From UHGV virus genome UHGV-1363354: a stretch of DNA of 40,302 bases. One strand, given 5' to 3'. The notes beneath the pieces are model-generated. The model was not told the origin of the DNA. It saw only the letters and a program-made list of their open reading frames with translations, and searched no databases. Below, one piece after another: positions 1 to 40,302 of this stretch (positions are counted from its first letter, which is position 1; every line of letters begins with the position of its first letter). This DNA is from a virus. The translations under genes and the position numbers were made by a program.

Positions 1-563
1 CCGCTCTCGGCTGCCGTACACAGGTCATAATAGTGGTTGAGGCCGTCTGGCACGCCGAGAAGCCAGCACCAGGCGCGATAATCCGGCCGGGTCGGGTTTA
101 CGGTGTTGAGCGCCGGGTAGATGTTTGCCTCCCACGACTCCGGCTTGATGTCGGCGAACTCGTCAATACCGCCGCCGGTCCAGGGGATACCCTCGATACG
201 CTGCGGCTTGTCCAGGCCGATAACGTGGATCTCCGACCCGTTAGGCAGGTAAATAATCAGGTCCGATTCAGACGGGCGCCGCGGGTGCGCGCAGGACAGG
301 GTGAAAGCTTTCAGGTCGTCCCAAAATATCTTTTTGGCCTGGGCGTGGGTCGGCGCCGCCGCGAAATACATCCCCGGGATCTTGAACGCCTGTTTTACCA
401 GAAAGCGCTTGAACCGCTCGGTTTTTCCGGAGCGGCGGCCGGCGGGCACCAGCGGAAACCGGATGCCGTCGGATACGGCCTTGATAAGTTTCAGCTGTAC
501 CGGGTGATCTTTCAATTCATACCATCGTGCGCGCTGGCGCTCCAGCAGTACGTTAACACTCAT
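1..563 (-). CDS. terL: Terminase large subunit, N-terminal ATPase part (ORF runs off the window start and continues at the window end)
   Basis: Minus-strand ORF with ATG at 561-563 overlapping the terS stop (ATGA). Translation MSVNVLLERQ...PAGRRSGKTERFKRFL (Walker A) ...GGGIDEFADI (Walker B). Open to position 3 with 2 nt left over. Confidence 0.8.
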   Translation of the reverse strand, partial: MSVNVLLERQRARWYELKDHPVQLKLIKAVSDGIRFPLVPAGRRSGKTERFKRFLVKQAFKIPGMYFAAAPTHAQAKKIFWDDLKAFTLSCAHPRRPSESDLIIYLPNGSEIHVIGLDKPQRIEGIPWTGGGIDEFADIKPESWEANIYPALNTVNPTRPDYRAWCWLLGVPDGLNHYYDLCTAAES

Positions 564-1078
564 GATGGCATTTTCCCGATCAGCTCCGCCAGCTGTTCGC
601 CGATATCGGCTTTATCTTTGCCCGGGTCTACCGGCTCGCGCATACCATGGTTGCATTTCAGGATGAAGGCTGCGCCGTTACCGCCTACACCCGCGGCGGA
701 TAGCTCCATGAGAAATGCTTTCTGCAGCGATTCTGCGTCGGCGTATGCGCGATCCCATTCAGGCCAGTGCTCGCGCCAGTTGCGCAGCGTATCACGGTTG
801 ACGCCGATCGACGCGGCGAAGCGCTCGAACGTCGGCAGCTTGCTTTGCGGGATCACCTGCGCAGTGCCTTTATCCGTGTAGTGGATAATCCAGGACGCCG
901 GCTCGGAGAAATAGCGCAGCAGCGCGCCGCAGTATTCCGGGCGGTAGTCGGTCGGTTTATCGTTGCTGCCGATGTCGTGCGGAAAGCGCTCGCCTTTCTT
1001 CCGTTTCGGCGGGACGCCCCGTAGATGTTTCGGCTTCGGCTTTAGATTCATATAACCCCCATTATGCTTGCGTACCAT
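560..1078 (-). CDS. terS: Terminase small subunit
   Basis: 172-aa ORF directly upstream of terL and translationally coupled to it. Basic N-terminus (KPKPKHLRGVPPKRKKGERF) plus helix-turn-helix-like core, typical of TerS. The true start may be the internal ATG near 1051, which has a GGGGG Shine-Dalgarno. Confidence 0.65.
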   Translation of the reverse strand: MVRKHNGGYMNLKPKPKHLRGVPPKRKKGERFPHDIGSNDKPTDYRPEYCGALLRYFSEPASWIIHYTDKGTAQVIPQSKLPTFERFAASIGVNRDTLRNWREHWPEWDRAYADAESLQKAFLMELSAAGVGGNGAAFILKCNHGMREPVDPGKDKADIGEQLAELIGKMPS

Positions 1079-1117
1079 ACGCGCGCACCAGCGGCCCCCA
1101 GGGCCACGTTAAGGGGA

Positions 1118-1146
1118 TTATATAGCGGTGGTGAGGATTAGGCAAA
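1118..1146 (-). promoter_or_regulatory. Candidate sigma70 promoter for the terS-terL late operon (TTGCCT/TTTGCC - 17 - TATAAT on the minus strand)
   Basis: Consensus -10 TATAAT about 40 nt upstream of terS, read on the minus strand. Sits immediately after a terminator hairpin. Confidence 0.4.
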
Positions 1147-1168
1147 AGAAGCCCGCACGGAGGCGGGC
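1143..1168 (-). terminator. Rho-independent terminator downstream of the DUF551 gene
   Basis: GCCCGC-ctccgt-GCGGGC stem followed by TTCTTTTG on the minus strand. Confidence 0.5.
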
Positions 1169-1175
1169 AAGTGGG

Positions 1176-1752
1176 TTATTTTACAGGGACGGCCGGCAGC
1201 GGCATCCAGTGGGTTACGTCCTGGCGAATTGGCACAATTCCGTATGCGTCGTCCCAGCGCCCTTCAAAATAATACAGAGTCGATATGTCGCCACCCTTGA
1301 AGCACGCAAGGATCTGCTGCTCTTCATTCTCATCCGGCATGCGCTCGCTTACCGGAATCCATCCCTGGATTTTCACCGGGGAATTGCCAACCTGGTTAAG
1401 CATGGTGGCGCGGCAGTCGTTCCAGCCTTCTACGTATTCGGCCTCATCCTTAACAATAGCTGTCATCTTATCCGGCACTACCGGCGCCGGCTGTGCCTGG
1501 CGATATAGTAGAATAATTTGGCGCTCGTCTGCATGCGGAGTAACAGGGTTAACAGTGAAAAGGTACCCGCAACCGCCACGATCAACGTCTCGCAACTCCT
1601 GTTCATCTGTCCACGCCACCGGCTCGGATTCCATCGTCGCCAGGAGCATTTTATACGCGGCGAGGGTGTAATCCTCTTTCAGCGACCGCGCGCCAGATTC
1701 CAGCTCGGCGATACGGGCGGCGAGTGATTCTTTAGTAACGGTAGTTGTCATG
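1176..1752 (-). CDS. DUF551 domain protein (phage accessory)
   Basis: C-terminal WIPVSERMPDE...THWMPLP signature of DUF551. The track ORF is 1176..1820; the likelier start is MTTTVTKES near 1752, directly after the upstream gene's stop. Confidence 0.5.
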
Positions 1753-1947
1753 TTAATAGCTCCACATAGCAATGGTTGACTTAACGATGTTAATCGCTCG
1801 CGTAGCTTCTGTACTTTCATACGTTGCCTGTTTATTCAGGTTGCCCCGGTTCACCAGCTCGCGGCGGTGCTCCTGGGCTACGATTAGCGCCGCTTCAATC
1901 TCTGCGATCTTGGCGTCGGCCTTCTTGATTTGCTCGTCGATTGTCAT
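1753..1947 (-). CDS. Hypothetical small coiled-coil protein (64 aa)
   Basis: ORF-track ORF in a tight series of co-oriented minus-strand genes. Amphipathic helix (IDEQIKKADAKIAEIEAALIVAQEHRREL). Confidence 0.4.
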   Translation of the reverse strand: MTIDEQIKKADAKIAEIEAALIVAQEHRRELVNRGNLNKQATYESTEATRAINIVKSTIAMWSY

Positions 1948-2342
1948 TGTGATTGCTCCTCTGCGAAATAGGCCAGCGCCAGGAGAAAGGCGCGCTGGGA
2001 CTGCGGGTTTTTAAGCAGGCCGAAGCGGTGGCGGATGGTCGCCAGGTGTCGATCGAACGAATCGCGGATCCTTTCCTCATCGGCCATCTGCACAACGGCA
2101 GCGAGTAACGCCTCGTGCTGGACTTGTTCGGACGGCGGCGCATCGTCAGCTGCCGTTATCGGCTCGTATTCTTGGACTACGGAAAACTCGGCGTCTTCCA
2201 GAAACTCTGTGCGGTAACAATTACCGTATGACCCTATCGCCCACTCGTCGCCGTCATTATCGCATACCCAATCCTGGTCGTTATTGTACTCACGGCCGAC
2301 GGTGAACCAGGATACCTTTGACGCGGTGCAAATTAGTTTCAT
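1944..2342 (-). CDS. Hypothetical protein (132 aa)
   Basis: ORF with 4-nt overlaps to both neighbours (translational coupling). No recognisable domain. Confidence 0.45.
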   Translation of the reverse strand: MKLICTASKVSWFTVGREYNNDQDWVCDNDGDEWAIGSYGNCYRTEFLEDAEFSVVQEYEPITAADDAPPSEQVQHEALLAAVVQMADEERIRDSFDRHLATIRHRFGLLKNPQSQRAFLLALAYFAEEQSQ

Positions 2343-2539
2343 TCTGCTAGCTCCTGCGATTCGATTGCGGCGTAGGCCATAGCCATACAGTAGGTGGCGT
2401 AAACGCGATCGCCTACCGCTTTGCGGCCATTCAATTCCCTGCGAAATTTATCAAGTTCATTGTCGAACAGCTCGGCGATACCTAACTCGGCGACCATGCC
2501 GCGAAGCATTGCTTTTTGTGCCAGGGTTTCATTACTCAT
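2339..2539 (-). CDS. Hypothetical protein (66 aa)
   Basis: First gene after promoter (a). RBS AGGAGCAAA upstream. Confidence 0.45.
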   Translation of the reverse strand: MSNETLAQKAMLRGMVAELGIAELFDNELDKFRRELNGRKAVGDRVYATYCMAMAYAAIESQELAE

Positions 2540-2571
2540 ATGTCGTTTGCTCCTGTGTAATTGACGATATG

Positions 2572-2601
2572 AGTATAATCATACTGCAACCAACATTGCA
2601 A
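2572..2601 (-). promoter_or_regulatory. Sigma70-type promoter TTGCAA - 18 - TATACT on the minus strand, containing a GTTGGTTGC motif
   Basis: Minus-strand read cTTGCAAtgttggttgcagtatgatTATACT, about 35 nt upstream of the 2539 start. Same architecture as the promoter at 6338-6367. Confidence 0.45.
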
Positions 2602-2610
2602 GTAGCTCGC

Positions 2611-2642
2611 AAAGAAAAAGCCCCAGCTGTTAAGCCAGGGCT
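2611..2642 (-). terminator. Intrinsic terminator after the endolysin gene
   Basis: Minus-strand read AAAGCCCTGGCttaacaGCTGGGGCTTTTTCTTTG: a GC stem followed by a T-run. Confidence 0.5.
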
Positions 2643-2689
2643 TTCGGACCGTCAGGAGCAAATCAATCATGTGCAATGAGACTATAGCA

Positions 2690-3184
2690 CTACTTCACGG
2701 CCCTGCCAATAGCCTCGGCCTCGGCCGCCGATTTGCCGTCGAATAGCGCGAGTCGCCCGGTTGCGCGCCGGCGCAGTCCCAGCATCACCTTACCGCCCTG
2801 ATAGATGAACTGCGGCAGCTTGGTGCGCAGCGTCGCAATATCCCCGCGTCGCAGCGCCTGGCCGGTTCCGGTACTGGGCGCGATCACTTTCGGCCCGGCG
2901 TTGAATACCAGATCTACCATGGCGTCGAAGTACGGCCCGGTGACCAGCGGATGCGCCACTGCGTCTACCTGGCGCTCGGCGTCCGTCATATCCTGGCGCA
3001 GTAACGCCCGCGAGTCCGGCTCGGTGATACTTGCCGGCGCCTGGGCGCGCGTTCCGGTGTGACCGTATCCCCAGGTCAGGATCCCGCGCTCCTTCTCTTT
3101 GGCGGTCGCGTAATACGGCACAGGCTTAAACGTCTCCCAGCGCCGGGCGAATTCAACGGCGTTATCGCTGACTGTTCTTTGCAT
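2690..3184 (-). CDS. Endolysin, GH24 (T4-lysozyme-type) muramidase
   Basis: FARRWETFKPVPYYATAKEKERGILTWGYGHTG motif (catalytic E...D...T) characteristic of phage lysozyme family 24. Confidence 0.85.
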   Translation of the reverse strand: MQRTVSDNAVEFARRWETFKPVPYYATAKEKERGILTWGYGHTGTRAQAPASITEPDSRALLRQDMTDAERQVDAVAHPLVTGPYFDAMVDLVFNAGPKVIAPSTGTGQALRRGDIATLRTKLPQFIYQGGKVMLGLRRRATGRLALFDGKSAAEAEAIGRAVK

Positions 3185-3446
3185 GGATTAACCTCCGATA
3201 TTTGATGTAGCGCACCGACTTAACACAGGCGCTGCGCAGAAATGACAATGTGACCAGCACCAGGAGTGTTGACCAGATGAATAACGGCGCGCTGCCGTCT
3301 TTGTAGATGTGGATCAGCCCGGCTCCGCAGGTGAGAAACAGGCCCATGAATGCCAGGCGGCCCAGCAGGCCGTCGTCGACCCAGTGGGCGTAAATGTTAA
3401 ACAGCGCGGTTGCGGCGATAACGGAAAGGCAGAAGGCACTAAGCAT
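3162..3446 (-). CDS. Holin (3 predicted transmembrane segments, charged C-terminus)
   Basis: 94-aa membrane protein immediately upstream of and overlapping the lysozyme gene. Hydrophobic segments plus a KYRRLIHAKNSQR tail. Confidence 0.6.
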   Translation of the reverse strand: MLSAFCLSVIAATALFNIYAHWVDDGLLGRLAFMGLFLTCGAGLIHIYKDGSAPLFIWSTLLVLVTLSFLRSACVKSVRYIKYRRLIHAKNSQR

Positions 3447-3448
3447 GG

Positions 3449-3730
3449 CTATTTACCCCACGGTAGTTTAAAGCCGCTCGCCGCTACTTCCAGGGCCTCG
3501 AAGAATTTCCACCAGAAGGCGCCGATCACGAAAGGCACCAGGTATTGCCCGTCGGTGTCCGCCAGCTCGAAATAGCGGATCCCAAACGGTGAGAAGTAAA
3601 CGGCACAAGCGGCACCGGCGGCCAGGTGAGCGCAGCGCTTCCACAACGGTAGCTGCTCTGCTTTCTTCACCTGGGCCACGATGCCGCCGCATACGGCTGC
3701 GACGACAAGCCAGAAATATCTGTCAATCAA
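3449..3730 (-). CDS. Second holin-like / antiholin-like small membrane protein
   Basis: 93-aa protein with 2-3 hydrophobic helices. TTG start abutting a hairpin T-run. Position directly upstream of the holin. Confidence 0.4.
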   Translation of the reverse strand: MIDRYFWLVVAAVCGGIVAQVKKAEQLPLWKRCAHLAAGAACAVYFSPFGIRYFELADTDGQYLVPFVIGAFWWKFFEALEVAASGFKLPWGK

Positions 3731-3762
3731 AAAGGACCCCCGAATGAATAGTATTCGGGGGC
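3731..3762 (-). terminator. Hairpin CCCCCGAAT/ATTCGGGGG followed by a T-run (minus strand), ending at the TTG start of the next gene
   Basis: 9-bp perfect stem with 7-nt loop. GGGG within the stem could serve as the Shine-Dalgarno for the 3730 TTG start. Confidence 0.4.
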
Positions 3763-3793
3763 AGTATAGGGCGATTTAGGATTAATCTGCAAA

Positions 3794-4141
3794 TTAGCAA
3801 CGCTCGAAGTTATATCGAAGTATCTCTCCTGGGCGTATTTCCGGCTTATTTGGGATCGTATCTTCCGGATACTCCTTCGCCCAGTGATGCCAAAGCCGGT
3901 AGGCTATAGCGGCGCGGGCAACTGATTTGAACGACCCGAGATTTACGTTTCGGCCACGCGACCACACCATAGCCCGCCATTCGCAATGGCCCCCGCGGTT
4001 CAGTCGGCTAACACCTTTAATGCCAGATGGTTCCGATTGTACTCGCCGCGGGACTGGTTTCACCGGCGCTTTACAGGTGATCTTGCGCTTCGCCGCCGGG
4101 AGTTCGCTTGCGCGTTTCAGGATGTCGGTTGCGAGGCTCAT
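3794..4141 (-). CDS. AP2-domain DNA-binding protein (HNH-endonuclease-associated type, no HNH motif)
   Basis: GVSRLNRGGHCEWRAMVWSRGRNVNLGSFKSVARAAIAYRLWH matches an AP2-like fold, compared with the intact HNH-AP2 gene at 16498. Likely start MSLATDIL at 4141, overlapping the upstream stop (ATGA). Confidence 0.5.
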   Translation of the reverse strand: MSLATDILKRASELPAAKRKITCKAPVKPVPRRVQSEPSGIKGVSRLNRGGHCEWRAMVWSRGRNVNLGSFKSVARAAIAYRLWHHWAKEYPEDTIPNKPEIRPGEILRYNFERC

Positions 4142-4503
4142 GAGTATTCCCCTTGTCTTGTACGTAGCCCACACAGACGGCAGCGGCAAAGAGTAGCTAG
4201 TACGCCGATCCCTTTATCCTTAGACATTCCATACGCGACCCACTCATGTGGGCATTCTACTTCCGGTTCCGGCGTGAATGCGGCATTACCCTCCAGTTCG
4301 GCGATCAGCCGGTTGATGTACCATTGCGCCTTCTTCACGTCCTCCAGGCCGTTCTTCGCCTCATAGCGCCAGAGGTACTTAATGACGTTGGCCGTGCATA
4401 CTGCTTCGATCCCGGTCTTGTTTACGGTTGCTGCCGTTATCGCGTCAATGCACTCGACACCGCCCTGGGTGTAGTGCGACGGGTGGTTTACGTTGTCAGT
4501 CAT
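4138..4503 (-). CDS. DUF3310 family protein with C-terminal Cys cluster
   Basis: N-terminal NHPSHYTQGGVECIDAI signature of DUF3310. C-terminal CPHEW...CRCRLCG. Confidence 0.6.
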   Translation of the reverse strand: MTDNVNHPSHYTQGGVECIDAITAATVNKTGIEAVCTANVIKYLWRYEAKNGLEDVKKAQWYINRLIAELEGNAAFTPEPEVECPHEWVAYGMSKDKGIGVLATLCRCRLCGLRTRQGEYS

Positions 4504-5183
4504 TGGTCAACCTCCCACTTGATGCCAGCGGCAGTCAGACGGTCAATGACCAGTTGCTTATCGAGCACCGCCACTTCGCGACAGAAATCGTCTCCCTCGA
4601 ACTCCGTATACATGGTCGTCGGCAACTTCACGGTGACGGTCCGGGACTTCTGTTCCGGGACTCCACGCGCCAGCGTTAGCGGCAGCCATTCTCCAGATTT
4701 TTTACGCACTTCTTCCAGTTGCGAATCGTGAACCGGCCCCTCATAGCCATCATCAGATTTAACTCTCACCCAGAACATAGGAGGGTTGCAGGATGCTACA
4801 GCCCCCAGTTTCGGCATAAGCCCGGACGTAATTGCATCAACGTAAGCATCAGAAATATCCTCATCAGTTCCGTCAAAGACGTAGCAACTGTCACGGACAA
4901 ATTTCAGGAGCACTGCTTTATGCGACTCCAGCTCGGCGATGCGCGCCTGCAACTCCTCGCAGTGGTCCGTTATCCCACGGCATTGAGTTTTCCAGTAGGC
5001 TTCCATCCCCTTCGCCTTCTCCAGCGCCTCTACCAGCGCGATGACATTGTTTGGGTTAGCCAGGGCGTAAAATTTATCTGCCGCCGCACGGCCTTTCGAA
5101 TACCGGGCGATAATGGCGAGCTCTTTGGCATCGATCGCTGCCGCTTTCAGGCTCTGCGCCAGTTCGGTGATATCGGTCATCAT
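4500..5183 (-). CDS. Hypothetical protein (227 aa)
   Basis: Long ORF with 4-nt overlap to the downstream gene. N-terminal coiled-coil. Confidence 0.5.
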   Translation of the reverse strand: MMTDITELAQSLKAAAIDAKELAIIARYSKGRAAADKFYALANPNNVIALVEALEKAKGMEAYWKTQCRGITDHCEELQARIAELESHKAVLLKFVRDSCYVFDGTDEDISDAYVDAITSGLMPKLGAVASCNPPMFWVRVKSDDGYEGPVHDSQLEEVRKKSGEWLPLTLARGVPEQKSRTVTVKLPTTMYTEFEGDDFCREVAVLDKQLVIDRLTAAGIKWEVDQ

Positions 5184-5377
5184 TTATCCTTACTAATTCG
5201 TTTCGGTGAACAGTACGCGCGGATCTGCGCGTCGGGGCGCTGGCCTTCAAACAGCACCAGCGAGTTTTCCGCTTTACGGGCGGCCGCCTGGCACGCCTCC
5301 AGCGTATAGAACGTCTCGGTAGTGGGCGGCGCAAGGACCCCCTGTGCCAGCACCCAGATAAACAGGACCGATGTCAT
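5180..5377 (-). CDS. Small secreted/membrane-anchored hypothetical protein
   Basis: Start MTSVLFIWVLAQGVLAPP (signal-peptide-like) then ETFYTLEACQAAARKAEN. ATGA overlap with the upstream gene. Confidence 0.4.
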   Translation of the reverse strand: MTSVLFIWVLAQGVLAPPTTETFYTLEACQAAARKAENSLVLFEGQRPDAQIRAYCSPKRISKDK

Positions 5378-5643
5378 TCGCAAACGTCCTCCACATGGCC
5401 GCACCGGATGCACTCCCGGAACTCCGGCTCGTCAAGGTGCTGTTTCCAGATGTGGTCGCACTCCGGGTGCGCGGCTGCCGCTGTGCGCTCCTCGACCGCC
5501 TGAATAACGGAGATGCGGACGCGGTCCGACGGCAGCGCCTGCACGTGGCCGTTAGCGTTGACCCGGATAAACGCCAGGCCGGTGATCTGCGCTTCGCGTA
5601 ACGCCTCGGCGAATGCGTTCAATACTTCATGCTCACGGTTCAT
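5374..5643 (-). CDS. Hypothetical protein with C-terminal zinc-ribbon (CxHxW...CxRCGH)
   Basis: Likely start MNREHEV at 5643, preceded by the GAGGATTGCTGATTATG initiation region. Confidence 0.45.
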   Translation of the reverse strand: MNREHEVLNAFAEALREAQITGLAFIRVNANGHVQALPSDRVRISVIQAVEERTAAAAHPECDHIWKQHLDEPEFRECIRCGHVEDVCE

Positions 5644-5645
5644 AA

Positions 5646-5834
5646 TCAGCAATCCTCGTCCTCTGGTAGTGCCATGTTTAGCGCGCGTTGAGCCTTTTCG
5701 ACTACCTGGCAAAGATTGAGGTATTTAACCTCTAATGCCTCGTAGTCCTTATACGTGACATACTGGCCTTTTCCGCGTTCTTCCATATCGAAATCACCAG
5801 CGCCATGCACAATCAAATCGTATCGAGTAACCAT
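5646..5834 (-). CDS. Hypothetical small protein (about 63 aa)
   Basis: Start MVTRYD preceded by an identical 17-nt GAGGATTGCTGATTATG initiation region. Confidence 0.4.
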   Translation of the reverse strand: MVTRYDLIVHGAGDFDMEERGKGQYVTYKDYEALEVKYLNLCQVVEKAQRALNMALPEDEDC

Positions 5835-5836
5835 AA

Positions 5837-6307
5837 TCAGCAATCCTCTTTGCGGCAGCCGCGTTGTTCTGGCAGGTCGCCGGTCATATCACTAAGCCAT
5901 CTTTTGAACGCTGTCCCGGGGAATTTACGGACGTCCGGCGCCATAACTTCTAACGCCCGCATATTCGCCAGATGCAACTTGGATGCCATATCGCCGATAT
6001 CGTCGCGCAGGTCTTTATTCTGGCGACGCAATTCTTTGTTGTCACGGCGCAGATTCTGTATCAGGTTATGCGTTTCGCGAGGCATAGGCACCGCTTCTTC
6101 GCCCTTCTGTGTCTTTGTTCTCGCTTGGTAATTGTTGCCGATTAACTTATAACTCGTCTCCGCTGCGGCGGCGCCTAAGTGGCCTCCGTAATAAAGAGAG
6201 CTTCCAGTAATACATAACACCTCGCAAAAATGCTTTTTAGGCACTCTTACTACGAGAAACAGGTTACCGCTGAAATTATTGCGCCACACCTGGCCTTTCT
6301 TAAACAT
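5837..6307 (-). CDS. Hypothetical protein (156 aa), C-terminal coiled-coil
   Basis: First gene downstream of promoter (b). RBS GAGGAGCAAA. Confidence 0.5.
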   Translation of the reverse strand: MFKKGQVWRNNFSGNLFLVVRVPKKHFCEVLCITGSSLYYGGHLGAAAAETSYKLIGNNYQARTKTQKGEEAVPMPRETHNLIQNLRRDNKELRRQNKDLRDDIGDMASKLHLANMRALEVMAPDVRKFPGTAFKRWLSDMTGDLPEQRGCRKEDC

Positions 6308-6337
6308 GATATTTGCTCCTCTCGTTTAGGTCCTCTG

Positions 6338-6367
6338 AGTATATGTCTAAATCAATGTTGGTTGCAA
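6338..6367 (-). promoter_or_regulatory. Sigma70-type promoter TTGCAA - 18 - TATACT (minus strand), overlapping an ATGTTGGTTGCAAT motif
   Basis: Minus-strand read TTGCAAccaacattgatttagacaTATACT, about 30 nt upstream of the 6307 start. Confidence 0.45.
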
Positions 6368-6639
6368 TACCGAATATCAAAAATAAGGGGCCGCGGTAAC
6401 TGGTATGGTAGTCTACTAGCCTACTTGCGTGCGTGGTGTGCGGAATTGGCTAGGACTAATCTTAATATGGAGAACCGCCCCCAACGCCCGCCAGCACTGC
6501 GATACGGGGATATATTAGTGGTATAGAGAACCACCCTCCCCGACGCTAAAACCTGCGTAACTCGCTGCCAGAATCACCGCAACCAACCAGAAAAATTATC
6601 CTGGCTCCTCGTAGCTGATACTTGCTGCCGTGATATTTA

Positions 6640-6919
6640 CATTCGAGCTATTGCAAACTCGCAATTAAAATGATATGCTCACTGCGTTCGCTTGGCAAAG
6701 CCCGCCAAGGCGACTTGCCTGCGACGCAAGAACGTGAGCATTTCAGGTTTTGCGAATAAAATCCCTCCATAAATCAATCACTTACCTACCGACTCGCAAT
6801 CCATTTTTGCGAAAACCAACAAAAACACCCTAAGTCATTGAAAACGTTACTCGCAATCTCATTCGCAAAATTTTGCGAGTCTTGCGAGTCGATTCGCATT
6901 ACTCGCAACACGTATTATT
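6640..6919. repeat. Iteron-like cluster of at least 8 CTCGCAA / TTGCGA(A/G) heptamers, including the perfect 16-bp palindrome TCGCAAAATTTTGCGA at about 6863-6878
   Basis: Heptamers in both orientations with AT-rich spacers in about 280 bp of non-coding DNA directly downstream of the primase-helicase gene. A 43-bp block (6849-6891) is copied at 36779-36821 with 1 mismatch. Confidence 0.55.
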
Positions 6920-9220
6920 TTACGAGTTTAAGTCCTCATCGCTTGCAACCAATTCCGGCGGGTCGAAGTCGTTTACGCCAGTCGGCAGCCTGTATTGTTG
7001 GTTGTAAACTTCGCCTGTATTCGGGTTGCGTCCGTGCACTAAAACCCGTCGTCGGACTAATTCCTCCAGCACTTTTTTATAGTTGCCGCTGGTGAACTTG
7101 TTTCCGCCGGCGGTGCCGATGGCGTATGGTGAATAGCCTTCCGGTTTATCCTCCAGTAGTTCGAGCTGGGCCACCATCACCTCTTCGGCCTTGTTCTTGG
7201 GCCCTGCGCCGCCGGAGGCTTTCACCGCCTCCCGGGCTACTTCGGCAGCTGGCGATTCGAACGGTGCCAGGGCGACCGGTACCAGGTACAGCGTTTCATC
7301 GCGCGGCGACATCTCCAGCGGTTTCGGCGTCCAGCCGGATAGCTGATCGGAAAAGTCCGGGCCCGCGGCGTTGGACAGATACGCGTCGACGCGGTCGGCG
7401 TGCGCCTGGGGGACGTCGATTTTACATTTCAGCAGGACGAAGCCGCGCGGCGACTGTTTGATGCCGTTACGCGCTTTTTCGTGATAGAGGTTGATCTGGT
7501 GAGGCTTGGCCTCGTCCGGCTGCTCGATGAAGAAGGCGTAATCCACGGCGCCATGAAGCGCGCCAGAGCCGCGGGCGGTACGCTGGCCCGAGGAGGACTT
7601 CGCCGGGTGGTGGATAACGCCGGCGCTGCCGCCGGTGGTCTCGGATATCTGTTTCAGCGCGCGGACGATTTCCCCCATATCGGTTGGGGAGTTTTCGTCG
7701 AACGGCTTTTTAGCTGTGCTGCGCATGGCGACAGTCTGGTTAAGCGAGTCGAAGGCTATCAGGCCGACTGGCGAATCGCCAGCTGCATCACGGATAATCT
7801 TGCATACCTCTTTCACGCCGCGCGCGTCGGTGATGTCGATCCCCTTATCCTGCAGGTCGATGATATGCAGCCAGTCCAGGTCGTCCTGATACATCTTCTG
7901 CAGCGCCTGCTTGCGGTGGAGGCTGGTTTCGCCGCCTTCCGCATCGAAATAAAAGTTGTGGGCGCGCACGACACGCCGTCCGCCGAACGGGATCCCGGCG
8001 GATATGGCCGCCATCTGGCCGAGGACGAAGAACGATTTACCGATGTTCGACTCGCCGGCGGCGTACCAGGTCGATTTGAAGTTAACCAGGCCCTCAATGA
8101 TGGGGTCACGCTTGGTGAACAGGGTAACCGGGTCGTCGTCCAGGTCCTCGTCGGTACACTGGCCGGCGGACGGGCCGTCCAGCGCCGCCATTACCTCGGC
8201 CTCGTAGATGTTGGTGATCTCCTCTTCCGGTAAATCCGGCAGCAGTTCGGCAATTTGCTTTTTGCTGATATTGTGGGCTTCGGGCAAATACTGGTCCGGT
8301 ACGCCGCAAAGGCGAAGCAGCATGTGCTGGTGGGTATTGTGCTTCCTGCAGTGGTCGTGCTGGCACGCGAAGCGCACCTCGGGGTGAAGGGCGTCGGGCA
8401 TCATGATCGCCGTGCTGCCGTCGGTCCCGTCGTTGTCGCTGTGCTGGAAGTGGTTAGGGCACTGTATGGCGAAGCCACGACCAGAGGATAGCGGTTCGAG
8501 GCCCATCTCCCAGCACCACGCGGCGATTGCCTGGCTGTTCTCGCTGGCGTTCTCCAGCGCTTCGTCGGTCCAGTTGGTTGAGCCCGATTCGTCCGGCACG
8601 TCGAACCGGTGGCGCAGGATGCGGCGGACGCTGGCGGGCGCGCCGCGGTGGTCGATGGTTTCCGCTTCGATGTGCGGGGCGAACATAAGACGGGCGCGCT
8701 GGAATGCGGTTTCGTCCATCCCTTTCGCGCCGGTGAGCCCGAGCATATCGATGAATTTGTGCTGGCACGGCCAGATCTCATCCGCCAGCATCGGCCGGTC
8801 TGTCGGGATGAGGAAACGCCAGGAGCGCGACTTAACGCCGCCTTTCAGGTCGTGCCGGTCGCCGCAGGTGGAGTAAGCAAAGAAAGTGTATCCGCCATCC
8901 TCCAGCGCGCGACGCACCCGGCGGATCTCTTTGCTGGAGACTTTGTCGATGTCGATAAACAGCAGGGATCGGGAAATGACGTTGTTGTTATTGCGCTTGT
9001 TGCGCTCAAACTCGGCGGCGACATACGGCAACCGGCCTTTCTTTTCTTCGTAGCGATCTTCGGTCTCGCTGCCGTCAATGGATACCCCCAGCACAGGGTC
9101 AGCGCCGATATCCAGCAGGTCGTCGATAAACTCATCCCAGGAGGATTCGAAAGCCTTCGGGCGATTGTCGGTTTTATGCCGGCCGAGAGAATAGGATATT
9201 TTTGATTTTAACCGTGGCAT
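6920..9220 (-). CDS. Bifunctional DNA primase-polymerase (AEP-type) / RecA-like (AAA_25-type) helicase, with a C-terminal winged-helix-like domain
   Basis: LLFIDIDKVSS (DxD of AEP primases), Zn-binding QCPNH...CQHDHC, Walker A AGESNIGKSF, basic C-terminal region KKVLEELVRRRVLV. 766 aa. Confidence 0.75.
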   Translation of the reverse strand: MPRLKSKISYSLGRHKTDNRPKAFESSWDEFIDDLLDIGADPVLGVSIDGSETEDRYEEKKGRLPYVAAEFERNKRNNNNVISRSLLFIDIDKVSSKEIRRVRRALEDGGYTFFAYSTCGDRHDLKGGVKSRSWRFLIPTDRPMLADEIWPCQHKFIDMLGLTGAKGMDETAFQRARLMFAPHIEAETIDHRGAPASVRRILRHRFDVPDESGSTNWTDEALENASENSQAIAAWCWEMGLEPLSSGRGFAIQCPNHFQHSDNDGTDGSTAIMMPDALHPEVRFACQHDHCRKHNTHQHMLLRLCGVPDQYLPEAHNISKKQIAELLPDLPEEEITNIYEAEVMAALDGPSAGQCTDEDLDDDPVTLFTKRDPIIEGLVNFKSTWYAAGESNIGKSFFVLGQMAAISAGIPFGGRRVVRAHNFYFDAEGGETSLHRKQALQKMYQDDLDWLHIIDLQDKGIDITDARGVKEVCKIIRDAAGDSPVGLIAFDSLNQTVAMRSTAKKPFDENSPTDMGEIVRALKQISETTGGSAGVIHHPAKSSSGQRTARGSGALHGAVDYAFFIEQPDEAKPHQINLYHEKARNGIKQSPRGFVLLKCKIDVPQAHADRVDAYLSNAAGPDFSDQLSGWTPKPLEMSPRDETLYLVPVALAPFESPAAEVAREAVKASGGAGPKNKAEEVMVAQLELLEDKPEGYSPYAIGTAGGNKFTSGNYKKVLEELVRRRVLVHGRNPNTGEVYNQQYRLPTGVNDFDPPELVASDEDLNS

Positions 9221-9285
9221 TGTTTATATTTACTCCTGGTATTTATGACGCGCTTCTGGTAAAGCCTCTCCGTTTTGGATGAGGC

Positions 9286-9522
9286 TTATTTTTTATCCGG
9301 GGTGCCTTCCCCAAGCGCCAGCCAGCGAGCATCGCATTCCAGCGCGTCCGCCAGGCGAAAGATACGCTCCATATTCAGGCTTTTAGTCCGCCCGTTCTGC
9401 ACAAATGATAAAGCCGACTGCGAGAGACCCCCGCGCATTACGACATCTTGCTGGCGCAGGCCAAGCTGTTTCATCCGCGCGTTAACGCGGAGCTGGAAAG
9501 GGTTACGGCGTGCTGTTGCCAT
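9286..9522 (-). CDS. XRE-family helix-turn-helix transcriptional regulator (Cro/CI-like)
   Basis: LGLRQQDVVMRGGLSQSALSFVQNGRTKSLNMERIFRLADALECDARWL is a classic HTH_XRE. Divergent from the rightward early operon. Confidence 0.7.
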   Translation of the reverse strand: MATARRNPFQLRVNARMKQLGLRQQDVVMRGGLSQSALSFVQNGRTKSLNMERIFRLADALECDARWLALGEGTPDKK

Positions 9523-9730
9523 TATAGGAATCCTCTTAATAGATAGGTTGACGTCTGCAATACTATAGTATCTAACCGCACATAATCAAGCATTTTCTGG
9601 TGATTAGCACTAAGTCATTGATTTTACCGGTGCTGCAATTTAATTTGAAAAATCGCTTGCAATCCCGATTTATCTGGACATATTATTACATCGCCGAAAC
9701 GCAACCAACTTAACTAAACGAGGATTTACC
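9523..9730. promoter_or_regulatory. Divergent early control region
   Basis: 208 bp between divergent genes. TTGACG...TATAGT near 9551, TTGCAA - 18 - TATTAT near 9662-9691 (rightward), partial dyads, and GCAACCAACTTAACTAAAC (9701-9719) in the 5' leader of the 9731 gene. Confidence 0.45.
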
Positions 9731-10228
9731 ATGATTGAGAAATTTTACGCACTGCTGGAGCGCTTTGTTATTGCTCTTGAACTGATCGCCACTAACTTCA
9801 GCGCCGAGCGGACGGTAGGTCAGGTCGTCAAAGACGCCGTGAAAGATGCCACAGACACGCCGACCAAATCGGCCCGCACCCGTAAGGCGCCGGCCAAGAA
9901 AGAAGAACCGGAAGACGACGAGCCGGAAGACGACGAGCCGGAAGAGAAGCCTACCACCAAAAAACGTGGTGGCAAAACCGAAGCGCCGGCCAAAACCACC
10001 CGCGGTAAGAAAGGCACCGACAAGCGCGCTGCGATCGGCGAAATGGCAAAAGCTGCCGTAGAAGGCGACGGCCTGGACGATGACGACGCCGACGCGCTGG
10101 TGGATAAGTTCGACGACCTGCTGGAAGACTTCGAAGTTAAGAACGTCAAAGAGCTGGACGACGACCAGGTGGACGAATTCCACGATGCGCTTAAAGAGCT
10201 GATCGAAGAGTTCTACGACGCTGAATAA
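9731..10228 (+). CDS. Highly charged hypothetical early protein (165 aa)
   Basis: First rightward gene. Low-complexity basic middle (KKEEPEDDEPEDDEPEEKPTTKKRGGK) and acidic C-terminus. Confidence 0.5.
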   Translation: MIEKFYALLERFVIALELIATNFSAERTVGQVVKDAVKDATDTPTKSARTRKAPAKKEEPEDDEPEDDEPEEKPTTKKRGGKTEAPAKTTRGKKGTDKRAAIGEMAKAAVEGDGLDDDDADALVDKFDDLLEDFEVKNVKELDDDQVDEFHDALKELIEEFYDAE

Positions 10229-10235
10229 CCGATCT

Positions 10236-10258
10236 GCCCCGGCGCGCCGGGGCTTTTG
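10236..10258 (+). terminator. Intrinsic terminator GCCCCGGCG/CGCCGGGGC + TTTTG
   Basis: Perfect 9-bp GC stem followed by a T-run, immediately after the 10228 stop. Confidence 0.6.
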
Positions 10259-10272
10259 TCAGGAGCAATTCT

Positions 10273-10533
10273 ATGAAATATACCCTTATGAAAGGCCGCG
10301 ACTCCCGCGACAACGTGATCGCCTTCTGGCTTCTGCGCACCGACGGCGAGACGAAAGAATGCGCTTACCTCGGCAAATGCCCGCCGCCGGGTAACCGTGG
10401 CGCACAGGCCGCCCGCATTAAGCAGGTGACCATGGTTAAGCCTGATTTTTATGTCTTTGAGGATCAGTCGATGTTTGCGCTTCACTGCGACTATGCGTCG
10501 GCGTCACTGGTCGCAACCTGGGAGACCGTGTAA
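10273..10533 (+). CDS. Hypothetical protein (86 aa)
   Basis: RBS CAGGAGCAA upstream. Stop overlaps the start of the next gene. Confidence 0.45.
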   Translation: MKYTLMKGRDSRDNVIAFWLLRTDGETKECAYLGKCPPPGNRGAQAARIKQVTMVKPDFYVFEDQSMFALHCDYASASLVATWETV

Positions 10534-11861
10534 TGACCAATGCAAGCGGCAGCAATCACGAACACGCCTTGCTGTCTCCGTCCGGGTCGAAAAAATGGCT
10601 GGGGTGCTCTGCATCCCTGCTGTGCGAGAAGGACATCCCGAACGAAAGCGGCCAGGCGGCCATTAACGGGACCGCGATGCACGCGGTATCCGAGGACCTT
10701 TTAAACCGGCACATTAAAGGCGAGACAACCGTAACAGCAGCGCATTACAAGGGCGTATACGTCCTGAATGAAGGCAAAGGCCCTATTAAGGCGGTGGCCG
10801 GCAAGCCGCCCGCCGGCGCGGTACTCATCAACGATGAATTCGTAACCATGGTCGAGCGCTACACCGATTATGCGCTCGGGGTCATCTCATCCGCTGAGTA
10901 CGTCAAAATCGAAATGCGGGCCGAGCTGACTAAGTTACTGCACCCAGGCTATACGGCGGATTTTATCGACGAGCGTACAGGAGAAACCGGAGAAGCAGCA
11001 GTAAAAACCTTCGGCACGGCTGACCTGGTTGCCGTAATCCCGCGCACAGACGGGTCGTTTATGTTGCTGGTCGGCGACCTGAAAACTGGCCGGCACGCGG
11101 TCGACGCTAAAGAGAACAAACAGCTGATGCTGTACGCGCTGGCTATCCTGGCGAAGCTGCGCAGGCTGTATGACATTACGCTGGTGCGCCTGGCGATATT
11201 CCAGCCTTATTGCGGCGGGCCGTCAGAATGGGACATCACGCCAGAGGGGCTTGACATCTTCCGTAAGTTCGCCAGCAAGCGCGCGATCGAAGCGCTTGAC
11301 GTCTACTACGGCGGTAAGAAAAATCTTAAGGCCAGCCATTTCAAGCCGTCGGCCGACGCATGCCAGTGGTGCCGGTTCAACGAGAAATGCAACGCCCGGG
11401 CGAAGGCTGCTATCAAAACGGGCGGCACTACGGCAACCGATGCCGACCTGGGCGACGACAATCACGAAATGACGCCGGAAGAGCTGAAAGCAGCCTATGA
11501 AAAGCTGCCGGAGTTACGCCAGCACATCGCCACGATCGAAAAGGCTATGCATGCGGCGCTGCTGTCCGGCGTTGCGGTGCCCGGCTATAAGCTGGTTACC
11601 GGTAACGAGGGCAATCGTAAATGGTCCGACGCCGCGAAGGTTACCGAAATGCTGGAAGGCGCGCGTATCAAGCGCGATATGATGTTTAAAGAGTCGCTGA
11701 TCTCGCCTACCGACGCGGAAAAAGTCTTTAAGACCGAGAAGCCGCGGATCTGGCGACGCCTTGAAAAGCTGATCGAACGCGCCCCCGGAAAGCCAACAAT
11801 AGCGGCAGCTGACGACCCGCGCGCCGAGTGGAAACAAGCAACCGACGAGGACCTGGAATGA
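10533..11861 (+). CDS. DUF2800-family PD-(D/E)XK nuclease (Cas4/RecB-like phage exonuclease)
   Basis: N-terminal HALLSPSGSKKWLGC and internal LVGDLKTG...ENKQLMLYA motifs. 442 aa. Sits next to DUF2815 and polA, as is typical for this replication module. Confidence 0.6.
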   Translation: MTNASGSNHEHALLSPSGSKKWLGCSASLLCEKDIPNESGQAAINGTAMHAVSEDLLNRHIKGETTVTAAHYKGVYVLNEGKGPIKAVAGKPPAGAVLINDEFVTMVERYTDYALGVISSAEYVKIEMRAELTKLLHPGYTADFIDERTGETGEAAVKTFGTADLVAVIPRTDGSFMLLVGDLKTGRHAVDAKENKQLMLYALAILAKLRRLYDITLVRLAIFQPYCGGPSEWDITPEGLDIFRKFASKRAIEALDVYYGGKKNLKASHFKPSADACQWCRFNEKCNARAKAAIKTGGTTATDADLGDDNHEMTPEELKAAYEKLPELRQHIATIEKAMHAALLSGVAVPGYKLVTGNEGNRKWSDAAKVTEMLEGARIKRDMMFKESLISPTDAEKVFKTEKPRIWRRLEKLIERAPGKPTIAAADDPRAEWKQATDEDLE

Positions 11862-12064
11862 TTATTAAATGGTTCGAAATAATTGGCATTATAGTGGCGT
11901 GGACTATCCATAGCCTGGCTATATCGCCTATCGTTTCGTTGGCTCTGTTAATCATGCTAATTCAGCCTTTGATTAGCGAGGAACGCCTTGACGCTATCGG
12001 CGAATGGGGCTGGCCGGATAGATACGAGGCCTTTATTACGAAAATAACCGGCGTAAAAGTTTGA
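11858..12064 (+). CDS. Small membrane protein (about 68 aa)
   Basis: MIIKWFEIIGIIVAWTIHSLAISPIVSLALLIMLIQPL gives two transmembrane helices. ATGA-coupled to the nuclease gene. Confidence 0.4.
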   Translation: MIIKWFEIIGIIVAWTIHSLAISPIVSLALLIMLIQPLISEERLDAIGEWGWPDRYEAFITKITGVKV

Positions 12065-12142
12065 CATCTGCAACCAACTAAATTAACGTATTCATACCGG
12101 CCCGGCGGTTTCCGGGAGAATCGCAAAAAGTGAGAAACGAAA

Positions 12143-12898
12143 ATGGGAATCAAGGTAAATCTGAAAAAAGTTCGCATCGCATGGTTCTACGGCACCGAGA
12201 AAGCGAAAGCGCAGAATGACGGCGAAAAGGACGCATATCGCGTCGAAATTCTGGTTGACAAGGACGACCACAAAAGTATTGCCAAGCTGGACGAAGCGGC
12301 ATTGGCGGTAATGACCGAAGCGCTTAAATCAGAAAAGGCTGCCGAGAAGTGGCTTAAGCGCGAAAGCGGTCTCGAAGGCAATATCTCCAAAGATTGCGCC
12401 ATCAAAGACGGTGACGAGCGCGACACGGAAGATGAAAATTACGAGCACAAAATCTGGATCCGTGCCAAGTCGTATAAGCAGCCCCGCATCTTAACTGACC
12501 TGGGCGAAGAAACACGCGATGGTGAAGAAGACCTCGAAGGGAACGACCTCGAGGGTAAAGTGCCTTACGGCGGCTGCTTCGCCAACGTGTCGATCGAATT
12601 GTGGGGCCAGAATAACGACAAAGGCAAAGGCCTGCGCTGTAACTGGCTCGGCGTGAAATTCGTCGAAGATGGCGAAGCGTTCGGCGGCGGTGGGTCCAGC
12701 GAGCGCGCCAACGACGACGACCTGGATGACGATGATGAAGACGACGCACCGCGTCGCGGCAAGTCCAAGCCGAAACCGTCCCGCCGCTCCCGTGACGAGG
12801 ATGAAGACGAAGAGGATGAAAAACCCCGCCGTCGCCGTTCTCGCGATGAGGACGACGAAGACGAGGAAGAAGAGCGACCGCGCCGCCGTCGCCGCTAA
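12143..12898 (+). CDS. DUF2815-family (SSB-like OB-fold) protein with a long alternating acidic/Arg-rich C-terminal tail
   Basis: ...GGCFANVSIELWGQNNDKGKGLRCNWLGVKF core resembles DUF2815. The C-terminal 70 aa are DDDLDDDDEDD...RRSRDEDEDEEDEKPRRRRSRDEDDEDEEEERPRRRRR. Confidence 0.55.
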   Translation: MGIKVNLKKVRIAWFYGTEKAKAQNDGEKDAYRVEILVDKDDHKSIAKLDEAALAVMTEALKSEKAAEKWLKRESGLEGNISKDCAIKDGDERDTEDENYEHKIWIRAKSYKQPRILTDLGEETRDGEEDLEGNDLEGKVPYGGCFANVSIELWGQNNDKGKGLRCNWLGVKFVEDGEAFGGGGSSERANDDDLDDDDEDDAPRRGKSKPKPSRRSRDEDEDEEDEKPRRRRSRDEDDEDEEEERPRRRRR

Positions 12899-12904
12899 AA
12901 TCAA

Positions 12905-12927
12905 GGCCCGCGAAAGCGGGCTTTTTC
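12905..12927 (+). terminator. Intrinsic terminator GCCCGC-gaaa-GCGGGC + TTTTT
   Basis: Perfect stem and T-run just after the 12898 stop. Confidence 0.6.
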
Positions 12928-12945
12928 ATATCCGGAGCGTGAACC

Positions 12946-13134
12946 ATGTATAAACACAACCGAAACCGCCCCCATGAAACACGGATCCCCGTCGGTCTGC
13001 CGCTGGATGTCGACGGAGCCAGCGAATACTTAACTCTCCGTCTCGGCCGCAAAATGTACCTGCGAATCGTGGATACCGAGGAACAAGCCCGCCGGCGCAA
13101 AGCAATGACGGCAACCGACGAGGACCTGGAATGA
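12946..13134 (+). CDS. Hypothetical small basic protein (62 aa) ending ATDEDLE
   Basis: ORF-track ORF. Its last 24 nt are identical to the last 24 nt of the DUF2800 gene and overlap the polA start. Confidence 0.4.
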   Translation: MYKHNRNRPHETRIPVGLPLDVDGASEYLTLRLGRKMYLRIVDTEEQARRRKAMTATDEDLE

Positions 13135-15317
13135 AGTTCGATAACCTTTTTCTCGACACTGAAACATTCAGCGCCTGCGACCTGAAAAAATGTGGGTCAT
13201 ATGCTTATGCCGAGCATCCGTCCACCGAAATTATGATAACCACCTTCGCTATTGACGACGGCCCGGTTATGGAGTGGGATGCAACGGCAGACCCCCGGAT
13301 GCCGCGGGTATTGCGCCGGGCGCTGCGCGAGGTATGCAAGCAGAATACGAAGAGCCGGATTGTTATGCAAAACGGCCTTTTGTTCGATCGCCTTCTCATG
13401 CGCCATTGTTGGGGCATAGAGATCCCGGTAAAAAACAGCATCGATACGATGATCTGCGCCTACAGGCTGTCGCTTCCCGGCTCCCTGGACGCGCTATGCC
13501 GCGTTCTGGAGATATCCGAGGACTTAGCCAAGGATAAAGCCGGTAAAGCGCTGATACAGCGATTCTGTAAGCCTACGCCGAAAAATTACAAGATCCGCCG
13601 CTACACCCGCGAAACGCATCCGGAAGAGTGGCGCCGTTTTCTGAAATATGCCCGCAGCGATATATCGTCAATGCGTGAGGTGTTTTATGCGCTGCCGACG
13701 TGGGGCGATACTGAGAAGGAAAACGAGATACTCGCCATCGACCAGGCGATCAACGACCGCGGCTTTTACGTCGACATAGCGCTGGCCGAATCCGCCGTCG
13801 CCGCGGTTAAGCAGCACAAGCTGGACCTGCAGCGCGAGGCGATGGCTAAATACGGCGGCAGCCTGACCGGTAAGGACTTCCTCCCGATCCTGCGAGACCT
13901 GGCGCCCGCATTCGATATCCCTAACGCGCAGAAAGCAACCCTGGGCGATCTGCTGGACGACGAGGACCTGCCAGACGCCGCCCGGGCACTTATCGAAATG
14001 CGCCTCGGCGCTGCGTCCACCGCCTCCACCAAGTACGACCCGCTGCTGCGCGGCTTATCCAGCGACGGCCGGCGCCGCGGCTGTTTGCAGTATGGCGGCG
14101 CGAAAAGGACGCTGCGATGGGCGGGTAAAGGCTTCCAGCCGCAGAACCTGGCGCGCGGACATTACGAAGGCGAAGACCTTGATTACGGGATCCGTTGTCT
14201 TAAGCGCAACCGCATCACGAAGGCTTTCGACATCGCCAAGTTAACGGCAACCACGGTTCGCGGGTGCATTATCGCGGCGCCCGGATGCAAGCTGGTTGTT
14301 GCCGACTACTCGAACGTCGAAGGGCGCGGCCTGGCGTGGATATCCGGCGAAGAGGCGACGCTTAATGTTTTCCGGGCTGGTACGGACCTGTATAAGACGC
14401 TCGCGGCCACCGTGTTCTGCGTGTCGTATGACGACGTGTCGAAGGACCAGCGCCAGATCGCCAAGGCGATGATTCTCGGCCTGGGTTACGGTGGCGGCGT
14501 GGCGGCATTCCTGACGTTTGCCAAAAACCTCGGCCTAGACCTTGACCGGCTGGCGCACGACCTGGCGGGCACATTCCCGGACCATATCTGGAAGGCTGCG
14601 CGCCGGGGGTGGGAGTTTGCCCGCATCCAGGAGAAGAACAAGCGCGCTCCGAAGGGCAAGAAGGCCGAGCGCCCGTCGTATGACCTGCCGAAAAAGGTGT
14701 GGCTGACCTGTGACGCATTGAAACGCATGTACCGCGAGGCTAACCCGAATATCGTTAATTTCTGGGCCGAGCTGGAAGCGGCGGCATTGAGCGCGATCCG
14801 CAATCCTGGCCGGTCATTTTGGGCGGGCGCCCGAGTCCGTGAGAATGGCGACAAGGCCGTTAAGTTCACTCGCACAGTGAAAAACGGTAACCCGGGTTGG
14901 TGGCTTAAGGTTGAGCTGCCGTCTGGTCGCATCCTGTCGTATCCGGGGATCGGCCTGTCGGTCGAGAAAGAGGAAGACGAGGACACCGGCGAGATCCGCA
15001 CGCGTACCCGCATCAAATACCAGGGGGAGAACCAGACGACGCGCCAGTGGGGTTGGCAATATACCTATGGCGGCAAGCTGGCTGAAAACATCGTACAGGC
15101 CCTTTGCCGTGACCTGCTGGCCTGGTCAATGCCTGGCGTCGAGGCCGCCGGGTATAAGATTATTCTGTCCGTGCATGATGAACTTTTAACCGAAGTTCCC
15201 GACACGCCGGAGTACACCGTCAAAGAGCTGGAGCGCCTCATGTGCGTGCTGCCGGCATGGGCTAAAGACTTCCCATTGAGCGCTGAGGGTTGGGAGGGTC
15301 GGCGGTACAAGAAGTAG
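13131..15317 (+). CDS. polA: Family A DNA polymerase with N-terminal 3'-5' exonuclease
   Basis: Exo I LFLDTETFS. Pol motif A VVADYSNVEGRGLAW, motif B RQIAKAMILGLGYGGG, motif C LSVHDELLTEV. Confidence 0.9.
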   Translation: MKFDNLFLDTETFSACDLKKCGSYAYAEHPSTEIMITTFAIDDGPVMEWDATADPRMPRVLRRALREVCKQNTKSRIVMQNGLLFDRLLMRHCWGIEIPVKNSIDTMICAYRLSLPGSLDALCRVLEISEDLAKDKAGKALIQRFCKPTPKNYKIRRYTRETHPEEWRRFLKYARSDISSMREVFYALPTWGDTEKENEILAIDQAINDRGFYVDIALAESAVAAVKQHKLDLQREAMAKYGGSLTGKDFLPILRDLAPAFDIPNAQKATLGDLLDDEDLPDAARALIEMRLGAASTASTKYDPLLRGLSSDGRRRGCLQYGGAKRTLRWAGKGFQPQNLARGHYEGEDLDYGIRCLKRNRITKAFDIAKLTATTVRGCIIAAPGCKLVVADYSNVEGRGLAWISGEEATLNVFRAGTDLYKTLAATVFCVSYDDVSKDQRQIAKAMILGLGYGGGVAAFLTFAKNLGLDLDRLAHDLAGTFPDHIWKAARRGWEFARIQEKNKRAPKGKKAERPSYDLPKKVWLTCDALKRMYREANPNIVNFWAELEAAALSAIRNPGRSFWAGARVRENGDKAVKFTRTVKNGNPGWWLKVELPSGRILSYPGIGLSVEKEEDEDTGEIRTRTRIKYQGENQTTRQWGWQYTYGGKLAENIVQALCRDLLAWSMPGVEAAGYKIILSVHDELLTEVPDTPEYTVKELERLMCVLPAWAKDFPLSAEGWEGRRYKK

Positions 15318-15351
15318 AGAATACACCACAAACAAAAGAGGCCTACAAATT

Positions 15352-15747
15352 ATGAATGACATTATGCATTTCGTGAAACGGCAGAAGCTGAAATGGTTCA
15401 ACGCCACGCCATACCCGGCGCAAATAATCGTCTATATCCTTGGGGAAGATGAAAAGTTATTGAAGGCCATCCCCGATCACCCACCACTTGGCGAGGGCAC
15501 TAACGGCCGTTGTTGCTGGATGCAAAAGGATGGGTACAACATTATCACAATCGGCGTTAAGCGCGACCTGGGCGACTTTATGGCCGTTGCCGCGCATGAG
15601 TGTTATCACGCGATGAACGCGTGTTATGGCTGGTTCGGTGCGCAGCATGATACGGAGAACGACGAGCCAGGAGCCTACTTTCTGGGGCACATCATGCGTG
15701 AGTTTACGATCCGTTTCGCCGAATTGCTGGAGGAAACAAAGCCGTGA
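15352..15747 (+). CDS. Putative HExxH zinc metallopeptidase (SprT/Wss1-like)
   Basis: VAAHECYHAMNA motif in a 131-aa protein. Confidence 0.45.
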   Translation: MNDIMHFVKRQKLKWFNATPYPAQIIVYILGEDEKLLKAIPDHPPLGEGTNGRCCWMQKDGYNIITIGVKRDLGDFMAVAAHECYHAMNACYGWFGAQHDTENDEPGAYFLGHIMREFTIRFAELLEETKP

Positions 15748-16034
15748 CGCCGGAAGGACGCATACAGGCATACGCGATGGCCGAGTTTAAAAAGTTAGGG
15801 GCATTGGTGCGAAAGTTGAGGTATGAGGGGCGCAACGGGTGCCCCGATCTGCTGATCATTCTGCCCGGCGGCCTGGTGGTGTTCGTGGAGGTGAAGAAAG
15901 ACGAGCGCACCGGTCCTGACCCGCACCAGGCGCGCGAGCACGAACGAATGCGCAGTCGTGGCGCTCTGGTCTACACAGTCGGCAGCGAGGAACAGGTAAA
16001 CGAATTGGTTGCAGAATTGCGCTATAGTGTTTAG
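15744..16034 (+). CDS. VRR-NUC domain nuclease (PD-(D/E)XK)
   Basis: GCPDLLIILPGGLVVFVEVK core. Confidence 0.7.
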   Translation: MTPEGRIQAYAMAEFKKLGALVRKLRYEGRNGCPDLLIILPGGLVVFVEVKKDERTGPDPHQAREHERMRSRGALVYTVGSEEQVNELVAELRYSV

Positions 16035-16061
16035 TATGTTGGTTGCTAAGGAGGATACACC

Positions 16062-16325
16062 ATGCCTAAACCTAAACTGAGAAAGGCCGGCCGGGAGCTG
16101 GTAGAAAAATACGGGTCACTCTCCGCGGCCCCGGATGAGGCGCTCGCTGCCGTTACTAAGCGTTGCAACGGCCCGTGTCGTAAGCGCAAGCCATTAAGCG
16201 AGTTCCACCGTTACAGCGGGCGCAGCGTGGACGGTTTCCGCGCGGTCTGCAAACAATGCCGCCGGGAAGCCGAGCGCGAGCGCCAGCGGATCAAGAGAAA
16301 CCCGGTACAGGAAGAAACAGAATGA
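16062..16325 (+). CDS. Small zinc-finger protein (CNGPC...CKQC)
   Basis: RBS TAAGGAGG. The motif TTTAGTATGTTGGTTGC lies just upstream. Confidence 0.45.
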   Translation: MPKPKLRKAGRELVEKYGSLSAAPDEALAAVTKRCNGPCRKRKPLSEFHRYSGRSVDGFRAVCKQCRREAERERQRIKRNPVQEETE

Positions 16326-16501
16326 GAGTTTTAGCGGGAGCAATCAAACGTGGCGACGTGCTACAGGTTGGTGATGTTCTGGAAACTGTTTTCGATGCAT
16401 TCCGGTCACTCGACGCGCAGAAACAGGAGATCCGCGTTATCCAATTCGAGAGCGGGACCGTCATGATCCTGGAATATTCCGACATCGTGGAGCGCGTATG
16501 A
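16322..16501 (+). CDS. Hypothetical small protein (about 59 aa)
   Basis: ATGA-coupled to the upstream gene. Start MRVLAGAIKRGD. Confidence 0.35.
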   Translation: MRVLAGAIKRGDVLQVGDVLETVFDAFRSLDAQKQEIRVIQFESGTVMILEYSDIVERV

Positions 16502-16995
16502 AAAAACGGATAAATCTGGACCGCATAAAGAGCCTACTTAAGTATGACCCGAAGACTGGTATTTTTACTCGGCTTGTCTCTGTTAAAGGTCGAAACGCGG
16601 GTGATATTGCTGGATGTCTGTCGGACAGCGGATATGTAAATATCGTTGTTGATGGCGTGCGATTGAAAGGCCATCGTCTCGCGTGGGCTTTTGTCCACGG
16701 ATTCTATCCTGAATTCGAGATCGACCACAAAGATCGCAATCGGTCTAATAACGCTATTGACAATTTAAGACCTGCGACGCGAAGTCAGCAGATAGTAAAC
16801 CGCGATACTTCCGCCAGGAATACAAGTGGGGCGAAAGGGGTGTACATGCTGCCTTCCGGACGCTGGCGGGCTCGAATTTGTAAGGGCCGGAATTATATTC
16901 ATCTCGGTTATTTCGACTCCATGGCGGAGGCTGAATCAGTTTACAAAAAAGCCGCTTCTGAATTGTTCGGGGAGTTCGCCGATGTCACGATTTAA
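16498..16995 (+). CDS. HNH homing endonuclease with C-terminal AP2 DNA-binding domain (free-standing mobile endonuclease)
   Basis: HRLAWAFVHGFYPEFEIDHKDRNRSNNAIDNLR (HNH motif) plus SGAKGVYMLPSGRWRARICKGRNYIHLGYFDSMAEAESVYKKA (AP2 domain). Inserted immediately upstream of the helicase gene, overlapping its start. Confidence 0.8.
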   Translation: MKKRINLDRIKSLLKYDPKTGIFTRLVSVKGRNAGDIAGCLSDSGYVNIVVDGVRLKGHRLAWAFVHGFYPEFEIDHKDRNRSNNAIDNLRPATRSQQIVNRDTSARNTSGAKGVYMLPSGRWRARICKGRNYIHLGYFDSMAEAESVYKKAASELFGEFADVTI

Positions 16996-18403
16996 GCGAC
17001 GCCCTTACCAGCGGCAGATTACCCAATTCATGCTATCGCGTCCGCGTTGCAATATCTACGCGACTATGGGATCAGGAAAAACGAGCGCGACAATGTGGAC
17101 CCTGGACCGCCTGTTTCAGACTGGCGATCTCGTAGACGGCGAAGACCGCGTGCTTATCCTGGCGCCGCTGCGCGTCGCGTCCGGCACCTGGCCGGCCGAA
17201 CAGGAGAAATGGCAATTCCCTAACCTGCGCGTCGGTGACGCCACTGGCCCGGCCGCGCACCGCGTCGCCACGCTGGAAGAAGATTTTAACGTCATATGCC
17301 TTAATTACGAGTGCATAGAGTGGTTGACCGGGCTTTATGGTCCGGACGACTGGCCGTTTACCGTTATCGTTGCCGATGAGTCAACCAAGCTGAAATCGTA
17401 CAGGTCAAAGAGCGGCGGCAGCAAACGTGCGAAGGCATTAAGCCGGGTAGCATGGGGCCGCGTTAAGCGCTTCATCAATCTGACCGGTACGCCGTCGCCT
17501 AACGGGTTAAAGGACCTGTGGGGGCAAAACTGGTTTATCGACGCCGGCGAGCGCCTCGGGACGTCCTACGCGGCGTTTACTGATCGCTGGTTCATCACCG
17601 AGTCAAAAGGCGACCACCACGCCGCGAAGGGATACCGTCCGCGCAAAGGTGCCGACGATGAGATCCACCGGGCAATGAAAGATATTTCGTTGACGGTTGA
17701 CGCCGCCGAGTTCTTCGGCTGCGAAGAGCCAGTGCTTGTCCCGGTGCTGGTAGACCTGCCGAAGAAAGCCCGCAAGATTTATGACCAGATGGAAAAGGAG
17801 CTTTTCGCGGAACTGGAGAACGGCGAGGTAGAAGCGGCCAATGCGGCAGCCCGCACGTCCAAATGCCTGCAGATCGCCAGCGGCGCGGTATACGTCACCA
17901 ATGAAGACGGCGAGCGCTCCACCGAGTGGGAGAAAATCCACGATGCTAAATTGGACGCGCTGGACTCCATTATAGACGAGCTGGCGGGCGCCCCGCTTCT
18001 GGTGGCCTACCAGTACCGGCACGACCTGGCGCGCATCAAAAAACGGTTCCCGTTCGCCGAGGACCTTAAAAAAGGCGCTGCCGGTAATAAGCAGATCGAC
18101 CGCTGGAACGCAGGCAAGATCGACGTGTTGCTGGTCCACCCGGCATCGGCGGGTCATGGCCTTAACCTGCAGGATGGTGGCTGTCACCTGGCCTTCTTTA
18201 GTCCAACCTGGAATTTTGAGCATCACGCCCAGGTTATAGAACGTATAGGCCCGGTCCGCCAGATGCAATCCGGCCACCCGCGCCCTGTGTTTATCTATCT
18301 CATCCAGGCAAAAGGTACGTTAGATGAAGCTGTTGTTTCGCGTACCAGCGATAAAAAGTCAGTCCAGGATGTGCTAATGGAATACATGAAGAGGAAGAAA
18401 TGA
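16982..18403 (+). CDS. SNF2-family (SF2) DNA helicase
   Basis: LILAPLRVASGTWPAEQEKW, Walker B/DEAH-like VIVADESTKLKS, C-terminal helicase motifs. The track ORF begins at 16826; the likely start is MSRFKRRPYQRQ near 16982. Confidence 0.85.
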   Translation: MSRFKRRPYQRQITQFMLSRPRCNIYATMGSGKTSATMWTLDRLFQTGDLVDGEDRVLILAPLRVASGTWPAEQEKWQFPNLRVGDATGPAAHRVATLEEDFNVICLNYECIEWLTGLYGPDDWPFTVIVADESTKLKSYRSKSGGSKRAKALSRVAWGRVKRFINLTGTPSPNGLKDLWGQNWFIDAGERLGTSYAAFTDRWFITESKGDHHAAKGYRPRKGADDEIHRAMKDISLTVDAAEFFGCEEPVLVPVLVDLPKKARKIYDQMEKELFAELENGEVEAANAAARTSKCLQIASGAVYVTNEDGERSTEWEKIHDAKLDALDSIIDELAGAPLLVAYQYRHDLARIKKRFPFAEDLKKGAAGNKQIDRWNAGKIDVLLVHPASAGHGLNLQDGGCHLAFFSPTWNFEHHAQVIERIGPVRQMQSGHPRPVFIYLIQAKGTLDEAVVSRTSDKKSVQDVLMEYMKRKK

Positions 18404-18897
18404 GAGATCATTTGCTGTTGCGCGGGCTTGACCCGTCTTTATACCGCGTCTGGTTGTCGGATACGTGCGCCACCTTTCCTTTGTGGGGCTTCGATGGTCG
18501 TTTAAGAGGTTTCCAGCAGTACCGGCCTTCTGCACCAAAGAAAAGCGAAAGGCCGTCAGAAGGGAGGTACTTCACATGGTCGAGTGCTCCCTCTGTGTGG
18601 GGGCTGGATACGCTACCCAGCCACGGCGTTGTGTTTGTTTGTGAAAGTATCTTCAAGGCCGTGGCGGCACATCGCGCGGGGTTCAACGCGATATCCGCCA
18701 ATGGGTCGTCGCTGGCTCCATCTTTGCAGGGTCAAATGATGCTTATGACGCAATACCGGTTTATCTGTGTCGGGGACGATGACGCGGCCGGGCTAAAATT
18801 CAGCAAAACATTCGGCAAGGGTGCTACCGCTCCAGACCTCGACGAATTACCTTTGTGTTTAGTACAAAAGTTACTAACGGAAGCGTGCTATGGCTGA
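18400..18897 (+). CDS. TOPRIM-like domain protein (putative primase/nuclease-related)
   Basis: Conserved Glu (VFVCESIFKA) followed by DxD (ICVGDDDAAG) with TOPRIM-like spacing. Confidence 0.35.
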   Translation: MRDHLLLRGLDPSLYRVWLSDTCATFPLWGFDGRLRGFQQYRPSAPKKSERPSEGRYFTWSSAPSVWGLDTLPSHGVVFVCESIFKAVAAHRAGFNAISANGSSLAPSLQGQMMLMTQYRFICVGDDDAAGLKFSKTFGKGATAPDLDELPLCLVQKLLTEACYG

Positions 18898-19381
18898 CAA
18901 ATCAAACACGGCTCCGGAGGATAAGGACTGCTGGCGCTCACCACCGGAGATATTCGAGCCGCTGAATGAGCGGTTTAATTTCCGCTATGACATGGCGGCA
19001 GCAGATCACAATGCACTTTGCGCACGGTACTACACGGAACAGAATAGCGCCCTGGGTATCGAGTGGCCCGCAGCATGGAAATGGTGTAACCCGCCATACT
19101 CGAAGCCGCTGCCTTGGTTCCAGCACGCCGCGCAGTACCGGAAAACGGTGTTGCTCCTGCACCTGGCCGTCGCTACGCAGTGGATGGATATTGCGCGCCG
19201 GGAGGCGAATACCATCATTCAGCTGACAGAGCGCATTCAGTTTATCCACGCCAGGACCGGCGAGCGCGCGGCGACGAAGAACAACCGCGACTCGGAGATC
19301 ATCATCTTTGGCCGTCGGCCTAACCCTGACGGCGCGCGCATCGTCCAGTGCTCGATCGCGGATATCGCAAAATATCTATAA
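18890..19381 (+). CDS. dam: Phage-type DNA N6-adenine methyltransferase (Dam)
   Basis: DMAAADHNALCARYYT and catalytic NPPY (WCNPPYSK) motifs. Confidence 0.8.
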   Translation: MADKSNTAPEDKDCWRSPPEIFEPLNERFNFRYDMAAADHNALCARYYTEQNSALGIEWPAAWKWCNPPYSKPLPWFQHAAQYRKTVLLLHLAVATQWMDIARREANTIIQLTERIQFIHARTGERAATKNNRDSEIIIFGRRPNPDGARIVQCSIADIAKYL

Positions 19382-19417
19382 ATGTTGGTTGCAATATTAG
19401 CGAAGTCATATTATATT
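19382..19417 (+). promoter_or_regulatory. Promoter (c): ATGTTGGTTGCAAT - 17 - TATATT
   Basis: -35 TTGCAA at 19389-19394 and -10 TATATT at 19412-19417. About 80% identical over 58 bp to the promoter at 35462. Confidence 0.5.
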
Positions 19418-19436
19418 TAGTTCATAGGGCGGCGCG

Positions 19437-19637
19437 GTGCCGCAGATGATCGAGGAAAAGATGATGAAACCAAACCAGAAAGCCGCTTTATGGCGTAAGA
19501 TAGAAGATTACGCCGCTGCAATGGTCGCGGACTCATGGAAAGGGGCCGGGGACCCAGAGGATTATGAATCGCTTGTCCGCGGTCTGGAAGAAGCCAAAAA
19601 CGAATTAAGTAACTATATAGAGAAGTTGTCATCTTAA
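19437..19637 (+). CDS. Hypothetical small protein (66 aa)
   Basis: First gene of the promoter-(c) cassette. Followed by a GGCCCCgcaaGGGGCC hairpin. Confidence 0.45.
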   Translation: MPQMIEEKMMKPNQKAALWRKIEDYAAAMVADSWKGAGDPEDYESLVRGLEEAKNELSNYIEKLSS

Positions 19638-19677
19638 TAACAGGCCCCGCAAGGGGCCACTTGCAGGAGCAAACACA

Positions 19678-19893
19678 ATGAAACGTATTACCGCAATCGC
19701 AATCACTCTGGCCGCCGTCCTGGGCTGCTCGTATGTCGGGTCTGCCGCTGCCGTCACTCCGGTAGAAATGTGCCAGGAGTTAGCCGAAATGGGTGGCGTT
19801 ATCGTTGACGCCCGGAACCGCGGCGATTCGCTGGAAAACGAACCAGCATTATCAACGGCAGCGATATGGTCCCAAGCCTTAAAGCCGGCATGA
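19678..19893 (+). CDS. Small lipoprotein (candidate Cor/Llp-like superinfection-exclusion protein)
   Basis: MKRITAIAITLAAVLGCSY is a signal peptide with an LGC lipobox. Located next to the tail fibre genes. A 35-aa ORF (19890-19997) is ATGA-coupled downstream. Confidence 0.45.
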   Translation: MKRITAIAITLAAVLGCSYVGSAAAVTPVEMCQELAEMGGVIVDARNRGDSLENEPALSTAAIWSQALKPA

Positions 19894-20001
19894 CGCGCAT
19901 CGCCGTTACGATTTACAGCAATCCATCGCTGAAACGCGCCGACGTCGTGGCGTATGGGTTTAAAGGTTGTATCGACGGAATGTCGGATGGTATGTGAGAA
20001 A

Positions 20002-20025
20002 AGGGCCTTGCGGCCCTTTTTTTTA
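20002..20025. terminator. Bidirectional intrinsic terminator between the convergent rightward and leftward operons
   Basis: AAAAGGGCCttgcGGCCCTTTTTTTT. Perfect stem flanked by an A-run and a T8 run. Confidence 0.7.
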
Positions 20026-20277
20026 TATTTCAGAAACGCCATTGTCTTTTCGCAGGGCGTTTATCGACTCCAGTAATTCCGGATATCGGACGCATAAGCC
20101 CCGTATGTAGTCGTAGAAAAAATCATTTCGTCCTTTATTCTCGCCTTTTATGCTCTGGAATGCAGAAAATACCTCATCTTTACTATTTCCGGATAAGAAC
20201 GCGGTGACAATATCATCGACGCTAAATCCGGAGTAACCCGCGATTGGTAAAACAAAATTAATATTCATGACGTCCAC
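20023..20277 (-). CDS. Hypothetical protein downstream of the tailspike (84 aa; possible fibre assembly/accessory protein)
   Basis: Overlaps the tailspike stop. Last gene of the leftward operon. Confidence 0.4.
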   Translation of the reverse strand: MDVMNINFVLPIAGYSGFSVDDIVTAFLSGNSKDEVFSAFQSIKGENKGRNDFFYDYIRGLCVRYPELLESINALRKDNGVSEI

Positions 20278-22568
20278 CTTGCGAAAATCTGAATAGACCT
20301 GTTAGCTGCTGCCGTCAAGGTTAACGCTGGCGCCGAACTTCCCGGCCAGGTTAGCGCCAACGTCTCCGACGAAATGGCGTGCGACACCGAATAAGCCACA
20401 ACCTTTGAAGCGTCTACGGAAGCCACTGTGCCTTTTAAAACCTTAGTTGCGAATTTAGTGCCTTGATAGCTTGATCCATCTGCAAGGCGTAATCCTGCGT
20501 CGATTTCAACGACTCCATGTAATGGCGACAAGCCTCTACTAATACCTATTTGATACGCTACACCAGGAGTGCAATTAAGCAGGATCTCAGACCACATATA
20601 CGTCCCTTGCGAATAAGTAAGGCCAGTGCCTAAGGGTCCGGATTTCTCCCCGAAAGATAATGTGTTAAACCGAGGTACTGATGGCCTGAAATCGTGCGAT
20701 GAAATATCATTCTCAAGCGTCACCTCGCCGGCAGCAAAAGACCCGCTCGCGGTAAGATTTAAACCGGTATAAGTGCCGACGTTGCCAAGAGATAGCCGTC
20801 TAAGATCGTTTAATCCATACTCGAAAACGCCAGCAGACGCCGGGGCGCTGTTATCTTCAACGCGGACTGCGGCAGCTTTAGTATCTGTCTGGTCGCCGTG
20901 TAGGCAAAATATCGCGCGGAAATTGGAGGTAAGGTTGCCGTTTACAGTACCAATCTCTGAGTCATACACGGAGCAAGTAGGGCCGCAGACAAAAGCGTAA
21001 CGATTACCCGAAATAACCATAGGACCAATCTGGGTCCTTGCAAATGAGTTTTGCCCGGTATTAGCACCGTTGATATATTCCCGGTTAAATCGAATAAATT
21101 CGCGGTTATTTGCCGATTTAGGCATAATAAATCGGTTGTTCTCAGACCACGCCGTCATATTAAGCATATGCACCGCCGGTCCGTAAAAACCATCAATGGC
21201 AATAGCGCCATCAAACAACGCATGATTAAGGTCTTCGCAGCGAAGCCCACCAAAAGCGTTCGAATTTTTGTTTACTATACGAAGGTTGTTACAGATTAAA
21301 CTCCCGTGGGCTATCGCAGTCCCTGCCTGCTTAAGTAATATAGGGTAAAACGCTTCTCGGACATCAACCTCGTTAACAACGCAAGCAGTCGGCGTCACCG
21401 AATACGTATCATCCCTTAATTCTAAAACGTGGCTGGTAGCCGTGGCTGTAAATGCGGCATACCTTGCAGCGGGCCCGGATTCATTGGAATTCGATATTGC
21501 TACACCGTCAAGCCGCACGCGGAGAGTACCTTTCGAGGTATATGTCTCAGAAACAACGCTAACCGCGTATTTTTTCCCTACAGTCAGCCCAGTTAATGTT
21601 ATGCTGGCGGACGCTTGTGCGGCGGTAGTACCTGCAAAAACAAGAGTCGACCCCGATAAAGTCACTCCGTTAGCCAGAGTCCATCCGGTAAACGTCTTGT
21701 CATTTAGTATCAGAGATCCGCCATAAGACATAATCTGGGCGCCACTAAAATCGATATATTTATTAGCTTCGTTCACGCTGGCCGTCTTATTCACGGTCAC
21801 TGTTGCGTTGAGGGCGTACTGCCCCCTGCCACCCATTGACATCCCGGCAGCGCCGCGGGTGACCATCTCATTAACACATCTCTGAAAAGCCGCGTAATCT
21901 ATGGATTGCGTTAATGATGTTACAAAAGGGTAATCTACCTGAGCAAGTGCAAGCGAGGCATATCGCTCAGACAATGGATGCACCGTGCCGTCGGCAATAG
22001 CTCCGAAATCGTAAGGAGTCATCTGGAAATTCAGCTTATAACCTACGGTGCCGCGGTTAAATGCCTGTAAAATGCTGTAACCGATAAGCCCTGGGCCCGT
22101 AACCGCGGCCATTTCCTGCCGTAGCGCTGCATCCCCTACGCTTACAAAATGCAATGAGTCCGCGGCCCATGTTGTAGAGTTGGTACCCGTCGTGGTGAAA
22201 GGCGGCGTGGTTGAGGCATTCAGCCGCCACAATTCACCATTGTAGCGTAAAACCTGATTAAGAGACGATAGCGTTATAATCCCGGAGGTATAATCCCCCA
22301 TGAATTGATACCCGGAAGCCAGCAAAAAATTCTGGAAAGCATTTTCTTGCGAGGTTAATTGGTCTTCAAAAGCAAGTTCCGCATCCCGCATAATAGCGGG
22401 CATTGTTTTTTGGTCCTGGTCGGTCACCGGATTATTAGCGGTGTCGATAGCCACCCCGGAAGGGACCCCGCCGGCGTGCCCGGTGATTACTTCGGCCTCG
22501 AAAACCTGGTGTTTTTTGGCCGTTTTCAGATCTTCCAGCGATAAGACGTCGCCGCATCCGCTTGACAT
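20265..22568 (-). CDS. Tailspike / tail fibre with a predicted right-handed beta-helix, a receptor-binding or depolymerase candidate
   Basis: 767 aa. The N-terminal roughly 130 aa are anchor-like. The central region is rich in short N/G/S/T-containing beta-strand repeats (NNLRIVNKNSNAFGG...ISGNRYAFVCG). Confidence 0.65.
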   Translation of the reverse strand: MSSGCGDVLSLEDLKTAKKHQVFEAEVITGHAGGVPSGVAIDTANNPVTDQDQKTMPAIMRDAELAFEDQLTSQENAFQNFLLASGYQFMGDYTSGIITLSSLNQVLRYNGELWRLNASTTPPFTTTGTNSTTWAADSLHFVSVGDAALRQEMAAVTGPGLIGYSILQAFNRGTVGYKLNFQMTPYDFGAIADGTVHPLSERYASLALAQVDYPFVTSLTQSIDYAAFQRCVNEMVTRGAAGMSMGGRGQYALNATVTVNKTASVNEANKYIDFSGAQIMSYGGSLILNDKTFTGWTLANGVTLSGSTLVFAGTTAAQASASITLTGLTVGKKYAVSVVSETYTSKGTLRVRLDGVAISNSNESGPAARYAAFTATATSHVLELRDDTYSVTPTACVVNEVDVREAFYPILLKQAGTAIAHGSLICNNLRIVNKNSNAFGGLRCEDLNHALFDGAIAIDGFYGPAVHMLNMTAWSENNRFIMPKSANNREFIRFNREYINGANTGQNSFARTQIGPMVISGNRYAFVCGPTCSVYDSEIGTVNGNLTSNFRAIFCLHGDQTDTKAAAVRVEDNSAPASAGVFEYGLNDLRRLSLGNVGTYTGLNLTASGSFAAGEVTLENDISSHDFRPSVPRFNTLSFGEKSGPLGTGLTYSQGTYMWSEILLNCTPGVAYQIGISRGLSPLHGVVEIDAGLRLADGSSYQGTKFATKVLKGTVASVDASKVVAYSVSHAISSETLALTWPGSSAPALTLTAAANRSIQIFARWTS

Positions 22569-22580
22569 ATCAGAATCCTC

Positions 22581-25172
22581 TTATGAAAAACCAGTATCAA
22601 AACCGGTGCTAAACGCCCGCCCGAACGGCGACACGCCATCTTTTTCGTAGTATCCGTCGGAGTAATTGTAACCGGTAATCACCACGGTACGATTATTACC
22701 CGGAGTCACGGTACTAACCAATATCATCTGCGCGGAATGCCGCGCATCGCTGCCGAAGGAAAACTCGGTCTTTAGTGCATCGTTACCAGTATAAATGGAT
22801 TCAGCTGGCGCGGAAAGCATAACCACTTCCTGCGCGTTAGCCCCTGGCGTAACAGCGACGCTTTGCACCGACCCGTCGCGCTTTTTGAGTATGATCGAAT
22901 GGTCTTCGCCAGGCGTAAATTCCACCGGTTGCGAAAGCGTAAGCGTAAGGCCGTTTACCGCAATAACGTATCCATCGAACGGCGCAACGCGCGACCCTTT
23001 AACCACGCTTATCGGGCGCCCGGGAACCGCAAGCGCACCCTCTTCCAGCGCTGTAAATTCAACGGCAACGCGGTTAAGGCTATTGCGCTGATACCGGCGC
23101 CAGGCGTGCCAGTAGGCTTGTTGGTAATTGCGGATACCCTTTGAGTCGTAGGTGTCTGTTTTAACGCCGCCGGTCTCCGGGATCTGGATGGTTTCCTTGA
23201 TGTTGGTATCCGGGTCAATGTAGCTGAATTTAAGCGAGTCATAGGCCGTGCGGTCGTTAAACTGCCGTGTCCACTTCTCGCCGGACGGCGCTTTACTGCG
23301 ATGCGTGAACACCATTTCAGGCCCGGCCCGCGGGCGTTCCAGGTCAAGATAAATGCTGTGCCCCCGGCGCGACGCCGAACAGAAAATGGCCTCGGCTATC
23401 GTGGTGATGATGTCCTGTGCCGTCGTCTCGTAGGAGTCGAACGTGTAGCAGAATTGCCCGGCAAGCGGCGTGCCGAAGTATGCCTCGACCTCGGCTTGCG
23501 TGGCGATCAGTTTATCCATGTTCGCCGCGGTGAGATTCAGGTTGCCCACCACCGGATCACGCATCAACCGGATAAGAGATTGCACCGCCTGTGTATTTTC
23601 GGTGAGCACCGTATCAAACACCCCACCGCCAAGGTATTTATAAAGCTTCTCGGTTACGATGAGCGCCAGTTTCGGCGATTTAACCGAGGTGGCGCGCGGC
23701 GTCTGCTTGCGCGCTGTGTGAACGGTTGTTCGGTTGCCGTAATCATGCGATCGGTCTTGCACCTGGCCGTAAAGCGCATCGTATTTTATTTCGTCGACGA
23801 CCTGGCCCTCGAAGTCGAAATCTACATCCGTCACCCGGCGCGCCCGGACACGCACGCGGGATGCAAACGGCAGATCCGCGATAATGCTAACGCCGGTTGA
23901 GTTTGACGATCTGCCCGATACGGTTCCCTGCACCGCGTAAACATCGCCATATGGCGTGTTGTTCTGATCAAGCAGCTGATATTGTACCTCGGCGGTTACG
24001 CTGGCCGGCTTTTTGCTACTGCTGCCGTTGTCCTTGTACATGCCGTTATCCGCGCTGATATTCACCAGGACACGCTCGCACTCCAGACTGGTGATAGACA
24101 CCCAATCGGTTAAACTCTTTTCCACGGTGTTTACCGGGCCGATCTCGGCGGCATTCCCGGCCGGGTCCGCGGCGTTCACCTGATTAACCGTCGGGCTGAT
24201 CACCTGCCAGGCTGACAGGTTACCAGAGACATCCAGAACGATGTCGACCTCGCTAACCGAAATAACCGGGTAATAGCCGTCCAGGTATGGATCCGGGCCG
24301 CCGGGGTCATTCAGCGTGACGTTAGCCAGCCGTGCCGTGTCCCCGGCTTCCAGGTATGCGTTAAAGGCCGCGTTACCCGAAGCGTCGGTGATAGTCCCCG
24401 TGGTGCCAGAAAGCGACGCTATCGTGCCGCCGTCGCCGGTAATACTGGCGTTAAGGTCGTTGGGGGCCTTTAACGTCTGGCCGTCGATCTCATTCGACAC
24501 GTAGGTGATGAACAGCGGTTCGGTAATCGGGTCGCCTACCAACGTTTGCGGAGCGTCGCCGCTGTTCGGCGAAGTGTACGGCGCGTATACGGCAGCCGAG
24601 GACCCGGTAATCTCCGAAAGCAGTGTGTCTCCGTCCGTGATGCCGCTCGCCGGCGTCGACATAGGCCCGCGGCCGACGTCGTAATAACCGAACTCGATAA
24701 CCTGGCCAGCGCTGTTATAGAGTTGGTAGCTGTTCATAAGGACCGCCGGAATACTTTGCACCGTGCCGCAAATATCGTAAGTGCGCTCGTAAGGGCGGGC
24801 CTTGTTCGTGCGGTCCGTTAGACTGTTATTCGGGCTTTCCGCCTGCTGGTTAGACAGCCCTGCCGACACTGACGTTTTTTGTGATGGCATTAACAGTTTC
24901 AGAATGGGATTAAGAATTTTCCCAACGAAACTGAAAACGGCGCCCACTGCACCTCCGCCCGGCGACTCAACGACGTAATACTCGGCATTAAGTTCGAGGC
25001 GATCGAAATCTTCGGTCACATCGTTATCTTCGCCTATGCTGCCGATGTATACCCGGAACGGGACGCCGTCCGGGATGTGCTGTAGCACGATCCGCATCGG
25101 CGAGGCCCAAAAACTTTTCGTCTGAAATTCGCCGTTGTCGTCGCGCGTGATTAAGTGTGTTTTCATCGCCAA
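22581..25172 (-). CDS. Central tail tip / host-specificity protein (lambda J-like)
   Basis: 863 aa, directly downstream of the K/L/M-like genes and upstream of the tailspike. Confidence 0.6.
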   Translation of the reverse strand: MAMKTHLITRDDNGEFQTKSFWASPMRIVLQHIPDGVPFRVYIGSIGEDNDVTEDFDRLELNAEYYVVESPGGGAVGAVFSFVGKILNPILKLLMPSQKTSVSAGLSNQQAESPNNSLTDRTNKARPYERTYDICGTVQSIPAVLMNSYQLYNSAGQVIEFGYYDVGRGPMSTPASGITDGDTLLSEITGSSAAVYAPYTSPNSGDAPQTLVGDPITEPLFITYVSNEIDGQTLKAPNDLNASITGDGGTIASLSGTTGTITDASGNAAFNAYLEAGDTARLANVTLNDPGGPDPYLDGYYPVISVSEVDIVLDVSGNLSAWQVISPTVNQVNAADPAGNAAEIGPVNTVEKSLTDWVSITSLECERVLVNISADNGMYKDNGSSSKKPASVTAEVQYQLLDQNNTPYGDVYAVQGTVSGRSSNSTGVSIIADLPFASRVRVRARRVTDVDFDFEGQVVDEIKYDALYGQVQDRSHDYGNRTTVHTARKQTPRATSVKSPKLALIVTEKLYKYLGGGVFDTVLTENTQAVQSLIRLMRDPVVGNLNLTAANMDKLIATQAEVEAYFGTPLAGQFCYTFDSYETTAQDIITTIAEAIFCSASRRGHSIYLDLERPRAGPEMVFTHRSKAPSGEKWTRQFNDRTAYDSLKFSYIDPDTNIKETIQIPETGGVKTDTYDSKGIRNYQQAYWHAWRRYQRNSLNRVAVEFTALEEGALAVPGRPISVVKGSRVAPFDGYVIAVNGLTLTLSQPVEFTPGEDHSIILKKRDGSVQSVAVTPGANAQEVVMLSAPAESIYTGNDALKTEFSFGSDARHSAQMILVSTVTPGNNRTVVITGYNYSDGYYEKDGVSPFGRAFSTGFDTGFS

Positions 25173-25528
25173 AACTCAATTTCCTGGTAACGGTCCCTAA
25201 TATCCGCCAGCGCTTCTAAGCGCACCTGGCGGGCCGCAAGTTCGCAATGGCTAACCATACCGTCGAAGTATACCCCAGCATGCCACACAATGCGCGACCC
25301 AACACGGCAGCCCATTAACACCGCATCGAAATTCTGTGGCACGTCTACCCGGGAAAGCCCGGATGGGTCACGATGGCCGGCGTCAAAAGCCGCATCTATC
25401 TTGGTAGGGGAAATCACGTCGAAGATCGGCGTATCGAGCCCAGCCGCCGCGCGCACGCGGCGAACGTGATGCCAGCAATGGTATGTCCTGAAATTGTATG
25501 GCGTGCCGGTGTAGTCGTTTATATTCAC
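25163..25528 (-). CDS. Tail-associated NlpC/P60 family peptidase (lambda gpK-like)
   Basis: Cys-His-His arrangement (HCWHHVRRV ... HAGVY ... HC) in the gpK position. Confidence 0.55.
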   Translation of the reverse strand: MNINDYTGTPYNFRTYHCWHHVRRVRAAAGLDTPIFDVISPTKIDAAFDAGHRDPSGLSRVDVPQNFDAVLMGCRVGSRIVWHAGVYFDGMVSHCELAARQVRLEALADIRDRYQEIEFWR

Positions 25529-26055
25529 GATGCGAGGACCCCGCGCAATAATGGGATCTCTGTCGGCGTCGCTAAAAGGCCGGTGCCGCGCTCGTTGAGC
25601 CGTGGCACGCCGACGTCGGCGGTAAAAACGCCCTTTTCCTGTGATAGCGACTGCAGGTCATAAGTAACCGGCCCGTCGCAGGGATAGGATAAATCGGTAC
25701 TGATAAACCGGCGATATGTGAAAACGGGCCACTCCTGGTTGTCCAGCGGAATATTCTGCATTTCGTCGTCCAGCTGGTTACCGACATCCGGCAGCGTGAA
25801 AGATGCCTGCTGGTCGAGGTTGTTGCTGTTCGCCGCATTATTCGCGTTCATCGGTGAAGGCTCAAACGTCACCGTTTCCCCAGTCTCCAGCGTTGCCGTT
25901 AATGGGGAAGTCCCTTTGACGATCAGATACCGTTTCGAAAGCAGTGGGTGCGTTATCTCGACCGTCTCATAGTCGATCTGGCCTTCCGGGTTAGAGGCCA
26001 GCTTGCGCTTGTAGGCTTCTTTTACTGATTCTTCGCTCATTGCATCGGGTCCCAT
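25525..26055 (-). CDS. Minor tail protein (lambda gpL-like position)
   Basis: Gene order tape measure-M-L-K-J. Call is by position only. Confidence 0.4.
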   Translation of the reverse strand: MGPDAMSEESVKEAYKRKLASNPEGQIDYETVEITHPLLSKRYLIVKGTSPLTATLETGETVTFEPSPMNANNAANSNNLDQQASFTLPDVGNQLDDEMQNIPLDNQEWPVFTYRRFISTDLSYPCDGPVTYDLQSLSQEKGVFTADVGVPRLNERGTGLLATPTEIPLLRGVLAS

Positions 26056-26531
26056 ATCCGCGGAAAGTGGGTCTGGTCATAGGCATACTGCGTCAGGAAG
26101 CGGTTAAGGCTGTCACCATAGCAGCCGAAGAGGTCCGGCAGATTGGCGGTGAGACAATCGCTATCCTGGTTAGGCGTGCGCTCGGCGGTCAACGTGAACG
26201 AGATAACCCAATTTTTTCCGTCCTGCGTGGTGTCGCTGATCGTGCTGGTGATCCAGACCTGGTGATCCTGCAGGCCCAGACCACTGTCCAGCGTCATAAC
26301 GAACGAATTGGCGCCGCCGTCTATCTGGTTCAGGAATGCGTAGAACGCCTGCCGGCCGAGCGACGAAACAACCAGCACGACGCTAAACGGCACAGCATCG
26401 TAAAACGTGTCACGTCCCTGGCGCGGTGCGCCCCCTTGCACATCGTTACGGTAGATGTTGTTACCGCGGGTCAACGAGTAACCCTGGTTCACTATTGGCC
26501 GCAGAGAGGCCGGGAATCTCAAAGATGACAT
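26037..26531 (-). CDS. Minor tail / distal tail protein (lambda gpM-like position)
   Basis: Immediately downstream of the tape-measure gene. Confidence 0.4.
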   Translation of the reverse strand: MSSLRFPASLRPIVNQGYSLTRGNNIYRNDVQGGAPRQGRDTFYDAVPFSVVLVVSSLGRQAFYAFLNQIDGGANSFVMTLDSGLGLQDHQVWITSTISDTTQDGKNWVISFTLTAERTPNQDSDCLTANLPDLFGCYGDSLNRFLTQYAYDQTHFPRIWDPMQ

Positions 26532-26534
26532 AAT

Positions 26535-28802
26535 TTAAAATCCTGGCTGGTTGCGCGTGTTACGGCGGGATAGCGAGATCTGCGAATTACTGTCCTGCAT
26601 GTCGCTGGATACCGTTTCCCGGATAAGTATACGTAATCGCCCTTCATCATCGCGTTCTGTGCTGGCCTGGTCAATACGCCCGGTAGTCTGGTTGACGATC
26701 ACCACACTATCGCTACTGTTCTGCTTGCTGCCGTTCTCACCCATAATCTGGCGCATCTGCTGCGCGGTGCGCACGCGCGACGCCGAGGCGGGCATAATCA
26801 CTTCTGGCTTGCCGCGCTCGGCGATAGTCGACGCCTGCCCCGCGGCCAGCGCGCCGCCCTGTTCGCGTGCCGATCGAATCTTGGCGACGTTTGCCAGACC
26901 CGCAGCTACGATGGTGGCCGCGAGTATAGGTCCAAGAATGGGCCCGCCCTCCGCCAGTGCCTTAGTTGCCGCGAGATACGTTGATATAACAGACTGCGTT
27001 ATTGCGGCAGCCTTATAAACGGCGGTATTTTCGTCACTGGCTGCGGCGACATTACTGGCGATCTGCTCCCAGGTGCTGAGGTCGGCCTGCAGGGATTCCT
27101 CATTTTTCTGCTTTTGAAGCTCTATCTTCGCGTTCTGGTATTCTTCTTCGCTCACCAGACCTTTTTTATGGAACTCGTCAAGTTTTTCCTGCTTGATGGC
27201 ATATTGCCGGTCTAATTCTGCGGCTTCTCCCTCAAAACTAGACTGTAGCTGTGCTATATACGCGTCAGCGGATTTTTGGTCGTTCATCCGCTCTTCGGTC
27301 TGCTTGGTCAGAAGCTCGTTACGCTGGGTATCCGCATCCTGCATTATCTGTGTTTTGGCGTCTTCATACTCCTGCTGGCTCAGGAGCCCGGCTTTATTAA
27401 ACTCCGCCAGTTTCGCCAGTTTCTGCTGTTCCTGCGCATCGATCGCCTTAAACTCGTCCTGGTTCTGCCGCGCTAACGTCGCAAGGAAGTCCGCAGCCTG
27501 TTTCTTCTGCTGTTCCAGTTGTTTAGCCGCGGCTTTTGCGGCCTTATCCGCGCTCGCCGAAGTTCCACCAGTTGTGCCGCCAGACGCACCCGGCTTGTTT
27601 ACCAGATCCTGTAATTTGGTTTCCTGATTGCGTTTCTCTTCATACTGGCGACGTTGCTCGGCAATTTCTTTCTGACGCAGCGCGGAGCGCTCGCGGATCC
27701 CGTCGGCCTCTGCTTTAGACGCCGCAAGGGATGCCGCATAAGCCTTGTCCGCCTCTGCCGTCATATTCTTATACGTGAGGCTTGCTGTCTTGCTCACGTC
27801 GAACACATCAACCAGTGACTGTCCTAACGCTACCGCATAATCGTCGATGCGCTGGAACCAGGCGATGATGTCGTGGAATGTCTGCTGTATCTCCGGCAGC
27901 CAGTCCCGGATCGCGTCCGGTACCGTCATCAACGAGTCGGCCATATCGTTACTGTGGCCTTCGGTATCAAAGGCCAGGTCGTTCAGTGCGTCCGATATAA
28001 ATTTAAACGAGTCATCGAACAGGTCGCGCCAGTCGCGGATCGCCCCTATTAGCTCGCCGGATGCAATAGCGTCACTAAGGGACTGGATCGCGTCTTCTGC
28101 GATCTTCGCCTGCTCTGCCAAAGCGTCGCCGAAGCCGGATTGAGCAATGTTAAGCACCAGGCCGTCGAAGGTATCTTCCAGGCTGGACAACACGCCATCA
28201 AGCGAGTTGGCGCGGGCTTCCATCGCCCCGGCAAAGTCAGTGTTACCGATGTTGAGAAGGTATTTCTGAATCTCTTCCGAGTTTTTCTTGACGGTCGTCG
28301 TCACGCCCCGGAAAGTGAAGGATACGTTATCACCCTGCTGGCTGGCTTTGATGCCAAACTCTTTCAGACGTTCGAACTCGCCCGTAGCTGCGTCCGCCAC
28401 GGCTTCGATCATCTGGTTAAGGTCTTTACCCATCGCGGCGGCAGTGTTGCCGTAGGATATGAGGGCTTCTTTGCTCGGGTTGAGGCCGAGGGCCACCAGT
28501 TTAGTGAACCCCTCTACCGCCTGATTCAGGCCGTAGGGTGTGTCTTTTGCAAACTGCTGAAGGATGGAGAAGGCCTTCGCGGCATTCTCCGTGCTTCCGG
28601 TCATCGTGACCAGACCGGCGTTAAGTTTGTCAAAATTCCGTTGGGAGGCAACCAGCGAGTCAAAGACCTGTTTTGCCGTCGCAAGCCCGCCGATGGCCGT
28701 ACCCGCGGCGACGGCGGCTTTACCCAGTTTACCCAGACTCGCGCTGGCACTGTCAACGCCGTTGGTCGTTACCTTGATAATAAGGCTTGCGATATCAGCC
28801 AT
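26535..28802 (-). CDS. Tail tape measure protein
   Basis: 755 aa, Ala/Gln/Glu-rich with long coiled coils. Follows the G/GT chaperones. Confidence 0.8.
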   Translation of the reverse strand: MADIASLIIKVTTNGVDSASASLGKLGKAAVAAGTAIGGLATAKQVFDSLVASQRNFDKLNAGLVTMTGSTENAAKAFSILQQFAKDTPYGLNQAVEGFTKLVALGLNPSKEALISYGNTAAAMGKDLNQMIEAVADAATGEFERLKEFGIKASQQGDNVSFTFRGVTTTVKKNSEEIQKYLLNIGNTDFAGAMEARANSLDGVLSSLEDTFDGLVLNIAQSGFGDALAEQAKIAEDAIQSLSDAIASGELIGAIRDWRDLFDDSFKFISDALNDLAFDTEGHSNDMADSLMTVPDAIRDWLPEIQQTFHDIIAWFQRIDDYAVALGQSLVDVFDVSKTASLTYKNMTAEADKAYAASLAASKAEADGIRERSALRQKEIAEQRRQYEEKRNQETKLQDLVNKPGASGGTTGGTSASADKAAKAAAKQLEQQKKQAADFLATLARQNQDEFKAIDAQEQQKLAKLAEFNKAGLLSQQEYEDAKTQIMQDADTQRNELLTKQTEERMNDQKSADAYIAQLQSSFEGEAAELDRQYAIKQEKLDEFHKKGLVSEEEYQNAKIELQKQKNEESLQADLSTWEQIASNVAAASDENTAVYKAAAITQSVISTYLAATKALAEGGPILGPILAATIVAAGLANVAKIRSAREQGGALAAGQASTIAERGKPEVIMPASASRVRTAQQMRQIMGENGSKQNSSDSVVIVNQTTGRIDQASTERDDEGRLRILIRETVSSDMQDSNSQISLSRRNTRNQPGF

Positions 28803-29079
28803 CTTCCCGGCCCTCGAAAATTGCGTCCAGGCCCATGATAAGGCCAGCTTCGAAAATGCTTATGTTCTGCTTAGTTACCTGCTGATACGCCACTATGTCG
28901 GACCAGTCTACCGCTTTACGCGGTATTAGTGTAACGGCTTCCGGCGTGACCTTGTGCGCAAACTTCAAATCTTTGTACTTGTTGAAAATGGGTAGCATGT
29001 CCGGGGGGCATTCTGGCCCGGTAGCCCGCGCTGTAACTCTCCCGCCGTGGCTGATACCCATCGCCGTCAGCGCCGCCAT
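28795..29079 (-). CDS. T-portion of the tail assembly chaperone fusion, reached by a programmed -1 frameshift from G
   Basis: The -1 frame relative to the G ORF is open from about 29205 down to 28795, overlapping the G stop. Confidence 0.55.
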   Translation of the reverse strand: MAALTAMGISHGGRVTARATGPECPPDMLPIFNKYKDLKFAHKVTPEAVTLIPRKAVDWSDIVAYQQVTKQNISIFEAGLIMGLDAIFEGREDG

Positions 29080-29159
29080 GTGGCCGTCCTCAATTGCATC
29101 AAACTTCTGCTGTCTGTAGCGATCGACGAACGTCCACGTAGCAAATTGGTACAGCGCTG

Positions 29160-29585
29160 TTACTTTTCCTTCTGGCTTTCGCGCAGGGTAGCCATGAAGG
29201 CCGCCACCATGTTACCCAAGCCTTTGTACTGACTAAGCAGCGTAGCGAATGCCTCTTTGGTGAAAGGCTCCGCCTCGCCCGTCTCTGCGTCAATGAAGCT
29301 CCAGCCGTTGACAATTTCCAGGGCCATTTCATCGTTCAGTCGCGCGCAGGCGTCGTTAACCTGAATCGCGTAGGATACCTGGTCGCCGGACTCTTTCAGC
29401 GGTTCCAGCTCTTTAATGACGGCCTGATATGCGGCAAAGAACGCGCGGTTCGCCTGCTCGACCTCATCGGCAGCAGGTAGCATCACGTTCAGCCACTCAC
29501 CGGAATCGCTGCCGTCTGGCAGGGGGATCGCCATGTGCGTGCCTACTACAGCTTTATCTTTGAAATAAAAATCACGTAACTGCAT
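29160..29585 (-). CDS. Tail assembly chaperone (lambda gpG-like)
   Basis: 141-aa acidic protein between the major tail and tape-measure genes. Ends ...ESQKEK* with GAAAAGTAA at the 3' end. Confidence 0.55.
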   Translation of the reverse strand: MQLRDFYFKDKAVVGTHMAIPLPDGSDSGEWLNVMLPAADEVEQANRAFFAAYQAVIKELEPLKESGDQVSYAIQVNDACARLNDEMALEIVNGWSFIDAETGEAEPFTKEAFATLLSQYKGLGNMVAAFMATLRESQKEK

Positions 29586-29700
29586 GTTTTGCGCCTCGGT
29601 TTGTGTGTCGTGGAAATATTTTAGCTTTTTTCTTGCGCTTTATCCAACGGCACTTTATATTAGTCCTGTAATATTAGTTCACACATAAAAGGAAGCGCCA

Positions 29701-29877
29701 TGAATTCTTTAATTTTTACCATGCTCGTTGTTAACTTCATCCCGTGGTTCGTCGCTTTGCACCGCAACCATAACGCAAAGCTGGGCGTGTTTATCAGTAG
29801 CCTGTTCCTTAACTGGACTCTGCTGGGCTGGGTGTTAAACCTGGTTTGGGCCTGTAACTCTAATACGAAGAAATAAG
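29701..29877 (+). CDS. Superinfection immunity protein (Imm-like small membrane protein), plus-strand moron with own promoter
   Basis: MNSLIFTMLVVNFIPWFVALHRNHNAKLGVFISSLFLNWTLLGWVLNLVWACNSNTKK. HRNH and NWTLLGW signature. Two transmembrane helices. TTGCGC - 17 - TATATT promoter at about 29642-29670. Confidence 0.5.
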
Positions 29878-29903
29878 GAGGGGGCCGTGGTTAAAATGCT
29901 AAA

Positions 29904-29927
29904 GGCCCCTTCCGGGGCCTTTCTTTT
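29904..29927. terminator. Bidirectional terminator GGCCCC-ttcc-GGGGCC + TTTCTTTT
   Basis: Follows the imm-like gene on the plus strand. Abuts the major tail gene stop on the minus strand. Confidence 0.55.
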
Positions 29928-31092
29928 ACGCGTATACAATGCGCTGAATGACGATAGACGACTGCTGGCTGTTGCCCGTCGCCTGGCCCTCGATACTTTG
30001 AGTAACCGACTCTGCGCCGCCAATCTCCGGCGTTACTGCTGTTAGCTCCGCCCGTTTCAGAGAGAACGACATAGCGCCGCTCACCCCGGCCAGAATAGAG
30101 TTAATTTCTACCGGTGTCTCGTTGATGAATTTCTGGATCATCGCCATGTCGTACAGCTTGCCAGCAATCGAGAAAGTGTTAGTTGCGCGGCCACGCTCAA
30201 CGAAAGCCACGTTGCTGTTACCTAACTCAAACTGCGCAGAGGCTGCGTTGTCGTTGGTGATGGTCAGCGTGTCGCATTTCAGCGGTTCGGTGCCATCGAA
30301 CACAGACACGTCGACCGAGGCGAACGGCTGGGCGTCAAATACGATCTGCGAGAAATCGGAACCGGCCGGCGGTTCCGTGAGCACTTCCTGCGACATACCG
30401 ATGAACGGGAAGCTGCCGGTGATCATGGCGTTAACCGCTTGCTCGATAGTGAAGCCTGAAATCTCAACGCCACGCGTAATAACGAAGCTGTCCGGGTTAC
30501 CGCACTGGCCTTTGAACCAGGTCAGCACAGAGAAGGTTTTACACAGGTTCCCGGTTCCCAGCTTGTCGCCAGTGGCGTAATCTGTCTCAACCGCGGCGGC
30601 GGTAGTCAGGGCGTGTTGGATAGCCGCTCCAGTAACAACCAGCTCGGTAACGGCGGTCACGATAAACGGCAGCGCATTGTTGCCCGCCAGCCCCGCGAAG
30701 CGAATCAGGTCGCCGACTTCAACGCCATCAGTCAGGAAACTACCGTCCGCGCGGGTGAACGTTTTCGCGGTGGCGTCAACGGCTACAGAGAGCGCCGTAC
30801 CCGACACGCCCGCAGCCCATGAAGAAGTCATGGCGCCCGCCAGCAAATCATCCTGGCTTTTCGAACTCAGTTCGATCGCATATTCCCCGGAGACCTGTCT
30901 GTTACCGGTGCGGATGAATGCTGTTTCGCGGCTGCCGTCCAGCTCGTTAGATGTCAGCGCGTCGCGCGTCATCGCCGGAACGCCGCCAGTGTTGCGCAGA
31001 GGCGACCACACCGGGTTAGCAGGAGTTGTGCCAGGGGTCGTCTCTTCGGTGTAGAATTGCGCTGTTAGTGCGCCTTTGTATGGCTGTACCAT
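29926..31092 (-). CDS. Major tail (tube) protein
   Basis: 388 aa. Lies between the tail-terminator-like gene and the G/GT chaperones. Confidence 0.6.
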   Translation of the reverse strand: MVQPYKGALTAQFYTEETTPGTTPANPVWSPLRNTGGVPAMTRDALTSNELDGSRETAFIRTGNRQVSGEYAIELSSKSQDDLLAGAMTSSWAAGVSGTALSVAVDATAKTFTRADGSFLTDGVEVGDLIRFAGLAGNNALPFIVTAVTELVVTGAAIQHALTTAAAVETDYATGDKLGTGNLCKTFSVLTWFKGQCGNPDSFVITRGVEISGFTIEQAVNAMITGSFPFIGMSQEVLTEPPAGSDFSQIVFDAQPFASVDVSVFDGTEPLKCDTLTITNDNAASAQFELGNSNVAFVERGRATNTFSIAGKLYDMAMIQKFINETPVEINSILAGVSGAMSFSLKRAELTAVTPEIGGAESVTQSIEGQATGNSQQSSIVIQRIVYA

Positions 31093-31094
31093 TT

Positions 31095-31511
31095 TTATAG
31101 CCTCGCAGTATATGCTATGAAATTAATGGATAGCGGGCGCTTGGCCCATCCGTTTTGCACTATCAGAGGCCCCAGGCTCACCGATCGCACTTCGGCGCAA
31201 ATTGCGTTGCGCGACACCGCAGATCCCGCTTTAAACGCCGCATTCAATAAGTCTGCCATTTTATTAAGGTCGGCGCTACCTACGGTCGAGGCGTAATTAA
31301 TGTCAACCTGATAAATACCGGCACGCCGTTCCGTCCAGGACAAGTCGCCCTGCTCGGTATCCGCAAGTAACATGTAACTCGCCAGATACGGCGTTGCCGT
31401 TGATGTGGGCGCGTCAATGTTCTCCAGCGCAACGGCGATATTGTTGGCCTCGCCGAAGGCCTTCAACGCGATATCAAACGCTTTCGTCAGGTCTTCAAAA
31501 TACCCGGCCAT
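31095..31511 (-). CDS. Tail terminator-like protein (lambda gpU position)
   Basis: 138 aa, immediately upstream of the major tail gene. Confidence 0.4.
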   Translation of the reverse strand: MAGYFEDLTKAFDIALKAFGEANNIAVALENIDAPTSTATPYLASYMLLADTEQGDLSWTERRAGIYQVDINYASTVGSADLNKMADLLNAAFKAGSAVSRNAICAEVRSVSLGPLIVQNGWAKRPLSINFIAYTARL

Positions 31512-31512
31512 G

Positions 31513-31974
31513 TCATGTCATCCTCGCTGCCGCTTCGTCGATCAGCCGCTGAAATCTGGCTACGTTCACTCGCACCATGCCGTTCGGCGCCTGTTTAGAA
31601 AATCCGCCTACGGTATTAGGCCCATCGCCAGGGTACCCGCCGAACTCCAGCACCTCCGCATACGGAAGATTGTTTGTTAACCGGAATTCGTCCCATTTCG
31701 GGTTATTAAGCACAAACTCGGTGACGTTACTTATGGCCCGGGCCCCCGTCGGATCGTTGGCGATAAGAATTCCGTCTTTAGGCTTTCCGTATGATGCCTG
31801 CCAGTTCATCCGGAATCGCCCCGTATCAACCGGGCTTGCAAGAATTATCTGCGAATATAGCTTAATTGTTACCTGCCTGACGACAAGCTCTGGGTTTTTC
31901 TTCGCCTTTCGAATGAAGTTTTCAATAGACGCTTCGAAACTGGTAGCCATTATTTTCGCACCTGAATAAACCAC
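31513..31974 (-). CDS. Tail completion / head-tail joining protein (gpZ or HK97 gp10-like position)
   Basis: 153 aa. Call is by position only. Confidence 0.35.
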   Translation of the reverse strand: MVYSGAKIMATSFEASIENFIRKAKKNPELVVRQVTIKLYSQIILASPVDTGRFRMNWQASYGKPKDGILIANDPTGARAISNVTEFVLNNPKWDEFRLTNNLPYAEVLEFGGYPGDGPNTVGGFSKQAPNGMVRVNVARFQRLIDEAAARMT

Positions 31975-32309
31975 GCGATCACGTCATCGTTCACCATCTT
32001 CGTTTCGATAGCGACGATTGACCATTCAGCACCGTTAAACGACACCTTATCTTCCGTCTTCGGCAGCACGCTGTGATCGGCCCTAACGATCATGTCGCCT
32101 GCTTGTATGGTAGTTCCGTTCACCAGCGCCACGTTAACCGGTACGGGGACCGAGTTTAGCGGGATAGTTACGGAAGGGGAAACCACATATTCGCCTTCCA
32201 CCGGGTCCCACACTTTAGTCCCGGCGCGAATCAGGTTAACAGAGCTGCCGTATGTGCCTAAGAGCCTGGTCGCGGTTTTCTGCATGCGCTTACTGAATGC
32301 ACTGGACAT
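31950..32309 (-). CDS. Head closure / head-tail adaptor protein
   Basis: 119 aa. Call is by position only. Confidence 0.35.
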   Translation of the reverse strand: MSSAFSKRMQKTATRLLGTYGSSVNLIRAGTKVWDPVEGEYVVSPSVTIPLNSVPVPVNVALVNGTTIQAGDMIVRADHSVLPKTEDKVSFNGAEWSIVAIETKMVNDDVIAWFIQVRK

Positions 32310-32941
32310 TATGCCGGCTCCAGACGAGAGATGACGAGAAGGCCAGAAGGCGCAGTGCCCCAGGCCGTGACCGTCGCTGCCTGCGGATAAATCCCGCCGA
32401 AGTTCGACCCGGCGCTGTCGCGCATGATCTGCACTGCGAAAGTCTGCCCGGCGGTGGCGTTGATAACCACGCGAGATTCGATCGGGATCGTTACGTCGGC
32501 GCTTACCAGTTTAGTCGCGGCTGGTGACCCATACTGCGCACCGGCAAGAAGTAGGCGAGATAATAGAATCGACGTGCCGCTGGCGCCGGTGCGTCCCGCC
32601 TGCAGCTTGATACGGACCGCATAATTACCCGCAACGTTGAACGTCACCAGTCCTGCAGCCGAGATAGAAACCGGGTCCGTTGGTGAGCCTTGCGCCGCGC
32701 CGAAAGCAACCTGCAGCGGGGTGTCAACGGCGGTGGGCGCCTGCGTAACTGTAGATATTGCACGCAACACCTCAACCTCTTTCACGCCGGCGGCCGCATA
32801 GATGGGGGAGTCCGCCAGTTGGGTTAGAACATTGCGCAAAATCTCAGGCGTGATAGCTCCGGACGTGTTATCCGCCAGGTCCGTCGCTATTTTGGTGAAC
32901 ATTTCGGTTTTGGTAAGCGCCATATCAGCCCCGGAATACAT
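32309..32941 (-). CDS. Structural hypothetical protein (210 aa, Ala/Thr/Gly-rich, beta-rich)
   Basis: ORF lies within the head-tail joining module. Confidence 0.35.
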   Translation of the reverse strand: MYSGADMALTKTEMFTKIATDLADNTSGAITPEILRNVLTQLADSPIYAAAGVKEVEVLRAISTVTQAPTAVDTPLQVAFGAAQGSPTDPVSISAAGLVTFNVAGNYAVRIKLQAGRTGASGTSILLSRLLLAGAQYGSPAATKLVSADVTIPIESRVVINATAGQTFAVQIMRDSAGSNFGGIYPQAATVTAWGTAPSGLLVISRLEPA

Positions 32942-33434
32942 TAAACGATGAGCCGTTATTCATGCCGCAAAGCAAAGGGCCCAGCGCGTCCATAGCGGTG
33001 GTAATAACGACACTGGTGCCATTGTTGCCGTTATTGAAATACTGTACCGTAACCGCGCCCTCTACGCGCTCCAGCGATGTGGCCCGTCCGTCGTTGGTGG
33101 CCCGAACATCGGTTCCGTCTCCGTACTCAACGGCAGCGGCCACCTGTGCGCGGATCACAGCTGCGGGGATCGTGTTACTGGCGACATCAAAGCCATACAG
33201 CGTAACTCCCTGCCGTGGGTAAGCCAGTTCTTGCGCAGTTGAGACCCGGCGCCCGCACATCGCAGGTTCCTGCAGGCCAACATATCCCGCACCATTGCGT
33301 AACGCCTGCTCCGCTTCCGTATCGTCGGCGGGCAACTCCCAGCCATATTTAGCCGCGAGTGCGCGGGCGTCCGACAAGCTAACATAGCTATCAGCCCCGG
33401 CTACAATGCTGCCATCCTCGACGATCAGCGACAT
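32925..33434 (-). CDS. Head-tail connector (gp6-like)
   Basis: MSLIVEDGSIVAGADSYVSLSDARALAAKYGWELPADDTEAEQALRNGAGYV resembles phage gp6-like head-tail connector proteins. Confidence 0.5.
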   Translation of the reverse strand: MSLIVEDGSIVAGADSYVSLSDARALAAKYGWELPADDTEAEQALRNGAGYVGLQEPAMCGRRVSTAQELAYPRQGVTLYGFDVASNTIPAAVIRAQVAAAVEYGDGTDVRATNDGRATSLERVEGAVTVQYFNNGNNGTSVVITTAMDALGPLLCGMNNGSSFNVFRG

Positions 33435-33437
33435 TGG

Positions 33438-33695
33438 TTATTCCTCCGGCTGTTCGGCGGATTTGTTGCGGCGTGCTTTGCGTGCCGGTTTGTCGGTGTC
33501 GCCCTGGATGGTAACAGTGCGCTCCACGCCGTCGGCATGGGTTTCGATAACCGCATCGGCTGGTGCAAAGCGCGCGTCAACGACACGAAAGCCCTGGCGG
33601 TGATATTCTTTCTTCTGCTCGACCGTAATCGGCATTACGACGTATTTGACTTCTAACATAACGGCTCCAGTTAATAAGGGGGCCGAAGCCCCCAC
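33438..33695 (-). CDS. Hypothetical small structural/accessory protein
   Basis: Immediately downstream of the major capsid gene. Confidence 0.35.
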   Translation of the reverse strand: MGASAPLLTGAVMLEVKYVVMPITVEQKKEYHRQGFRVVDARFAPADAVIETHADGVERTVTIQGDTDKPARKARRNKSAEQPEE

Positions 33696-33698
33696 TTA

Positions 33699-34667
33699 TT
33701 ACAGGTCTGCGTCGACGATGGCCAGCGTACCCAGGGTATGCTTGTTCTCGGCAACGACTTTGTCCCAGTTGGCCGACGTAGCCAGTTCGGCGTCGGTCGG
33801 AGATTTGCCGCCGTTGGTGACATCCCAGGCGTAACCTTTCAGTTTCAGACCGAAAGAGTAATCCGCCTGCCAGGTGGTTTCGATACGGGTTTTACCGTTC
33901 GACGTTTCCATGTTGGTGATAATGTCGCTGGTATTGTCTACGACGATACCCTGCGCCACAACCGACAGCACTTTCGACTTATTCGGCGCGCCTGCTTCAT
34001 ACAGGGCCGGGGAGTCGGTCACGACGTAGCGTTTGCCCAAGATATCGACAACCAGCACGTTACTGGAGACAAACAGCTGGTCAGCGTTGGTGATCGCCTG
34101 CCCGATCAGCTTGTGATACGCCGCGCCGGTCATGACGTCAGTCACCAGGAGCTGGGACTGATCGCCGAATTTAGCGTGGCTGTTATTCAGTGCGCCGAGG
34201 CTGATACCAGCACTCGCGGATACATCGTTAACCAGCGCAGTCTGGCCCGATACCGCGGCAACCGCTGCCGCTAATGCGGTGTTCAGCTGGTCCGCCAGCA
34301 GGGCGTCGGCGAAACCTTCTGAGATCGCCATAACCGCTTCGGTCGGGTTACGCTGCAGCCAGGTAAGCTGGGACGGCTCGAATACAATCGGGCCGAAACC
34401 GCCTGCAACTTTAACACCGACGTTTTCGCCCTGGGTTAAGTTGGTGCCTGCCTGGGTATCGATAGCGGCGTAGCGGTCAACGCGGCGCTGCGCGGACGCG
34501 ATCTGGTTGTAGAAAGATTCTTTGGTGAAGTCACCTTCCCACGCCTGCGAGGACAGCACGATAGCACCGCCGGAATTCGCGTTAAACTGGTCGGTTTTCT
34601 GGCCGAGCAGTTCGATGGTGGCGCCGTAAATCTGGCGGTCGTAAACCTTCATGTTCGAGAGAGACAT
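33699..34667 (-). CDS. Major capsid protein
   Basis: 322 aa, follows the scaffold gene in the canonical order. Confidence 0.65.
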   Translation of the reverse strand: MSLSNMKVYDRQIYGATIELLGQKTDQFNANSGGAIVLSSQAWEGDFTKESFYNQIASAQRRVDRYAAIDTQAGTNLTQGENVGVKVAGGFGPIVFEPSQLTWLQRNPTEAVMAISEGFADALLADQLNTALAAAVAAVSGQTALVNDVSASAGISLGALNNSHAKFGDQSQLLVTDVMTGAAYHKLIGQAITNADQLFVSSNVLVVDILGKRYVVTDSPALYEAGAPNKSKVLSVVAQGIVVDNTSDIITNMETSNGKTRIETTWQADYSFGLKLKGYAWDVTNGGKSPTDAELATSANWDKVVAENKHTLGTLAIVDADL

Positions 34668-34670
34668 ATT

Positions 34671-35366
34671 TTAACCCTTATTTTCTGCGTCGAGACGCTT
34701 ACGGAGATCGGCACGAGTTTTTTCGATGCCTGTCAGTTGCTCGCCACCGGCCCCGCCAGTAGGATTTTTGTTCCCGGCGGCCCCGCCACCGTTCGCTGTG
34801 TCTGCCTGCATGAGATGAGAGATCACCTTATGCTTTTTACAGAAGTTGATGAATTTATCGACGTCCGTCGTAATAACTGCGCCGTCCGGGCCGACAAACT
34901 TAGTCACCAGATCATCGCCGTCGAACTCGACTTTGATAAATGGCGCGATAAGGTCGGCGGCTTCGGCGTCAATGAATTTGCCTTTAGCAATCACGGCACC
35001 CATAACGGCTTTGCGCTCGCTGCCGAGGATGCGCTCGGCCAGCTTGGTGATCTTACCGTCTTTCTCGGCGATCACCGGGTCATACTGACCACGAATCGAT
35101 TTTTCGAACTCTTCCATTTGCCCGGACTGCTTCGCCGCTTCCTGCTGCGCGCGAACACGTTCGGCTTCGGCTTCCTTCGCACGTTGTGCGGCTTTCTTCT
35201 TCTCGTCAAGAAGTGCTGTATTCTGGTTTTTCAGGCCATTAACCAGCTCGTCGACTTCTGCCTGGGTGTAGGTCTTTGGTGGTTCCGCACCGCCACCCCC
35301 GCCCTGGGTTCCGTCGTCATGTTCTTCTTGGTACGCGAAAAGGAAAGACTGTAAAAAACGATTCAT
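34671..35366 (-). CDS. Scaffolding protein
   Basis: Acidic, coiled-coil-rich (KAAQRAKEAEAERVRAQQEAAKQSGQMEEFEKSIRG). The track ORF extends to 35489. The upstream part overlaps promoter (d), so the MNRF start near 35366 is more plausible, though no clear Shine-Dalgarno is present. Confidence 0.5.
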   Translation of the reverse strand: MNRFLQSFLFAYQEEHDDGTQGGGGGAEPPKTYTQAEVDELVNGLKNQNTALLDEKKKAAQRAKEAEAERVRAQQEAAKQSGQMEEFEKSIRGQYDPVIAEKDGKITKLAERILGSERKAVMGAVIAKGKFIDAEAADLIAPFIKVEFDGDDLVTKFVGPDGAVITTDVDKFINFCKKHKVISHLMQADTANGGGAAGNKNPTGGAGGEQLTGIEKTRADLRKRLDAENKG

Positions 35367-35461
35367 AGTACGTAGACCCCTGGTCTTTATGAATCCGGGC
35401 CACCCGGATTTACATACGCTAAATATACAGGGCAGCGCAAGTATTAACAATATATCTGTAA

Positions 35462-35497
35462 ATGTTGGTTGCAATATGAGTGGAGACATATTACAGT
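35462..35497 (+). promoter_or_regulatory. Promoter (d): ATGTTGGTTGCAAT - 17 - TACAGT, a near-duplicate of promoter (c)
   Basis: -35 TTGCAA at 35469-35474 and -10 at 35492-35497, followed by the conserved TTAGTTCAT. Confidence 0.5.
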
Positions 35498-35529
35498 TAG
35501 TTCATCGAGCCGAAACCGAGGAAACCAAC

Positions 35530-35754
35530 ATGAAAATCGAAATCAGCAACATCAACGTGAACAATGACTATCTTGTTAAAAATATCGCCGGTAATGCAGG
35601 TTATGCCGCGAGTATAGAAACCGTCAACGAAACGACGATCGCTATTGACTTAGGCGACGAGGCGCATCGTGAGAAGGCTGGCATCCGTGTTATAGATGTC
35701 GAAAGAATGTTCTCGCTGTTCATCATGGCGGGCTTCACCATCCGCAAAATCTAA
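35530..35754 (+). CDS. Hypothetical protein (74 aa), first gene of the promoter-(d) cassette
   Basis: Strong RBS GAGGAAACC upstream of ATG 35530. Confidence 0.45.
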   Translation: MKIEISNINVNNDYLVKNIAGNAGYAASIETVNETTIAIDLGDEAHREKAGIRVIDVERMFSLFIMAGFTIRKI

Positions 35755-35776
35755 CCAACATAGAAGGACACGTAAA

Positions 35777-35947
35777 TGTACATAGCGACTAAATACCGTA
35801 ATTCCGGAAAGGTTGATCTGCGCCGCCTCCGCCGTTGCGCACGTCGCCTCTCCATCGTATATCGCGTTTTGGGTCTTGGCAAAACAGAAAAGTGGATTAA
35901 TAAAGCCGCAAGGAGATTCGACCGATGAAACCAATGGCGAAGCGTAA
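35777..35947 (+). CDS. Small basic hypothetical protein (about 56 aa)
   Basis: RBS AGAAGGA 8 nt upstream of the ATG. Coordinates are approximate. Confidence 0.3.
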
Positions 35948-36065
35948 CCCGACGAAGCACCAGCAACGGCGCCGGGTGTTTCTGGTCTACCTCCCGGCAG
36001 CGTGGCTAACAATCGCCTTCGTCTGCTGGGGCCTGGCCTGGCTGATAAAAAACGCCCCGTTATAG
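35925..36065 (+). CDS. Small single-pass membrane protein (about 46 aa)
   Basis: MKPMAKRNPTKHQQRRRVFLVYLPAAWLTIAFVCWGLAWLIKNAPL. Ends in the bidirectional terminator AACGCCCC-gttata-GGGGCGTT. Confidence 0.35.
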   Translation: MKPMAKRNPTKHQQRRRVFLVYLPAAWLTIAFVCWGLAWLIKNAPL

Positions 36066-36308
36066 GGGCGTTGTTACATTACGGATCCAGTCCTGCAGCT
36101 GGTACACCTGCCGCCTTAACTTTCTCCCGCAATCTATGTTCTGCACGTCTGCATTCAGATCTGCATCACTGTCCTTTTCCGCCGGCTGAAACTGGCACGG
36201 CTTCACCATCATAACCGGGGATGGCGTTGGCATTGTCGATAGCTCGCTGCTTGATTTGCACCCGGTCATCGTCAAAAGTACAGCGCACACGATCAGGATT
36301 TTGCACAT
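36060..36308 (-). CDS. o-spanin (Rz1-like outer-membrane lipoprotein)
   Basis: Signal peptide plus lipobox (LLTMTGC). Pro-rich mature part (PTPSPVMMVKPCQF). Begins inside the Rz reading frame and extends beyond it. Confidence 0.65.
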   Translation of the reverse strand: MCKILIVCAVLLTMTGCKSSSELSTMPTPSPVMMVKPCQFQPAEKDSDADLNADVQNIDCGRKLRRQVYQLQDWIRNVTTPL

Positions 36309-36555
36309 ATTTAACCACCTCTCGGGTTATCACTACGGTTTTCGCGGCGCCGGCCTGCTCGGCATCGGCGGCCTTCGTATCGTTCACCTGCTGCCCGGCT
36401 ACCTGCTTCGCCAGAGTCGCCCGGGCCTTCTCTTCCTGCTGGGCTACCAGCTTCGCGCGGCCGTCATTCCATCCCTGGCGATATGAAAACTCCGACGCAG
36501 CGAAGGTAATAATAACTGCAACCAAACACGTAATAATATAGGTCCTAAAACTCAT
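36166..36555 (-). CDS. i-spanin (Rz-like)
   Basis: N-terminal transmembrane helix (YIITCLVAVIITFAASEF) then an Ala/Gln/Glu-rich periplasmic coiled-coil. RBS AAGGTGG in front of the ATG near 36555 (track ORF 36166..36594). Confidence 0.65.
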   Translation of the reverse strand: MSFRTYIITCLVAVIITFAASEFSYRQGWNDGRAKLVAQQEEKARATLAKQVAGQQVNDTKAADAEQAGAAKTVVITREVVKYVQNPDRVRCTFDDDRVQIKQRAIDNANAIPGYDGEAVPVSAGGKGQ

Positions 36556-36721
36556 ATCGCCACCTTTACAATTGCTGCCGTTGATTTCTCGCAAAATAAA
36601 TGATACGATCAGCTTCGCTTTTGAGCGACGCCCCGCGAGGGCGGGCGCGCAACAAGCAATTGAAGTGATCGATTCAGCCTTCCACGTTGTAACTCCTTGA
36701 TTTTACTCACCTAATTTAGCC

Positions 36722-36838
36722 ACTCGCAAACTAAAACGGCAGCAACCAACTAAATTAACCTAAGTCCTTGATATCTATACTCGCAATTTCATTCGCAAAA
36801 TTTTGCGAGTCTTGCGAGTCGTCGCTACTCGTAATAAA
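36722..36838. repeat. Second copy of the CTCGCAA/TTGCGAG block with the TCGCAAAATTTTGCGA palindrome (36779-36821), plus GCAACCAACTAAATTAAC (36742-36759) and the CTCGTAAtttaTTACGAG dyad overlapping the upstream gene's stop
   Basis: 43-bp block with 1 mismatch to 6849-6891. Lies in the 244-bp non-coding gap between the head-morphogenesis and Rz genes. Confidence 0.55.
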
Positions 36839-37903
36839 TTACGAGTTCCCGGCCAGATATTTGGCGACCCGGGAATCTACTTCCGCCATCTCTTTCAGGG
36901 TCAGAGGACGGCCGAAACCATCAATTGACGCAGCGCGGAACTCTTCCGGGGTCATGCCGCTGTTACGTAAAATTGCCCCTCTCGTTGGCCCAATCGCCTG
37001 ATCCTGGAACCACGCCGGCTGGCTTTTAAGAAACTCATAATACGACGTGTTAGCATCGACCTGCATACCCCCATCGGCGCCACGCGCCGCACGCATCGCC
37101 CCTTCATCGAGGAAGGATAAGAAATCGTCGTCAATAACGGGGGCTGTGGTAGTTCGGCAGCGCGGGTGGAATGGCGGCAGCGGACCCTTACCTACTGGGA
37201 ACACCTGGGAGTCGAGCCCGCGACACGTTGCCGACGTTCTGCCGTCCAGCGTGGCAACTATTCGATATTTAGAAACGATATCATCGTTGGCCTTGTACAG
37301 CTCGTCGCGGGCCACATTCGAAACGTGGGCTACCCCGGTATGCGCGATAGTGAAAGCATCGCGTAGCGAAATATCCGCCAGGCCTCCCGCGCCGACAGTT
37401 TGCTGCACGATCTGCCTGGTTGTCATGCCCTGCACAAAGCCGCTCTGTACACCTCGCGCCAGGCGGTTCTTCTCTGACGTTGTCCAGCCGTCCAGCAAGT
37501 CAATCAGGCCCACAGGCTTATCGTTAAGCGACAAAGGCACGAATTTAACCGCGGACCATAACTCATCTGCGGTAGGCCCGGACACGAACGATCGTTTTTC
37601 TTCCCGCAGATTATCCGTCAGCGTATGACGAAACCACTTATTTTCATAATCGGCGATCTCTTTTAGGCTTTTCTCGATAGTAGACTTCCAGTCCCCGGTA
37701 ACATCATCGAGTACGCTCTCAAGAGAGGCGAGCATTTTATTCAACTTCTTTACCGTCCTGGCGTCGTCACCAAAGGCCTGCACAGCCTCTTTAACTTCCG
37801 CTTTCATACGGATAACGAACGGGATAGACAGGGACGCTGTCTGCGTCCCAAGTCTTTGAAGCCATATTTGATGGCTAATGATGTTTTGCTCCAGCTTACT
37901 CAT
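36839..37903 (-). CDS. Head morphogenesis protein (Mu F / SPP1 gp7 family)
   Basis: ATLDGRTSATCRGLDSQVFPVGKGPLPPFHPRCRTT motif. Immediately downstream of the portal gene. Confidence 0.75.
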   Translation of the reverse strand: MSKLEQNIISHQIWLQRLGTQTASLSIPFVIRMKAEVKEAVQAFGDDARTVKKLNKMLASLESVLDDVTGDWKSTIEKSLKEIADYENKWFRHTLTDNLREEKRSFVSGPTADELWSAVKFVPLSLNDKPVGLIDLLDGWTTSEKNRLARGVQSGFVQGMTTRQIVQQTVGAGGLADISLRDAFTIAHTGVAHVSNVARDELYKANDDIVSKYRIVATLDGRTSATCRGLDSQVFPVGKGPLPPFHPRCRTTTAPVIDDDFLSFLDEGAMRAARGADGGMQVDANTSYYEFLKSQPAWFQDQAIGPTRGAILRNSGMTPEEFRAASIDGFGRPLTLKEMAEVDSRVAKYLAGNS

Positions 37904-39387
37904 CAGGCCTCCGATTCAGGTTGTGGCTGTGTAGCCGTCGCCGGAATTTCAGCCGTTGCGGTAGCCAGCGCCTGAATTGGCTGATTAGCAATGGCGTCCT
38001 GAATCTGTTCGTTGGTCCAGTTGGTAACCCCGGCCTCGCGCAGCGCCTCATAGTACGCCGTAGCAGGAAGATAACCGGCGTTGATGTCGGAGACCCATGC
38101 AGCGCGGTCCTGCGCGGTCATCGACTTAAGGAAGAATTCCATATTCAGCTTAAATTCAATATCCGTAGCGTCGACGTTAAGCATACCGGCAACCCACTTA
38201 AGCGCGTCGGTGTATGCCTGGCTGACGTTGCGGGCGATAGTAGCCATAACCGAGGTATCCGCCCCGCGCTGGATGCGCGCCGCTTCTGCGGTGATCTGCA
38301 CTGTCGGGGTGATCAGCTGGGCGCCGATCTGCACGGCTTGTTGTTCCTTGTCCAGCATATTCTGCTTAGCGAGGTTATTTTCCGCTGCCTGGATTAAATC
38401 CGCGGTACCACCGGCGCCAATATTATGACCGGTACGCGAGCCCATCTTAACGCCGTTGGGGTTAGCCGCTTTGAAGTTCTCCAGGCTCATAGACTCGCCC
38501 GGGCTAATGAACAGGGTTGGCTGGCCGACAACAAAACTCGACTCCTCGTTATCCGCACTGTTTCGGAAGTGCCCAATGTTCAGCTCGGCGAGCGGCAGGA
38601 TCGGCGGGTCGTCCGGCGTGTGGTCGTTGTTGGATGCGCCGATGAACGTAAATGGGATGATCCCCGCCGGGACGCCGGCCAGATTTGGGAAAATCTCTCT
38701 AATGGCCCCGGCCAATGCGCCTTTAGCATCAAACTGGTAGATTCGCTGCCGATATTTTCCCTCGAAGATATCGAGGACGCGATATTGCTCGCCATAATTC
38801 GGGCTGAATTCATCGCCACCGCTGTCGTATTCATAGACTTCGCGCAGCACGATCAGCGATACACGGTTTACTGATCCTACCCGGGTCCGGCGCCAGTTAA
38901 TGATATTTTCGGCAGTATAGAAAACGATGACCGGGTTTAATAATCCCTCGTTTTGTTCCGCCATCGTCGCGGCGCCGGTTTCCGGTGCATCTACCAGCAG
39001 GCCACCGCGCCCGATGGAGTCGATCTCCATAAGGGTATCCTGCGCATGCTGCCACAGGCCAACGCCGGACCCATCGCAGTTAGTCAGCAGATATTCCAGC
39101 TGCGGCGGGATCGTCTGTTCGGGGTCTTTGCGCATAACGCTGCCGACCATCCCGGATAGCGTCCGCTTGGTGAAGTTGTAGCAGATCGCGCCATCTTCAT
39201 ACTCGCGTTGGCGCTGCTTACCGTATTCCGGGTCGCCTTCGTTTTTACCTACATTGCGCAGGTATTCCTTAAGCTCGCCGGCGATAGCGTTCCGCACCTT
39301 CTTCCACTTAGGAGCGTATTTCTCGTAATCCGGATGCAGCGTTTTTACGTTCTGCCCTGCGCCGGCGTTAATGTTTGCGTTAACCAT
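37903..39387 (-). CDS. Portal protein
   Basis: 494 aa, directly after terL and the small ORF. Acidic C-terminus. Confidence 0.75.
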   Translation of the reverse strand: MVNANINAGAGQNVKTLHPDYEKYAPKWKKVRNAIAGELKEYLRNVGKNEGDPEYGKQRQREYEDGAICYNFTKRTLSGMVGSVMRKDPEQTIPPQLEYLLTNCDGSGVGLWQHAQDTLMEIDSIGRGGLLVDAPETGAATMAEQNEGLLNPVIVFYTAENIINWRRTRVGSVNRVSLIVLREVYEYDSGGDEFSPNYGEQYRVLDIFEGKYRQRIYQFDAKGALAGAIREIFPNLAGVPAGIIPFTFIGASNNDHTPDDPPILPLAELNIGHFRNSADNEESSFVVGQPTLFISPGESMSLENFKAANPNGVKMGSRTGHNIGAGGTADLIQAAENNLAKQNMLDKEQQAVQIGAQLITPTVQITAEAARIQRGADTSVMATIARNVSQAYTDALKWVAGMLNVDATDIEFKLNMEFFLKSMTAQDRAAWVSDINAGYLPATAYYEALREAGVTNWTNEQIQDAIANQPIQALATATAEIPATATQPQPESEA

Positions 39388-39533
39388 CGTCGCGGTCCTC
39401 GCTGTCCACTAAATCTTTGACTGCGGTTTGTATTTCCGCGGGCAAATCGTCGAAGTGGGCTGCAAGCAGTTCAATAAGATTCTTGACCGGCTCCAGGTCT
39501 ACTACGCGGATGTCCATCGTTAATTTAGTCATG
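39380..39533 (-). CDS. Small hypothetical protein between terL and portal (about 50 aa)
   Basis: MTKLTMDIRVVDLEPVKNLIELLAAHFDDLPAEIQ... Overlaps the portal start. Confidence 0.35.
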
Positions 39534-39545
39534 TTAAACCTCGTC

Positions 39546-40302
39546 TTAAAGCGGGAAAGAAACCGGGATCTGTTCAGGTGCATCATAGCTGACCGGGAAC
39601 ATGTAATCGATAAAATATCCGATCGCCGTCGTAATGTGCTGGTACTGGTTCTTTTGGTCTTCCTGGAATGCCGATCCCTGCTGCAGCTGTACCGTCGCCA
39701 GGCCTTTATGGCTCCAGGGCGCCGTTTGCGGGTTAACATACAGGCTTATATGGTCATCTGCGGTGCGTATCTTGGCGCGTACCGCGTTTTGACGGTCCTT
39801 GATCGCCGGGTGCGCCGTCTTAACCCGGCGGGTGTACGTCCACCCGTTCGCCGATAGCACATCCTCGATGTCGTTATAGTCGGACTTGTGGCCGTGCTTT
39901 TCCCCCGCGCGCCCGGCGGGGTCGCCGTAAATGAAAACGTGCTTGTTCTGGTGATCTTTGAACTTCTCCACGAACTCTTTAGCCGACTGCTTCGACACCG
40001 CACTAATCAGCACTATCTCGTCGAGGATATAGACATCATCACCGCGGATAACGGCAACCGATGACGAGAGCGGCGTAAAGTTTTGGTCGTGCATCCAGTG
40101 CAATGATTCATGCGGGAAAATAGTTGCGTTCGTGTAGTTGTCCTTGGAATAGTCCTCGTAAATCTTGCCGTTCGCCGTCTCGAATGAAGCCCGAAATTCT
40201 TGGTTATATTGCTTCTTCGACATTATCTTGCGCGCTTCGGCGGCCATTTCCGGGAAAATTTCCTCGGTCATCCAGTGGAAAACCGCGTAATCCGACGAAA
40301 CG
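39546..40302 (-). CDS. terL: Terminase large subunit, C-terminal nuclease part (ORF open to the window end)
   Basis: VFIYGDPAGRAGEKHGHKSDYNDIEDVL and VYILDEIVLI are typical of the terminase nuclease/ATPase-coupling region. The reading frame is open through 40302. Confidence 0.8.
   Translation of the reverse strand, partial: VSSDYAVFHWMTEEIFPEMAAEARKIMSKKQYNQEFRASFETANGKIYEDYSKDNYTNATIFPHESLHWMHDQNFTPLSSSVAVIRGDDVYILDEIVLISAVSKQSAKEFVEKFKDHQNKHVFIYGDPAGRAGEKHGHKSDYNDIEDVLSANGWTYTRRVKTAHPAIKDRQNAVRAKIRTADDHISLYVNPQTAPWSHKGLATVQLQQGSAFQEDQKNQYQHITTAIGYFIDYMFPVSYDAPEQIPVSFPL

Follow-up and report, generated by a model that had tools for sequence, protein, structure and literature searches.

A candidate replication origin downstream of the primase-helicase gene of a Klebsiella siphophage, with a paralogous module in the late region

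It is probable that the repeat-rich stretch directly past the primase-helicase gene of the phage genome UHGV-1363354 (locus 1, positions 6624-6927) is its replication origin and that a similar stretch in the late region (locus 2, 36574-36846) is a paralogous module that binds the same initiator. The genome, analysed here over its full 40,302 bases and referred to as the window, is that of a complete, circularly closed Klebsiella siphophage of the subfamily Guernseyvirinae. The initial annotation, made from the sequence alone, had read an array of heptamers at locus 1, partly repeated at locus 2, as a candidate iteron origin with a second cis-acting site. This proposal is supported by the position of the repeat cluster in relatives, by covariation of the repeats with a predicted winged helix at the end of the primase-helicase, and by second loci in three clades. 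Iteron origins of self-loading initiator-helicases are already known; for this phage group they have most likely not been pointed out before, and our literature searches on Guernseyvirinae and Dhillonvirus found no described origin and no binding, replication or marker-frequency data.

Genomic setting of the two loci

Circularity is indicated by the end and start of the window, which join colinearly within the large terminase gene of Klebsiella phage 37P2. The 3.3 kb around the primase-helicase gene (6000-9300) matches the Klebsiella phages 37P2 and VLCpiS11a at 94-95% identity. Minus-strand genes run from 9522 down to 1 and continue from 40302 to ~19400, and the replication genes on the plus strand form a block at 9731-19381. 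Locus 2 sits between the head-morphogenesis and spanin genes, close to plus-strand open reading frames, and is 10.1 kb from locus 1 on the circular map. One of the two gene junctions leads to small genes and then to holins and endolysin, the other to the spanin and then to head and tail genes. The genes concerned are:

6920..9220, minus strand: primase-helicase gene, the proposed initiator (open reading frame; PHROG 3228 'replicative helicase-primase', 3.5e-265)
9286..9522, minus strand: XRE-family HTH gene of 78 aa, upstream of the primase-helicase gene (Pfam HTH_3)
36839-37903: head-morphogenesis gene, flanking locus 2
36166-36555: Rz-like spanin gene, flanking locus 2
6989..7192, minus strand: winged-helix codons (predicted fold, about residues 677-744), the proposed iteron reader

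The primase-helicase is 98% identical to the 37P2 helicase and has a C-terminal acidic tail. Its Pfam domains at E<=0.01 are AAA_25 (residues 365-543, 1.7e-19) and BT4734-like_N (residues 61-122), with no further one detected; the BT4734-like N-terminal family is one that we take to be an archaeo-eukaryotic-type primase clade. A PDB sequence search with the protein returned no relative at E<=1, and the C-terminal 167 aa, used on their own as a protein query, matched one fragment. The winged-helix-like C terminus that had been suspected from the sequence is borne out by the predicted fold, in which the last ~80-100 codons encode a winged helix.

Heptamer arrays and the core palindrome

The heptamer TTGCGAG (CTCGCAA on the other strand) occurs 16 times in the window compared with 7.6 +/- 2.6 times in shuffled sequences, none of 100 of which reached 16. 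Eleven of the 16 exact copies lie in two non-coding stretches of ~250 bp, six at 6658-6908 and five at 36588-36818. The clustering noted earlier is thus real: the densest 300 bp, at locus 1, holds 6 exact heptamers, and 300 first-order Markov simulations never gave more than 3. With the variants TTGCGAA and TTACGAG included, the totals are 10 sites at locus 1 and 8 at locus 2, and both orientations are represented. All ten sites of locus 1 lie within 270 nt of the primase-helicase stop, which the first of them overlaps, and the array is kept in 37P2, VLCpiS11a and five IMG/VR contigs. The parts of the two loci are:

6658..6927, minus strand: locus 1 iteron array, clustered beyond chance
6658, 6793, 6850 and 6902, minus strand: TTGCGAG, locus 1
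6873 and 6882, plus strand: TTGCGAG, locus 1
6750 and 6807, plus strand, and 6862, minus strand: TTGCGAA, locus 1
6920: TTACGAG, locus 1, overlapping the primase-helicase stop codon
6848..6891: core 44-nt block of locus 1, two plus two heptamers facing each other around AAAATTTT (single-strand fold z = -3.6)
6675..6741, minus strand: long GC-rich stem-loop of locus 1 (ATGCTCAC...GTGAGCAT; MFE -39.8 kcal/mol, z -3.3)
6624..6676, minus strand: A/T-rich ATATCATTTTAA stretch right after that stem-loop, including CGGCAGC at 6624-6630
36574..36846, minus strand: locus 2, a second complete module, kept in 37P2 and VLCpiS11a
36812 and 36803, plus strand, and 36792 (TTGCGAA), 36780, 36723 and 36588, minus strand: heptamers, locus 2
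36778..36821: core 44-nt block of locus 2, with the palindrome at 36793-36808
36827-36846: dyad ACTCGTAA/TTACGAGT, overlapping the head-morphogenesis stop
36606..36671, minus strand: long stem-loop of locus 2 (CGATCA...TGATCG; MFE -38 kcal/mol, z -2.8)
36574-36580: CGGCAGC, which follows TATCATTT in the tail of locus 2

The perfect 16-bp palindrome of the initial annotation, TCGCAAAATTTTGCGA, is found at both loci (6863-6878 and 36793-36808). A 43-bp block had been described as duplicated; it does recur, as 44 nt with a single mismatch (C at 6858, T at 36788), but it is part of a larger unit. A repeat search extends the similarity between the loci to 105 nt at 79% identity (6787-6891 and 36717-36821), and the duplicated unit is the whole module of ~270 nt. 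The additional features that had been listed for locus 2 are also present, namely heptamer copies at 36588 and 36723 and a CTCGTAA-N4-TTACGAG dyad (36828-36845). The claim that the block itself overlaps the ends of the upstream genes did not hold, as the final two codons and the stop of each gene come from a separate, iteron-like octamer, ACTCGTAA.

The A/T centre between the facing heptamers of locus 1 is only 8 bp long, and the locus has no long A/T-rich unwinding element (the highest A+T content in a 30-nt window is ~0.70). DnaA boxes were considered and set aside, with one 1-mismatch site near each locus compared with 42 in the window. The GTGAATAGTTATGCA boxes of the Salmonella and Dhillon lineages are absent from the window.

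A composite module with a selected stem-loop

On the minus strand, both loci have the same order of parts: the heptamer array, a GC-rich stem-loop of 66-67 nt, the sequence (A/G)TATCATT with A/T-rich sequence, and CGGCAGC. The stem-loop of locus 1 (67 nt) lies 180 nt past the primase-helicase stop and is flanked by TTCGCAA (6750-6756) and TTGCGAG (6658-6664). A scan for TAYCATT placed after a strong fold and before CGGCARC returned exactly these two places in the window, and the identical scan of Serratia phage Tsm2 also returned exactly two. The distance from TAYCATT to CGGCAGC in the window and in Tsm2 is 45 and 46 nt, respectively, at locus 1, and 25 nt in both at locus 2. The sequence CGGCARC, which comes at a set distance past each module, is the commonest 7-mer in four diverged phage genomes (92-104 copies each) and might, more speculatively, be a genome-wide replisome signal, for example a priming site. 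An ops/RfaH-like reading of ACGGCAGCA was dropped, CGGCAGC being this genome-wide 7-mer.

Within the 95%-identical Klebsiella clade, the stem-loop of locus 1 has two alleles that differ by 4 compensatory pairs, with 0 pairs broken in the core. The stem-loop of locus 2 shows a compensatory C-G to T-A change in the alignment with 37P2 and VLCpiS11a, and compensatory changes are also visible between Tsm2 and Smarc3, another Serratia phage. These changes keep the pairing, and the stem-loop structure is under selection; it may form in RNA, in single-stranded DNA or as a cruciform. Analogous hairpins are present in other lineages.

These folds raise the question of whether the heptamer hairpin, with its tiers, and the long stem-loop act as RNA, as terminators, attenuators or RNase processing sites. 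The folds exceed shuffled sequences in stability (z -2.8 to -6.2), U-rich runs follow the stem-loop in the Klebsiella clade (AUCAUUUUAAUU, AUCAUAUUUUUU, AUCAUUUAUUUU), and Salmonella phage FSL SP-031 has a stem-loop and CGGCAGC ahead of its spanin gene without iterons, so the stem-loop may have a separate, possibly RNA-level, role. However, the compensatory changes that favour an RNA suit a DNA hairpin or cruciform equally well, the Serratia phages have no U-run, a terminator scan was negative at the hairpins of both loci, and the short repeats of Salmonella phages and Dhillonviruses are mostly direct and thus unable to pair with one another. Rfam gave no match at gathering thresholds in the whole window and only chance-level matches at E<=10 in 6100-7000. 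We therefore regard an RNA function as very unlikely as an explanation of the loci. The RNA hairpin that had been offered as an alternative falls for the heptamers, and for the long GC-rich stem-loop alone such a role is possible. Two other readings of the stem-loop region were discarded. A sigma-70 promoter inside the long hairpin (TTGCCA-17-TATCAT) is, as judged by eye, not conserved at locus 2, in Tsm2 or in HK578, an Escherichia coli Dhillonvirus. A leader peptide starting at ATGCTCAC would have open reading frames of varying length and none at locus 2, and its ATG is the base of the stem.

Repeat clusters in related phages

We compared ~15 lineages of Guernseyvirinae and Dhillonvirus, drawn from an annotated phage collection, IMG/VR and assemblies. 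Nearly all have a cluster of short repeats, with direct and inverted copies, 10-260 nt past the primase-helicase stop. The conservation that the initial annotation had named as a check therefore extends to the position of the cluster, and the repeat sequence is specific to each lineage:

Window clade: ACTCGCAA
Serratia phages Tsm2 and Smarc3: TTCCGCACA
Salmonella phage FSL SP-031: GGGGAGA
L014 and L016, environmental Salmonella-type contigs: CGGAC(A/G)
L017, L022 and L043, environmental Salmonella-type contigs: TGTCGGAA
L021, environmental Salmonella-type contig: AGGGATA
L024-26, environmental Salmonella-type contigs: GCGGACA
L045, environmental Salmonella-type contig: GGGATGA
E. coli Dhillonviruses such as HK578: GCGGGACA
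L050 and L051: GGGATC dyads
L049: TCGCAA x3 facing TTGCGA x3, with the hexamer core found in the window

The last of these, L049, is the closest other lineage (61% primase-helicase identity). A k-mer scan 3' of the primase-helicase gene revealed no obvious cluster in two environmental groups (L015, L018-L020; L023, L027) or in Edwardsiella phage eiAU-183 (L042). Many lineages have mostly direct repeats; the conserved property would therefore be recognition by a sequence-specific protein rather than pairing between copies. Two viral contigs with a 19-nt palindrome core (L053 and L055) were attributed to chance, having isolated palindromes without a heptamer array, as was a second CGGACG cluster in L016, which lies inside the terL coding sequence.

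Repeat type and the primase-helicase C terminus

Comparisons between close relatives with different repeats narrow down the protein segment that changes with them. L016 and L046 share 98% identity over primase-helicase residues 1-640 and 99% identity in the XRE protein, but only 44% identity in the last 95 aa, and their repeats differ. The same holds for L026 and L022, with 99% identity in the primase-helicase core and 50% in the last 95 aa, again with different repeats. Conversely, L017, L043 and L022, all of which have TGTCGGAA, have the most similar C termini (66-81%) despite three XRE types. At the DNA level, the identity between L016 and L046 ends 312 nt before the stop codon; past the stop it is weak (71% at +16..+352), and it is high again from +558. 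Because DNA identity breaks there, the exchanged unit would comprise the C-terminal codons and the repeats. Judged from these alignments, the repeat type tracks the last ~95 aa of the primase-helicase and not its remainder, the XRE protein or the small terminase (TerS). Recombination alone could keep the winged-helix codons and the repeats together, since they are physically adjacent; distant second loci that have the repeat of their own lineage answer this caveat in part.

Such natural recombinants stand in for swap experiments, and they contradict a role for the XRE regulator, whose operators had been put forward as another reading of the heptamers. L016, L043 and L046 share XRE proteins at 97-100% identity but have three repeat types (CGGAC, TGTCGGAA and GGGGAGA, respectively), and the XRE proteins of L022 and L045 are 100% identical although the repeats differ; we rejected this reading.

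They also bear on the notion that the array is a pac recognition site for the small terminase, as the pac site of phage P1 has hexamer arrays. In its GenBank record, Smarc3 has a 'pac site' annotated at position 1, which falls in the intergenic region of locus 1, ~115 nt past the CGGCAGC. The annotated position is nevertheless not within the repeats, and the array goes with the primase-helicase C terminus. Moreover, the repeats differ within two pairs of relatives whose TerS proteins are alike, L016 and L043 (96% identity) and L026 and L022 (89%). A pac site is thus an extremely improbable account of the array.

The second locus

A second locus with the lineage-specific repeat occurs in three clades: the window clade, the Serratia clade and HK578. 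In Tsm2 and Smarc3, the orthologous locus lies ahead of the spanin gene and has the Serratia-type repeat; in HK578, the second copy is flanked by the tail chaperone and tape-measure genes. We did not see a second locus in most Salmonella-phage lineages or in L050 and L051, and locus 2 is therefore not essential to the family. The locus-specific spacings between TAYCATT and CGGCAGC are common to the window and Tsm2, which implies that the duplication is older than the split between them and that both loci changed repeat type in step. Gene conversion may keep the modules alike, the 44-nt blocks having 1 mismatch here compared with ~5 in 37P2.

The placement of the two loci also allows the heptamer dyads to be read as transcriptional operators at two operon junctions, bound by a phage protein, possibly the winged helix itself, that would switch or block transcription. 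Both loci lie at junctions of a long minus-strand transcription unit, the dyad symmetry fits dimeric regulators, and in many replicons the initiator is also a repressor that acts on inverted repeats. One heptamer of locus 2 doubles as a -35-like hexamer (TTGCGA-18-TAAAAT), the -10-like hexamer of which is kept in 37P2 (TAAAAT) and is one base off in VLCpiS11a (ATAAAT). No consistent promoter is formed at locus 1, however, and what is conserved is the position past the primase-helicase gene, not a position ahead of a particular promoter. Most lineages have direct repeats, with a strong sigma-70-type promoter placed separately after the module, and the position of the second copy of HK578 speaks against operators as well. 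XRE, the one dedicated regulator in the neighbourhood, is ruled out by the natural swaps. Operators are, on balance, an unlikely explanation of the two loci, although the -35-like heptamer at locus 2 makes an additional regulatory role possible.

Support for an origin from GC skew

For the preferred reading, an origin at locus 1, nucleotide composition offers a further line of evidence. The minimum of the cumulative GC skew lies ~300 bp from the primase-helicase stop in five of five Klebsiella and Serratia genomes, and not at the divergent promoter, where the direction of transcription changes. In HK578 the minimum is at the divergent promoter and not at locus 1, and in SP-031 the skew agrees with locus 1 only in the detrended curve. 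The agreement is weak independent support for the origin.

Proposed mechanism

We infer the following sequence of events, from DNA binding by the winged helix to origin firing at locus 1. The C-terminal winged helix of the primase-helicase would read the TTGCGAG(T) heptamers (cognate repeat TTGCGAGT). The 44-nt core, with two plus two heptamers around AAAATTTT, could seat two oppositely oriented helicase rings. The primase-helicase would then load itself, unwind the DNA and prime synthesis. The 66-67-nt stem-loop and the A/T-rich TAYCATT stretch may serve as an auxiliary melting or priming element. In the late region, locus 2, ahead of the spanin gene, would be bound by the primase-helicase too, and it may be either a second origin or a bound site that is met by replication forks, as has been proposed for oriR of phage SPP1.

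Comparison with known replication systems

The closest analogue of the protein and its repeats is the Rep/ori pair of the Staphylococcus aureus pathogenicity islands (SaPIs). SaPI Rep is a self-loading initiator-helicase whose C-terminal winged-helix domain reads short iterons, 6-12 of which follow rep directly. Rep and iterons are matched island by island, the iterons that flank a central A/T stretch point in opposite directions, and PriRep5 is a primase fused to Rep (PMC9371898). The phage shares with this system a predicted C-terminal winged helix, iterons right after the open reading frame and cognate pairs, and its facing heptamers may correspond to the opposed iterons. The helicase cores differ, being SF3 or MCM-type AAA+ in SaPI Reps and RecA-type AAA_25 in the phage, and we therefore consider SaPI Rep an analogue, not a homologue. 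The phage repeats are also longer (7-9 nt compared with 5-6 nt), and their central A/T stretch is just 8 bp. Unlike SaPIs, the phage adds a long stem-loop and a second genomic copy, and it is a virulent siphophage rather than a satellite.

In organization, the two loci resemble oriL and oriR of SPP1, with the same ordered parts at two places. In SPP1, gp38 binds two origins that are separated by about 13 kb on the circular map, the first located at the initiator gene and the second within the late morphogenesis region beside moron genes; the second has been proposed to stall forks and so to trigger the switch from theta to sigma replication (PMC6316719). The first origin of SPP1 is inside gene 38, whereas locus 1 follows the initiator gene. 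Moreover, gp38 only binds the origin, acting together with a loader and a DnaB-type helicase and recruiting the host primase, whereas in the phage one fused polypeptide would combine these activities. As the whole module is present again at locus 2, the SPP1 pair is a closer parallel than the ori and crr of phage P4.

The likeness to P4 that had been suggested earlier stands at the level of function, with the same iteron at two loci, but not at that of the protein, which is of the AAA_25 and BT4734-like_N type and not alpha-like; PHROG 3228 is a distinct family. P4 alpha has its own primase type, an SF3 helicase and a C-terminal DNA-binding domain, and a short repeat is found in both orientations at two places in P4, one of them close behind the alpha gene. 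The crr element consists of two 120-bp direct repeats and is not itself a start site of replication, whereas locus 2 is a full copy of the module.

For SV40 and phage lambda, the likeness is in layout only, as T antigen and lambda O are proteins unrelated to the phage primase-helicase. Site II of SV40 has four short repeats, two plus two head to head, in a palindrome that is flanked by a melting palindrome and an A/T tract. The lambda origin has iterons, an A/T-rich stretch and an inverted repeat, and the specificity domain of O and the iterons have been swapped together among lambdoid phages.

A stem-loop past the stop codon, and an operon comprising a small repressor gene and a primase/helicase/winged-helix gene, recall the Sulfolobus plasmid pRN1. 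The pRN1 origin is a stem-loop of ~100 nt a short way past the primase/helicase/winged-helix gene, and its structure is conserved but its sequence is not; an ORF904-type origin has also been proposed for Bordetella phages BIP-1/BPP-1 (PMC4234260). No iterons are described at the pRN1 stem-loop origin (PMC4234260), and its helicase is of the SF3 class; in the phage, the 66-67-nt stem-loop comes after an iteron array.

Implications

For Guernseyvirinae and Dhillonvirus, large groups of virulent enterobacterial siphophages that feature in phage therapy collections, these findings provide a candidate origin. To what is known of iteron origins, they add for this phage group a winged-helix/iteron cassette, a stem-loop under selection, and a paralogous second module. 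An exchangeable specificity cassette, made up of the winged-helix segment and the iterons, would explain the mosaic breakpoints inside the primase-helicase gene, and it could predict replication compatibility among co-infecting relatives or satellites.

A more speculative idea, and one that we hold to be rather doubtful, is that the second module is not a spare origin but a place in the late region at which the replicative primase-helicase is programmed to land or stall. If this is true, the second module would couple replication to the theta-to-sigma switch or to expression of the lysis and late genes that come after the two modules. The paired modules offer a Gram-negative counterpart to oriL and oriR of SPP1, in which to ask why some phages keep two initiator-binding regions.

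An abundant 7-mer that also follows the origin-like modules

The most frequent 7-mer of the window is CGGCAGC, with 70 copies across the whole sequence compared with 41 for the runner-up, and it ranks first or second in the genomes of Serratia phage Tsm2 (L003), Salmonella phage FSL SP-031 (L005) and Dhillonvirus HK578 (L006). Counted as CGGCARC, it occurs 92–104 times per genome in these four diverged genomes, the window included; for comparison, CGGCAGC has 13 copies and ranks 615 in a 50-kb segment of Escherichia coli K-12. Both strands carry the 7-mer, and it falls in several different reading frames, so the signal is one at the level of DNA. Each of the two origin-like modules is followed, at a fixed distance, by one copy:

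6624-6630, CGGCAGC at locus 1
36574-36580, CGGCAGC at locus 2

Elements of related origin-like regions and isolated repeats

In the origin-like regions of Salmonella phages and dhillonviruses, GTGAATAGTTATGCA(G) occurs once or twice between the iterons; where a T precedes it (TGTGAATAG), the sequence differs by one mismatch from a DnaA box in reverse orientation. This box is absent from the clade of the window and from the Serratia clade.

HK578, 38340-38370 and 11240-11270, regions with GTGAATAGTTATGCA(G)
FSL SP-031, 13781-13815, region with GTGAATAGTTATGCA(G)

Among the repeat copies of the window that lie outside the two modules are two isolated ones:

2606-2612, single TTGCGAG, in the minus-strand region 2600-2660
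6437-6445, minus strand, one copy of the Serratia-clade iteron TTCCGCACA

The first lies 4 nt upstream of the -35 element of a good promoter (TTGCAA-17-TATACT), with a terminator-like hairpin directly preceding both; it may be a coincidence or a single regulatory site. The second sits in the non-coding DNA that separates locus 1 from the next promoter and is probably due to chance, although it could be a relic.

A recurrent 9-mer, GTTGGTTGC (often GTTGGTTGCAA), was observed next to sigma-70-like promoters in the window:

2586, 6357, 6579, 9701, 12070, 16038, 19384, 35464 and 36742, 9-mer GTTGGTTGC

Its register relative to the promoter is not fixed; in some cases it overlaps the -35 element, in others it falls within the spacer or comes after the -10 element. 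Counterparts were identified in related lineages, namely GTTGGCCGC in L049, GTTGGCAGC in L050/L051, ATTGGTTGC in HK578 and ATGTTGGCTG in Salmonella phages. The 9-mer may represent a second protein-binding motif rather than merely a promoter component.

Primase-helicase tail, early-gene repeats and genome ends

All members of the primase-helicase family have a short acidic C-terminal tail after the winged helix, in which D-L is invariant (alignment A2); the protein encoded in the window ends in …DEDLNS.

6923-6990, minus strand, codons of the acidic tail (alignment A2)

In T7 gp4, such a tail contacts the polymerase, and by analogy the acidic tail could serve as a polymerase-contact tail.

Two plus-strand early genes contain internal tandem repeats that encode acidic residues; in Klebsiella phage VLCpiS11a, the counterpart of one of these genes encodes a Gp2.5-like single-strand DNA-binding protein:

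9894-9955 and 12708-12891, 15-nt tandem repeats (GACGACGAGCCGGAA and similar)

The last 400 nt followed by the first 400 nt of the window are colinear with positions 4920-5719 of Klebsiella phage 37P2 (94.9% identity); positions 1-40302 are a complete circular genome, opened within the large terminase gene.

The GenBank record of Serratia phage Smarc3 (L004) annotates a ‘pac site’ at position 1, which falls within the intergenic DNA downstream of the primase-helicase gene, approximately 115 nt past the first CGGCAGC:

Smarc3, position 1 (annotated ‘pac site’) and 39605-40056

Given this location, the start of packaging in Smarc3 may adjoin the origin-like module.

Follow-up and report, generated by a model that had tools for sequence, protein, structure and literature searches.

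A repeated 24-nucleotide gene end in a Klebsiella phage replication region joins a conserved acidic C-terminal motif to a predicted translational coupling signal

The C-terminal tip of bacterial SSB (…DDDIPF) is a hub motif for genome-maintenance proteins. In phage T7, the acidic tails of gp4 and gp2.5 bind basic patches on the T7 DNA polymerase gp5/thioredoxin as well as the gp2.5 DNA groove (PMC12593628, PMC4124056), and we read these tails directly as ...DGDF (gp2.5) and ...DTDF (gp4). In crystals of the DUF2815 SSB of Enc34 (ORF6), the acidic tail lies docked against the concave sheet of a neighbouring SSB (PMC5686142), which makes this sheet a physically observed receptor for such tails, and the same paper makes no mention of shared ends on the Enc34 primase, ORF3, exonuclease or TerS. 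Here we analyzed a window of 40,302 nt from UHGV virus genome UHGV-1363354, in which a 24-nt sequence, GCAACCGACGAGGACCTGGAATGA, ends two genes of the replication region. The window is from a Klebsiella phage and its relatives are members of the subfamily Guernseyvirinae together with environmental loci. We consider it probable that the 24-mer is a dual-coding gene end, specifying a docking peptide along with a Shine-Dalgarno (SD) sequence and start codon, and that its copies have been homogenised by gene conversion.

The motif is an acidic run followed by Asp-Leu, 0-4 residues from the C-terminus. It is carried by the primase-helicase and by a DUF2800 exonuclease that is Cas4-like, and the Klebsiella clade also has it on a 62-aa protein (ORF62); a copy lies at the start of the SSB tail and others in putatively disordered linkers. 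As in T7, different proteins of one phage have in common an acidic run with a hydrophobic residue near the C-terminus (ATDEDLE and ASDEDLNS in the window, and the tails of relatives), and the carriers include a primase-helicase and a gp2.5-type SSB beside a tail-less family-A polymerase, with the window's SSB having the motif at the start of its tail. Unlike the terminal Phe of T7, the hydrophobic residue here is Leu followed by 0-4 residues. The exonuclease is tailed whereas T7 gp6 is not, a 62-aa protein is tailed as well, extra copies lie in internal linkers, and the SSB continues beyond the motif with blocks of acidic and basic residues. The likeness to the bacterial SSB tip, which recruits many partners from a disordered tail, is that of an acidic-hydrophobic short linear motif, but the sequence differs, the distance to the terminal carboxylate is variable and the polarity appears reversed, with many enzymes carrying the motif and presumably converging on one receptor. 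Given the residues that follow DL and the internal copies, recognition would therefore be independent of a fixed terminal carboxylate, unlike that of the SSB tip or the T7 ...DF ends. Enc34 ORF6 belongs to the same family as the window's SSB (Pfam Enc34_ssDNA-bd), although its tail, ...WDEDEV, lies at the extreme C-terminus. Finally, the gene ends resemble known ATGA coupling in having a conserved GAGGA 6 nt upstream and a codon choice that tracks the coupled gene; they differ from it in that the signal is embedded in an independently selected peptide motif, the two constraints being separable in relatives.

The primase-helicase (766 aa; 6920-9220, minus strand) matches Pfam AAA_25 and BT4734-like_N and the PHROG replicative helicase-primase (3.5e-265). 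On the plus strand, the 442-aa DUF2800 protein (10533-11861) was assigned from Pfam (DUF2800, 6e-70; also PDDEXK_1), PHROG (exonuclease), an AF2 model (mean pLDDT 84.8) and Foldseek, which aligned that model with Cas4-family, AdnAB, AddAB, Exo5 and RecE nucleases (E 1e-6 to 1e-4). Its four-Cys cluster (C25, C277, C280 and C286) is invariant in 16 sequences of 36-55% identity, and profile match, PD-(D/E)XK fold and Cys cluster together identify it as a Cas4-like exonuclease. The gene that follows it (11858-12064, plus strand), predicted to be coupled to it via ATGA, encodes a 68-aa hydrophobic membrane protein with an annotated homologue in 37P2; other relatives have non-homologous small hydrophobic ORFs in its place. 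Further downstream, the DUF2815 protein (12143-12898, plus strand) shows both the profile match (Pfam Enc34_ssDNA-bd, 1.5e-27; PHROG gp2.5-like, 1.4e-44) and the acidic tail of a T7 gp2.5-type SSB, this tail starting with ANDDDLDDDD (from 12707) and continuing through three acidic-then-basic blocks to a terminal RRRRR.

Between the SSB gene and ORF62 we read a GC-rich hairpin with a T-run (GCCCGCGAAAGCGGGCTTTTT; 12906-12926, plus strand) which is kept in relatives, so ORF62 would open a new translational unit that feeds polA. A promoter/terminator consensus scan listed the stem at 12906-12921 as terminator-like on the minus strand only, and it gave no flag for a TTGACA box at 12063 that we saw by eye. 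ORF62 itself (62 aa; 12946-13134, plus strand) has no Pfam or PHROG match and was found in the Klebsiella clade only. Its N-terminus, MYKHNRNRPHETRIPVGLPLDV, is conserved and its body is variable, while the ATDEDLE tail is invariant in 17 homologues with three different bodies. Candidate docking peptides are AEWKQATDEDLE, PELVASDEDLNS and the ORF62 tail. The family-A DNA polymerase (PolA; 13131-15317, plus strand; Pfam DNA_pol_A, PHROG DNA polymerase) lacks the C-terminal motif in every lineage examined.

GCAACCGACGAGGACCTGGAATGA has exactly two matches in the window, at 11838-11861 (copy 1) and 13111-13134 (copy 2), both on the plus strand, and there are none further with up to three mismatches allowed. 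As the initial annotation had noticed, the copies supply the last seven codons (ATDEDLE) and the stop of the DUF2800 nuclease (...KQATDEDLE, stop TGA) and of ORF62 (...MTATDEDLE). Chance or codon bias as the source of the repeat was rejected, as no 24-mer match arose in any of 100 shuffled controls and the probability of these exact codons given ATDEDLE is ~0.006. GAGGA lies at 11847-11851 and 13120-13124, and both copies read GAGGA-N6-ATGA, so that the ATGs that overlap the stops, 11858 for the membrane protein and 13131 for PolA, come 6 nt after GAGGA, in agreement with that first reading. It had also pointed to a similar acidic tail on the primase-helicase, and positions 6920-6946 indeed read GCA AGC GAT GAG GAC TTA AAC TCG TAA on the coding strand, giving ASDEDLNS. 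This tail adjoins an intergenic region and no gene overlaps it there.

Comparison with relatives shows that the 24-nt repeat codes for a short acidic linear motif which, as judged from sequence, is selected as a peptide. We collected 84 related loci, comprising 72 IMG/VR loci and 12 further environmental loci, which are phylogenetically non-independent so that counts overstate the number of independent events. In these loci [ST][DE][DEG]DL plus 0-4 residues forms the end of the nuclease as well as of the primase-helicase. Among the 72 IMG/VR loci the tail is almost always kept at 49-98% identity of the DUF2800 protein and 26-98% identity of the primase-helicase, and most peptide versions of it are spelled by 3-8 synonymous codon strings; the 12 environmental loci behave in the same way. 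The tail columns for D and L are at least 90% conserved versus 30-60% for the surrounding columns, D440 and L441 of DUF2800 are invariant in 16 representatives (36-55% identity), and the primase-helicase tail is kept in 68 homologues down to 26% identity. Further, the two tails of one phage usually agree in amino acids while their codons differ, for instance Ser as TCC versus AGT and the acidic pair as GAAGAA versus GAGGAG. The number of residues after DL is only loosely correlated between the nuclease and the primase-helicase. The initial annotation had argued that finding the same peptide with diverged nucleotides in relatives would favour peptide-level selection, and this is the pattern we observe.

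By analogy with T7, the most likely explanation is a docking tail with one common receptor: the tails would dock their carriers on a single replisome partner, as the ...DF tails of gp4 and gp2.5 do. Docking had been raised in the initial annotation, and conservation and lineage-matched tails now speak for it, the partner being proposed by analogy. Our first candidate for the receptor is PolA, since the tail is never found on this core enzyme, and our second is the OB-fold groove of the SSB. ORF62 may act as an adaptor or a competitor at the same dock. The codons of its tail are also those predicted to bring ribosomes to polA.

Other phage lineages with this replication module carry different shared tails on the same set of proteins. 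In Enc34 and the Chi-like iEPS5, [DE]3V is the common ending of the primase, a small ORF, DUF2800 and DUF2815, the tail shared by Enc34 and Chi-like phages being DEV. In Scapp the primase ends in FEELE and DUF2800 in FENLE, in AchV4 four proteins end in D..L[ALF], and in Streptococcus phage Javan92 the primase-helicase ends in DFLD and the SSB in DFLN. The PolA of these five phages has no such tail. The SSB motif is at the terminus in Enc34, iEPS5, AchV4 and Javan92, whereas in the window it is found at the tail start only. Of 9 other lineages sampled, 3-4 showed only weak matches between tails or none (Bob, RcMcLean and BK735P3, plus APSE-2 with a partial match). More distant DUF2800 proteins have ends that resemble the bacterial SSB tip (…DDFEDL…, …DDLI and …DDLF), and a Bacteroides phage SSB of the same module ends in …KLPF. 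A literature search for the motif strings returned nothing relevant.

The module of primase, DUF2800, DUF2815 and PolA is very widespread, with DUF2800 matches in 1,369 phage records and 10,786 cluster representatives, and besides the Enc34 SSB structure the literature searched held no biochemical work on it. A tail common to several proteins of one phage, yet different between lineages, is a concrete and cheap handle on replisome assembly. It tells the replisome members, small ORFs of unknown function included, and could be used in annotation to flag replisome-associated small proteins. The docking view predicts a single receptor and also that modules moved from one lineage to another would be incompatible.

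The lineage tail of Enc34 and Chi-like phages is also present on their small terminase (TerS) and on a head-region ORF, so the tag may serve more than the replisome, or a host factor. A bolder version, to which we give only a small chance, is that the tail is a lineage-specific address tag for a phage DNA-metabolism assembly around one hub (PolA, or the SSB with its multivalent acidic and basic tail), carried by the primase-helicase, Cas4-like exonuclease, SSB and small adaptors. Under this version the TerS tag of Chi-like phages would couple replication, recombination and packaging, the code would co-evolve with its receptor and be kept uniform partly by gene conversion, and ORF62 would carry the tag as a regulator or competitor. 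A tag for a role other than docking, such as a degron or chaperone handle, an autoinhibitory DNA mimic or a host-factor handle, seems distinctly unlikely to us. The tailed TerS and head-region ORF would fit it, as would the T7 gp2.5 and Enc34 SSB tails, which occupy DNA-binding grooves (PMC5686142), and the moderate confidence of the AF2 model at the last 10-12 residues of DUF2800 (pLDDT 67-80, with a 4-residue helix), where the tail may be partly packed on its own domain. However, autoinhibition needs no common sequence on unrelated folds within a phage, and the carrier set mirrors T7 gp4 and gp2.5. Further, no E. coli or Klebsiella degron is known to resemble [ST]DEDLE, which counts against the degron reading.

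Docking concerns the peptide; the identity of the two copies letter by letter points to gene conversion of the DUF2800 tail. All nine close relatives (9/9) end the nuclease with GATGAGGAT[TC]TATCATGA, encoding [AV][ST]DEDLS by the codons G[CT]n [TA][CG]n GAT GAG GAT [TC]TA TCA TGA, and GATGAGGATTTATCATGA is kept even in divergent relatives, which show 44-93 differences in 450 nt. Between the window and its nearest relatives there are 16-29 differences in the 450 nt upstream of the tail, a flanking background of 3.5-6%, and 5-9 differences within the 24-mer. Every window-specific change in the DUF2800 tail is the letter found in the ORF62 copy, 1,273 bp downstream. Because these clustered differences all match the ORF62 copy, short-patch ectopic gene conversion is indicated, and from the phylogenetic pattern we infer a recent conversion or template switch of 17-24 nt in which the DUF2800 tail would have been overwritten by the ORF62 version. 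Copy 1 is probably the derived state and copy 2 the donor. Of 9 clade members compared, 8 have an identical copy 2 and locus L005 shows a single synonymous change, and copy 2 is also identical in locus L082; in IMG/VR the 24-mer occurs once per contig, and an exact-pattern scan of metagenome contigs gave no match to a DUF2800-linked 24-mer.

The cluster of 7-9 substitutions in 24 nt, the match of all its changes to a paralogous donor 1.27 kb away, the unchanged flanks and the derived state are those of short-patch ectopic conversion, with the caveat that the DUF2800 tail of L082 is an intermediate (GCAACCGATGAGGATCTATCATGA), given which part of the window's tail state could have arisen stepwise or by several small patches. 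Unlike usual ectopic conversion, the tract is only 17-24 nt and the prior identity only 17/24. Annealing by phage SSAP/exonuclease and template switching are possible mechanisms. The initial annotation had called the 24-mer a duplicated translational-coupling cassette; the anatomy is as it described, but both tails pre-existed with different codons.

The 24-mer could also be a recombination linker, a short homology block at module boundaries for cassette exchange between phages, whose duplication marks the boundary of the membrane-SSB-ORF62 segment, and this too we regard as improbable. The ORF62 copy does form an island of identity between mosaic breakpoints: the C-terminal half of ORF62 differs in L006 and L082 as far as the 24-mer, the gene right after the 24-mer is another one in L007 and L082, and VLCpiS11a and L003 have a swapped gene after the DUF2800 tail. 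However, the inter-copy block is syntenic and homologous in all single-24-mer relatives and therefore was not an insertion bounded by the repeat, and an insertion with direct repeats or a target-site duplication was rejected on these grounds. The conservation of the island is fully explained by peptide, SD and start codon, and breakpoints at gene ends are expected in any case.

The codons of the peptide also spell an SD sequence (GAGG or GAGGA) 6-9 nt before the ATG that overlaps the stop, as is shown by the window's sequence and its comparison with relatives. The SD inside the tail codons would couple translation of the membrane protein and PolA to the upstream gene, and this predicted coupling would be a real but secondary layer, separable from the peptide. 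The context fits such coupling, as the GC-rich hairpin with T-run lies ahead of ORF62 and polA has no independent intergenic SD. All 46 coupled DUF2800 tails (46/46) contain an SD tetramer, whereas 20 of 23 uncoupled ones have no SD tetramer at all but still end in [ST]E[ED]DLE or [ST]E[ED]DLEA; most of these 20 read GAA GAA, followed by TAA and a TTGACA box. Accordingly the codon choice is GAGGAG, GAYGAG or GAGGAT in coupled tails and mostly GAAGAA or GAAGAC in uncoupled ones. The primase-helicase tails are uncoupled in 53 of 68 cases with the motif kept.

A pure nucleotide element, that is, a duplicated coupling cassette of SD, spacer and ATGA in which the peptide is a by-product of in-frame GAnGAGGAn, would account for the GAGGA 6 nt before the overlapping ATG in both copies, for the unbroken presence of the SD in coupled DUF2800 tails and for the codon choice that tracks coupling. 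Further, the ancestral GATGAGGATTTATCATGA hardly varies at its synonymous sites although its codons are rare, a sign of selection on RNA, and any gene preceding polA supplies GAGGA and ATGA. In L082, an unrelated 89-aa ORF that ends in ...RTGE and lacks the peptide supplies them, which is one of the reasons why coupling cassette is not the best description of the 24-mer. In 20 DUF2800 tails and 22 primase-helicase tails the peptide is kept although there is neither an SD nor a downstream gene, the window's own primase-helicase tail adjoins an intergenic region, motif copies inside proteins and in the SSB tail have no start codon after them, and other lineages share tails that are not SD-like (DEV, DFLD). 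As the sole explanation the nucleotide element is thus largely refuted, and we rate it very unlikely. The initial annotation was right on the overlap with the SD. Under the dual-coding gene end that we favour, the window is a natural example of one 24-nt segment that meets the constraints of a peptide motif and of a ribosome-binding site with start codon at once, and it also exemplifies context-switched synonymous codons and a very short conversion tract between non-homologous genes.

A six-frame scan of the 40 kb for [ASCN][STN][DE][DEGA]DL found six sites only, all in four replication genes. In proteome shuffling, 0.08 occurrences were expected versus 5 counted without the ORF62 copy, which is outside the greedy gene set, and none of 20,000 shuffles reached 5. 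That the ends arose by neutral concerted evolution or chance, with easily acquired acidic ends homogenised by conversion and no shared function, is largely refuted and scarcely credible: conversion is inferred in the window itself, a 17-nt copy in the primase-helicase is unremarkable under preferred codons and acidic tails are common in DNA-binding proteins, but tails match in amino acids and not codons in most phages, D-L is invariant over 26-50% protein identity, the tail fixed on this orthologous set of proteins varies from lineage to lineage, and the motif is limited to replication proteins (shuffle test of C-terminal motifs, P = 3e-4), the one of 9,250 other six-frame ORFs of related loci that ends in it being a primase-helicase fragment. 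In the whole genome of K1G, motif ends occur only on the exonuclease and primase-helicase, and the one other match was an internal STNADL in a tail protein.

Further copies of the motif, which the initial annotation had not noticed, lie within the replication proteins. The 17-nt copy, ACCGACGAGGACCTGGA (8139-8155, minus strand), encodes CTDEDLDDD, and preferred codons alone suffice for it (about 0.08). It is part of a linker sequence, QCTDEDLDDDP (~8126-8158), right after which the AAA_25 domain starts at residue 365. An internal start after this linker, as for T7 gp4B, was rejected as no start codon follows the motif. PolA contains LLDDEDLPD (13958-13977), which is kept in most PolA homologues; being internal and without the [ST] context, it was rejected as a motif copy and taken as structural. 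DUF2800 has an internal TATDADLGDD (11430-11459, plus strand) in the linker that joins the nuclease core to the C-terminal domain, within the only internal segment of the AF2 model with pLDDT <50 (residues 297-312), and the L009-L023 clade has an equivalent TATD[ED]DLGDD. The motif at the start of the SSB tail is kept across clades as [ST]x[DEN]DDL[EDG]DD.

The window is the genome of a Klebsiella siphophage of the subfamily Guernseyvirinae, and its nuclease-to-polymerase segment (10533-15317, used as a query) is ~93% identical to phages 37P2 and VLCpiS11a. Its replication genes encode a 442-aa DUF2800 nuclease (10533-11861; DUF2800 6e-70, PD-(D/E)XK), an SSB (12143-12898; Enc34_ssDNA-bd, DUF2815, 1.5e-27), the polymerase PolA (start ATG at 13131; DNA_pol_A) and, on the minus strand, a primase-helicase (6920-9220; AAA_25 and BT4734-like_N). 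Modeled with AF2 (mean pLDDT 84.8), the nuclease matches Cas4-family, AdnAB, AddAB, Exo5 and RecE nucleases, and four Cys are invariant. Overlapping the end of the DUF2800 gene is a gene for a 68-aa hydrophobic membrane protein (11858-12064). Small genes of this kind trail the nuclease within the replication module in many clades (for instance, L003, L009, L011 and L064 among the compared loci) but are non-homologous between clades, with position conserved and sequence not; K1G-like phages have a TTGACA box there instead.

The 24-mer GCAACCGACGAGGACCTGGAATGA occurs exactly twice in the window, at 11838-11861, where it ends the DUF2800 ORF (…KQATDEDLE), and at 13111-13134, where it ends a 62-aa ORF (ORF62, 12946-13134; …MTATDEDLE). 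No third match was found in the window at up to 3 mismatches and 0/100 shuffles gave a match. As the initial annotation had described, each copy also carries the Shine-Dalgarno (SD) sequence and start of the next gene: GAGGA lies 6 nt upstream of an ATG that overlaps the stop as ATGA, and these ATGs open the 68-aa hydrophobic protein (11858) and PolA (13131). The similar acidic tail reported for the primase-helicase was also confirmed, its C-terminus being ASDEDLNS in codons unlike those of the 24-mer and followed by a ~600-nt intergenic region. Further copies are internal. A 17-nt identity, ACCGACGAGGACCTGGA (8139-8155), encodes QCTDEDLDDDP inside the primase-helicase gene, directly upstream of the helicase domain; the nuclease carries TATDADLGDD in the model's only internal segment with pLDDT <50; and the SSB tail starts with ANDDDLDDDD. 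When all six frames of the entire window were scanned for [ASCN][STN][DE][DEGA]DL, only six sites emerged, all in frame in four replication genes. By residue shuffling of the 58-gene set, 5 sites were counted against 0.08 expected and none of 20,000 shuffles reached 5.

For comparison we used 72 loci with DUF2800 homologs taken from IMG/VR (49-98% identity), to which a further 12 environmental loci, more distant, were added later. In virtually every locus the nuclease and the primase-helicase both terminate in [ST][DE][DEG]DL plus 0-4 residues (the DL tail); the paired clade versions are SDEDLS and SDEDLNS, TDEDLSNE and TDDDLKD, and [ST]EEDLE and TE[EG]DLE, for nuclease and primase-helicase, respectively. 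Outside the Klebsiella clade the primase-helicases are only 26-49% identical and the motif is still terminal. Conservation is at least 90% in the D-L columns versus 30-60% in those around them, and D440 and L441 are invariant in 16 representatives of 36-55% identity. The initial annotation had proposed searching relatives for the same terminus in diverged nucleotides, and this is what we found: most peptide versions are written in 3-8 different codon strings. Apart from these proteins the loci have 9,250 six-frame ORFs, of which only 1, itself a fragment of primase-helicase, ends in the motif, and in the complete K1G genome the motif is terminal only in the exonuclease and primase-helicase, the one other match being an internal STNADL in a tail protein. 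Together these comparisons of sequence show a replication-specific terminal motif conserved under peptide-level selection. In every clade the OB-fold core of the SSB is followed immediately by [ST]x[DEN]DDL[EDG]DD. In the window the SSB tail (12716-12891) consists of three tandem acidic-then-basic blocks (…DDDDEDDAPRRGK…, …DEDEDEEDEKPRRRRSR, …DEDDEDEEEERPRRRRR), whereas T7 gp2.5 and Enc34 ORF6 have purely acidic tails; in relatives the number of blocks ranges from one to four, and the C-terminus is nearly always a short run of basic residues, RRRR being the commonest.

The ribosome signal could be separated from the peptide. Where the DUF2800 end is coupled, that is, overlapped or closely followed by an ATG opening at least 40 codons, an SD tetramer was present in 46/46 cases, with the two acidic codons GAGGAG, GAYGAG or GAGGAT. 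Uncoupled ends lack an SD in 20/23 cases; these 20 mostly use GAAGAA or GAAGAC, are followed in most by TAA and the TTGACA box, and still encode [ST]E[ED]DLE or [ST]E[ED]DLEA. Primase-helicase tails are uncoupled in 53/68. Conversely, an unrelated ORF of 89 aa inserted upstream of polA in L082, an ENA contig, ends …RTGE with GAGGA and ATGA, an SD without the motif. Peptide and ribosome signal are therefore two independent constraints, and they coincide in the window's 24-mer, whose motif has SD and start codon embedded in it. The ORF62-polA and SSB-ORF62 junctions are insertion hot spots for small ORFs in close relatives (L082 5645-5914; L007 after 8636; L002 7490-7681), each insertion recreating GAGGA and ATGA onto the next gene.

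The letter identity of the two copies appears to have a separate origin. In 8/8 closest relatives the DUF2800 gene ends G[CT]n [TA][CG]n GAT GAG GAT TTA TCA TGA ([AV]SDEDLS), and its 18-nt core is unchanged even where the upstream 450 nt differ at 44-93 positions. The window is nested in a tight group from which it differs at 16-29/450 upstream positions versus 5-9/24 tail positions, and every one of these tail differences is the nucleotide of the ORF62 copy. That copy is identical in L082 and in 8/9 of the clade genomes examined. Each IMG/VR contig with the 24-mer has a single copy, no DUF2800-linked 24-mer was found in the metagenome contigs searched, and the probability of these exact codons given the peptide is ~0.006. 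The comparison thus shows the window's DUF2800 tail as the derived, donor-matching state, most parsimoniously explained by an ectopic conversion or template switch in which 17-24 nt of 13111-13134 were copied into 11838-11861. The DUF2800 tail of L082, however, is intermediate (ACC and CTA, but GAT…TCA), so stepwise change or small patches may have played a part as well. As a minor rival we keep a role of the 24-mer as a "recombination linker", since the ORF62 copy is an identity island with mosaic breakpoints on either side: L006 and L082 have another ORF62 body, and L007 and L082 another downstream gene. We replace the "duplicated coupling cassette" of the initial annotation by a conserved peptide tail with SD and start embedded in it, together with a putative recent gene conversion. 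The ancestral DUF2800 end kept by the relatives, GATGAGGATTTATCATGA (at the position of 11841-11861), uses rare codons (TTA is ~7% of Leu codons and GAT the minor Asp codon). Its synonymous sites do not vary among the eight IMG/VR and GenBank relatives (L001-L008), including those 10-20% diverged in the flanks, and L082 has one change (CTA); this suggests selection for an A/T-rich SD-to-start spacer.

Tails of this kind extend to other phages. Among the best 150 of 10,786 cluster-representative DUF2800 matches, the closest ~19 end x-x-DL plus 1-2 residues and many more distant ones are acidic-hydrophobic (for instance, …DDFEDL…, …DDLI, …EDLV, …DDLF). Whole replication modules were read for nine other lineages. 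In Enc34 and the Chi-like iEPS5 the primase, small ORF, DUF2800 exonuclease, DUF2815 SSB and small terminase all end [DE]3V. In Scapp the primase ends …EEFEELE, DUF2800 …SDFENLE and the small ORF …YEEFDE; in AchV4 the primase, small ORF, DUF2800 and SSB end D..L[ALF]; and in Streptococcus phage Javan92 the primase-helicase ends …DYDFLD and the SSB …DDDFLN. The shared tail is partial in APSE-2 and weak or absent in Bob, RcMcLean and BK735P3, and PolA carried it in none of the lineages read. T7, read in the same way, has gp2.5 …DGDF, gp4 …DTDF and gp6 without a tail. Proteins of one phage have the same tail, and tails differ from lineage to lineage, as would be expected were a single co-evolving receptor bound by all carriers. 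The small terminase ends …DDDEV (Enc34 10318-10893; iEPS5 10800-11369) and Enc34 ORF17 (17801-18085), beside the major head gene, ends …ADDEV, which hints at a replication-packaging link through one peptide tag. In the window, the rightward replication operon begins with the gene of a 165-aa acidic protein (9731-10228), which corresponds in position to the small ORFs with tails in Scapp (…EEIYEEFDE), Enc34 (ORF3) and iEPS5 (hyp070). The protein contains FDDLLEDFE, and its acidic-aromatic ending (…KELIEEFYDAE) differs from the DL tail.

The interpretation in the initial annotation is partly supported, in that comparison favors the docking role that it suggested. In T7, acidic gp4 tails bind two basic patches of gp5, and the tail of gp2.5, which binds both gp5 and the helicase, is required for gp6 exonuclease stimulation (PMC12593628, PMC4124056). 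Crystal structures of Enc34 ORF6, two further DUF2815 proteins and gp2.5 place the tail on a neighbor's DNA-binding sheet (PMC5686142). By analogy, the tail would dock its carriers onto one common partner, and because of these precedents we rank PolA first and the SSB groove second as candidate receptors. The principle of acidic-hydrophobic terminal motifs is that of T7 and SSB-Ct, but here the motif is DL plus 0-4 residues rather than a terminal Phe, its carriers include a Cas4-like exonuclease and small ORFs (and TerS in Chi-like phages), there are internal linker copies, the motif is dual-coding with a coupling signal, and there is evidence of conversion between non-homologous genes. We found no description of the shared DL tail in the open-access literature searched; the model is directly testable, and the phage replisome that it concerns is very widespread yet barely studied.

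ORF62 is found only in the Klebsiella clade, with 37 homologs in three body variants (58, 62 and 67 aa). Across 17 aligned homologs the N-terminus is invariant and the tail A-T-D-E-D-L-E is common to all, T alone varying in one sequence. The conserved N-terminus, variable body and invariant tail suggest that ORF62 may be an adaptor for the same dock or may compete for it. Between the SSB gene and ORF62 lie a GC-rich hairpin and T-run, and the only SD available to polA is within ORF62, so translation of ORF62 would also deliver ribosomes to polA.

Two families of intergenic repeats were also observed. The octamer TTGCGAGT occurs 10 times versus 1.5 expected, in two clusters (6657-6908, 36722-36819), one directly 3' of the primase-helicase stop. 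The clusters have in common a 105-nt repeat, 79% identical and containing the palindrome TCGCAAAATTTTGCGA, and are candidate iterons or operator arrays (origin or HTH-regulator sites). Repeats of 20-63 nt around GCAACCAAC / GTTGGTTGC, in both orientations (2567-2597, 6351-6369, 9701-9721, 12063-12095, 19368-19430, 35448-35510, 36742-36762), are likely phage promoter or regulatory boxes. The repeat at 12063-12095 (TTGACATCTGCAACCAACTAAATTAACGT) is 100% conserved in 37P2 and VLCpiS11a despite a swapped adjacent membrane-protein gene.

What the first reader, a model, noticed from the sequence alone, without database searches (positions are those of the whole stretch)
29640..29927. Imm-like superinfection-immunity membrane protein inserted antisense between the tail-chaperone and major-tail genes, with its own promoter and bidirectional terminator
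A 58-aa two-transmembrane-helix protein with the FVALHRNH...NWTLLGW signature of T4-Imm-type superinfection immunity proteins is encoded on the opposite strand to the surrounding late genes. It is preceded by TTGCGC-17-TATATT and the shared TTAGTTCA element, and followed by GGCCCCttccGGGGCC+T-run. This is a classic moron position and would be expressed independently of late transcription.
Basis: partly seen in the sequence, partly recalled or inferred. Interest (0 to 1): 0.55.

Follow-up and report, generated by a model that had tools for sequence, protein, structure and literature searches.

The report
T4-Imm-type superinfection exclusion gene
A small membrane-protein gene in the tail-gene cluster of a Klebsiella phage is a genuine relative of phage T4's Imm protein, which stops a second phage from injecting its DNA; relatives of this phage already carry and annotate the same gene in the same place, so it is real but ordinary.

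Summary
ORF 29700-29876 (+) encodes 58 aa and passes Pfam Imm_superinfect (PF14373: 46.1 bits, cut-off 27.9; E 4.7e-12). It aligns without gaps to T4 Imm (36% identity over 50 aa, E 3e-17). It keeps the two T4 residues whose mutation weakens exclusion (R33 = R22, W50 = W39). It lies opposite in orientation between the tail tube gene and the tail-assembly chaperone/tape-measure (TMP) genes.

It is not new. The window is a virulent Klebsiella Guernseyvirinae siphophage. Phage 37P2 has an 84%-identical gene annotated "superinfection immunity protein" in the same slot, as do K1G, SS3e and LPSE1. It is therefore a conserved slot, not a recent insertion.

The claimed promoter exists but is weak (-35 matches 3 of 6). 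The terminator hairpin is real and conserved.

The likely mechanism, inferred from a 2026 preprint on T4, is that Imm binds the incoming phage's TMP in the inner membrane and blocks DNA entry.

Supporting context found here:
- Sister phage VLCpiS11a has a swapped chaperone/TMP module and an HK97-gp15-like protein in the slot.
- In other siphovirus contigs, Imm homologues sit directly upstream of the TMP gene.

Verdict: new member of a known kind, modest interest.

The parts
29633..29661 (+). Candidate sigma-70-type promoter of imm: -35 TTGCGC (29633-38), 17-nt spacer, -10 TATATT (29656-61)
   Evidence: Read from the sequence. The -35 matches TTGACA at 3 of 6 positions but matches the phage's own recurrent TTGCAA at 4 of 6. 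The -10 is identical to that of the strong promoter at 19389-19417. The consensus scan did not call it. Relatives have clear promoters before imm: TTGCAT-17-TATTAT, TTGCAC-17-TACTAT and TTGCAA-17-TAGTAT.
29669..29681 (+). Alternative -10 TAATAT (29669-74) directly followed by TAGTTCA, the same -10/start-site arrangement as the promoters at 19389 and 35467
   Evidence: CTGTAATAT is conserved between the window and 37P2, whereas TATATT is TACATT in 37P2. There is no acceptable -35 upstream of it.
29689..29693 (+). Shine-Dalgarno AAGGA, 6 nt before the ATG
   Evidence: Sequence.
29700..29876 (+). imm-like gene, 58 aa, Imm_superinfect family (PF14373)
   Evidence: Pfam 46.1 bits against cut-off 27.9. 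PHROG 1039 at 1.3e-19. T4 Imm E 3e-17. 84% identical to the 37P2 'superinfection immunity protein'. Purifying selection. AF2 pLDDT 94.9.
29877..29913 (+). Strong hairpin in the + strand RNA that excludes the terminator hairpin (antiterminator-like); window-specific
   Evidence: -25.6 kcal/mol, z -5.2, 0 of 200 shuffles. It is the MFE of the whole 29877-29935 stretch.
29901..29927 (.). Shared intrinsic-terminator hairpin: AAAGGCCCC-ttcc-GGGGCCTTT, followed by TTTCTTTT on + and TTTAGCATTTT on -. It begins 6 nt after the tube gene's stop codon on the minus strand.
   Evidence: -16.3 kcal/mol, z -3.5. It is the minus-strand MFE. The stem is kept with a different loop in L020/L021 (gaaa) and with its arms exchanged in 37P2 (GGGGCC-taac-GGCCCC).
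29618..29646 (-). Promoter-like site TGGATA-17-TAAAAT facing the chaperone/TMP genes, divergent from the imm promoter
   Evidence: The only site the consensus scan called in 29000-30500. TAAAAT is conserved in 37P2.
29160..29585 (-). Tail-assembly chaperone (G); left neighbour
   Evidence: phrog_15027 at 2.9e-33.
26535..28802 (-). Tape measure protein, the proposed target class of Imm; hydrophobic segment at residues 615-642
   Evidence: phrog_1538 at 3.2e-158. Sub-threshold Pfam TMP_3 match. Hydropathy.
29926..31092 (-). Tail tube (major tail) protein; right neighbour
   Evidence: PF18906 Phage_tube_2 at 3.9e-32. phrog_290.

Best explanation
ORF 29700-29876 is a functional gene for a small helical inner-membrane protein of the Imm_superinfect family, the family of phage T4 Imm, in a virulent Klebsiella siphophage of the subfamily Guernseyvirinae. 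It is a one-gene unit transcribed against the late tail genes. It most likely uses a host sigma-70-type promoter in the chaperone-imm intergenic region and ends at a hairpin it shares with the convergent tail tube gene.

Shown here: family membership, conservation of the functionally tested residues, conserved position, and purifying selection.

Inferred: soon after infection the protein inserts into the inner membrane. When a second related phage adsorbs, Imm binds the tape measure protein leaving that phage's tail. This prevents the TMP from forming the inner-membrane conduit, so the incoming DNA does not reach the cytoplasm. This is the mechanism reported for T4 Imm and gp29. Linkage of imm to the chaperone/TMP genes would keep an exclusion protein with the TMP type it recognises.
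For: Family membership:
- Pfam PF14373 46.1 bits against 27.9; PHROG 1039.
- Gapless 50-aa alignment to T4 Imm, E 3e-17.
- P15, R22, F31, L35, W39, W44 and W50 are invariant across T4, Kagunavirus, Jerseyvirus and the Klebsiella clade.
- R22 and W39 correspond to T4 R33 and W50, whose alanine mutants lose exclusion activity (bioRxiv 10.64898/2026.03.06.709160).
- The AF2 model is confident and all-helical.

Real gene: 23 synonymous against 9 non-synonymous codon changes versus 37P2. 1305 phage records encode a homologue.

Mechanism:
- The preprint shows a co-purified, cryo-EM-resolved Imm-TMP complex.
- HK97 gp15, a different small inner-membrane exclusion protein whose specificity maps to the tail region of the excluded phage and which the 2026 preprint describes as acting on the TMP, is encoded between the chaperone and the TMP.

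Context found here:
- In 15 Guernseyvirinae, 7 of 7 with the window's TMP N-terminal type carry Imm next to the chaperone. 0 of 8 with the other TMP type do.
- 33 of 34 assessable Imm-positive IMG/VR loci have the window's TMP type.
- VLCpiS11a is 97-100% identical to the window in the distal tail genes. Its TMP residues 1-640 are only about 20-44% identical and its chaperone 44-49%, and the slot holds an HK97-gp15-like protein instead of Imm.
- In 13 (plus 4 truncated) of 44 non-Guernseyvirinae viral contigs, the Imm homologue lies 70-760 bp upstream, on the same strand, of a 770-1830 aa ORF. 8 of 8 tested are TMPs. They fall into about 6 TMP lineages of 60% identity or less.
Against: - No experiment exists on any Guernseyvirinae Imm. 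The T4 mechanism comes from one unreviewed preprint with a roughly 6 A map.
- The window TMP has no detectable similarity to T4 gp29 (E 2.1).
- The window protein lacks T4 Imm's N-terminal helix and C-terminal tail.
- Adjacency to the TMP could be simple hitch-hiking of neighbouring genes. There is one exception, L051, with Imm plus the other TMP type.
- Imm cores are more conserved than the adjacent TMPs. Identical Imm cores sit beside TMPs only 56-84% identical, which argues against tight one-to-one specificity.
- The promoter is weak by consensus.
- A Kagunavirus RNA-seq study placed the homologue in its 'late' class (PMC12645636). That time course ran far past the 30-min latent period, and strand handling is not stated.
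Confidence: 0.6

Rival explanations
1. Producer self-protection. The protein neutralises the phage's own newly made TMP, which has a membrane-active hydrophobic segment, so that it does not insert into and damage the inner membrane from the inside before tail assembly. [quoted passage not shown]
For: There is tight genetic linkage to the chaperone/TMP genes in Guernseyvirinae, and Imm sits directly upstream of the TMP in other siphoviruses. The T4 authors themselves draw the colicin-immunity analogy. The TMP has a hydrophobic segment at residues 615-642.
Against: T4 imm mutants are viable and show a defect in exclusion rather than in tail assembly (established T4 genetics; Lu and Henning 1989 as cited). 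Many Guernseyvirinae lack Imm altogether. The chaperone already shields the TMP. In T4, imm is 90 kb away from gene 29.
Confidence: 0.1
2. A lysis-timing or membrane-stabilising factor (holin-like or antiholin-like) rather than a DNA-entry block. It would limit damage from secondary adsorptions or modulate lysis.
For: T4 Imm has been said to resemble a holin, and imm mutants show partially defective lysis inhibition (review PMC6832632). The protein is small and hydrophobic. The K1B4 paper describes the homologue as lysis-related and 'late'.
Against: Relatives annotate two holins and an endolysin at the collinear locus, and the window has matching small ORFs there (window about 2690-3730). The gene is not in that cassette. 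The T4 phenotype is explained by blocked DNA entry. There is no Pfam holin hit.
Confidence: 0.07
3. The ORF is a chance or decaying reading frame in an intergenic spacer, and the motifs are coincidental.
For: It is short (58 aa). It has lower G+C (44.6% against 55.2%). The promoter is weak.
Against: The HMM score is significant. It is conserved in about 1300 phage records. Third-position and synonymous substitutions dominate. It has a good SD sequence, and the AF2 model has pLDDT 94.9.
Confidence: 0.01

Closest known systems
Phage T4 Imm (NP_049660; Pfam PF14373 Imm_superinfect)
   Same: Homologous core: window residues 9-58 align with T4 residues 20-69 at 36% identity and 66% similarity with no gaps. 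It shares PWF.AL.R...NW..GW...W, including R33/R22 and W50/W39. It is a small hydrophobic helical protein encoded by a virulent phage.
   Different: - 58 aa against 83 aa; it lacks T4's N-terminal helix (residues 1-19) and the charged C-terminal tail.
- The host phage is a siphovirus whose TMP is unrelated in sequence to gp29.
- The gene lies next to the TMP module, whereas T4 imm is about 90 kb from gene 29.
- No Spackle partner was looked for or seen.
Annotated Imm homologues of Guernseyvirinae (37P2 UOX38094.1; K1G gp23; SS3e orf59; LPSE1 LPSE_00062)
   Same: Same family, same slot and same opposite orientation beside the tail-assembly chaperone. 84% identity to 37P2 and 52-56% to the others.
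   Different: In Kagunavirus and Jerseyvirus, imm is the first gene of a 3-4 gene operon (exonuclease, polynucleotide kinase, ATPase, etc.) filling the gap between chaperone and tube. In the window, 37P2 and metagenomic relatives (L020-L022), only imm remains. The window's promoter is more degenerate.
HK97 gp15 (the original 'moron'; Pfam YebO-like PF13974)
   Same: A small inner-membrane superinfection-exclusion protein whose specificity maps to the tail region of the excluded phage (the 2026 preprint attributes it to the TMP). It is encoded as a self-contained unit inside the tail operon beside the TMP gene. A gp15-like protein occupies the window's slot in sister phage VLCpiS11a.
   Different: It is an unrelated family: one TM helix plus a cytoplasmic helix, and the window protein has no PF13974 hit. 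It has the same orientation as the tail genes and is expressed from a prophage.
[quoted passage not shown]
   Same: A small inner-membrane helical protein, encoded next to the gene for the membrane-inserting protein it neutralises, often in opposite orientation.
   Different: No sequence relationship. The comparison is an analogy proposed by the T4 preprint and has not been tested.

Membership tests
Imm_superinfect (Pfam PF14373; T4 Imm family) | Scores above the family's curated gathering threshold | tested here: met
   46.1 bits against 27.9, E 4.7e-12, covering profile positions 3-42 of 42. PHROG 1039 at 1.3e-19.
Imm_superinfect (Pfam PF14373; T4 Imm family) | Direct similarity to the one experimentally characterised member, T4 Imm | tested here: met
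   BLASTP 36% identity over 50 aa, no gaps, E 3e-17.
Imm_superinfect (Pfam PF14373; T4 Imm family) | Conservation of residues shown to matter for exclusion in T4 (R33, W50) | tested here: met
   R22 and W39 are invariant in the 12-sequence alignment. They are present in 82/94 and 87/93 family members. Mutant data come from the preprint.
Imm_superinfect (Pfam PF14373; T4 Imm family) | Small hydrophobic helical membrane protein | tested here: met
   Hydropathy segments at 1-22 and 28-49. AF2 helices at 3-21, 27-37 and 41-51, pLDDT 94.9. Localisation itself was not tested.
Imm_superinfect (Pfam PF14373; T4 Imm family) | Blocks DNA entry of superinfecting phage (exclusion phenotype) | not testable with these tools
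   Requires expression and plating or DNA-uptake assays.
Imm_superinfect (Pfam PF14373; T4 Imm family) | Binds the tape measure protein | not testable with these tools
   Only gene-neighbourhood support. There is no similarity between the window TMP and T4 gp29.
Imm_superinfect (Pfam PF14373; T4 Imm family) | Early expression from a host-type promoter | tested here: inconclusive
   TTGCGC-17-TATATT is present but was not called by the scan. Relatives have clear TTGCAx-17-TAnTAT promoters. The only RNA-seq on a relative is uninformative.
Moron (independent transcription unit added to a phage genome, after HK97) | Own promoter and own terminator | tested here: inconclusive
   The terminator hairpin is solid and conserved. 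The promoter is plausible but weak. A competing + strand hairpin exists.
Moron (independent transcription unit added to a phage genome, after HK97) | Base composition different from neighbours | tested here: met
   44.6% G+C against 54.9-57.8% for the flanking genes and 55.2% for the window. Hydrophobic-codon bias may contribute.
Moron (independent transcription unit added to a phage genome, after HK97) | Present or absent between otherwise similar genomes (recent acquisition) | tested here: not met
   The slot beside the chaperone is occupied in every one of the 15 Guernseyvirinae loci examined. Imm there is shared by three clades. When it changes, the chaperone and most of the TMP change with it.
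HK97 gp15 / YebO-like (PF13974) | HMM or pairwise similarity to gp15 | tested here: not met
   The window protein has no PF13974 hit. By contrast, the VLCpiS11a slot protein scores 26.6 bits (GA 27) and is 41% identical to gp15 over 34 aa.

The most novel reading that the evidence does not exclude
In siphoviruses, the chaperone-TMP junction is a dedicated site for small inner-membrane proteins aimed at the TMP. These include Imm-family proteins, HK97-gp15/YebO-family proteins and possibly others. They travel with the TMP type they recognise, like colicin/immunity pairs, and so define superinfection-exclusion groups. The window and its sister phage VLCpiS11a would be a natural swap of one such pair (Imm + TMP_3-type TMP against gp15-like + TMP_2-type TMP) in an otherwise near-identical tail. 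That would extend the T4 Imm-TMP mechanism to non-contractile-tailed phages.
Probability: 0.4. Interest if true: 0.55.

Novelty: new member of a known kind. Interest (0 to 1): 0.3.

Why it matters
On its own it matters little. It adds one more sequence to a Pfam family that is routinely annotated in this phage subfamily.

There is practical relevance. Guernseyvirinae are used in Klebsiella, E. coli and Salmonella phage cocktails. An exclusion gene determines which related phages can co-infect and recombine, and whether cocktail members interfere with each other.

There is also a more general point. The gene-neighbourhood pattern seen while checking the finding fits the recent claim that T4 Imm works by binding the TMP. 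That pattern is Imm beside or directly upstream of tape-measure genes in many siphovirus lineages, and exchange for an HK97-gp15-like gene together with the TMP. It offers a small, tractable pair of natural variants (window or 37P2 against VLCpiS11a) for testing TMP-specific exclusion in non-contractile phages.

Tried and rejected
- Megablast of the imm region against complete E. coli genomes found no match, so there is no evidence of a prophage or host origin there.
- NCBIfam and PADLOC gave no hit for the protein. It is not a catalogued defence-system component in those libraries.
- A PDB sequence-profile search and Foldseek of the AF2 model against the PDB found no relative, so no solved structure could be compared.
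- BLASTP of the window TMP against T4 gp29 found no similarity (E 2.1). A shared Imm-binding domain cannot be argued from sequence.
- A strict 'Imm only with TMP type A' rule is rejected. L051 carries Imm with a type-B TMP, and outside Guernseyvirinae Imm sits beside TMP_2-type TMPs.
- The 'shared TTAGTTCA element' as a regulatory motif for imm is rejected as unsupported. The count is not significant, and imm lacks the roughly 55-nt block that the other two copies share.
- Local BLAST with composition-based statistics wrongly reported no TMP similarity. It was repeated with the correction off.
- Kagunavirus K1B4 RNA-seq as evidence for timing is set aside. Sampling ran to 120 min against a 30-min latent period, and strand handling is not described.
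- One fold (L008:33975-34015) used wrong coordinates for the 37P2 terminator and is disregarded.

Full report
**What is there.** The window carries an ATG-initiated ORF at 29700-29876 on the + strand. It encodes 58 aa (MNSLIFTMLVVNFIPWFVALHRNHNAKLGVFISSLFLNWTLLGWVLNLVWACNSNTKK) and is preceded by AAGGA 6 nt upstream. All its neighbours are on the minus strand:
- tail terminator, 31095-31511
- tail tube protein, 29926-31092 (Pfam Phage_tube_2, 3.9e-32)
- tail-assembly chaperone G, 29160-29585, with its T extension at 28795-29079
- tape measure protein (TMP), 26535-28802

**Is it an Imm homologue?** Yes. The evidence is:
- Pfam Imm_superinfect (PF14373) scores 46.1 bits against a gathering score of 27.9 (E 4.7e-12), covering almost the whole 42-position model.
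- PHROG 1039 'immunity to superinfection' scores 1.3e-19.
- Direct BLASTP to T4 Imm, retrieved from NC_000866, gives 36% identity and 66% similarity over 50 residues without a gap, E 3e-17. Window residues 9-58 align with T4 residues 20-69.
- In an alignment of T4, Kagunavirus, Jerseyvirus and Klebsiella-clade proteins, P15, R22, F31, L35, W39, W44 and W50 are invariant.
- In a 94-member alignment from a profile search of 5.8 billion proteins, R22 is Arg in 82/94 and W39 is Trp in 87/93.

The gene is under purifying selection. Against 37P2 it is 77% identical in DNA, with 26 of 40 differences at third positions and 23 synonymous against 9 non-synonymous codon changes.

AlphaFold2 with that alignment gives a confident all-helical model (pLDDT 94.9, pTM 0.76). 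Its helices are 3-21 (kinked at P15), 27-37 and 41-51, with the conserved N38-W39-T40 forming the turn between the last two. Hydropathy shows two hydrophobic stretches. No solved structure matches by sequence or fold.

Compared with T4 Imm, the protein lacks the N-terminal helix and the C-terminal tail. It is essentially the conserved core.

**Where the window comes from, and whether this is new.** The window is about 93% identical over most of its length to Klebsiella phages 37P2 and VLCpiS11a (Guernseyvirinae, about 39-40 kb, no integrase annotated). 37P2 has an 84%-identical protein already annotated 'superinfection immunity protein' in exactly this slot. tblastn finds homologues in 1305 phage records.

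Phages K1G (Kagunavirus), SS3e, LPSE1 and f18SE (Jerseyvirus; unannotated in f18SE) and BUCT823 all have the gene on the opposite strand immediately beside the chaperone. So do metagenomic contigs L020-L022 and 36 IMG/VR contigs. The literature on these phages routinely lists it (PMC5582158, PMC12645636).

In Kagunavirus and Jerseyvirus, imm is the first gene of a 3-4 gene operon filling the chaperone-tube gap. In the Klebsiella clade only imm is left. The gene is therefore a conserved feature of the subfamily rather than a recent insertion, although its G+C is moron-like (44.6% against 55.2%).

**Regulatory signals: promoter.** TTGCGC(29633-38)-17-TATATT(29656-61) exists. However, the -35 matches TTGACA at 3 of 6 positions and lies just outside the stated coordinates. 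The consensus scan did not call it.

It does resemble the phage's own recurrent TTGCAA-17/18-TATAyT promoters at 19389, 9657, 6367 and 2601. Relatives have clear sigma-70-type promoters before imm:
- Jerseyvirus: TTGCAT-17-TATTAT
- K1G: TTGCAC-17-TACTAT
- L020/L021: TTGCAA-17-TAGTAT

In 37P2 the corresponding hexamers are poorer (TGGCGT, TACATT). A second -10 candidate, CTGTAATAT (29666-74), is conserved.

TTAGTTCA occurs three times against 0.76 expected, and 7 of 100 shuffles do as well. The other two copies end a roughly 55-nt shared promoter block in front of two other small + strand ORFs. imm does not share that block.

The only promoter-like site the scan called in the region faces the other way, toward the chaperone: TGGATA-17-TAAAAT, 29646..29618. 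This suggests divergent promoters.

**Regulatory signals: terminator.** The hairpin AAAGGCCCC-ttcc-GGGGCCTTT followed by TTTCTTTT is stable (-16.3 kcal/mol, z -3.5). It starts 6 nt after the tube gene's stop codon on the minus strand, and it is the minus-strand MFE. It is conserved with a different loop in L020/L021 and with exchanged arms in 37P2.

There is one complication. In the + strand RNA, a stronger hairpin at 29877-29913 (-25.6 kcal/mol, z -5.2, 0 of 200 shuffles) uses the terminator's 5' arm. It begins one base after the imm stop codon. Termination of the imm transcript may therefore depend on translation. This hairpin is specific to the window and remains unexplained.

**How it probably works.** A 2026 preprint (bioRxiv 10.64898/2026.03.06.709160) reports that T4 Imm co-purifies with a fragment of the T4 TMP gp29. 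It also reports that a cryo-EM map shows Imm against the TMP helical-bundle domain, and that Imm R33A and W50A reduce exclusion.

These two residues are R22 and W39 here, and both are invariant. HK97 gp15 is an unrelated small inner-membrane protein. It blocks DNA entry with a specificity that maps to the tail region of the excluded phage, and it is encoded between the chaperone and the TMP (PMC3594210).

By inference, the window protein inserts in the inner membrane of the infected cell. There it binds the TMP emerging from a superinfecting related phage and prevents formation of the conduit. None of this was tested for any siphovirus Imm. The window TMP shows no similarity to gp29.

**Context that bears on the mechanism.**

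1. *Module swap in VLCpiS11a.* VLCpiS11a is 97-100% identical to the window in the distal tail proteins and in the last 115 aa of the TMP. Its TMP residues 1-640 are only 20-44% identical, its chaperone G/T are 44-49% identical, and Imm is absent. In Imm's place is an 84-aa single-TM protein that is HK97-gp15-like. It shows 41% identity over 34 aa (E 1e-10) and scores 26.6 bits on Pfam YebO-like; gp15 itself scores 35.4 against GA 27. Two different families of small inner-membrane exclusion proteins therefore alternate in this slot, together with the TMP.

2. *Association with TMP type in Guernseyvirinae.* Among 15 Guernseyvirinae, all 7 with the window's TMP N-terminal type have Imm, and none of the 8 with the other type does. 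Those 8 carry a signal-peptide protein of 108-120 aa or the gp15-like protein. Both TMP types occur in Jerseyvirus, Kagunavirus and the Klebsiella clade. Of 34 assessable Imm-positive IMG/VR loci, 33 have the window's TMP type. One, L051, does not.

3. *Adjacency outside the subfamily.* Of 44 other viral contigs with an Imm homologue, 13 (plus 4 truncated) have it 70-760 bp upstream of, and co-oriented with, a 770-1830 aa ORF. All 8 tested are TMPs by Pfam (TMP_2, TMP_3, Tape_meas_lam_C). They represent about six lineages at 60% TMP identity or less. In L090 the order is tube-like ORF, chaperone, Imm, TMP, which is the HK97 gp15 position.

*Caveats.* Adjacent genes co-segregate without any functional reason, the samples were not phylogenetically corrected, and most loci are partial genomes. 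Imm cores are more conserved than the neighbouring TMPs, so specificity may be broad. T4 itself keeps imm about 90 kb from gene 29.

**Rivals.** Three alternatives were considered:
- Protection of the producing cell from its own TMP (colicin-immunity style) is compatible with the linkage. It fits poorly with T4 genetics and with the many relatives that lack Imm.
- A lysis-timing role has weak historical support. The lysis cassette is elsewhere (by collinearity with the 37P2 holin/lysozyme genes).
- A chance ORF is excluded by conservation.

**Verdict.** This is a new member of a known and already annotated kind, and the interest of the finding itself is low to modest. The recurrent Imm-TMP neighbourhood and the Imm/gp15-like exchange with the TMP module are the only parts that go beyond routine annotation. 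They remain correlative.

Noticed in passing
window 29877-29913 (+ strand RNA), overlapping terminator 29901-29922: A -25.6 kcal/mol hairpin (z -5.2) starts one base after the imm stop codon and uses the 5' arm of the terminator hairpin. This gives an antiterminator/terminator-like alternative that a terminating ribosome could switch. It is absent from 37P2 and from L020/L021.
   Followed up: partly
window 29887-30045 (+): GGAGG (29877-81) followed by GTG opens a 52-aa ORF that runs through the terminator and antisense into the tube gene. It looks like a remnant of the 26-aa ORF that follows imm in 37P2 (shared AAAATGCTnAAAG). It is probably not a gene.
   Followed up: partly
window 19375-19424 and 35459-35504 (+): Two copies of a roughly 55-nt promoter block (TCTrTAAATGTTGGTTGCAATAT...CATATTAnAnTTAGTTCA). 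Each precedes a small + strand ORF: 19461-19637 (phrog_653) and 35530-35754 (phrog_1585). The second lies inside the minus-strand head-gene region, so it is another oppositely oriented small cassette.
   Followed up: partly
window 20265-22568 (-): Only the first roughly 62 aa of the tailspike match 37P2 and VLCpiS11a. The rest is about 90% identical in DNA to Klebsiella phages RCIP0071 and BUCT610. This looks like a receptor-binding (depolymerase) domain swap.
   Followed up: no
L007 (VLCpiS11a) 28912-29166: The 'hypothetical protein' UVX30700 in the Imm slot is an HK97 gp15-like (YebO-like) single-TM protein. HK97 gp15 itself passes Pfam PF13974. The VLCpiS11a record annotates it only as a hypothetical protein; whether the link is made elsewhere was not checked.
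   Followed up: yes
L002 2248-2574, L009 2236-2562, L010 2220-2549, L011 2198-2560, L015-L017 (same slot): Guernseyvirinae with the alternative TMP type carry a 108-120 aa protein with an N-terminal signal peptide (phrog_14165 or phrog_34162, function unknown) as the first gene beside the chaperone. It may be a periplasmic exclusion factor.
   Followed up: partly
window TMP residues about 470-565 (27100-27400, -); proteins P0056, P0063, P0079, P0083, P0086, P0091: Several bacterial Imm-family proteins carry a C-terminal SHOCT domain (PF09851). Both Guernseyvirinae TMP types give sub-threshold SHOCT hits on repeats of the form G(L/I)(L/V)S..EY.(D/N)AK. It is unclear whether this is more than coincidence.
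   Followed up: no
L051 (IMGVR_UViG_641201315_000001, 42,572 bp): This is the only Guernseyvirinae locus seen that combines Imm with the alternative (type B) TMP. It would be a useful natural recombinant for testing whether Imm specificity follows the TMP.
   Followed up: no

Follow-up and report, generated by a model that had tools for sequence, protein, structure and literature searches.

The two overlapping minus-strand genes described here as Rz and Rz1 very probably represent a genuine overlapped two-component spanin pair of the Jersey family, placed at the standard Guernseyvirinae location; this assignment is drawn from sequence features and profile matches. The analysed window (the whole stretch of 40,302 nucleotides) is a complete circular genome of the Klebsiella-type Guernseyvirinae: the two ends of the window join within a 455-aa terminase ORF, and therefore the circle is real. 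An overlapped Rz/Rz1 pair had been predicted at 36060-36594, and both ORFs were borne out by PHROG profiles, the lipobox and alignments. Position 36594 is the upper limit of the TTG-extended Rz ORF, and the likely start of Rz is the ATG at 36555, which has AAGGTGG ahead of it and at which the relatives are annotated. Together with two holins and an endolysin, the two-component spanin would give this phage a complete lysis set (Table 1).

Table 1. Predicted genes and non-coding features of the spanin locus and of the other regions discussed
Feature	Position	Strand	Evidence or remark
i-spanin (Rz-type), 129 aa	36166..36555	-	ORF; phrog_2536, E 5.5e-46
o-spanin (Rz1-type) lipoprotein precursor, 82 aa	36060..36308	-	phrog_5672, E 1.3e-18; phrog_1267, E 6.7e-13; lipobox scan
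Conserved non-coding element upstream of Rz, copy 1	36556..36846	-	8 phages, mean column identity 85%
Second copy of the element	6650..6927	-	Follows the helicase-primase gene immediately and precedes the minus-strand string into the holins
MuF-like head-morphogenesis gene, upstream neighbour of Rz	36839..37903	-	PF04233, E 6.7e-08; phrog_241, E 5.8e-124
Head scaffolding gene, downstream neighbour	34671..35363	-	phrog_206, E 3.3e-34
Holin-like gene 1	3449..3730	-	phrog_2359 (holin), E 2.8e-28; hydrophobic segments
Holin-like gene 2	3162..3446	-	phrog_2508 (holin), E 1.7e-22
Endolysin, GH24 phage lysozyme	2690..3184	-	Pfam PF00959, E 5.1e-21; PHROG endolysin families
Intrinsic terminator, 8-bp G+C-rich stem then U6	36051..36072	-	Fold -16.6 kcal/mol, z -2.4
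Two small genes convergent with Rz1, between scaffold and Rz1	35776..36065	+	Conserved in 37P2 and VLCpiS11a
50-aa basic protein	35776-35928	+	Synonymous/non-synonymous changes vs VLCpiS11a, 27/6
46-aa single-pass membrane protein	35925-36065	+	Hydropathy 1.91; synonymous/non-synonymous changes vs VLCpiS11a, 14/3

The Rz and Rz1 genes

The PHROG family matched by Rz, phrog_2536, is named "Rz-like spanin". The Kyte-Doolittle profile of Rz (19-residue window) peaks at 1.89 over residues 5-23 and reveals no second hydrophobic segment, which corresponds to the predicted i-spanin topology: a single N-terminal transmembrane helix (residues ~5-23) followed by a predicted periplasmic C-terminal domain. 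In a single-sequence AlphaFold model, Rz forms one helix (residues 3-62) that is confident only to about residue 40 (pLDDT at least 82 across residues 1-40), the C-terminal half being of low confidence, and a crude heptad score was non-discriminating for this protein; neither confirmed the coiled coil originally ascribed to its periplasmic part. Rz is 43-70% identical to the Rz proteins of 37P2, VLCpiS11a, SETP3 and K1H and 38% identical to the i-spanin of TheodorHerzl; its homologues occur in 669 phage records, mostly Salmonella and Escherichia Guernseyvirinae and Dhillonvirus.

Both families matched by Rz1 also bear the name "Rz-like spanin", and AGGTGG precedes its start. The signal sequence, MCKILIVCAVLLTMTG, is followed by Cys17 of the lipobox (LTMTG/C17), with Lys18 at the +2 position. 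The Met at -3 lies outside the strict [LVI] consensus and inside the wider lipoprotein sets; across six phages the +2 residue is K/G/N/Q/S/G and the lipobox Cys is invariant. By the o-spanin definition of Summer et al. 2007 and Kongari et al. 2018, Rz1 therefore reads as a putative lipoprotein, since its lipobox contains the Cys and the +2 position is not Asp. The Pro-rich character ascribed to it, along with the LTMTGC lipobox, was recovered as well (five Pro within residues 27-42), the mature protein being 66 aa long. Cys17, Cys38 and Cys60 of Rz1 are invariant among the six phages compared, and Cys92 of Rz is kept in five of them, so periplasmic cysteines (Rz Cys92; Rz1 Cys38 and Cys60) would be present for possible Rz-Rz1 disulfides.

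Rz1 is read in the +1 frame relative to Rz, overlaps it by 143 nt and runs 106 nt beyond the Rz stop, the two starts being 247 nt apart; therefore, the architecture is "overlapped". Outside the overlap, we counted 13 synonymous vs. 5 non-synonymous codon changes with respect to VLCpiS11a, which suggests that Rz1 is under purifying selection beyond its overlap with Rz. In the genome-wide lipobox scan, no other lipoprotein ORF overlapped a gene for a membrane-anchored protein.

The Pfam scan at E up to 0.1 gave no family for Rz or Rz1, the lambda Rz (Phage_lysis) and Rz1 models included, and the NCBIfam model P2_Rz1 (NF038368, P2 LysB/LysC) scored Rz1 at 16.6 bits (E 0.0064), below the curated cut-off of 27 bits. 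Therefore, the assignment to the spanins draws on the PHROG profiles and on resemblance to homologues annotated as such, and the pair is analogous to lambda Rz/Rz1 and does not belong to the lambda Rz/Rz1 sequence families.

Previously, Kongari et al. 2018 (BMC Bioinformatics 19:326; PMC6139136) united Jersey, SETP3, K1G/K1H, HK578 and further phages into one overlapped spanin family, in which the o-spanins have two conserved Cys and the i-spanin is predicted as two helices joined by a beta-strand linker. Both partners studied here are homologous to members of this family (PHROG 2536 and 5672), the identity to SETP3 and K1H being 43-48% for Rz and 39-44% for Rz1, and Jerseyvirus SeF1 carries these two PHROGs together with 2359 and 2508, as our phage does (PMC9409062). 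The likeness includes the overlap of the genes (143 nt vs. 155 nt in Jersey), the N-terminal transmembrane helix of the i-spanin, the variable transmembrane and signal-peptide regions, the location of the genes between the MuF-like and scaffold genes with holin-holin-endolysin upstream of the terminase genes, and the two invariant periplasmic Cys of the o-spanin, as Cys38 and Cys60 of Rz1 are the counterparts of Cys45 and Cys67, which are conserved in the Jersey family (PMC6139136). Unlike the Jersey family, this phage has no Hoc-like gene between MuF and Rz.

Two other sources of spanin function were considered and rejected. A unimolecular spanin of the T1 gp11 type would combine a lipobox at the N-terminus with a transmembrane domain at the C-terminus, and the lipobox scan revealed no such ORF; those at 19678-19893, 15488-15616 and 29757-29876, which also have a lipobox, either end without a transmembrane domain or are short and overlapping. 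For a cryptic spanin beside the endolysin, the ORFs at 1176-2676 showed a maximal hydropathy of at most 0.89 and neither a transmembrane segment nor a lipobox, and none of them matched a lysis family, their PHROGs being of unknown function only; the endolysin itself lacks an N-terminal hydrophobic segment (maximal hydropathy 1.04). No further spanin candidate was found in the genome by the PHROG search, lipobox scan and hydropathy analysis, in agreement with the original prediction, which had seen in this pair the only convincing spanins and none next to the endolysin.

The duplicated upstream element and transcription units

The 283-bp gap before Rz is filled by the first copy of a non-coding element which is present in the genome twice. 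Octamers of the form TTRCGAGT occur 6-7 times per copy, and each copy also has a 20-bp palindrome that is nearly perfect and a -10-like TATCAT box with an octamer after it. In copy 1, there are six TTRCGAGT octamers and a seventh, looser TTGCGAG at 36588; the TATCAT (36605..36600) is followed by TTGCGAG, a promoter-like match occurs at 36729..36700, and the near-palindrome ACTCGCAAAATTTTGCGA, the motif GTTGGTTGC and a hairpin are further features. Copy 2 carries a sigma-70-like promoter, TTGCCA-17-TATCAT, at 6698..6670. VLCpiS11a and five IMG/VR contigs carry the element at the same two positions. An initial impression of "ultra-conservation" of the element upstream of Rz had to be toned down because these contigs are closely related to our phage in most genes (98% in helicase-primase and up to 97% in scaffold), only the MuF module being swapped (56%). 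In K1H, the gap upstream of Rz has no such octamers and no 8-mer occurring at least three times, which makes the element specific to the Klebsiella-type lineage; the only matches of the K1H gap, 28-30 nt long, are to regions near the helicase-primase gene and before the tail-chaperone gene.

One can tentatively suggest that the two lysis loci are co-ordinated by this shared cis-element, acting as a duplicated TTRCGAGT promoter/operator module for one phage or host factor, with one copy driving Rz/Rz1 and the other driving the string into holin-holin-endolysin. This suggestion is consistent with the occurrence of TTRCGAGT 14 times vs. 2.3 expected (13 of the 14 inside the two copies), with the octamer spacings identical between the copies, with the TATCAT then TTGCGAG arrangement found in both (copy 2 giving a 10/12 sigma-70 match), and with the conservation of both positions in VLCpiS11a and the five further contigs. 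However, copy 2 precedes the holins by 2.9 kb and five genes, a strong terminator (3762..3736) occurs just before the first holin, the copy at Rz has no good -35 hexamer, and the K1H gap is devoid of the octamers. The pair could instead serve replication, in an ori/crr-like manner near the helicase-primase gene, or represent a recombination linker at a module boundary, given the identity of 56% in MuF vs. 97-98% in scaffold and helicase-primase among the contigs.

The duplicated element might be a switch co-ordinating the separated lysis loci, or else a bipartite replication element like P4 ori/crr, and we suggest this with considerable reserve. The analogy with P4 is speculation, and the Pfam content of the 766-aa helicase-primase protein (AAA_25 and a BT4734-like N-terminal domain) speaks neither for nor against it. 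Neither the switch nor the replication reading was found described for the Guernseyvirinae, and the element may be new. It could reveal how late/lysis transcription or replication is organised in the Guernseyvirinae of Klebsiella, phages that are employed in therapy.

In the Klebsiella-type lineage, Rz/Rz1 looks like a short unit, with the conserved element upstream and a strong terminator, preserved in 37P2 and VLCpiS11a, at the Rz1 stop; the loop of this terminator holds the stop codons of both Rz1 and the convergent 46-aa ORF. The original statement that the pair lies in the structural operon is correct as to its position among the head genes and loose as to the operon, since the pair has its own 283-bp upstream element and its own terminator.

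It is rather unlikely that the lysis genes are divided, as was also stated, into two differently regulated transcription units, with the spanins under the control of the structural genes and not of the holin/endolysin genes. Such a division would agree with a hairpin resembling a terminator (1168..1151) and a promoter match of 10/12 (1145..1117), both located between TerS and the ORFs near the endolysin, as well as with the promoter-like matches in the 283-bp gap ahead of Rz and, in K1H, a terminator and a TTGACT-17-TAAGCT promoter seen by eye in the corresponding gap. However, the genes from the holins through Rz1 form one co-directional minus-strand string, the terminator and promoter matches within it are at the consensus level only, and the counts of such sites are near the shuffle expectation. 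Moreover, the i-spanin start in Dhillonvirus overlaps the end of the minor capsid gene, and in the transcriptome of the related Kagunavirus K1B4, the lysozyme, MuF and capsid genes belong to the same temporal class (PMC12645636). Separate units would not imply different regulation.

Gene order in relatives and the proposed lysis mechanism

The order holin-holin-endolysin ... TerS-TerL-portal-MuF-Rz/Rz1-scaffold is common to Jerseyvirus SETP3, Kagunavirus K1H, Serratia phage Tsm2 and Klebsiella phages 37P2 and VLCpiS11a; Dhillonvirus TheodorHerzl has it for the TerS-to-capsid part only, the MuF-spanin-capsid order being found in Dhillonvirus as well. Location of spanins between the MuF-like and scaffold genes is the standard Guernseyvirinae layout, already published and ordinary, and the Schulenberg genome announcement describes the holin/antiholin and endolysin as genetically separate from the overlapping spanins (PMC6763661). 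The arrangement is not remarkable. The distances given for it hold: from the Rz start to the endolysin stop we measured 6436 nt across the junction and 32330 nt the other way (~7 kb and ~32 kb to the two holins and GH24 lysozyme had been claimed).

The pair resembles lambda Rz/Rz1 in that the DNA for a type II inner-membrane protein also encodes, in its +1 frame, an outer-membrane lipoprotein, in the periplasmic Cys and in the presumed mechanism, a periplasm-spanning complex freed by murein degradation; it differs in having no Pfam-level sequence relation to the lambda proteins and in being overlapped, not embedded. In lambda, mature Rz1 has 40 aa, and Rz/Rz1 immediately follow S and R and precede the head genes. 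In T7, the spanin genes are located between two terminase genes, and in T4 the lysis genes are scattered. Summer et al. reportedly described in 2007 T7 gp18.5/18.7 and T4 PseT.3/PseT.2 as spanins unlinked from the endolysin gene, and therefore the linkage is not required. Like our pair, these spanins are remote from the endolysin and have packaging or other late genes around them, although their sequences are unrelated and their contexts differ; Kongari et al. also noted that the lysis genes are unclustered in T4-like phages (PMC6139136).

We infer the steps of lysis by analogy with lambda Rz/Rz1; what was observed here are the identities and sequence features. The N-terminal helix would anchor Rz in the inner membrane, the remainder projecting into the periplasm, while Rz1 would be exported, lipid-modified at Cys17 and, we propose, sorted to the outer membrane because it has no Asp at +2. 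The C-terminal regions of the two proteins may bind across the periplasm, probably stabilised by disulfides between the conserved Cys, and the complexes would build up in late infection, restrained by the murein layer. Degradation of the wall by the GH24 endolysin, after the holins have let it act, would allow the spanin complexes to fuse or disrupt both membranes. The separation of spanins from endolysin may be tolerated since it is the wall, not the timing of the spanins themselves, that controls when they act, and the layout illustrates that spanin genes need no linkage to holin/endolysin genes.

The nearest public records are those of VLCpiS11a and 37P2 (Klebsiella, unclassified Guernseyvirinae), which show ~85% nucleotide identity across the structural half. 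Their Rz proteins, annotated as "spanin" or "Rz-like spanin", are 69-70% identical to ours and encoded in the same place, with the same element upstream and the same terminator, while the Rz transmembrane segment is completely different among the three phages. The Rz1 ORF is present and unannotated in both records, and its detection fills this annotation gap. In Aeromonas phage pIS4-A (Roufvirus), an i-spanin of the same PHROG 2536 (E 6.2e-36) is encoded directly after the endolysin and holin, in a canonical cassette; therefore, the head-module position is lineage-specific. That Rz and Rz1 are not lysis proteins, being membrane-associated accessories of head assembly or, for Rz1, a chance out-of-frame ORF, is highly improbable: their location among head genes, the absence of a Pfam match and the missing Rz1 annotation in 37P2 and VLCpiS11a would fit, but the i-spanin family occurs in the endolysin-holin-Rz cassette of pIS4-A, Rz1 is intact with its lipobox Cys in six of six phages and is under purifying selection outside the overlap, and missed o-spanins are a known gene-calling failure (196 cases; PMC6139136).

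As to the immediate neighbours of the spanin pair, the head-morphogenesis and scaffold genes flank it as had been described, but it is not flush with the latter: ~700 bp separate Rz1 from the scaffold gene. This interval in the Klebsiella lineage holds the strong terminator and three plus-strand small ORFs, whereas in K1H it is only 29 bp long. Searches of the whole window with Rfam at gathering thresholds and with tRNA scans found nothing. The scaffold start is likely M43 of the longest ORF; a 230-aa homologue of the scaffold protein is annotated in VLCpiS11a, and matches of 97% occur in the IMG/VR contigs.

The overlapping ORFs and their assignment

The overlapped pair of i-spanin gene Rz and o-spanin lipoprotein gene Rz1 was described accurately in the original prediction, since both ORFs are there with the transmembrane stretch, the lipobox cysteine and the Pro-rich part ascribed to them. 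The span given there holds for the ORF pair, but its upper limit, 36594, represents an upstream TTG extension; the DNA above 36555 is non-coding and conserved among relatives, whose annotated genes begin at the ATG. From this ATG, Rz comprises 129 aa (N-terminus MSFRTYIITCLVAVIITFAASEFSY...), with residues 5-23 as the sole hydrophobic stretch (Kyte-Doolittle 1.89). Rz1 starts 247 nt 3' of the Rz start and is therefore in the +1 frame; the overlap is 143 nt, and Rz1 extends 106 nt past the Rz stop. Its product (MCKILIVCAVLLTMTG/C17KSSS...) has Lys at +2, five Pro within residues 27-42 and two further cysteines, Cys38 and Cys60.

Rz matches phrog_2536 "Rz-like spanin" (E 5.5e-46), and Rz1 matches phrog_5672 (E 1.3e-18) and phrog_1267 (E 6.7e-13). 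A lipoprotein-signal scan from all ORF starts of the whole circular genome gave four candidates, among which Rz1 alone lies partly within a gene for a membrane-anchored protein. Across an alignment of Rz1 with five homologues (phages of Klebsiella, Salmonella and Escherichia), the lipobox Cys never varies, nor do the two Cys of the mature domain, and none of these sequences has Asp at +2; the periplasmic Cys of Rz is kept in five of six. Outside the overlap, Rz1 differs from that of Klebsiella phage VLCpiS11a by 13 synonymous and 5 non-synonymous codons. The o-spanin ORF is present, although unannotated in GenBank, in Klebsiella phage 37P2 (1080-1328 (-) of record L001) and in VLCpiS11a (8285-8533 (-) of record L002). 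A single-sequence AlphaFold model of Rz shows a helix at residues 3-62, but confidence drops beyond residue 40 and the C-terminal half is poorly modelled, so the coiled coil ascribed to Rz was not confirmed. Since a Pfam search with Rz and Rz1 gave no match to either, and the match of Rz1 to NCBIfam P2_Rz1 was below the family cut-off, the two proteins are, as judged by sequence, analogous to lambda Rz/Rz1 but do not belong to the lambda families.

Kongari et al. (2018; PMC6139136) defined the "Jersey" overlapped spanin family (Jersey, SETP3, K1G/K1H, HK578 and others), which has two predicted helices with a beta-strand linker, two conserved o-spanin cysteines, and transmembrane and signal sequences as its variable parts. 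The last remark fits the Rz transmembrane segment (residues 1-25, 36480-36555), which is wholly unlike between the window, 37P2 and VLCpiS11a and forms a local hypervariable patch, the adjoining non-coding DNA and the periplasmic domain being conserved. Rz/Rz1 is a two-component spanin of the Jersey family and occupies the position usual in Guernseyvirinae.

By analogy with the established lambda mechanism, Rz would be a type II inner-membrane protein, and Rz1 would be processed by signal peptidase II, receive its lipid on Cys17 and be directed to the outer membrane. The C-termini of both would join across the periplasm as disulfide-linked dimers, sterically blocked by murein until the holin-released endolysin removes it, and the freed complex would then fuse or disrupt both membranes. 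Because the wall would gate spanin action, the spanin genes would need only late expression, and for this reason could sit anywhere in the late region.

Location of the spanin genes in related phages

The window represents a complete circular permutation because a 455-aa terminase ORF closes across its ends, and its structural half is ~85% identical to VLCpiS11a and 37P2 (unclassified Guernseyvirinae). Two holin-like genes (phrog_2359, phrog_2508) and the GH24 endolysin (PF00959) do lie at 3730-2690, as proposed. The endolysin-adjacent ORFs (1176-2676) lack both a transmembrane segment and a lipobox and match only PHROGs of unknown function, so this screen gave no second spanin candidate, in line with the earlier claim.

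Rz homologues were detected by tblastn in 669 phage records, mostly of Salmonella and Escherichia phages. We inspected the annotated genomes of 37P2 and VLCpiS11a (Klebsiella Guernseyvirinae), SETP3 (Jerseyvirus), K1H (Kagunavirus), Tsm2 (Serratia Guernseyvirinae) and TheodorHerzl (Dhillonvirus). The inspected stretches of these six run portal - MuF-like - (Hoc-like) - Rz/Rz1 - scaffold - major capsid, and the terminase genes lie upstream of portal; holin-holin-endolysin precedes the terminase genes in 37P2, VLCpiS11a and K1H, where that region was inspected. The endolysin-to-Rz distance is ~7.5 kb in K1H and 6.4 kb in the window. Dhillonvirus shares the MuF-spanin-capsid order of the window, and its i-spanin gene starts within the last part of the minor capsid gene. 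Jerseyvirus SeF1 has exactly the window's four lysis PHROGs (PMC9409062), and the genome announcement of phage Schulenberg notes that its overlapping spanin genes are set apart from holin/antiholin and endolysin (PMC6763661).

The same i-spanin PHROG occurs in Aeromonas phage pIS4-A, but inside a canonical endolysin-holin-Rz cassette, so placement in the head module characterises the lineage, not the protein family. Spanin genes are also unlinked in T7, where 18.5/18.7 lie between the terminase genes, and in T4 (pseT.3/pseT.2). For T4-like phages, Kongari et al. describe lysis genes as unclustered (PMC6139136). The position is not unusual and already known: reference genomes carry it in their annotation, and published work mentions it.

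A duplicated octamer element and the transcription of lysis genes

The duplicated octamer element is the sole potentially new point. The 283-bp gap between Rz and its upstream neighbour, the MuF-like head-morphogenesis gene, is conserved at least as well as coding DNA (eight phages) and is duplicated at ~6650-6927, directly after the helicase-primase gene (AAA_25 domain). A 55-nt core is identical in the two copies, which also have in common the near-palindrome ACTCGCAAAATTTTGCGA and equal octamer spacings (135, 57, 23 and 9 nt). TTRCGAGT occurs 14 times genome-wide against 2.3 expected, with 13 occurrences inside the elements (6 in one copy, 7 in the other). The element occupies the same two positions in VLCpiS11a and five 40-42-kb IMG/VR contigs, even with MuF 56% identical; the octamer array is absent from the K1H gap before Rz (L010 4331-4837).

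Both elements start inside the terminal codons (AAC TCG TAA) of the genes upstream of them and end with TATCAT and then TTGCGAG, which in copy 2 is part of a 10/12 sigma-70 match, and copy 2 heads a (-) string reaching the holins five genes on. The element could be a promoter/operator, the two lysis loci sharing one type of control region through its copies. It could equally be a replication element (ori/crr-like), or serve as a linker for recombination where modules meet. In the five contigs (L011, L013, L017, L019, L023) the helicase-primase is 98%, the scaffold <=97% and MuF only ~56% identical to the window, which puts a module swap boundary at or near the element before Rz.

The proposal that the lysis genes are split between differently regulated transcription units is not established: the holins, endolysin, four small ORFs, TerS, TerL, portal, MuF and Rz/Rz1 form one co-directional (-) string, the boundaries of which come from consensus scans only (Table). 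Predicted terminator and promoter site counts are near shuffle expectation, so these boundaries serve as leads only. A time-course transcriptome of a Kagunavirus assigns the genes for lysozyme, MuF and capsid to one temporal class (PMC12645636). The hairpin before the first holin (3726-3762 (-)) has 10 pairs, with the holin TTG start inside the T-run and the sole purine-rich stretch, GGGGG, in the 3' arm of the stem, which suggests read-through/antitermination or translational control of holin expression.

Table. Coordinates of ORFs and predicted signals in the window
Feature	Coordinates	Strand	Location or context	Basis
Rz ORF	36166..36594 (TTG)	(-)	internal ATG at 36555 with AAGGTGG before
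Rz1 ORF	36308..36060	(-)	AGGTGG precedes start
Strong hairpin + T-run	3762..3736	(-)	just upstream of first holin	consensus scan
G+C hairpin	1168..1151	(-)	before TerS	consensus scan
Promoter match 10/12	1145..1117	(-)	after hairpin 1168..1151, before TerS	consensus scan
Strong predicted terminator	36072..36051	(-)	exactly at Rz1 stop	-16.6 kcal/mol, z -2.4
phrog_1585 protein	35530-35754	(+)	between scaffold gene and Rz1
50-aa basic protein + 46-aa single-pass membrane protein	35776-36065	(+)	between scaffold gene and Rz1
GTTGGTTGC sites	2586-2594(-), 6357(+), 6579(-), 9701(-), 12070(-), 16038(+), 19384(+), 35464(+), 36742(-)

Small plus-strand genes and other repeats

The Klebsiella lineage differs from K1H, where the Rz1-to-scaffold gap is just 29 bp, in that Rz1 is followed by a terminator, three (+) small ORFs and then the scaffold gene. 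This plus-strand cassette is convergent on Rz1, and the stop codons of the 46-aa ORF and Rz1 share one terminator loop. Purifying selection acts on the 50-aa and 46-aa ORFs, both of which are also conserved in 37P2 and VLCpiS11a.

The motif GTTGGTTGC has 9 exact copies, and 26 with at most one mismatch against 9.5 expected; at least six sites (6357, 6579, 16038, 19384, 35464, 36742) are outside coding ORFs. Those at 19384 and 35464 are inside 63-nt repeats (AATGTTGGTTGCAATAT...), read as putative TTGCAA-17-TAnAnT promoters before (+) small genes.

By eye, a terminator can be made out behind the Hoc-like gene in the 508-bp K1H gap before Rz, together with a TTGACT-17-TAAGCT promoter, a G+C-rich stretch of ~170 nt and, immediately ahead of the ribosome-binding site of Rz, a second terminator-like hairpin; this gap could represent a small RNA or leader.

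A 71-aa ORF (19678-19893 (+)) has a canonical lipoprotein signal (MKRITAIAITLAAVLG/C) and only a weak phrog_2315 match. Located downstream of a promoter-like repeat (19368-19430), where the replication module meets the tail-fibre module, it is possibly a moron or superinfection-exclusion lipoprotein.

Follow-up and report, generated by a model that had tools for sequence, protein, structure and literature searches.

The window, by which we mean the whole stretch of 40,302 bp (55% G+C) that was analysed, both begins and ends inside one gene on the minus strand. This terminase gene, TerL, is split into a 5′ part at the start of the window and a 3′ part at its end, with the portal gene following the 3′ part and the gene for the small terminase, TerS, preceding the 5′ part (Table 1). 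An earlier note, made from the letters alone, had read the two ORFs as one TerL split across both window ends, and all the TerL coordinates it gave (start at 563, reading down to position 3, stop at 39546-39548) are correct. The joined reverse complement (39546..40302 + 1..563) is a single ORF of 1320 nt that encodes 439 amino acids plus stop and contains no internal stop codon, in agreement with the continuous protein of about 440 aa that had been proposed. The in-frame GGC expected at the 40302-to-1 junction is found as well: positions 2, 1 and 40302 form the codon of Gly188. The TerS stop codon (562-560) and the start ATG of TerL overlap in the sequence ATGA. What looks like two ORFs is a single intact TerL, and the join is exact to the base.

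Table 1. Features of the packaging region on either side of the window ends (window coordinates)
Feature	Position	Strand	Remarks
TerL 5′ part	1..563	-	start 563-561; 187 complete codons to position 3, plus 2 bases of Gly188
Walker A	420-443	-	AGRRSGKT, residues 41-48; TerL 5′ part
Aligned arginine-finger region	195-218	-	GLDKPQRI; TerL 5′ part
Walker B	153-176	-	GGGIDEFA, residues 130-137; TerL 5′ part
C-motif	42-59	-	LGVPDG; TerL 5′ part
TerL 3′ part	39546..40302	-	last base of Gly188 (40302), 251 codons, TAA stop 39548-39546
Conserved motifs of the TerL 3′ part		-	HDQNF at residue 259, YGDPAG at 313, KDRQN at 356; region matching phrog_10250
TerL C-terminal tail	39546..39569	-	IPVSFPL plus stop; identical to the VLCpiS11a TerL tail
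TerS	560..1078	-	probable start 1051 (163 aa, as annotated in 37P2); phrog_3064, E=2.7e-42
TerS C-terminal tail	560..628	-	DPGKDKADIGEQLAELIGKMPS plus stop; unlike the TerS of VLCpiS11a and of Jerseyviruses
50-aa acidic ORF	39380..39532	-	MTKLTMDIRVVDLEPVKNLIELLAAHFDDLPAEIQTAVKDLVDSEDRDDG; 146-nt insert between TerL stop and portal start
Portal gene	37903..39387	-	494 aa; 98% identical to 37P2, 89% to VLCpiS11a, ~71-74% to Jerseyvirus portal

The joined TerL carries Walker A and Walker B motifs in its N-terminal part, as an ATPase should, and the order given in the earlier note (Walker A, Walker B, nuclease) is reproduced insofar as the Walker motifs are followed by a C-terminal half that matches a TerL family, phrog_10250 (residues 212-427, E=8.6e-12). 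A second PHROGs TerL family, phrog_2, matches residues 17-321 and spans the join. In Pfam the joined protein matches Terminase_6N, a class named for T4-like terminases, over residues 41-140 with 27.7 bits (cut-off 22), and the same search gave no match to the lambda GpA or HK97-type terminase families; none of the cos-type terminase families match the window TerL. Searching the PDB with the single sequence retrieved T4 gp17 only, at a marginal E=0.095, and significance was reached only with a profile of 28 TerL sequences, positions 15-231 of which align to the ATPase domain of P74-26 TerL (4ZNI) with E=8e-8; in this profile search T4 gp17 scored E=6e-4 and Sf6 gp2 E=0.2. As the profile alignment covers residue 188, the window break lies inside the ATPase domain of TerL. 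The nearest solved relatives by profile are P74-26 TerL and T4 gp17, with which Walker A, the arginine-finger region, Walker B and the C-motif all align (the Walker motifs to GRQSGKSE and LDEA in P74-26 and to IDEC in T4 gp17), but the window TerL is very distant from both and the significant alignment is confined to the ATPase domain.

The 3′ part of the gene encodes the last portion of the ATPase domain, then the stretch that matches phrog_10250 and finally the C-terminal tail. Residues D260, D357 and D403 are invariant, and D315 nearly so, across the 28 TerLs, which include the 24%-identical Jersey type. For the putative nuclease domain, no Pfam nuclease-domain match was obtained and no solved nuclease structure was matched by sequence.

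The same locus is found uninterrupted in other genomes. A tblastn search against GenBank phages identified in Klebsiella phage 37P2 an annotated, uninterrupted terminase that is 98.6% identical to the joined TerL over 100% of the query, in one piece. At the nucleotide level, the joined TerL and the 37P2 gene are of equal length and align over 1320 of 1320 nt, ungapped, with 94.8% identity, so that the translation and alignment proposed as a check in the earlier note return one full-length terminase. Window base 1 corresponds in this alignment to 37P2 position 5320 and window base 40301 to position 5318, with 40302 mismatched opposite 5319. The exact 36-mer spanning the join is present inside an IMG/VR contig (L003), where the adjacent bases are those of window 1 and 40302. 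Adjacent bases also align to window 1 and 40302 in three UViGs from one metagenome (L004-L006), and in a fourth (L007) the alignment picks up one base on, at 40301. The TerLs of these four UViGs are 98-99% identical to that of the window, with DNA identities of 93-96% across the TerL gene and ~88-91% over all aligned blocks; an uninterrupted TerL homologue is encoded at 80 further IMG/VR loci. Contiguity across the junction in five independent genomes implies that no bases have been lost or duplicated there. Both window halves of the gene are under purifying selection, the codon changes relative to 37P2 being 59 synonymous and 6 non-synonymous. No terminal direct repeat of at least 8 nt was found at the window ends, and the closure therefore follows from gene continuity and homologues, not from an assembler overlap; the overlap of the window was presumably trimmed.

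Beyond TerL, 84% of the window aligns to 37P2, the two running collinear for exactly one lap, and collinearity with Klebsiella phage VLCpiS11a extends over 70%. The gene inventory was made by annotation transfer from relatives, and every core gene listed was found once. It comprises packaging and head genes (TerS, TerL, portal, head-morphogenesis protein, scaffold, major capsid protein and connectors), tail genes (tail tube, chaperone, tape measure, minor tail proteins, tail fibre and tail spike), lysis genes (holins, endolysin and spanin) and replication genes (primase-helicase, exonuclease, Gp2.5-like SSB, DNA polymerase I, helicase and methyltransferase). The window-specific ORFs match DUF551, Ead/Ea22, Toprim/primase and tail-spike families. 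The other ORFs of at least 150 aa are shadow ORFs that lie inside assigned genes, either wholly or, in two cases, to 93-96%, and the largest gap between assigned genes is 676 nt. Scans for tRNA genes and Rfam families gave no matches. On the closed circle, the minus-strand genes form one unbroken array that extends from 9522 through the join to ~20,000, in the leftward order early genes, lysis, TerS, TerL, portal, head and tail, and closing the circle restores the canonical TerS-TerL-portal order. The 50-aa acidic ORF located between TerL and the portal gene occurs only in the window and in 37P2, and is missing from the four closest UViGs and from VLCpiS11a.

The earlier reading of the window as a complete, circularly closing genome is upheld by the one-lap collinearity with 37P2, the single-copy core genes and the adjacency of the two ends in independent genomes. 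The small terminase it invoked is the TerS gene directly upstream of TerL, and the absence of an integrase, which it also reported, is borne out by the lack of any recombinase family match among the window-specific ORFs. The window thus has neither the integrase nor the site-specific recombinase by which a temperate phage would be recognised, and the absence of an integrase establishes virulent as the predicted lifestyle.

The closest relatives are 37P2 and VLCpiS11a. Of these, 37P2 (ON107243; Guernseyvirinae, isolated from wastewater in Taiwan) is mostly 88-95% identical at the DNA level, with tape-measure and tail/head blocks at 78-83%. The window and 37P2 have in common the TerL, an identical TerS (100%), the portal (98%) and the 50-aa ORF between TerL and portal, whereas 37P2 has another tail-spike module (window 20025-22380) and other small accessory genes, differs in its HNH/Toprim/Ead insertions, and has a unit length of 38,977 bp against 40,302 bp. 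VLCpiS11a (NC_069154; Guernseyvirinae) has the same backbone and synteny, with identities of 98% for the primase-helicase, 98% for the DNA polymerase, 89% for the portal and 87% for TerS. In size (~39-43 kb), synteny and genus-level similarity the window falls within the Guernseyvirinae-like group of 37P2 and VLCpiS11a. The window phage is a new species-level relative of 37P2.

Several modules vary within this group. The tail-spike gene (20265-22568, minus strand) has ~62 N-terminal residues in common with 37P2 and VLCpiS11a and a body unrelated to theirs, and the tail-spike region shows ~90% DNA identity to RCIP0071 and BUCT610, two Klebsiella phages of ~46 kb. A receptor-binding or depolymerase module has been exchanged here, probably with a change in capsule specificity. 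Variable insertion slots flank the helicase gene (window 16498-16995 and 18400-18897, plus strand). The upstream slot holds an HNH endonuclease in both the window and VLCpiS11a, while the downstream slot holds a 165-aa Toprim/primase-like ORF (phrog_849) in the window, an extra methyltransferase in VLCpiS11a and an HNH endonuclease in 37P2. A segment of ~250 nt (4922-5180), inside the Ead/Ea22-like ORF at 4500-5183 (minus strand), is 95-96% identical to many Klebsiella plasmids, where its counterparts are Ead/Ea22-like and hypothetical genes; it is the sole plasmid match for bases 1-20000 and is consistent with a Klebsiella host. Metagenome 3300045988 contains at least four distinct co-occurring relatives (L004-L007) of 40.0-42.7 kb, with TerLs 98-99% identical. 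Three of the four are ~81-84% identical in DNA to the window across the portal, tail and head genes; the portal DNA of L006 is 94.5% identical, and one of the four (L007) closes with a 119-nt overlap.

We also noticed that the records of the relatives are opened at different places. The GenBank records of 37P2 and VLCpiS11a each carry an exact terminal direct repeat of 127 nt. These repeats are untrimmed assembler overlaps, which gives true unit lengths of 38,977 bp for 37P2 and 39,664 bp for VLCpiS11a. In the 37P2 record the opening falls within the scaffolding gene, in that of VLCpiS11a at the TerS/TerL boundary. UViG IMGVR_UViG_3300045988_062153 (L007, L088, L089) has its 119-nt overlap with the break at ~window 33,444-33,560 and its TerL intact; UViG ...071173 has no terminal overlap. 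A concentration of the relatives' breaks around TerS/TerL, a possible sign of a pac-related end, was considered and rejected from the contig coordinates: the break points lie at ~window 1, 560, 2,000, 31,000, 33,500, 34,755 and others more than 10 kb from TerL. The choice of origin has left its mark on the annotations. The VLCpiS11a TerL, at the cut, is shortened at its N-terminus and labelled 'hypothetical protein'. The 37P2 annotation is without a scaffold protein, an antisense ORF at 76..621 (L001 76-621) having been called instead as 'hypothetical protein'; window 34671-35489 (minus strand) matches the VLCpiS11a scaffolding protein at 92%, with the antisense counterpart at 34737-35354 (plus strand).

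These results show that the assembly was circular and was cut open arbitrarily inside TerL codon 188, in the ATPase domain; joining base 40302 to base 1 gives back the 439-aa TerL and the continuous leftward gene array. That the frame closes by coincidence or through an assembly artefact, the ends not being adjacent or bases being missing or duplicated at the join, has practically no probability left: the chance of frame closure by itself is 1 in 3 and the window ends have no overlap in common, but neither circumstance stands up to the 1320-nt ungapped alignment with an intact homologous gene in 37P2, the contiguity of five independent genomes with adjacent coordinates across the join, and the purifying selection visible on both TerL halves. 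A circle could also be a real replicon, that is, a plasmid-like episome or an excised prophage instead of a virulent phage genome. Positions 9286-9522 encode a Cro/CI-type HTH protein of 78 aa, and some contigs with the same TerL type measure 50-90 kb and have numeric-form IMG/VR identifiers, which we take to denote isolate genomes. We nevertheless hold a replicon of this kind to be very improbable. The window has neither an integrase or recombinase nor a plasmid gene for partition or replication initiation, and for bases 1-20000 no plasmid record reaches a match of more than 1%. The window encodes its own DNA polymerase, primase-helicase and lysis cassette, and its nearest relatives are phages of the Guernseyvirinae isolated as plaques from wastewater, soil and water.

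With regard to packaging, the term 'circular genome' refers to the circular map only; the packaged DNA is linear. By analogy with relatives, it is likely that the virion DNA is packaged by the headful mechanism and circularly permuted, in which case TerS and TerL would cut concatemers in the headful (pac) mode into linear, terminally redundant, permuted molecules, the assembly of which would close. Headful packaging has been assigned from long reads to Stenotrophomonas phage CUB19 (PMC9612306), the TerL of which is 74% identical to that of the window over 96% of its length. Pac packaging was predicted by PhageTerm for coliphage Shashou, which is similar to Guernseyvirinae (PMC6776780), and Jerseyviruses have been reported as circularly permuted (PMC10608910). 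An alternative is a complete genome that has defined ends in the virion (cos or short direct terminal repeats) at some other place on the map; concatemer or junction reads, or the collapse of repeats, would then account for the circle without any permutation. Chi-type cos phages have also given circular assemblies and genes that span contig ends (PMC9409062), which means that a circle does not prove permutation, and for MMDA13, with the same TerL type, a circular assembly could not separate DTR from permuted ends (PMC7472734). We regard defined ends as unlikely, however, because CUB19 is the nearest experimentally examined TerL relative, Jerseyviruses and Shashou point the same way as far as reported, no lambda GpA or HK97-type family is matched, an HNH endonuclease beside the terminase genes, of the kind seen in HK97-like cos systems, is absent, and the assembly break points of the relatives are scattered.

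Two groups have noted that the packaging class of this TerL type is not assignable by TerL phylogeny alone, and that such TerLs do not cluster with the classical reference terminases (PMC9612306, PMC7472734). In the literature on DoCa3, MiCath and PAJD-1, phages with a TerL of this type, genome ends are not mentioned; no paper mentioning VLCpiS11a was found, and none combining 'Nipunavirus' with 'headful'. The window has in common with the headful systems of P22, SPP1 and Sf6 the TerS-TerL-portal order, a circular map and no fixed-end signature, but headful packaging is only inferred for the window phage, and its TerL is not closely related to theirs (Sf6 gp2, E=0.2). The window is the complete, arbitrarily opened unit genome of a virulent, Guernseyvirinae-related Klebsiella siphovirus, and the full account, which adds a probable headful packaging mechanism and an acquired TerL, is likely.

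The acquired nature of TerL emerges from its comparison with VLCpiS11a, to the TerL of which it is 24.4% identical. The VLCpiS11a protein belongs to the canonical Jerseyvirus type, with 83-88% identity to its counterparts in Salmonella Jerseyviruses, whereas the window TerL is 70-75% identical to the TerLs of PaMx25, CUB19 and Silvergun (residues ~4-425) and ~24% to the Jerseyvirus type represented by VSt10 and VLCpiS11a. It is not an orthologue of the Jerseyvirus/Kagunavirus TerL and, on these identities, is a non-orthologous replacement of the PaMx25/CUB19 type. PaMx25 (Nipunavirus), Stenotrophomonas phage CUB19 and Acinetobacter phage Silvergun have the TerS tail motif LIxKLP[SNG] in common with the window, but their genomes of 48-58 kb are unrelated, as are their portals, and their TerL tails are different; the PaMx25 portal is ~25% identical to window-type portals and the CUB19 portal gave no match.

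The limits of the exchange can be located by alignment with VLCpiS11a. DNA homology ends in TerS just past ...NHGMREP and restarts in the patch GTTTCTTTCCCGCTxTAAGACGAGG, 20 nt ahead of the TerL stop. The exchanged segment comprises ~22 C-terminal TerS codons and TerL minus its last 7 codons (window 39546..40302 + 1..631), with its counterpart in VLCpiS11a (L002) at 38496-39767 and 78-161. A further non-homologous, insert-bearing stretch separates window and VLCpiS11a from the TerL stop to the portal start. The TerS tail resembles those that accompany the PaMx25/CUB19-type TerL, DIGEQLAELIGKMPS being of the CUB19 kind (DIGDVIRDLIAKLPG), and would be a TerL-binding tail exchanged together with TerL. 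At the other end, IPVSFPL is of the Jerseyvirus kind; it is the longest identical run between the window and VLCpiS11a TerLs, the next longest being 3 residues, and would be a portal-docking peptide.

We surveyed these tails at 80 IMG/VR loci (L004-L083) together with the window, 37P2, PaMx25 (L084) and CUB19 (L086). Of the 80 ORFs found to stop where such a TerL begins, 75 have L[IVA]x[KR][LMA]P[SNGDV] as their last residues. The TerL body is 75-99% identical across the 80 loci, and the C-terminal tails of 12-15 aa vary with the family of the downstream portal: tail identity is 0.17, 0.32, 0.58 and 0.97 at portal identities of <0.3, 0.3-0.5, 0.5-0.8 and >0.8, respectively, while TerL-body identity stays at 0.79-0.97 over the four bins. 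With body identity fixed at 0.8-0.9, tail identity is 0.45 for related and 0.16 for unrelated portals (nominal P 1e-19, from non-independent pairs), and in some locus pairs the TerL bodies are 100% identical, the portals 25% identical and the tails different. The Mantel partial correlation of tail with portal identity, controlling for TerL-body identity, is weak (0.16) because most pairs have unrelated portals, and it is the binned and body-matched comparisons that are informative.

The C-terminus of TerS binds TerL in lambda and P22 (PMC9611059), and that of TerL binds the portal in T3, lambda, SPP1 and P22 (PMC13595956); the tail pattern seen here fits these documented contacts. TerL itself is a horizontally acquired motor of the PaMx25/CUB19 type placed in a Jerseyvirus-type packaging module. 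On balance we favour a natural domain swap, in which a PaMx25/CUB19-type TerL body and the last ~22 TerS residues would have replaced the resident Jerseyvirus-type ones, the DNA-recognition body of TerS and the IPVSFPL peptide would have stayed with the portal, and the tails would serve as adaptors. That terminase genes move horizontally between Klebsiella phages is on record (PMC11769527).

It is routine for the arbitrary origin of a circular phage assembly to fall within a gene and split it. The record is best treated as complete and re-opened outside a gene (e.g. TerS), so that TerL is annotated whole; its GenBank relatives show like damage, with a truncated TerL in one and a lost scaffolding gene in the other. 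The combination of a virulent lifestyle with a probable headful mechanism is relevant to Klebsiella therapy, since headful packagers can perform generalised transduction. If the tails are contact peptides, they would provide a comparative map of the adaptors that let packaging motors move between unrelated capsids, an observation that extends known principles, overturns none, and could guide the engineering of chimeric packaging motors.
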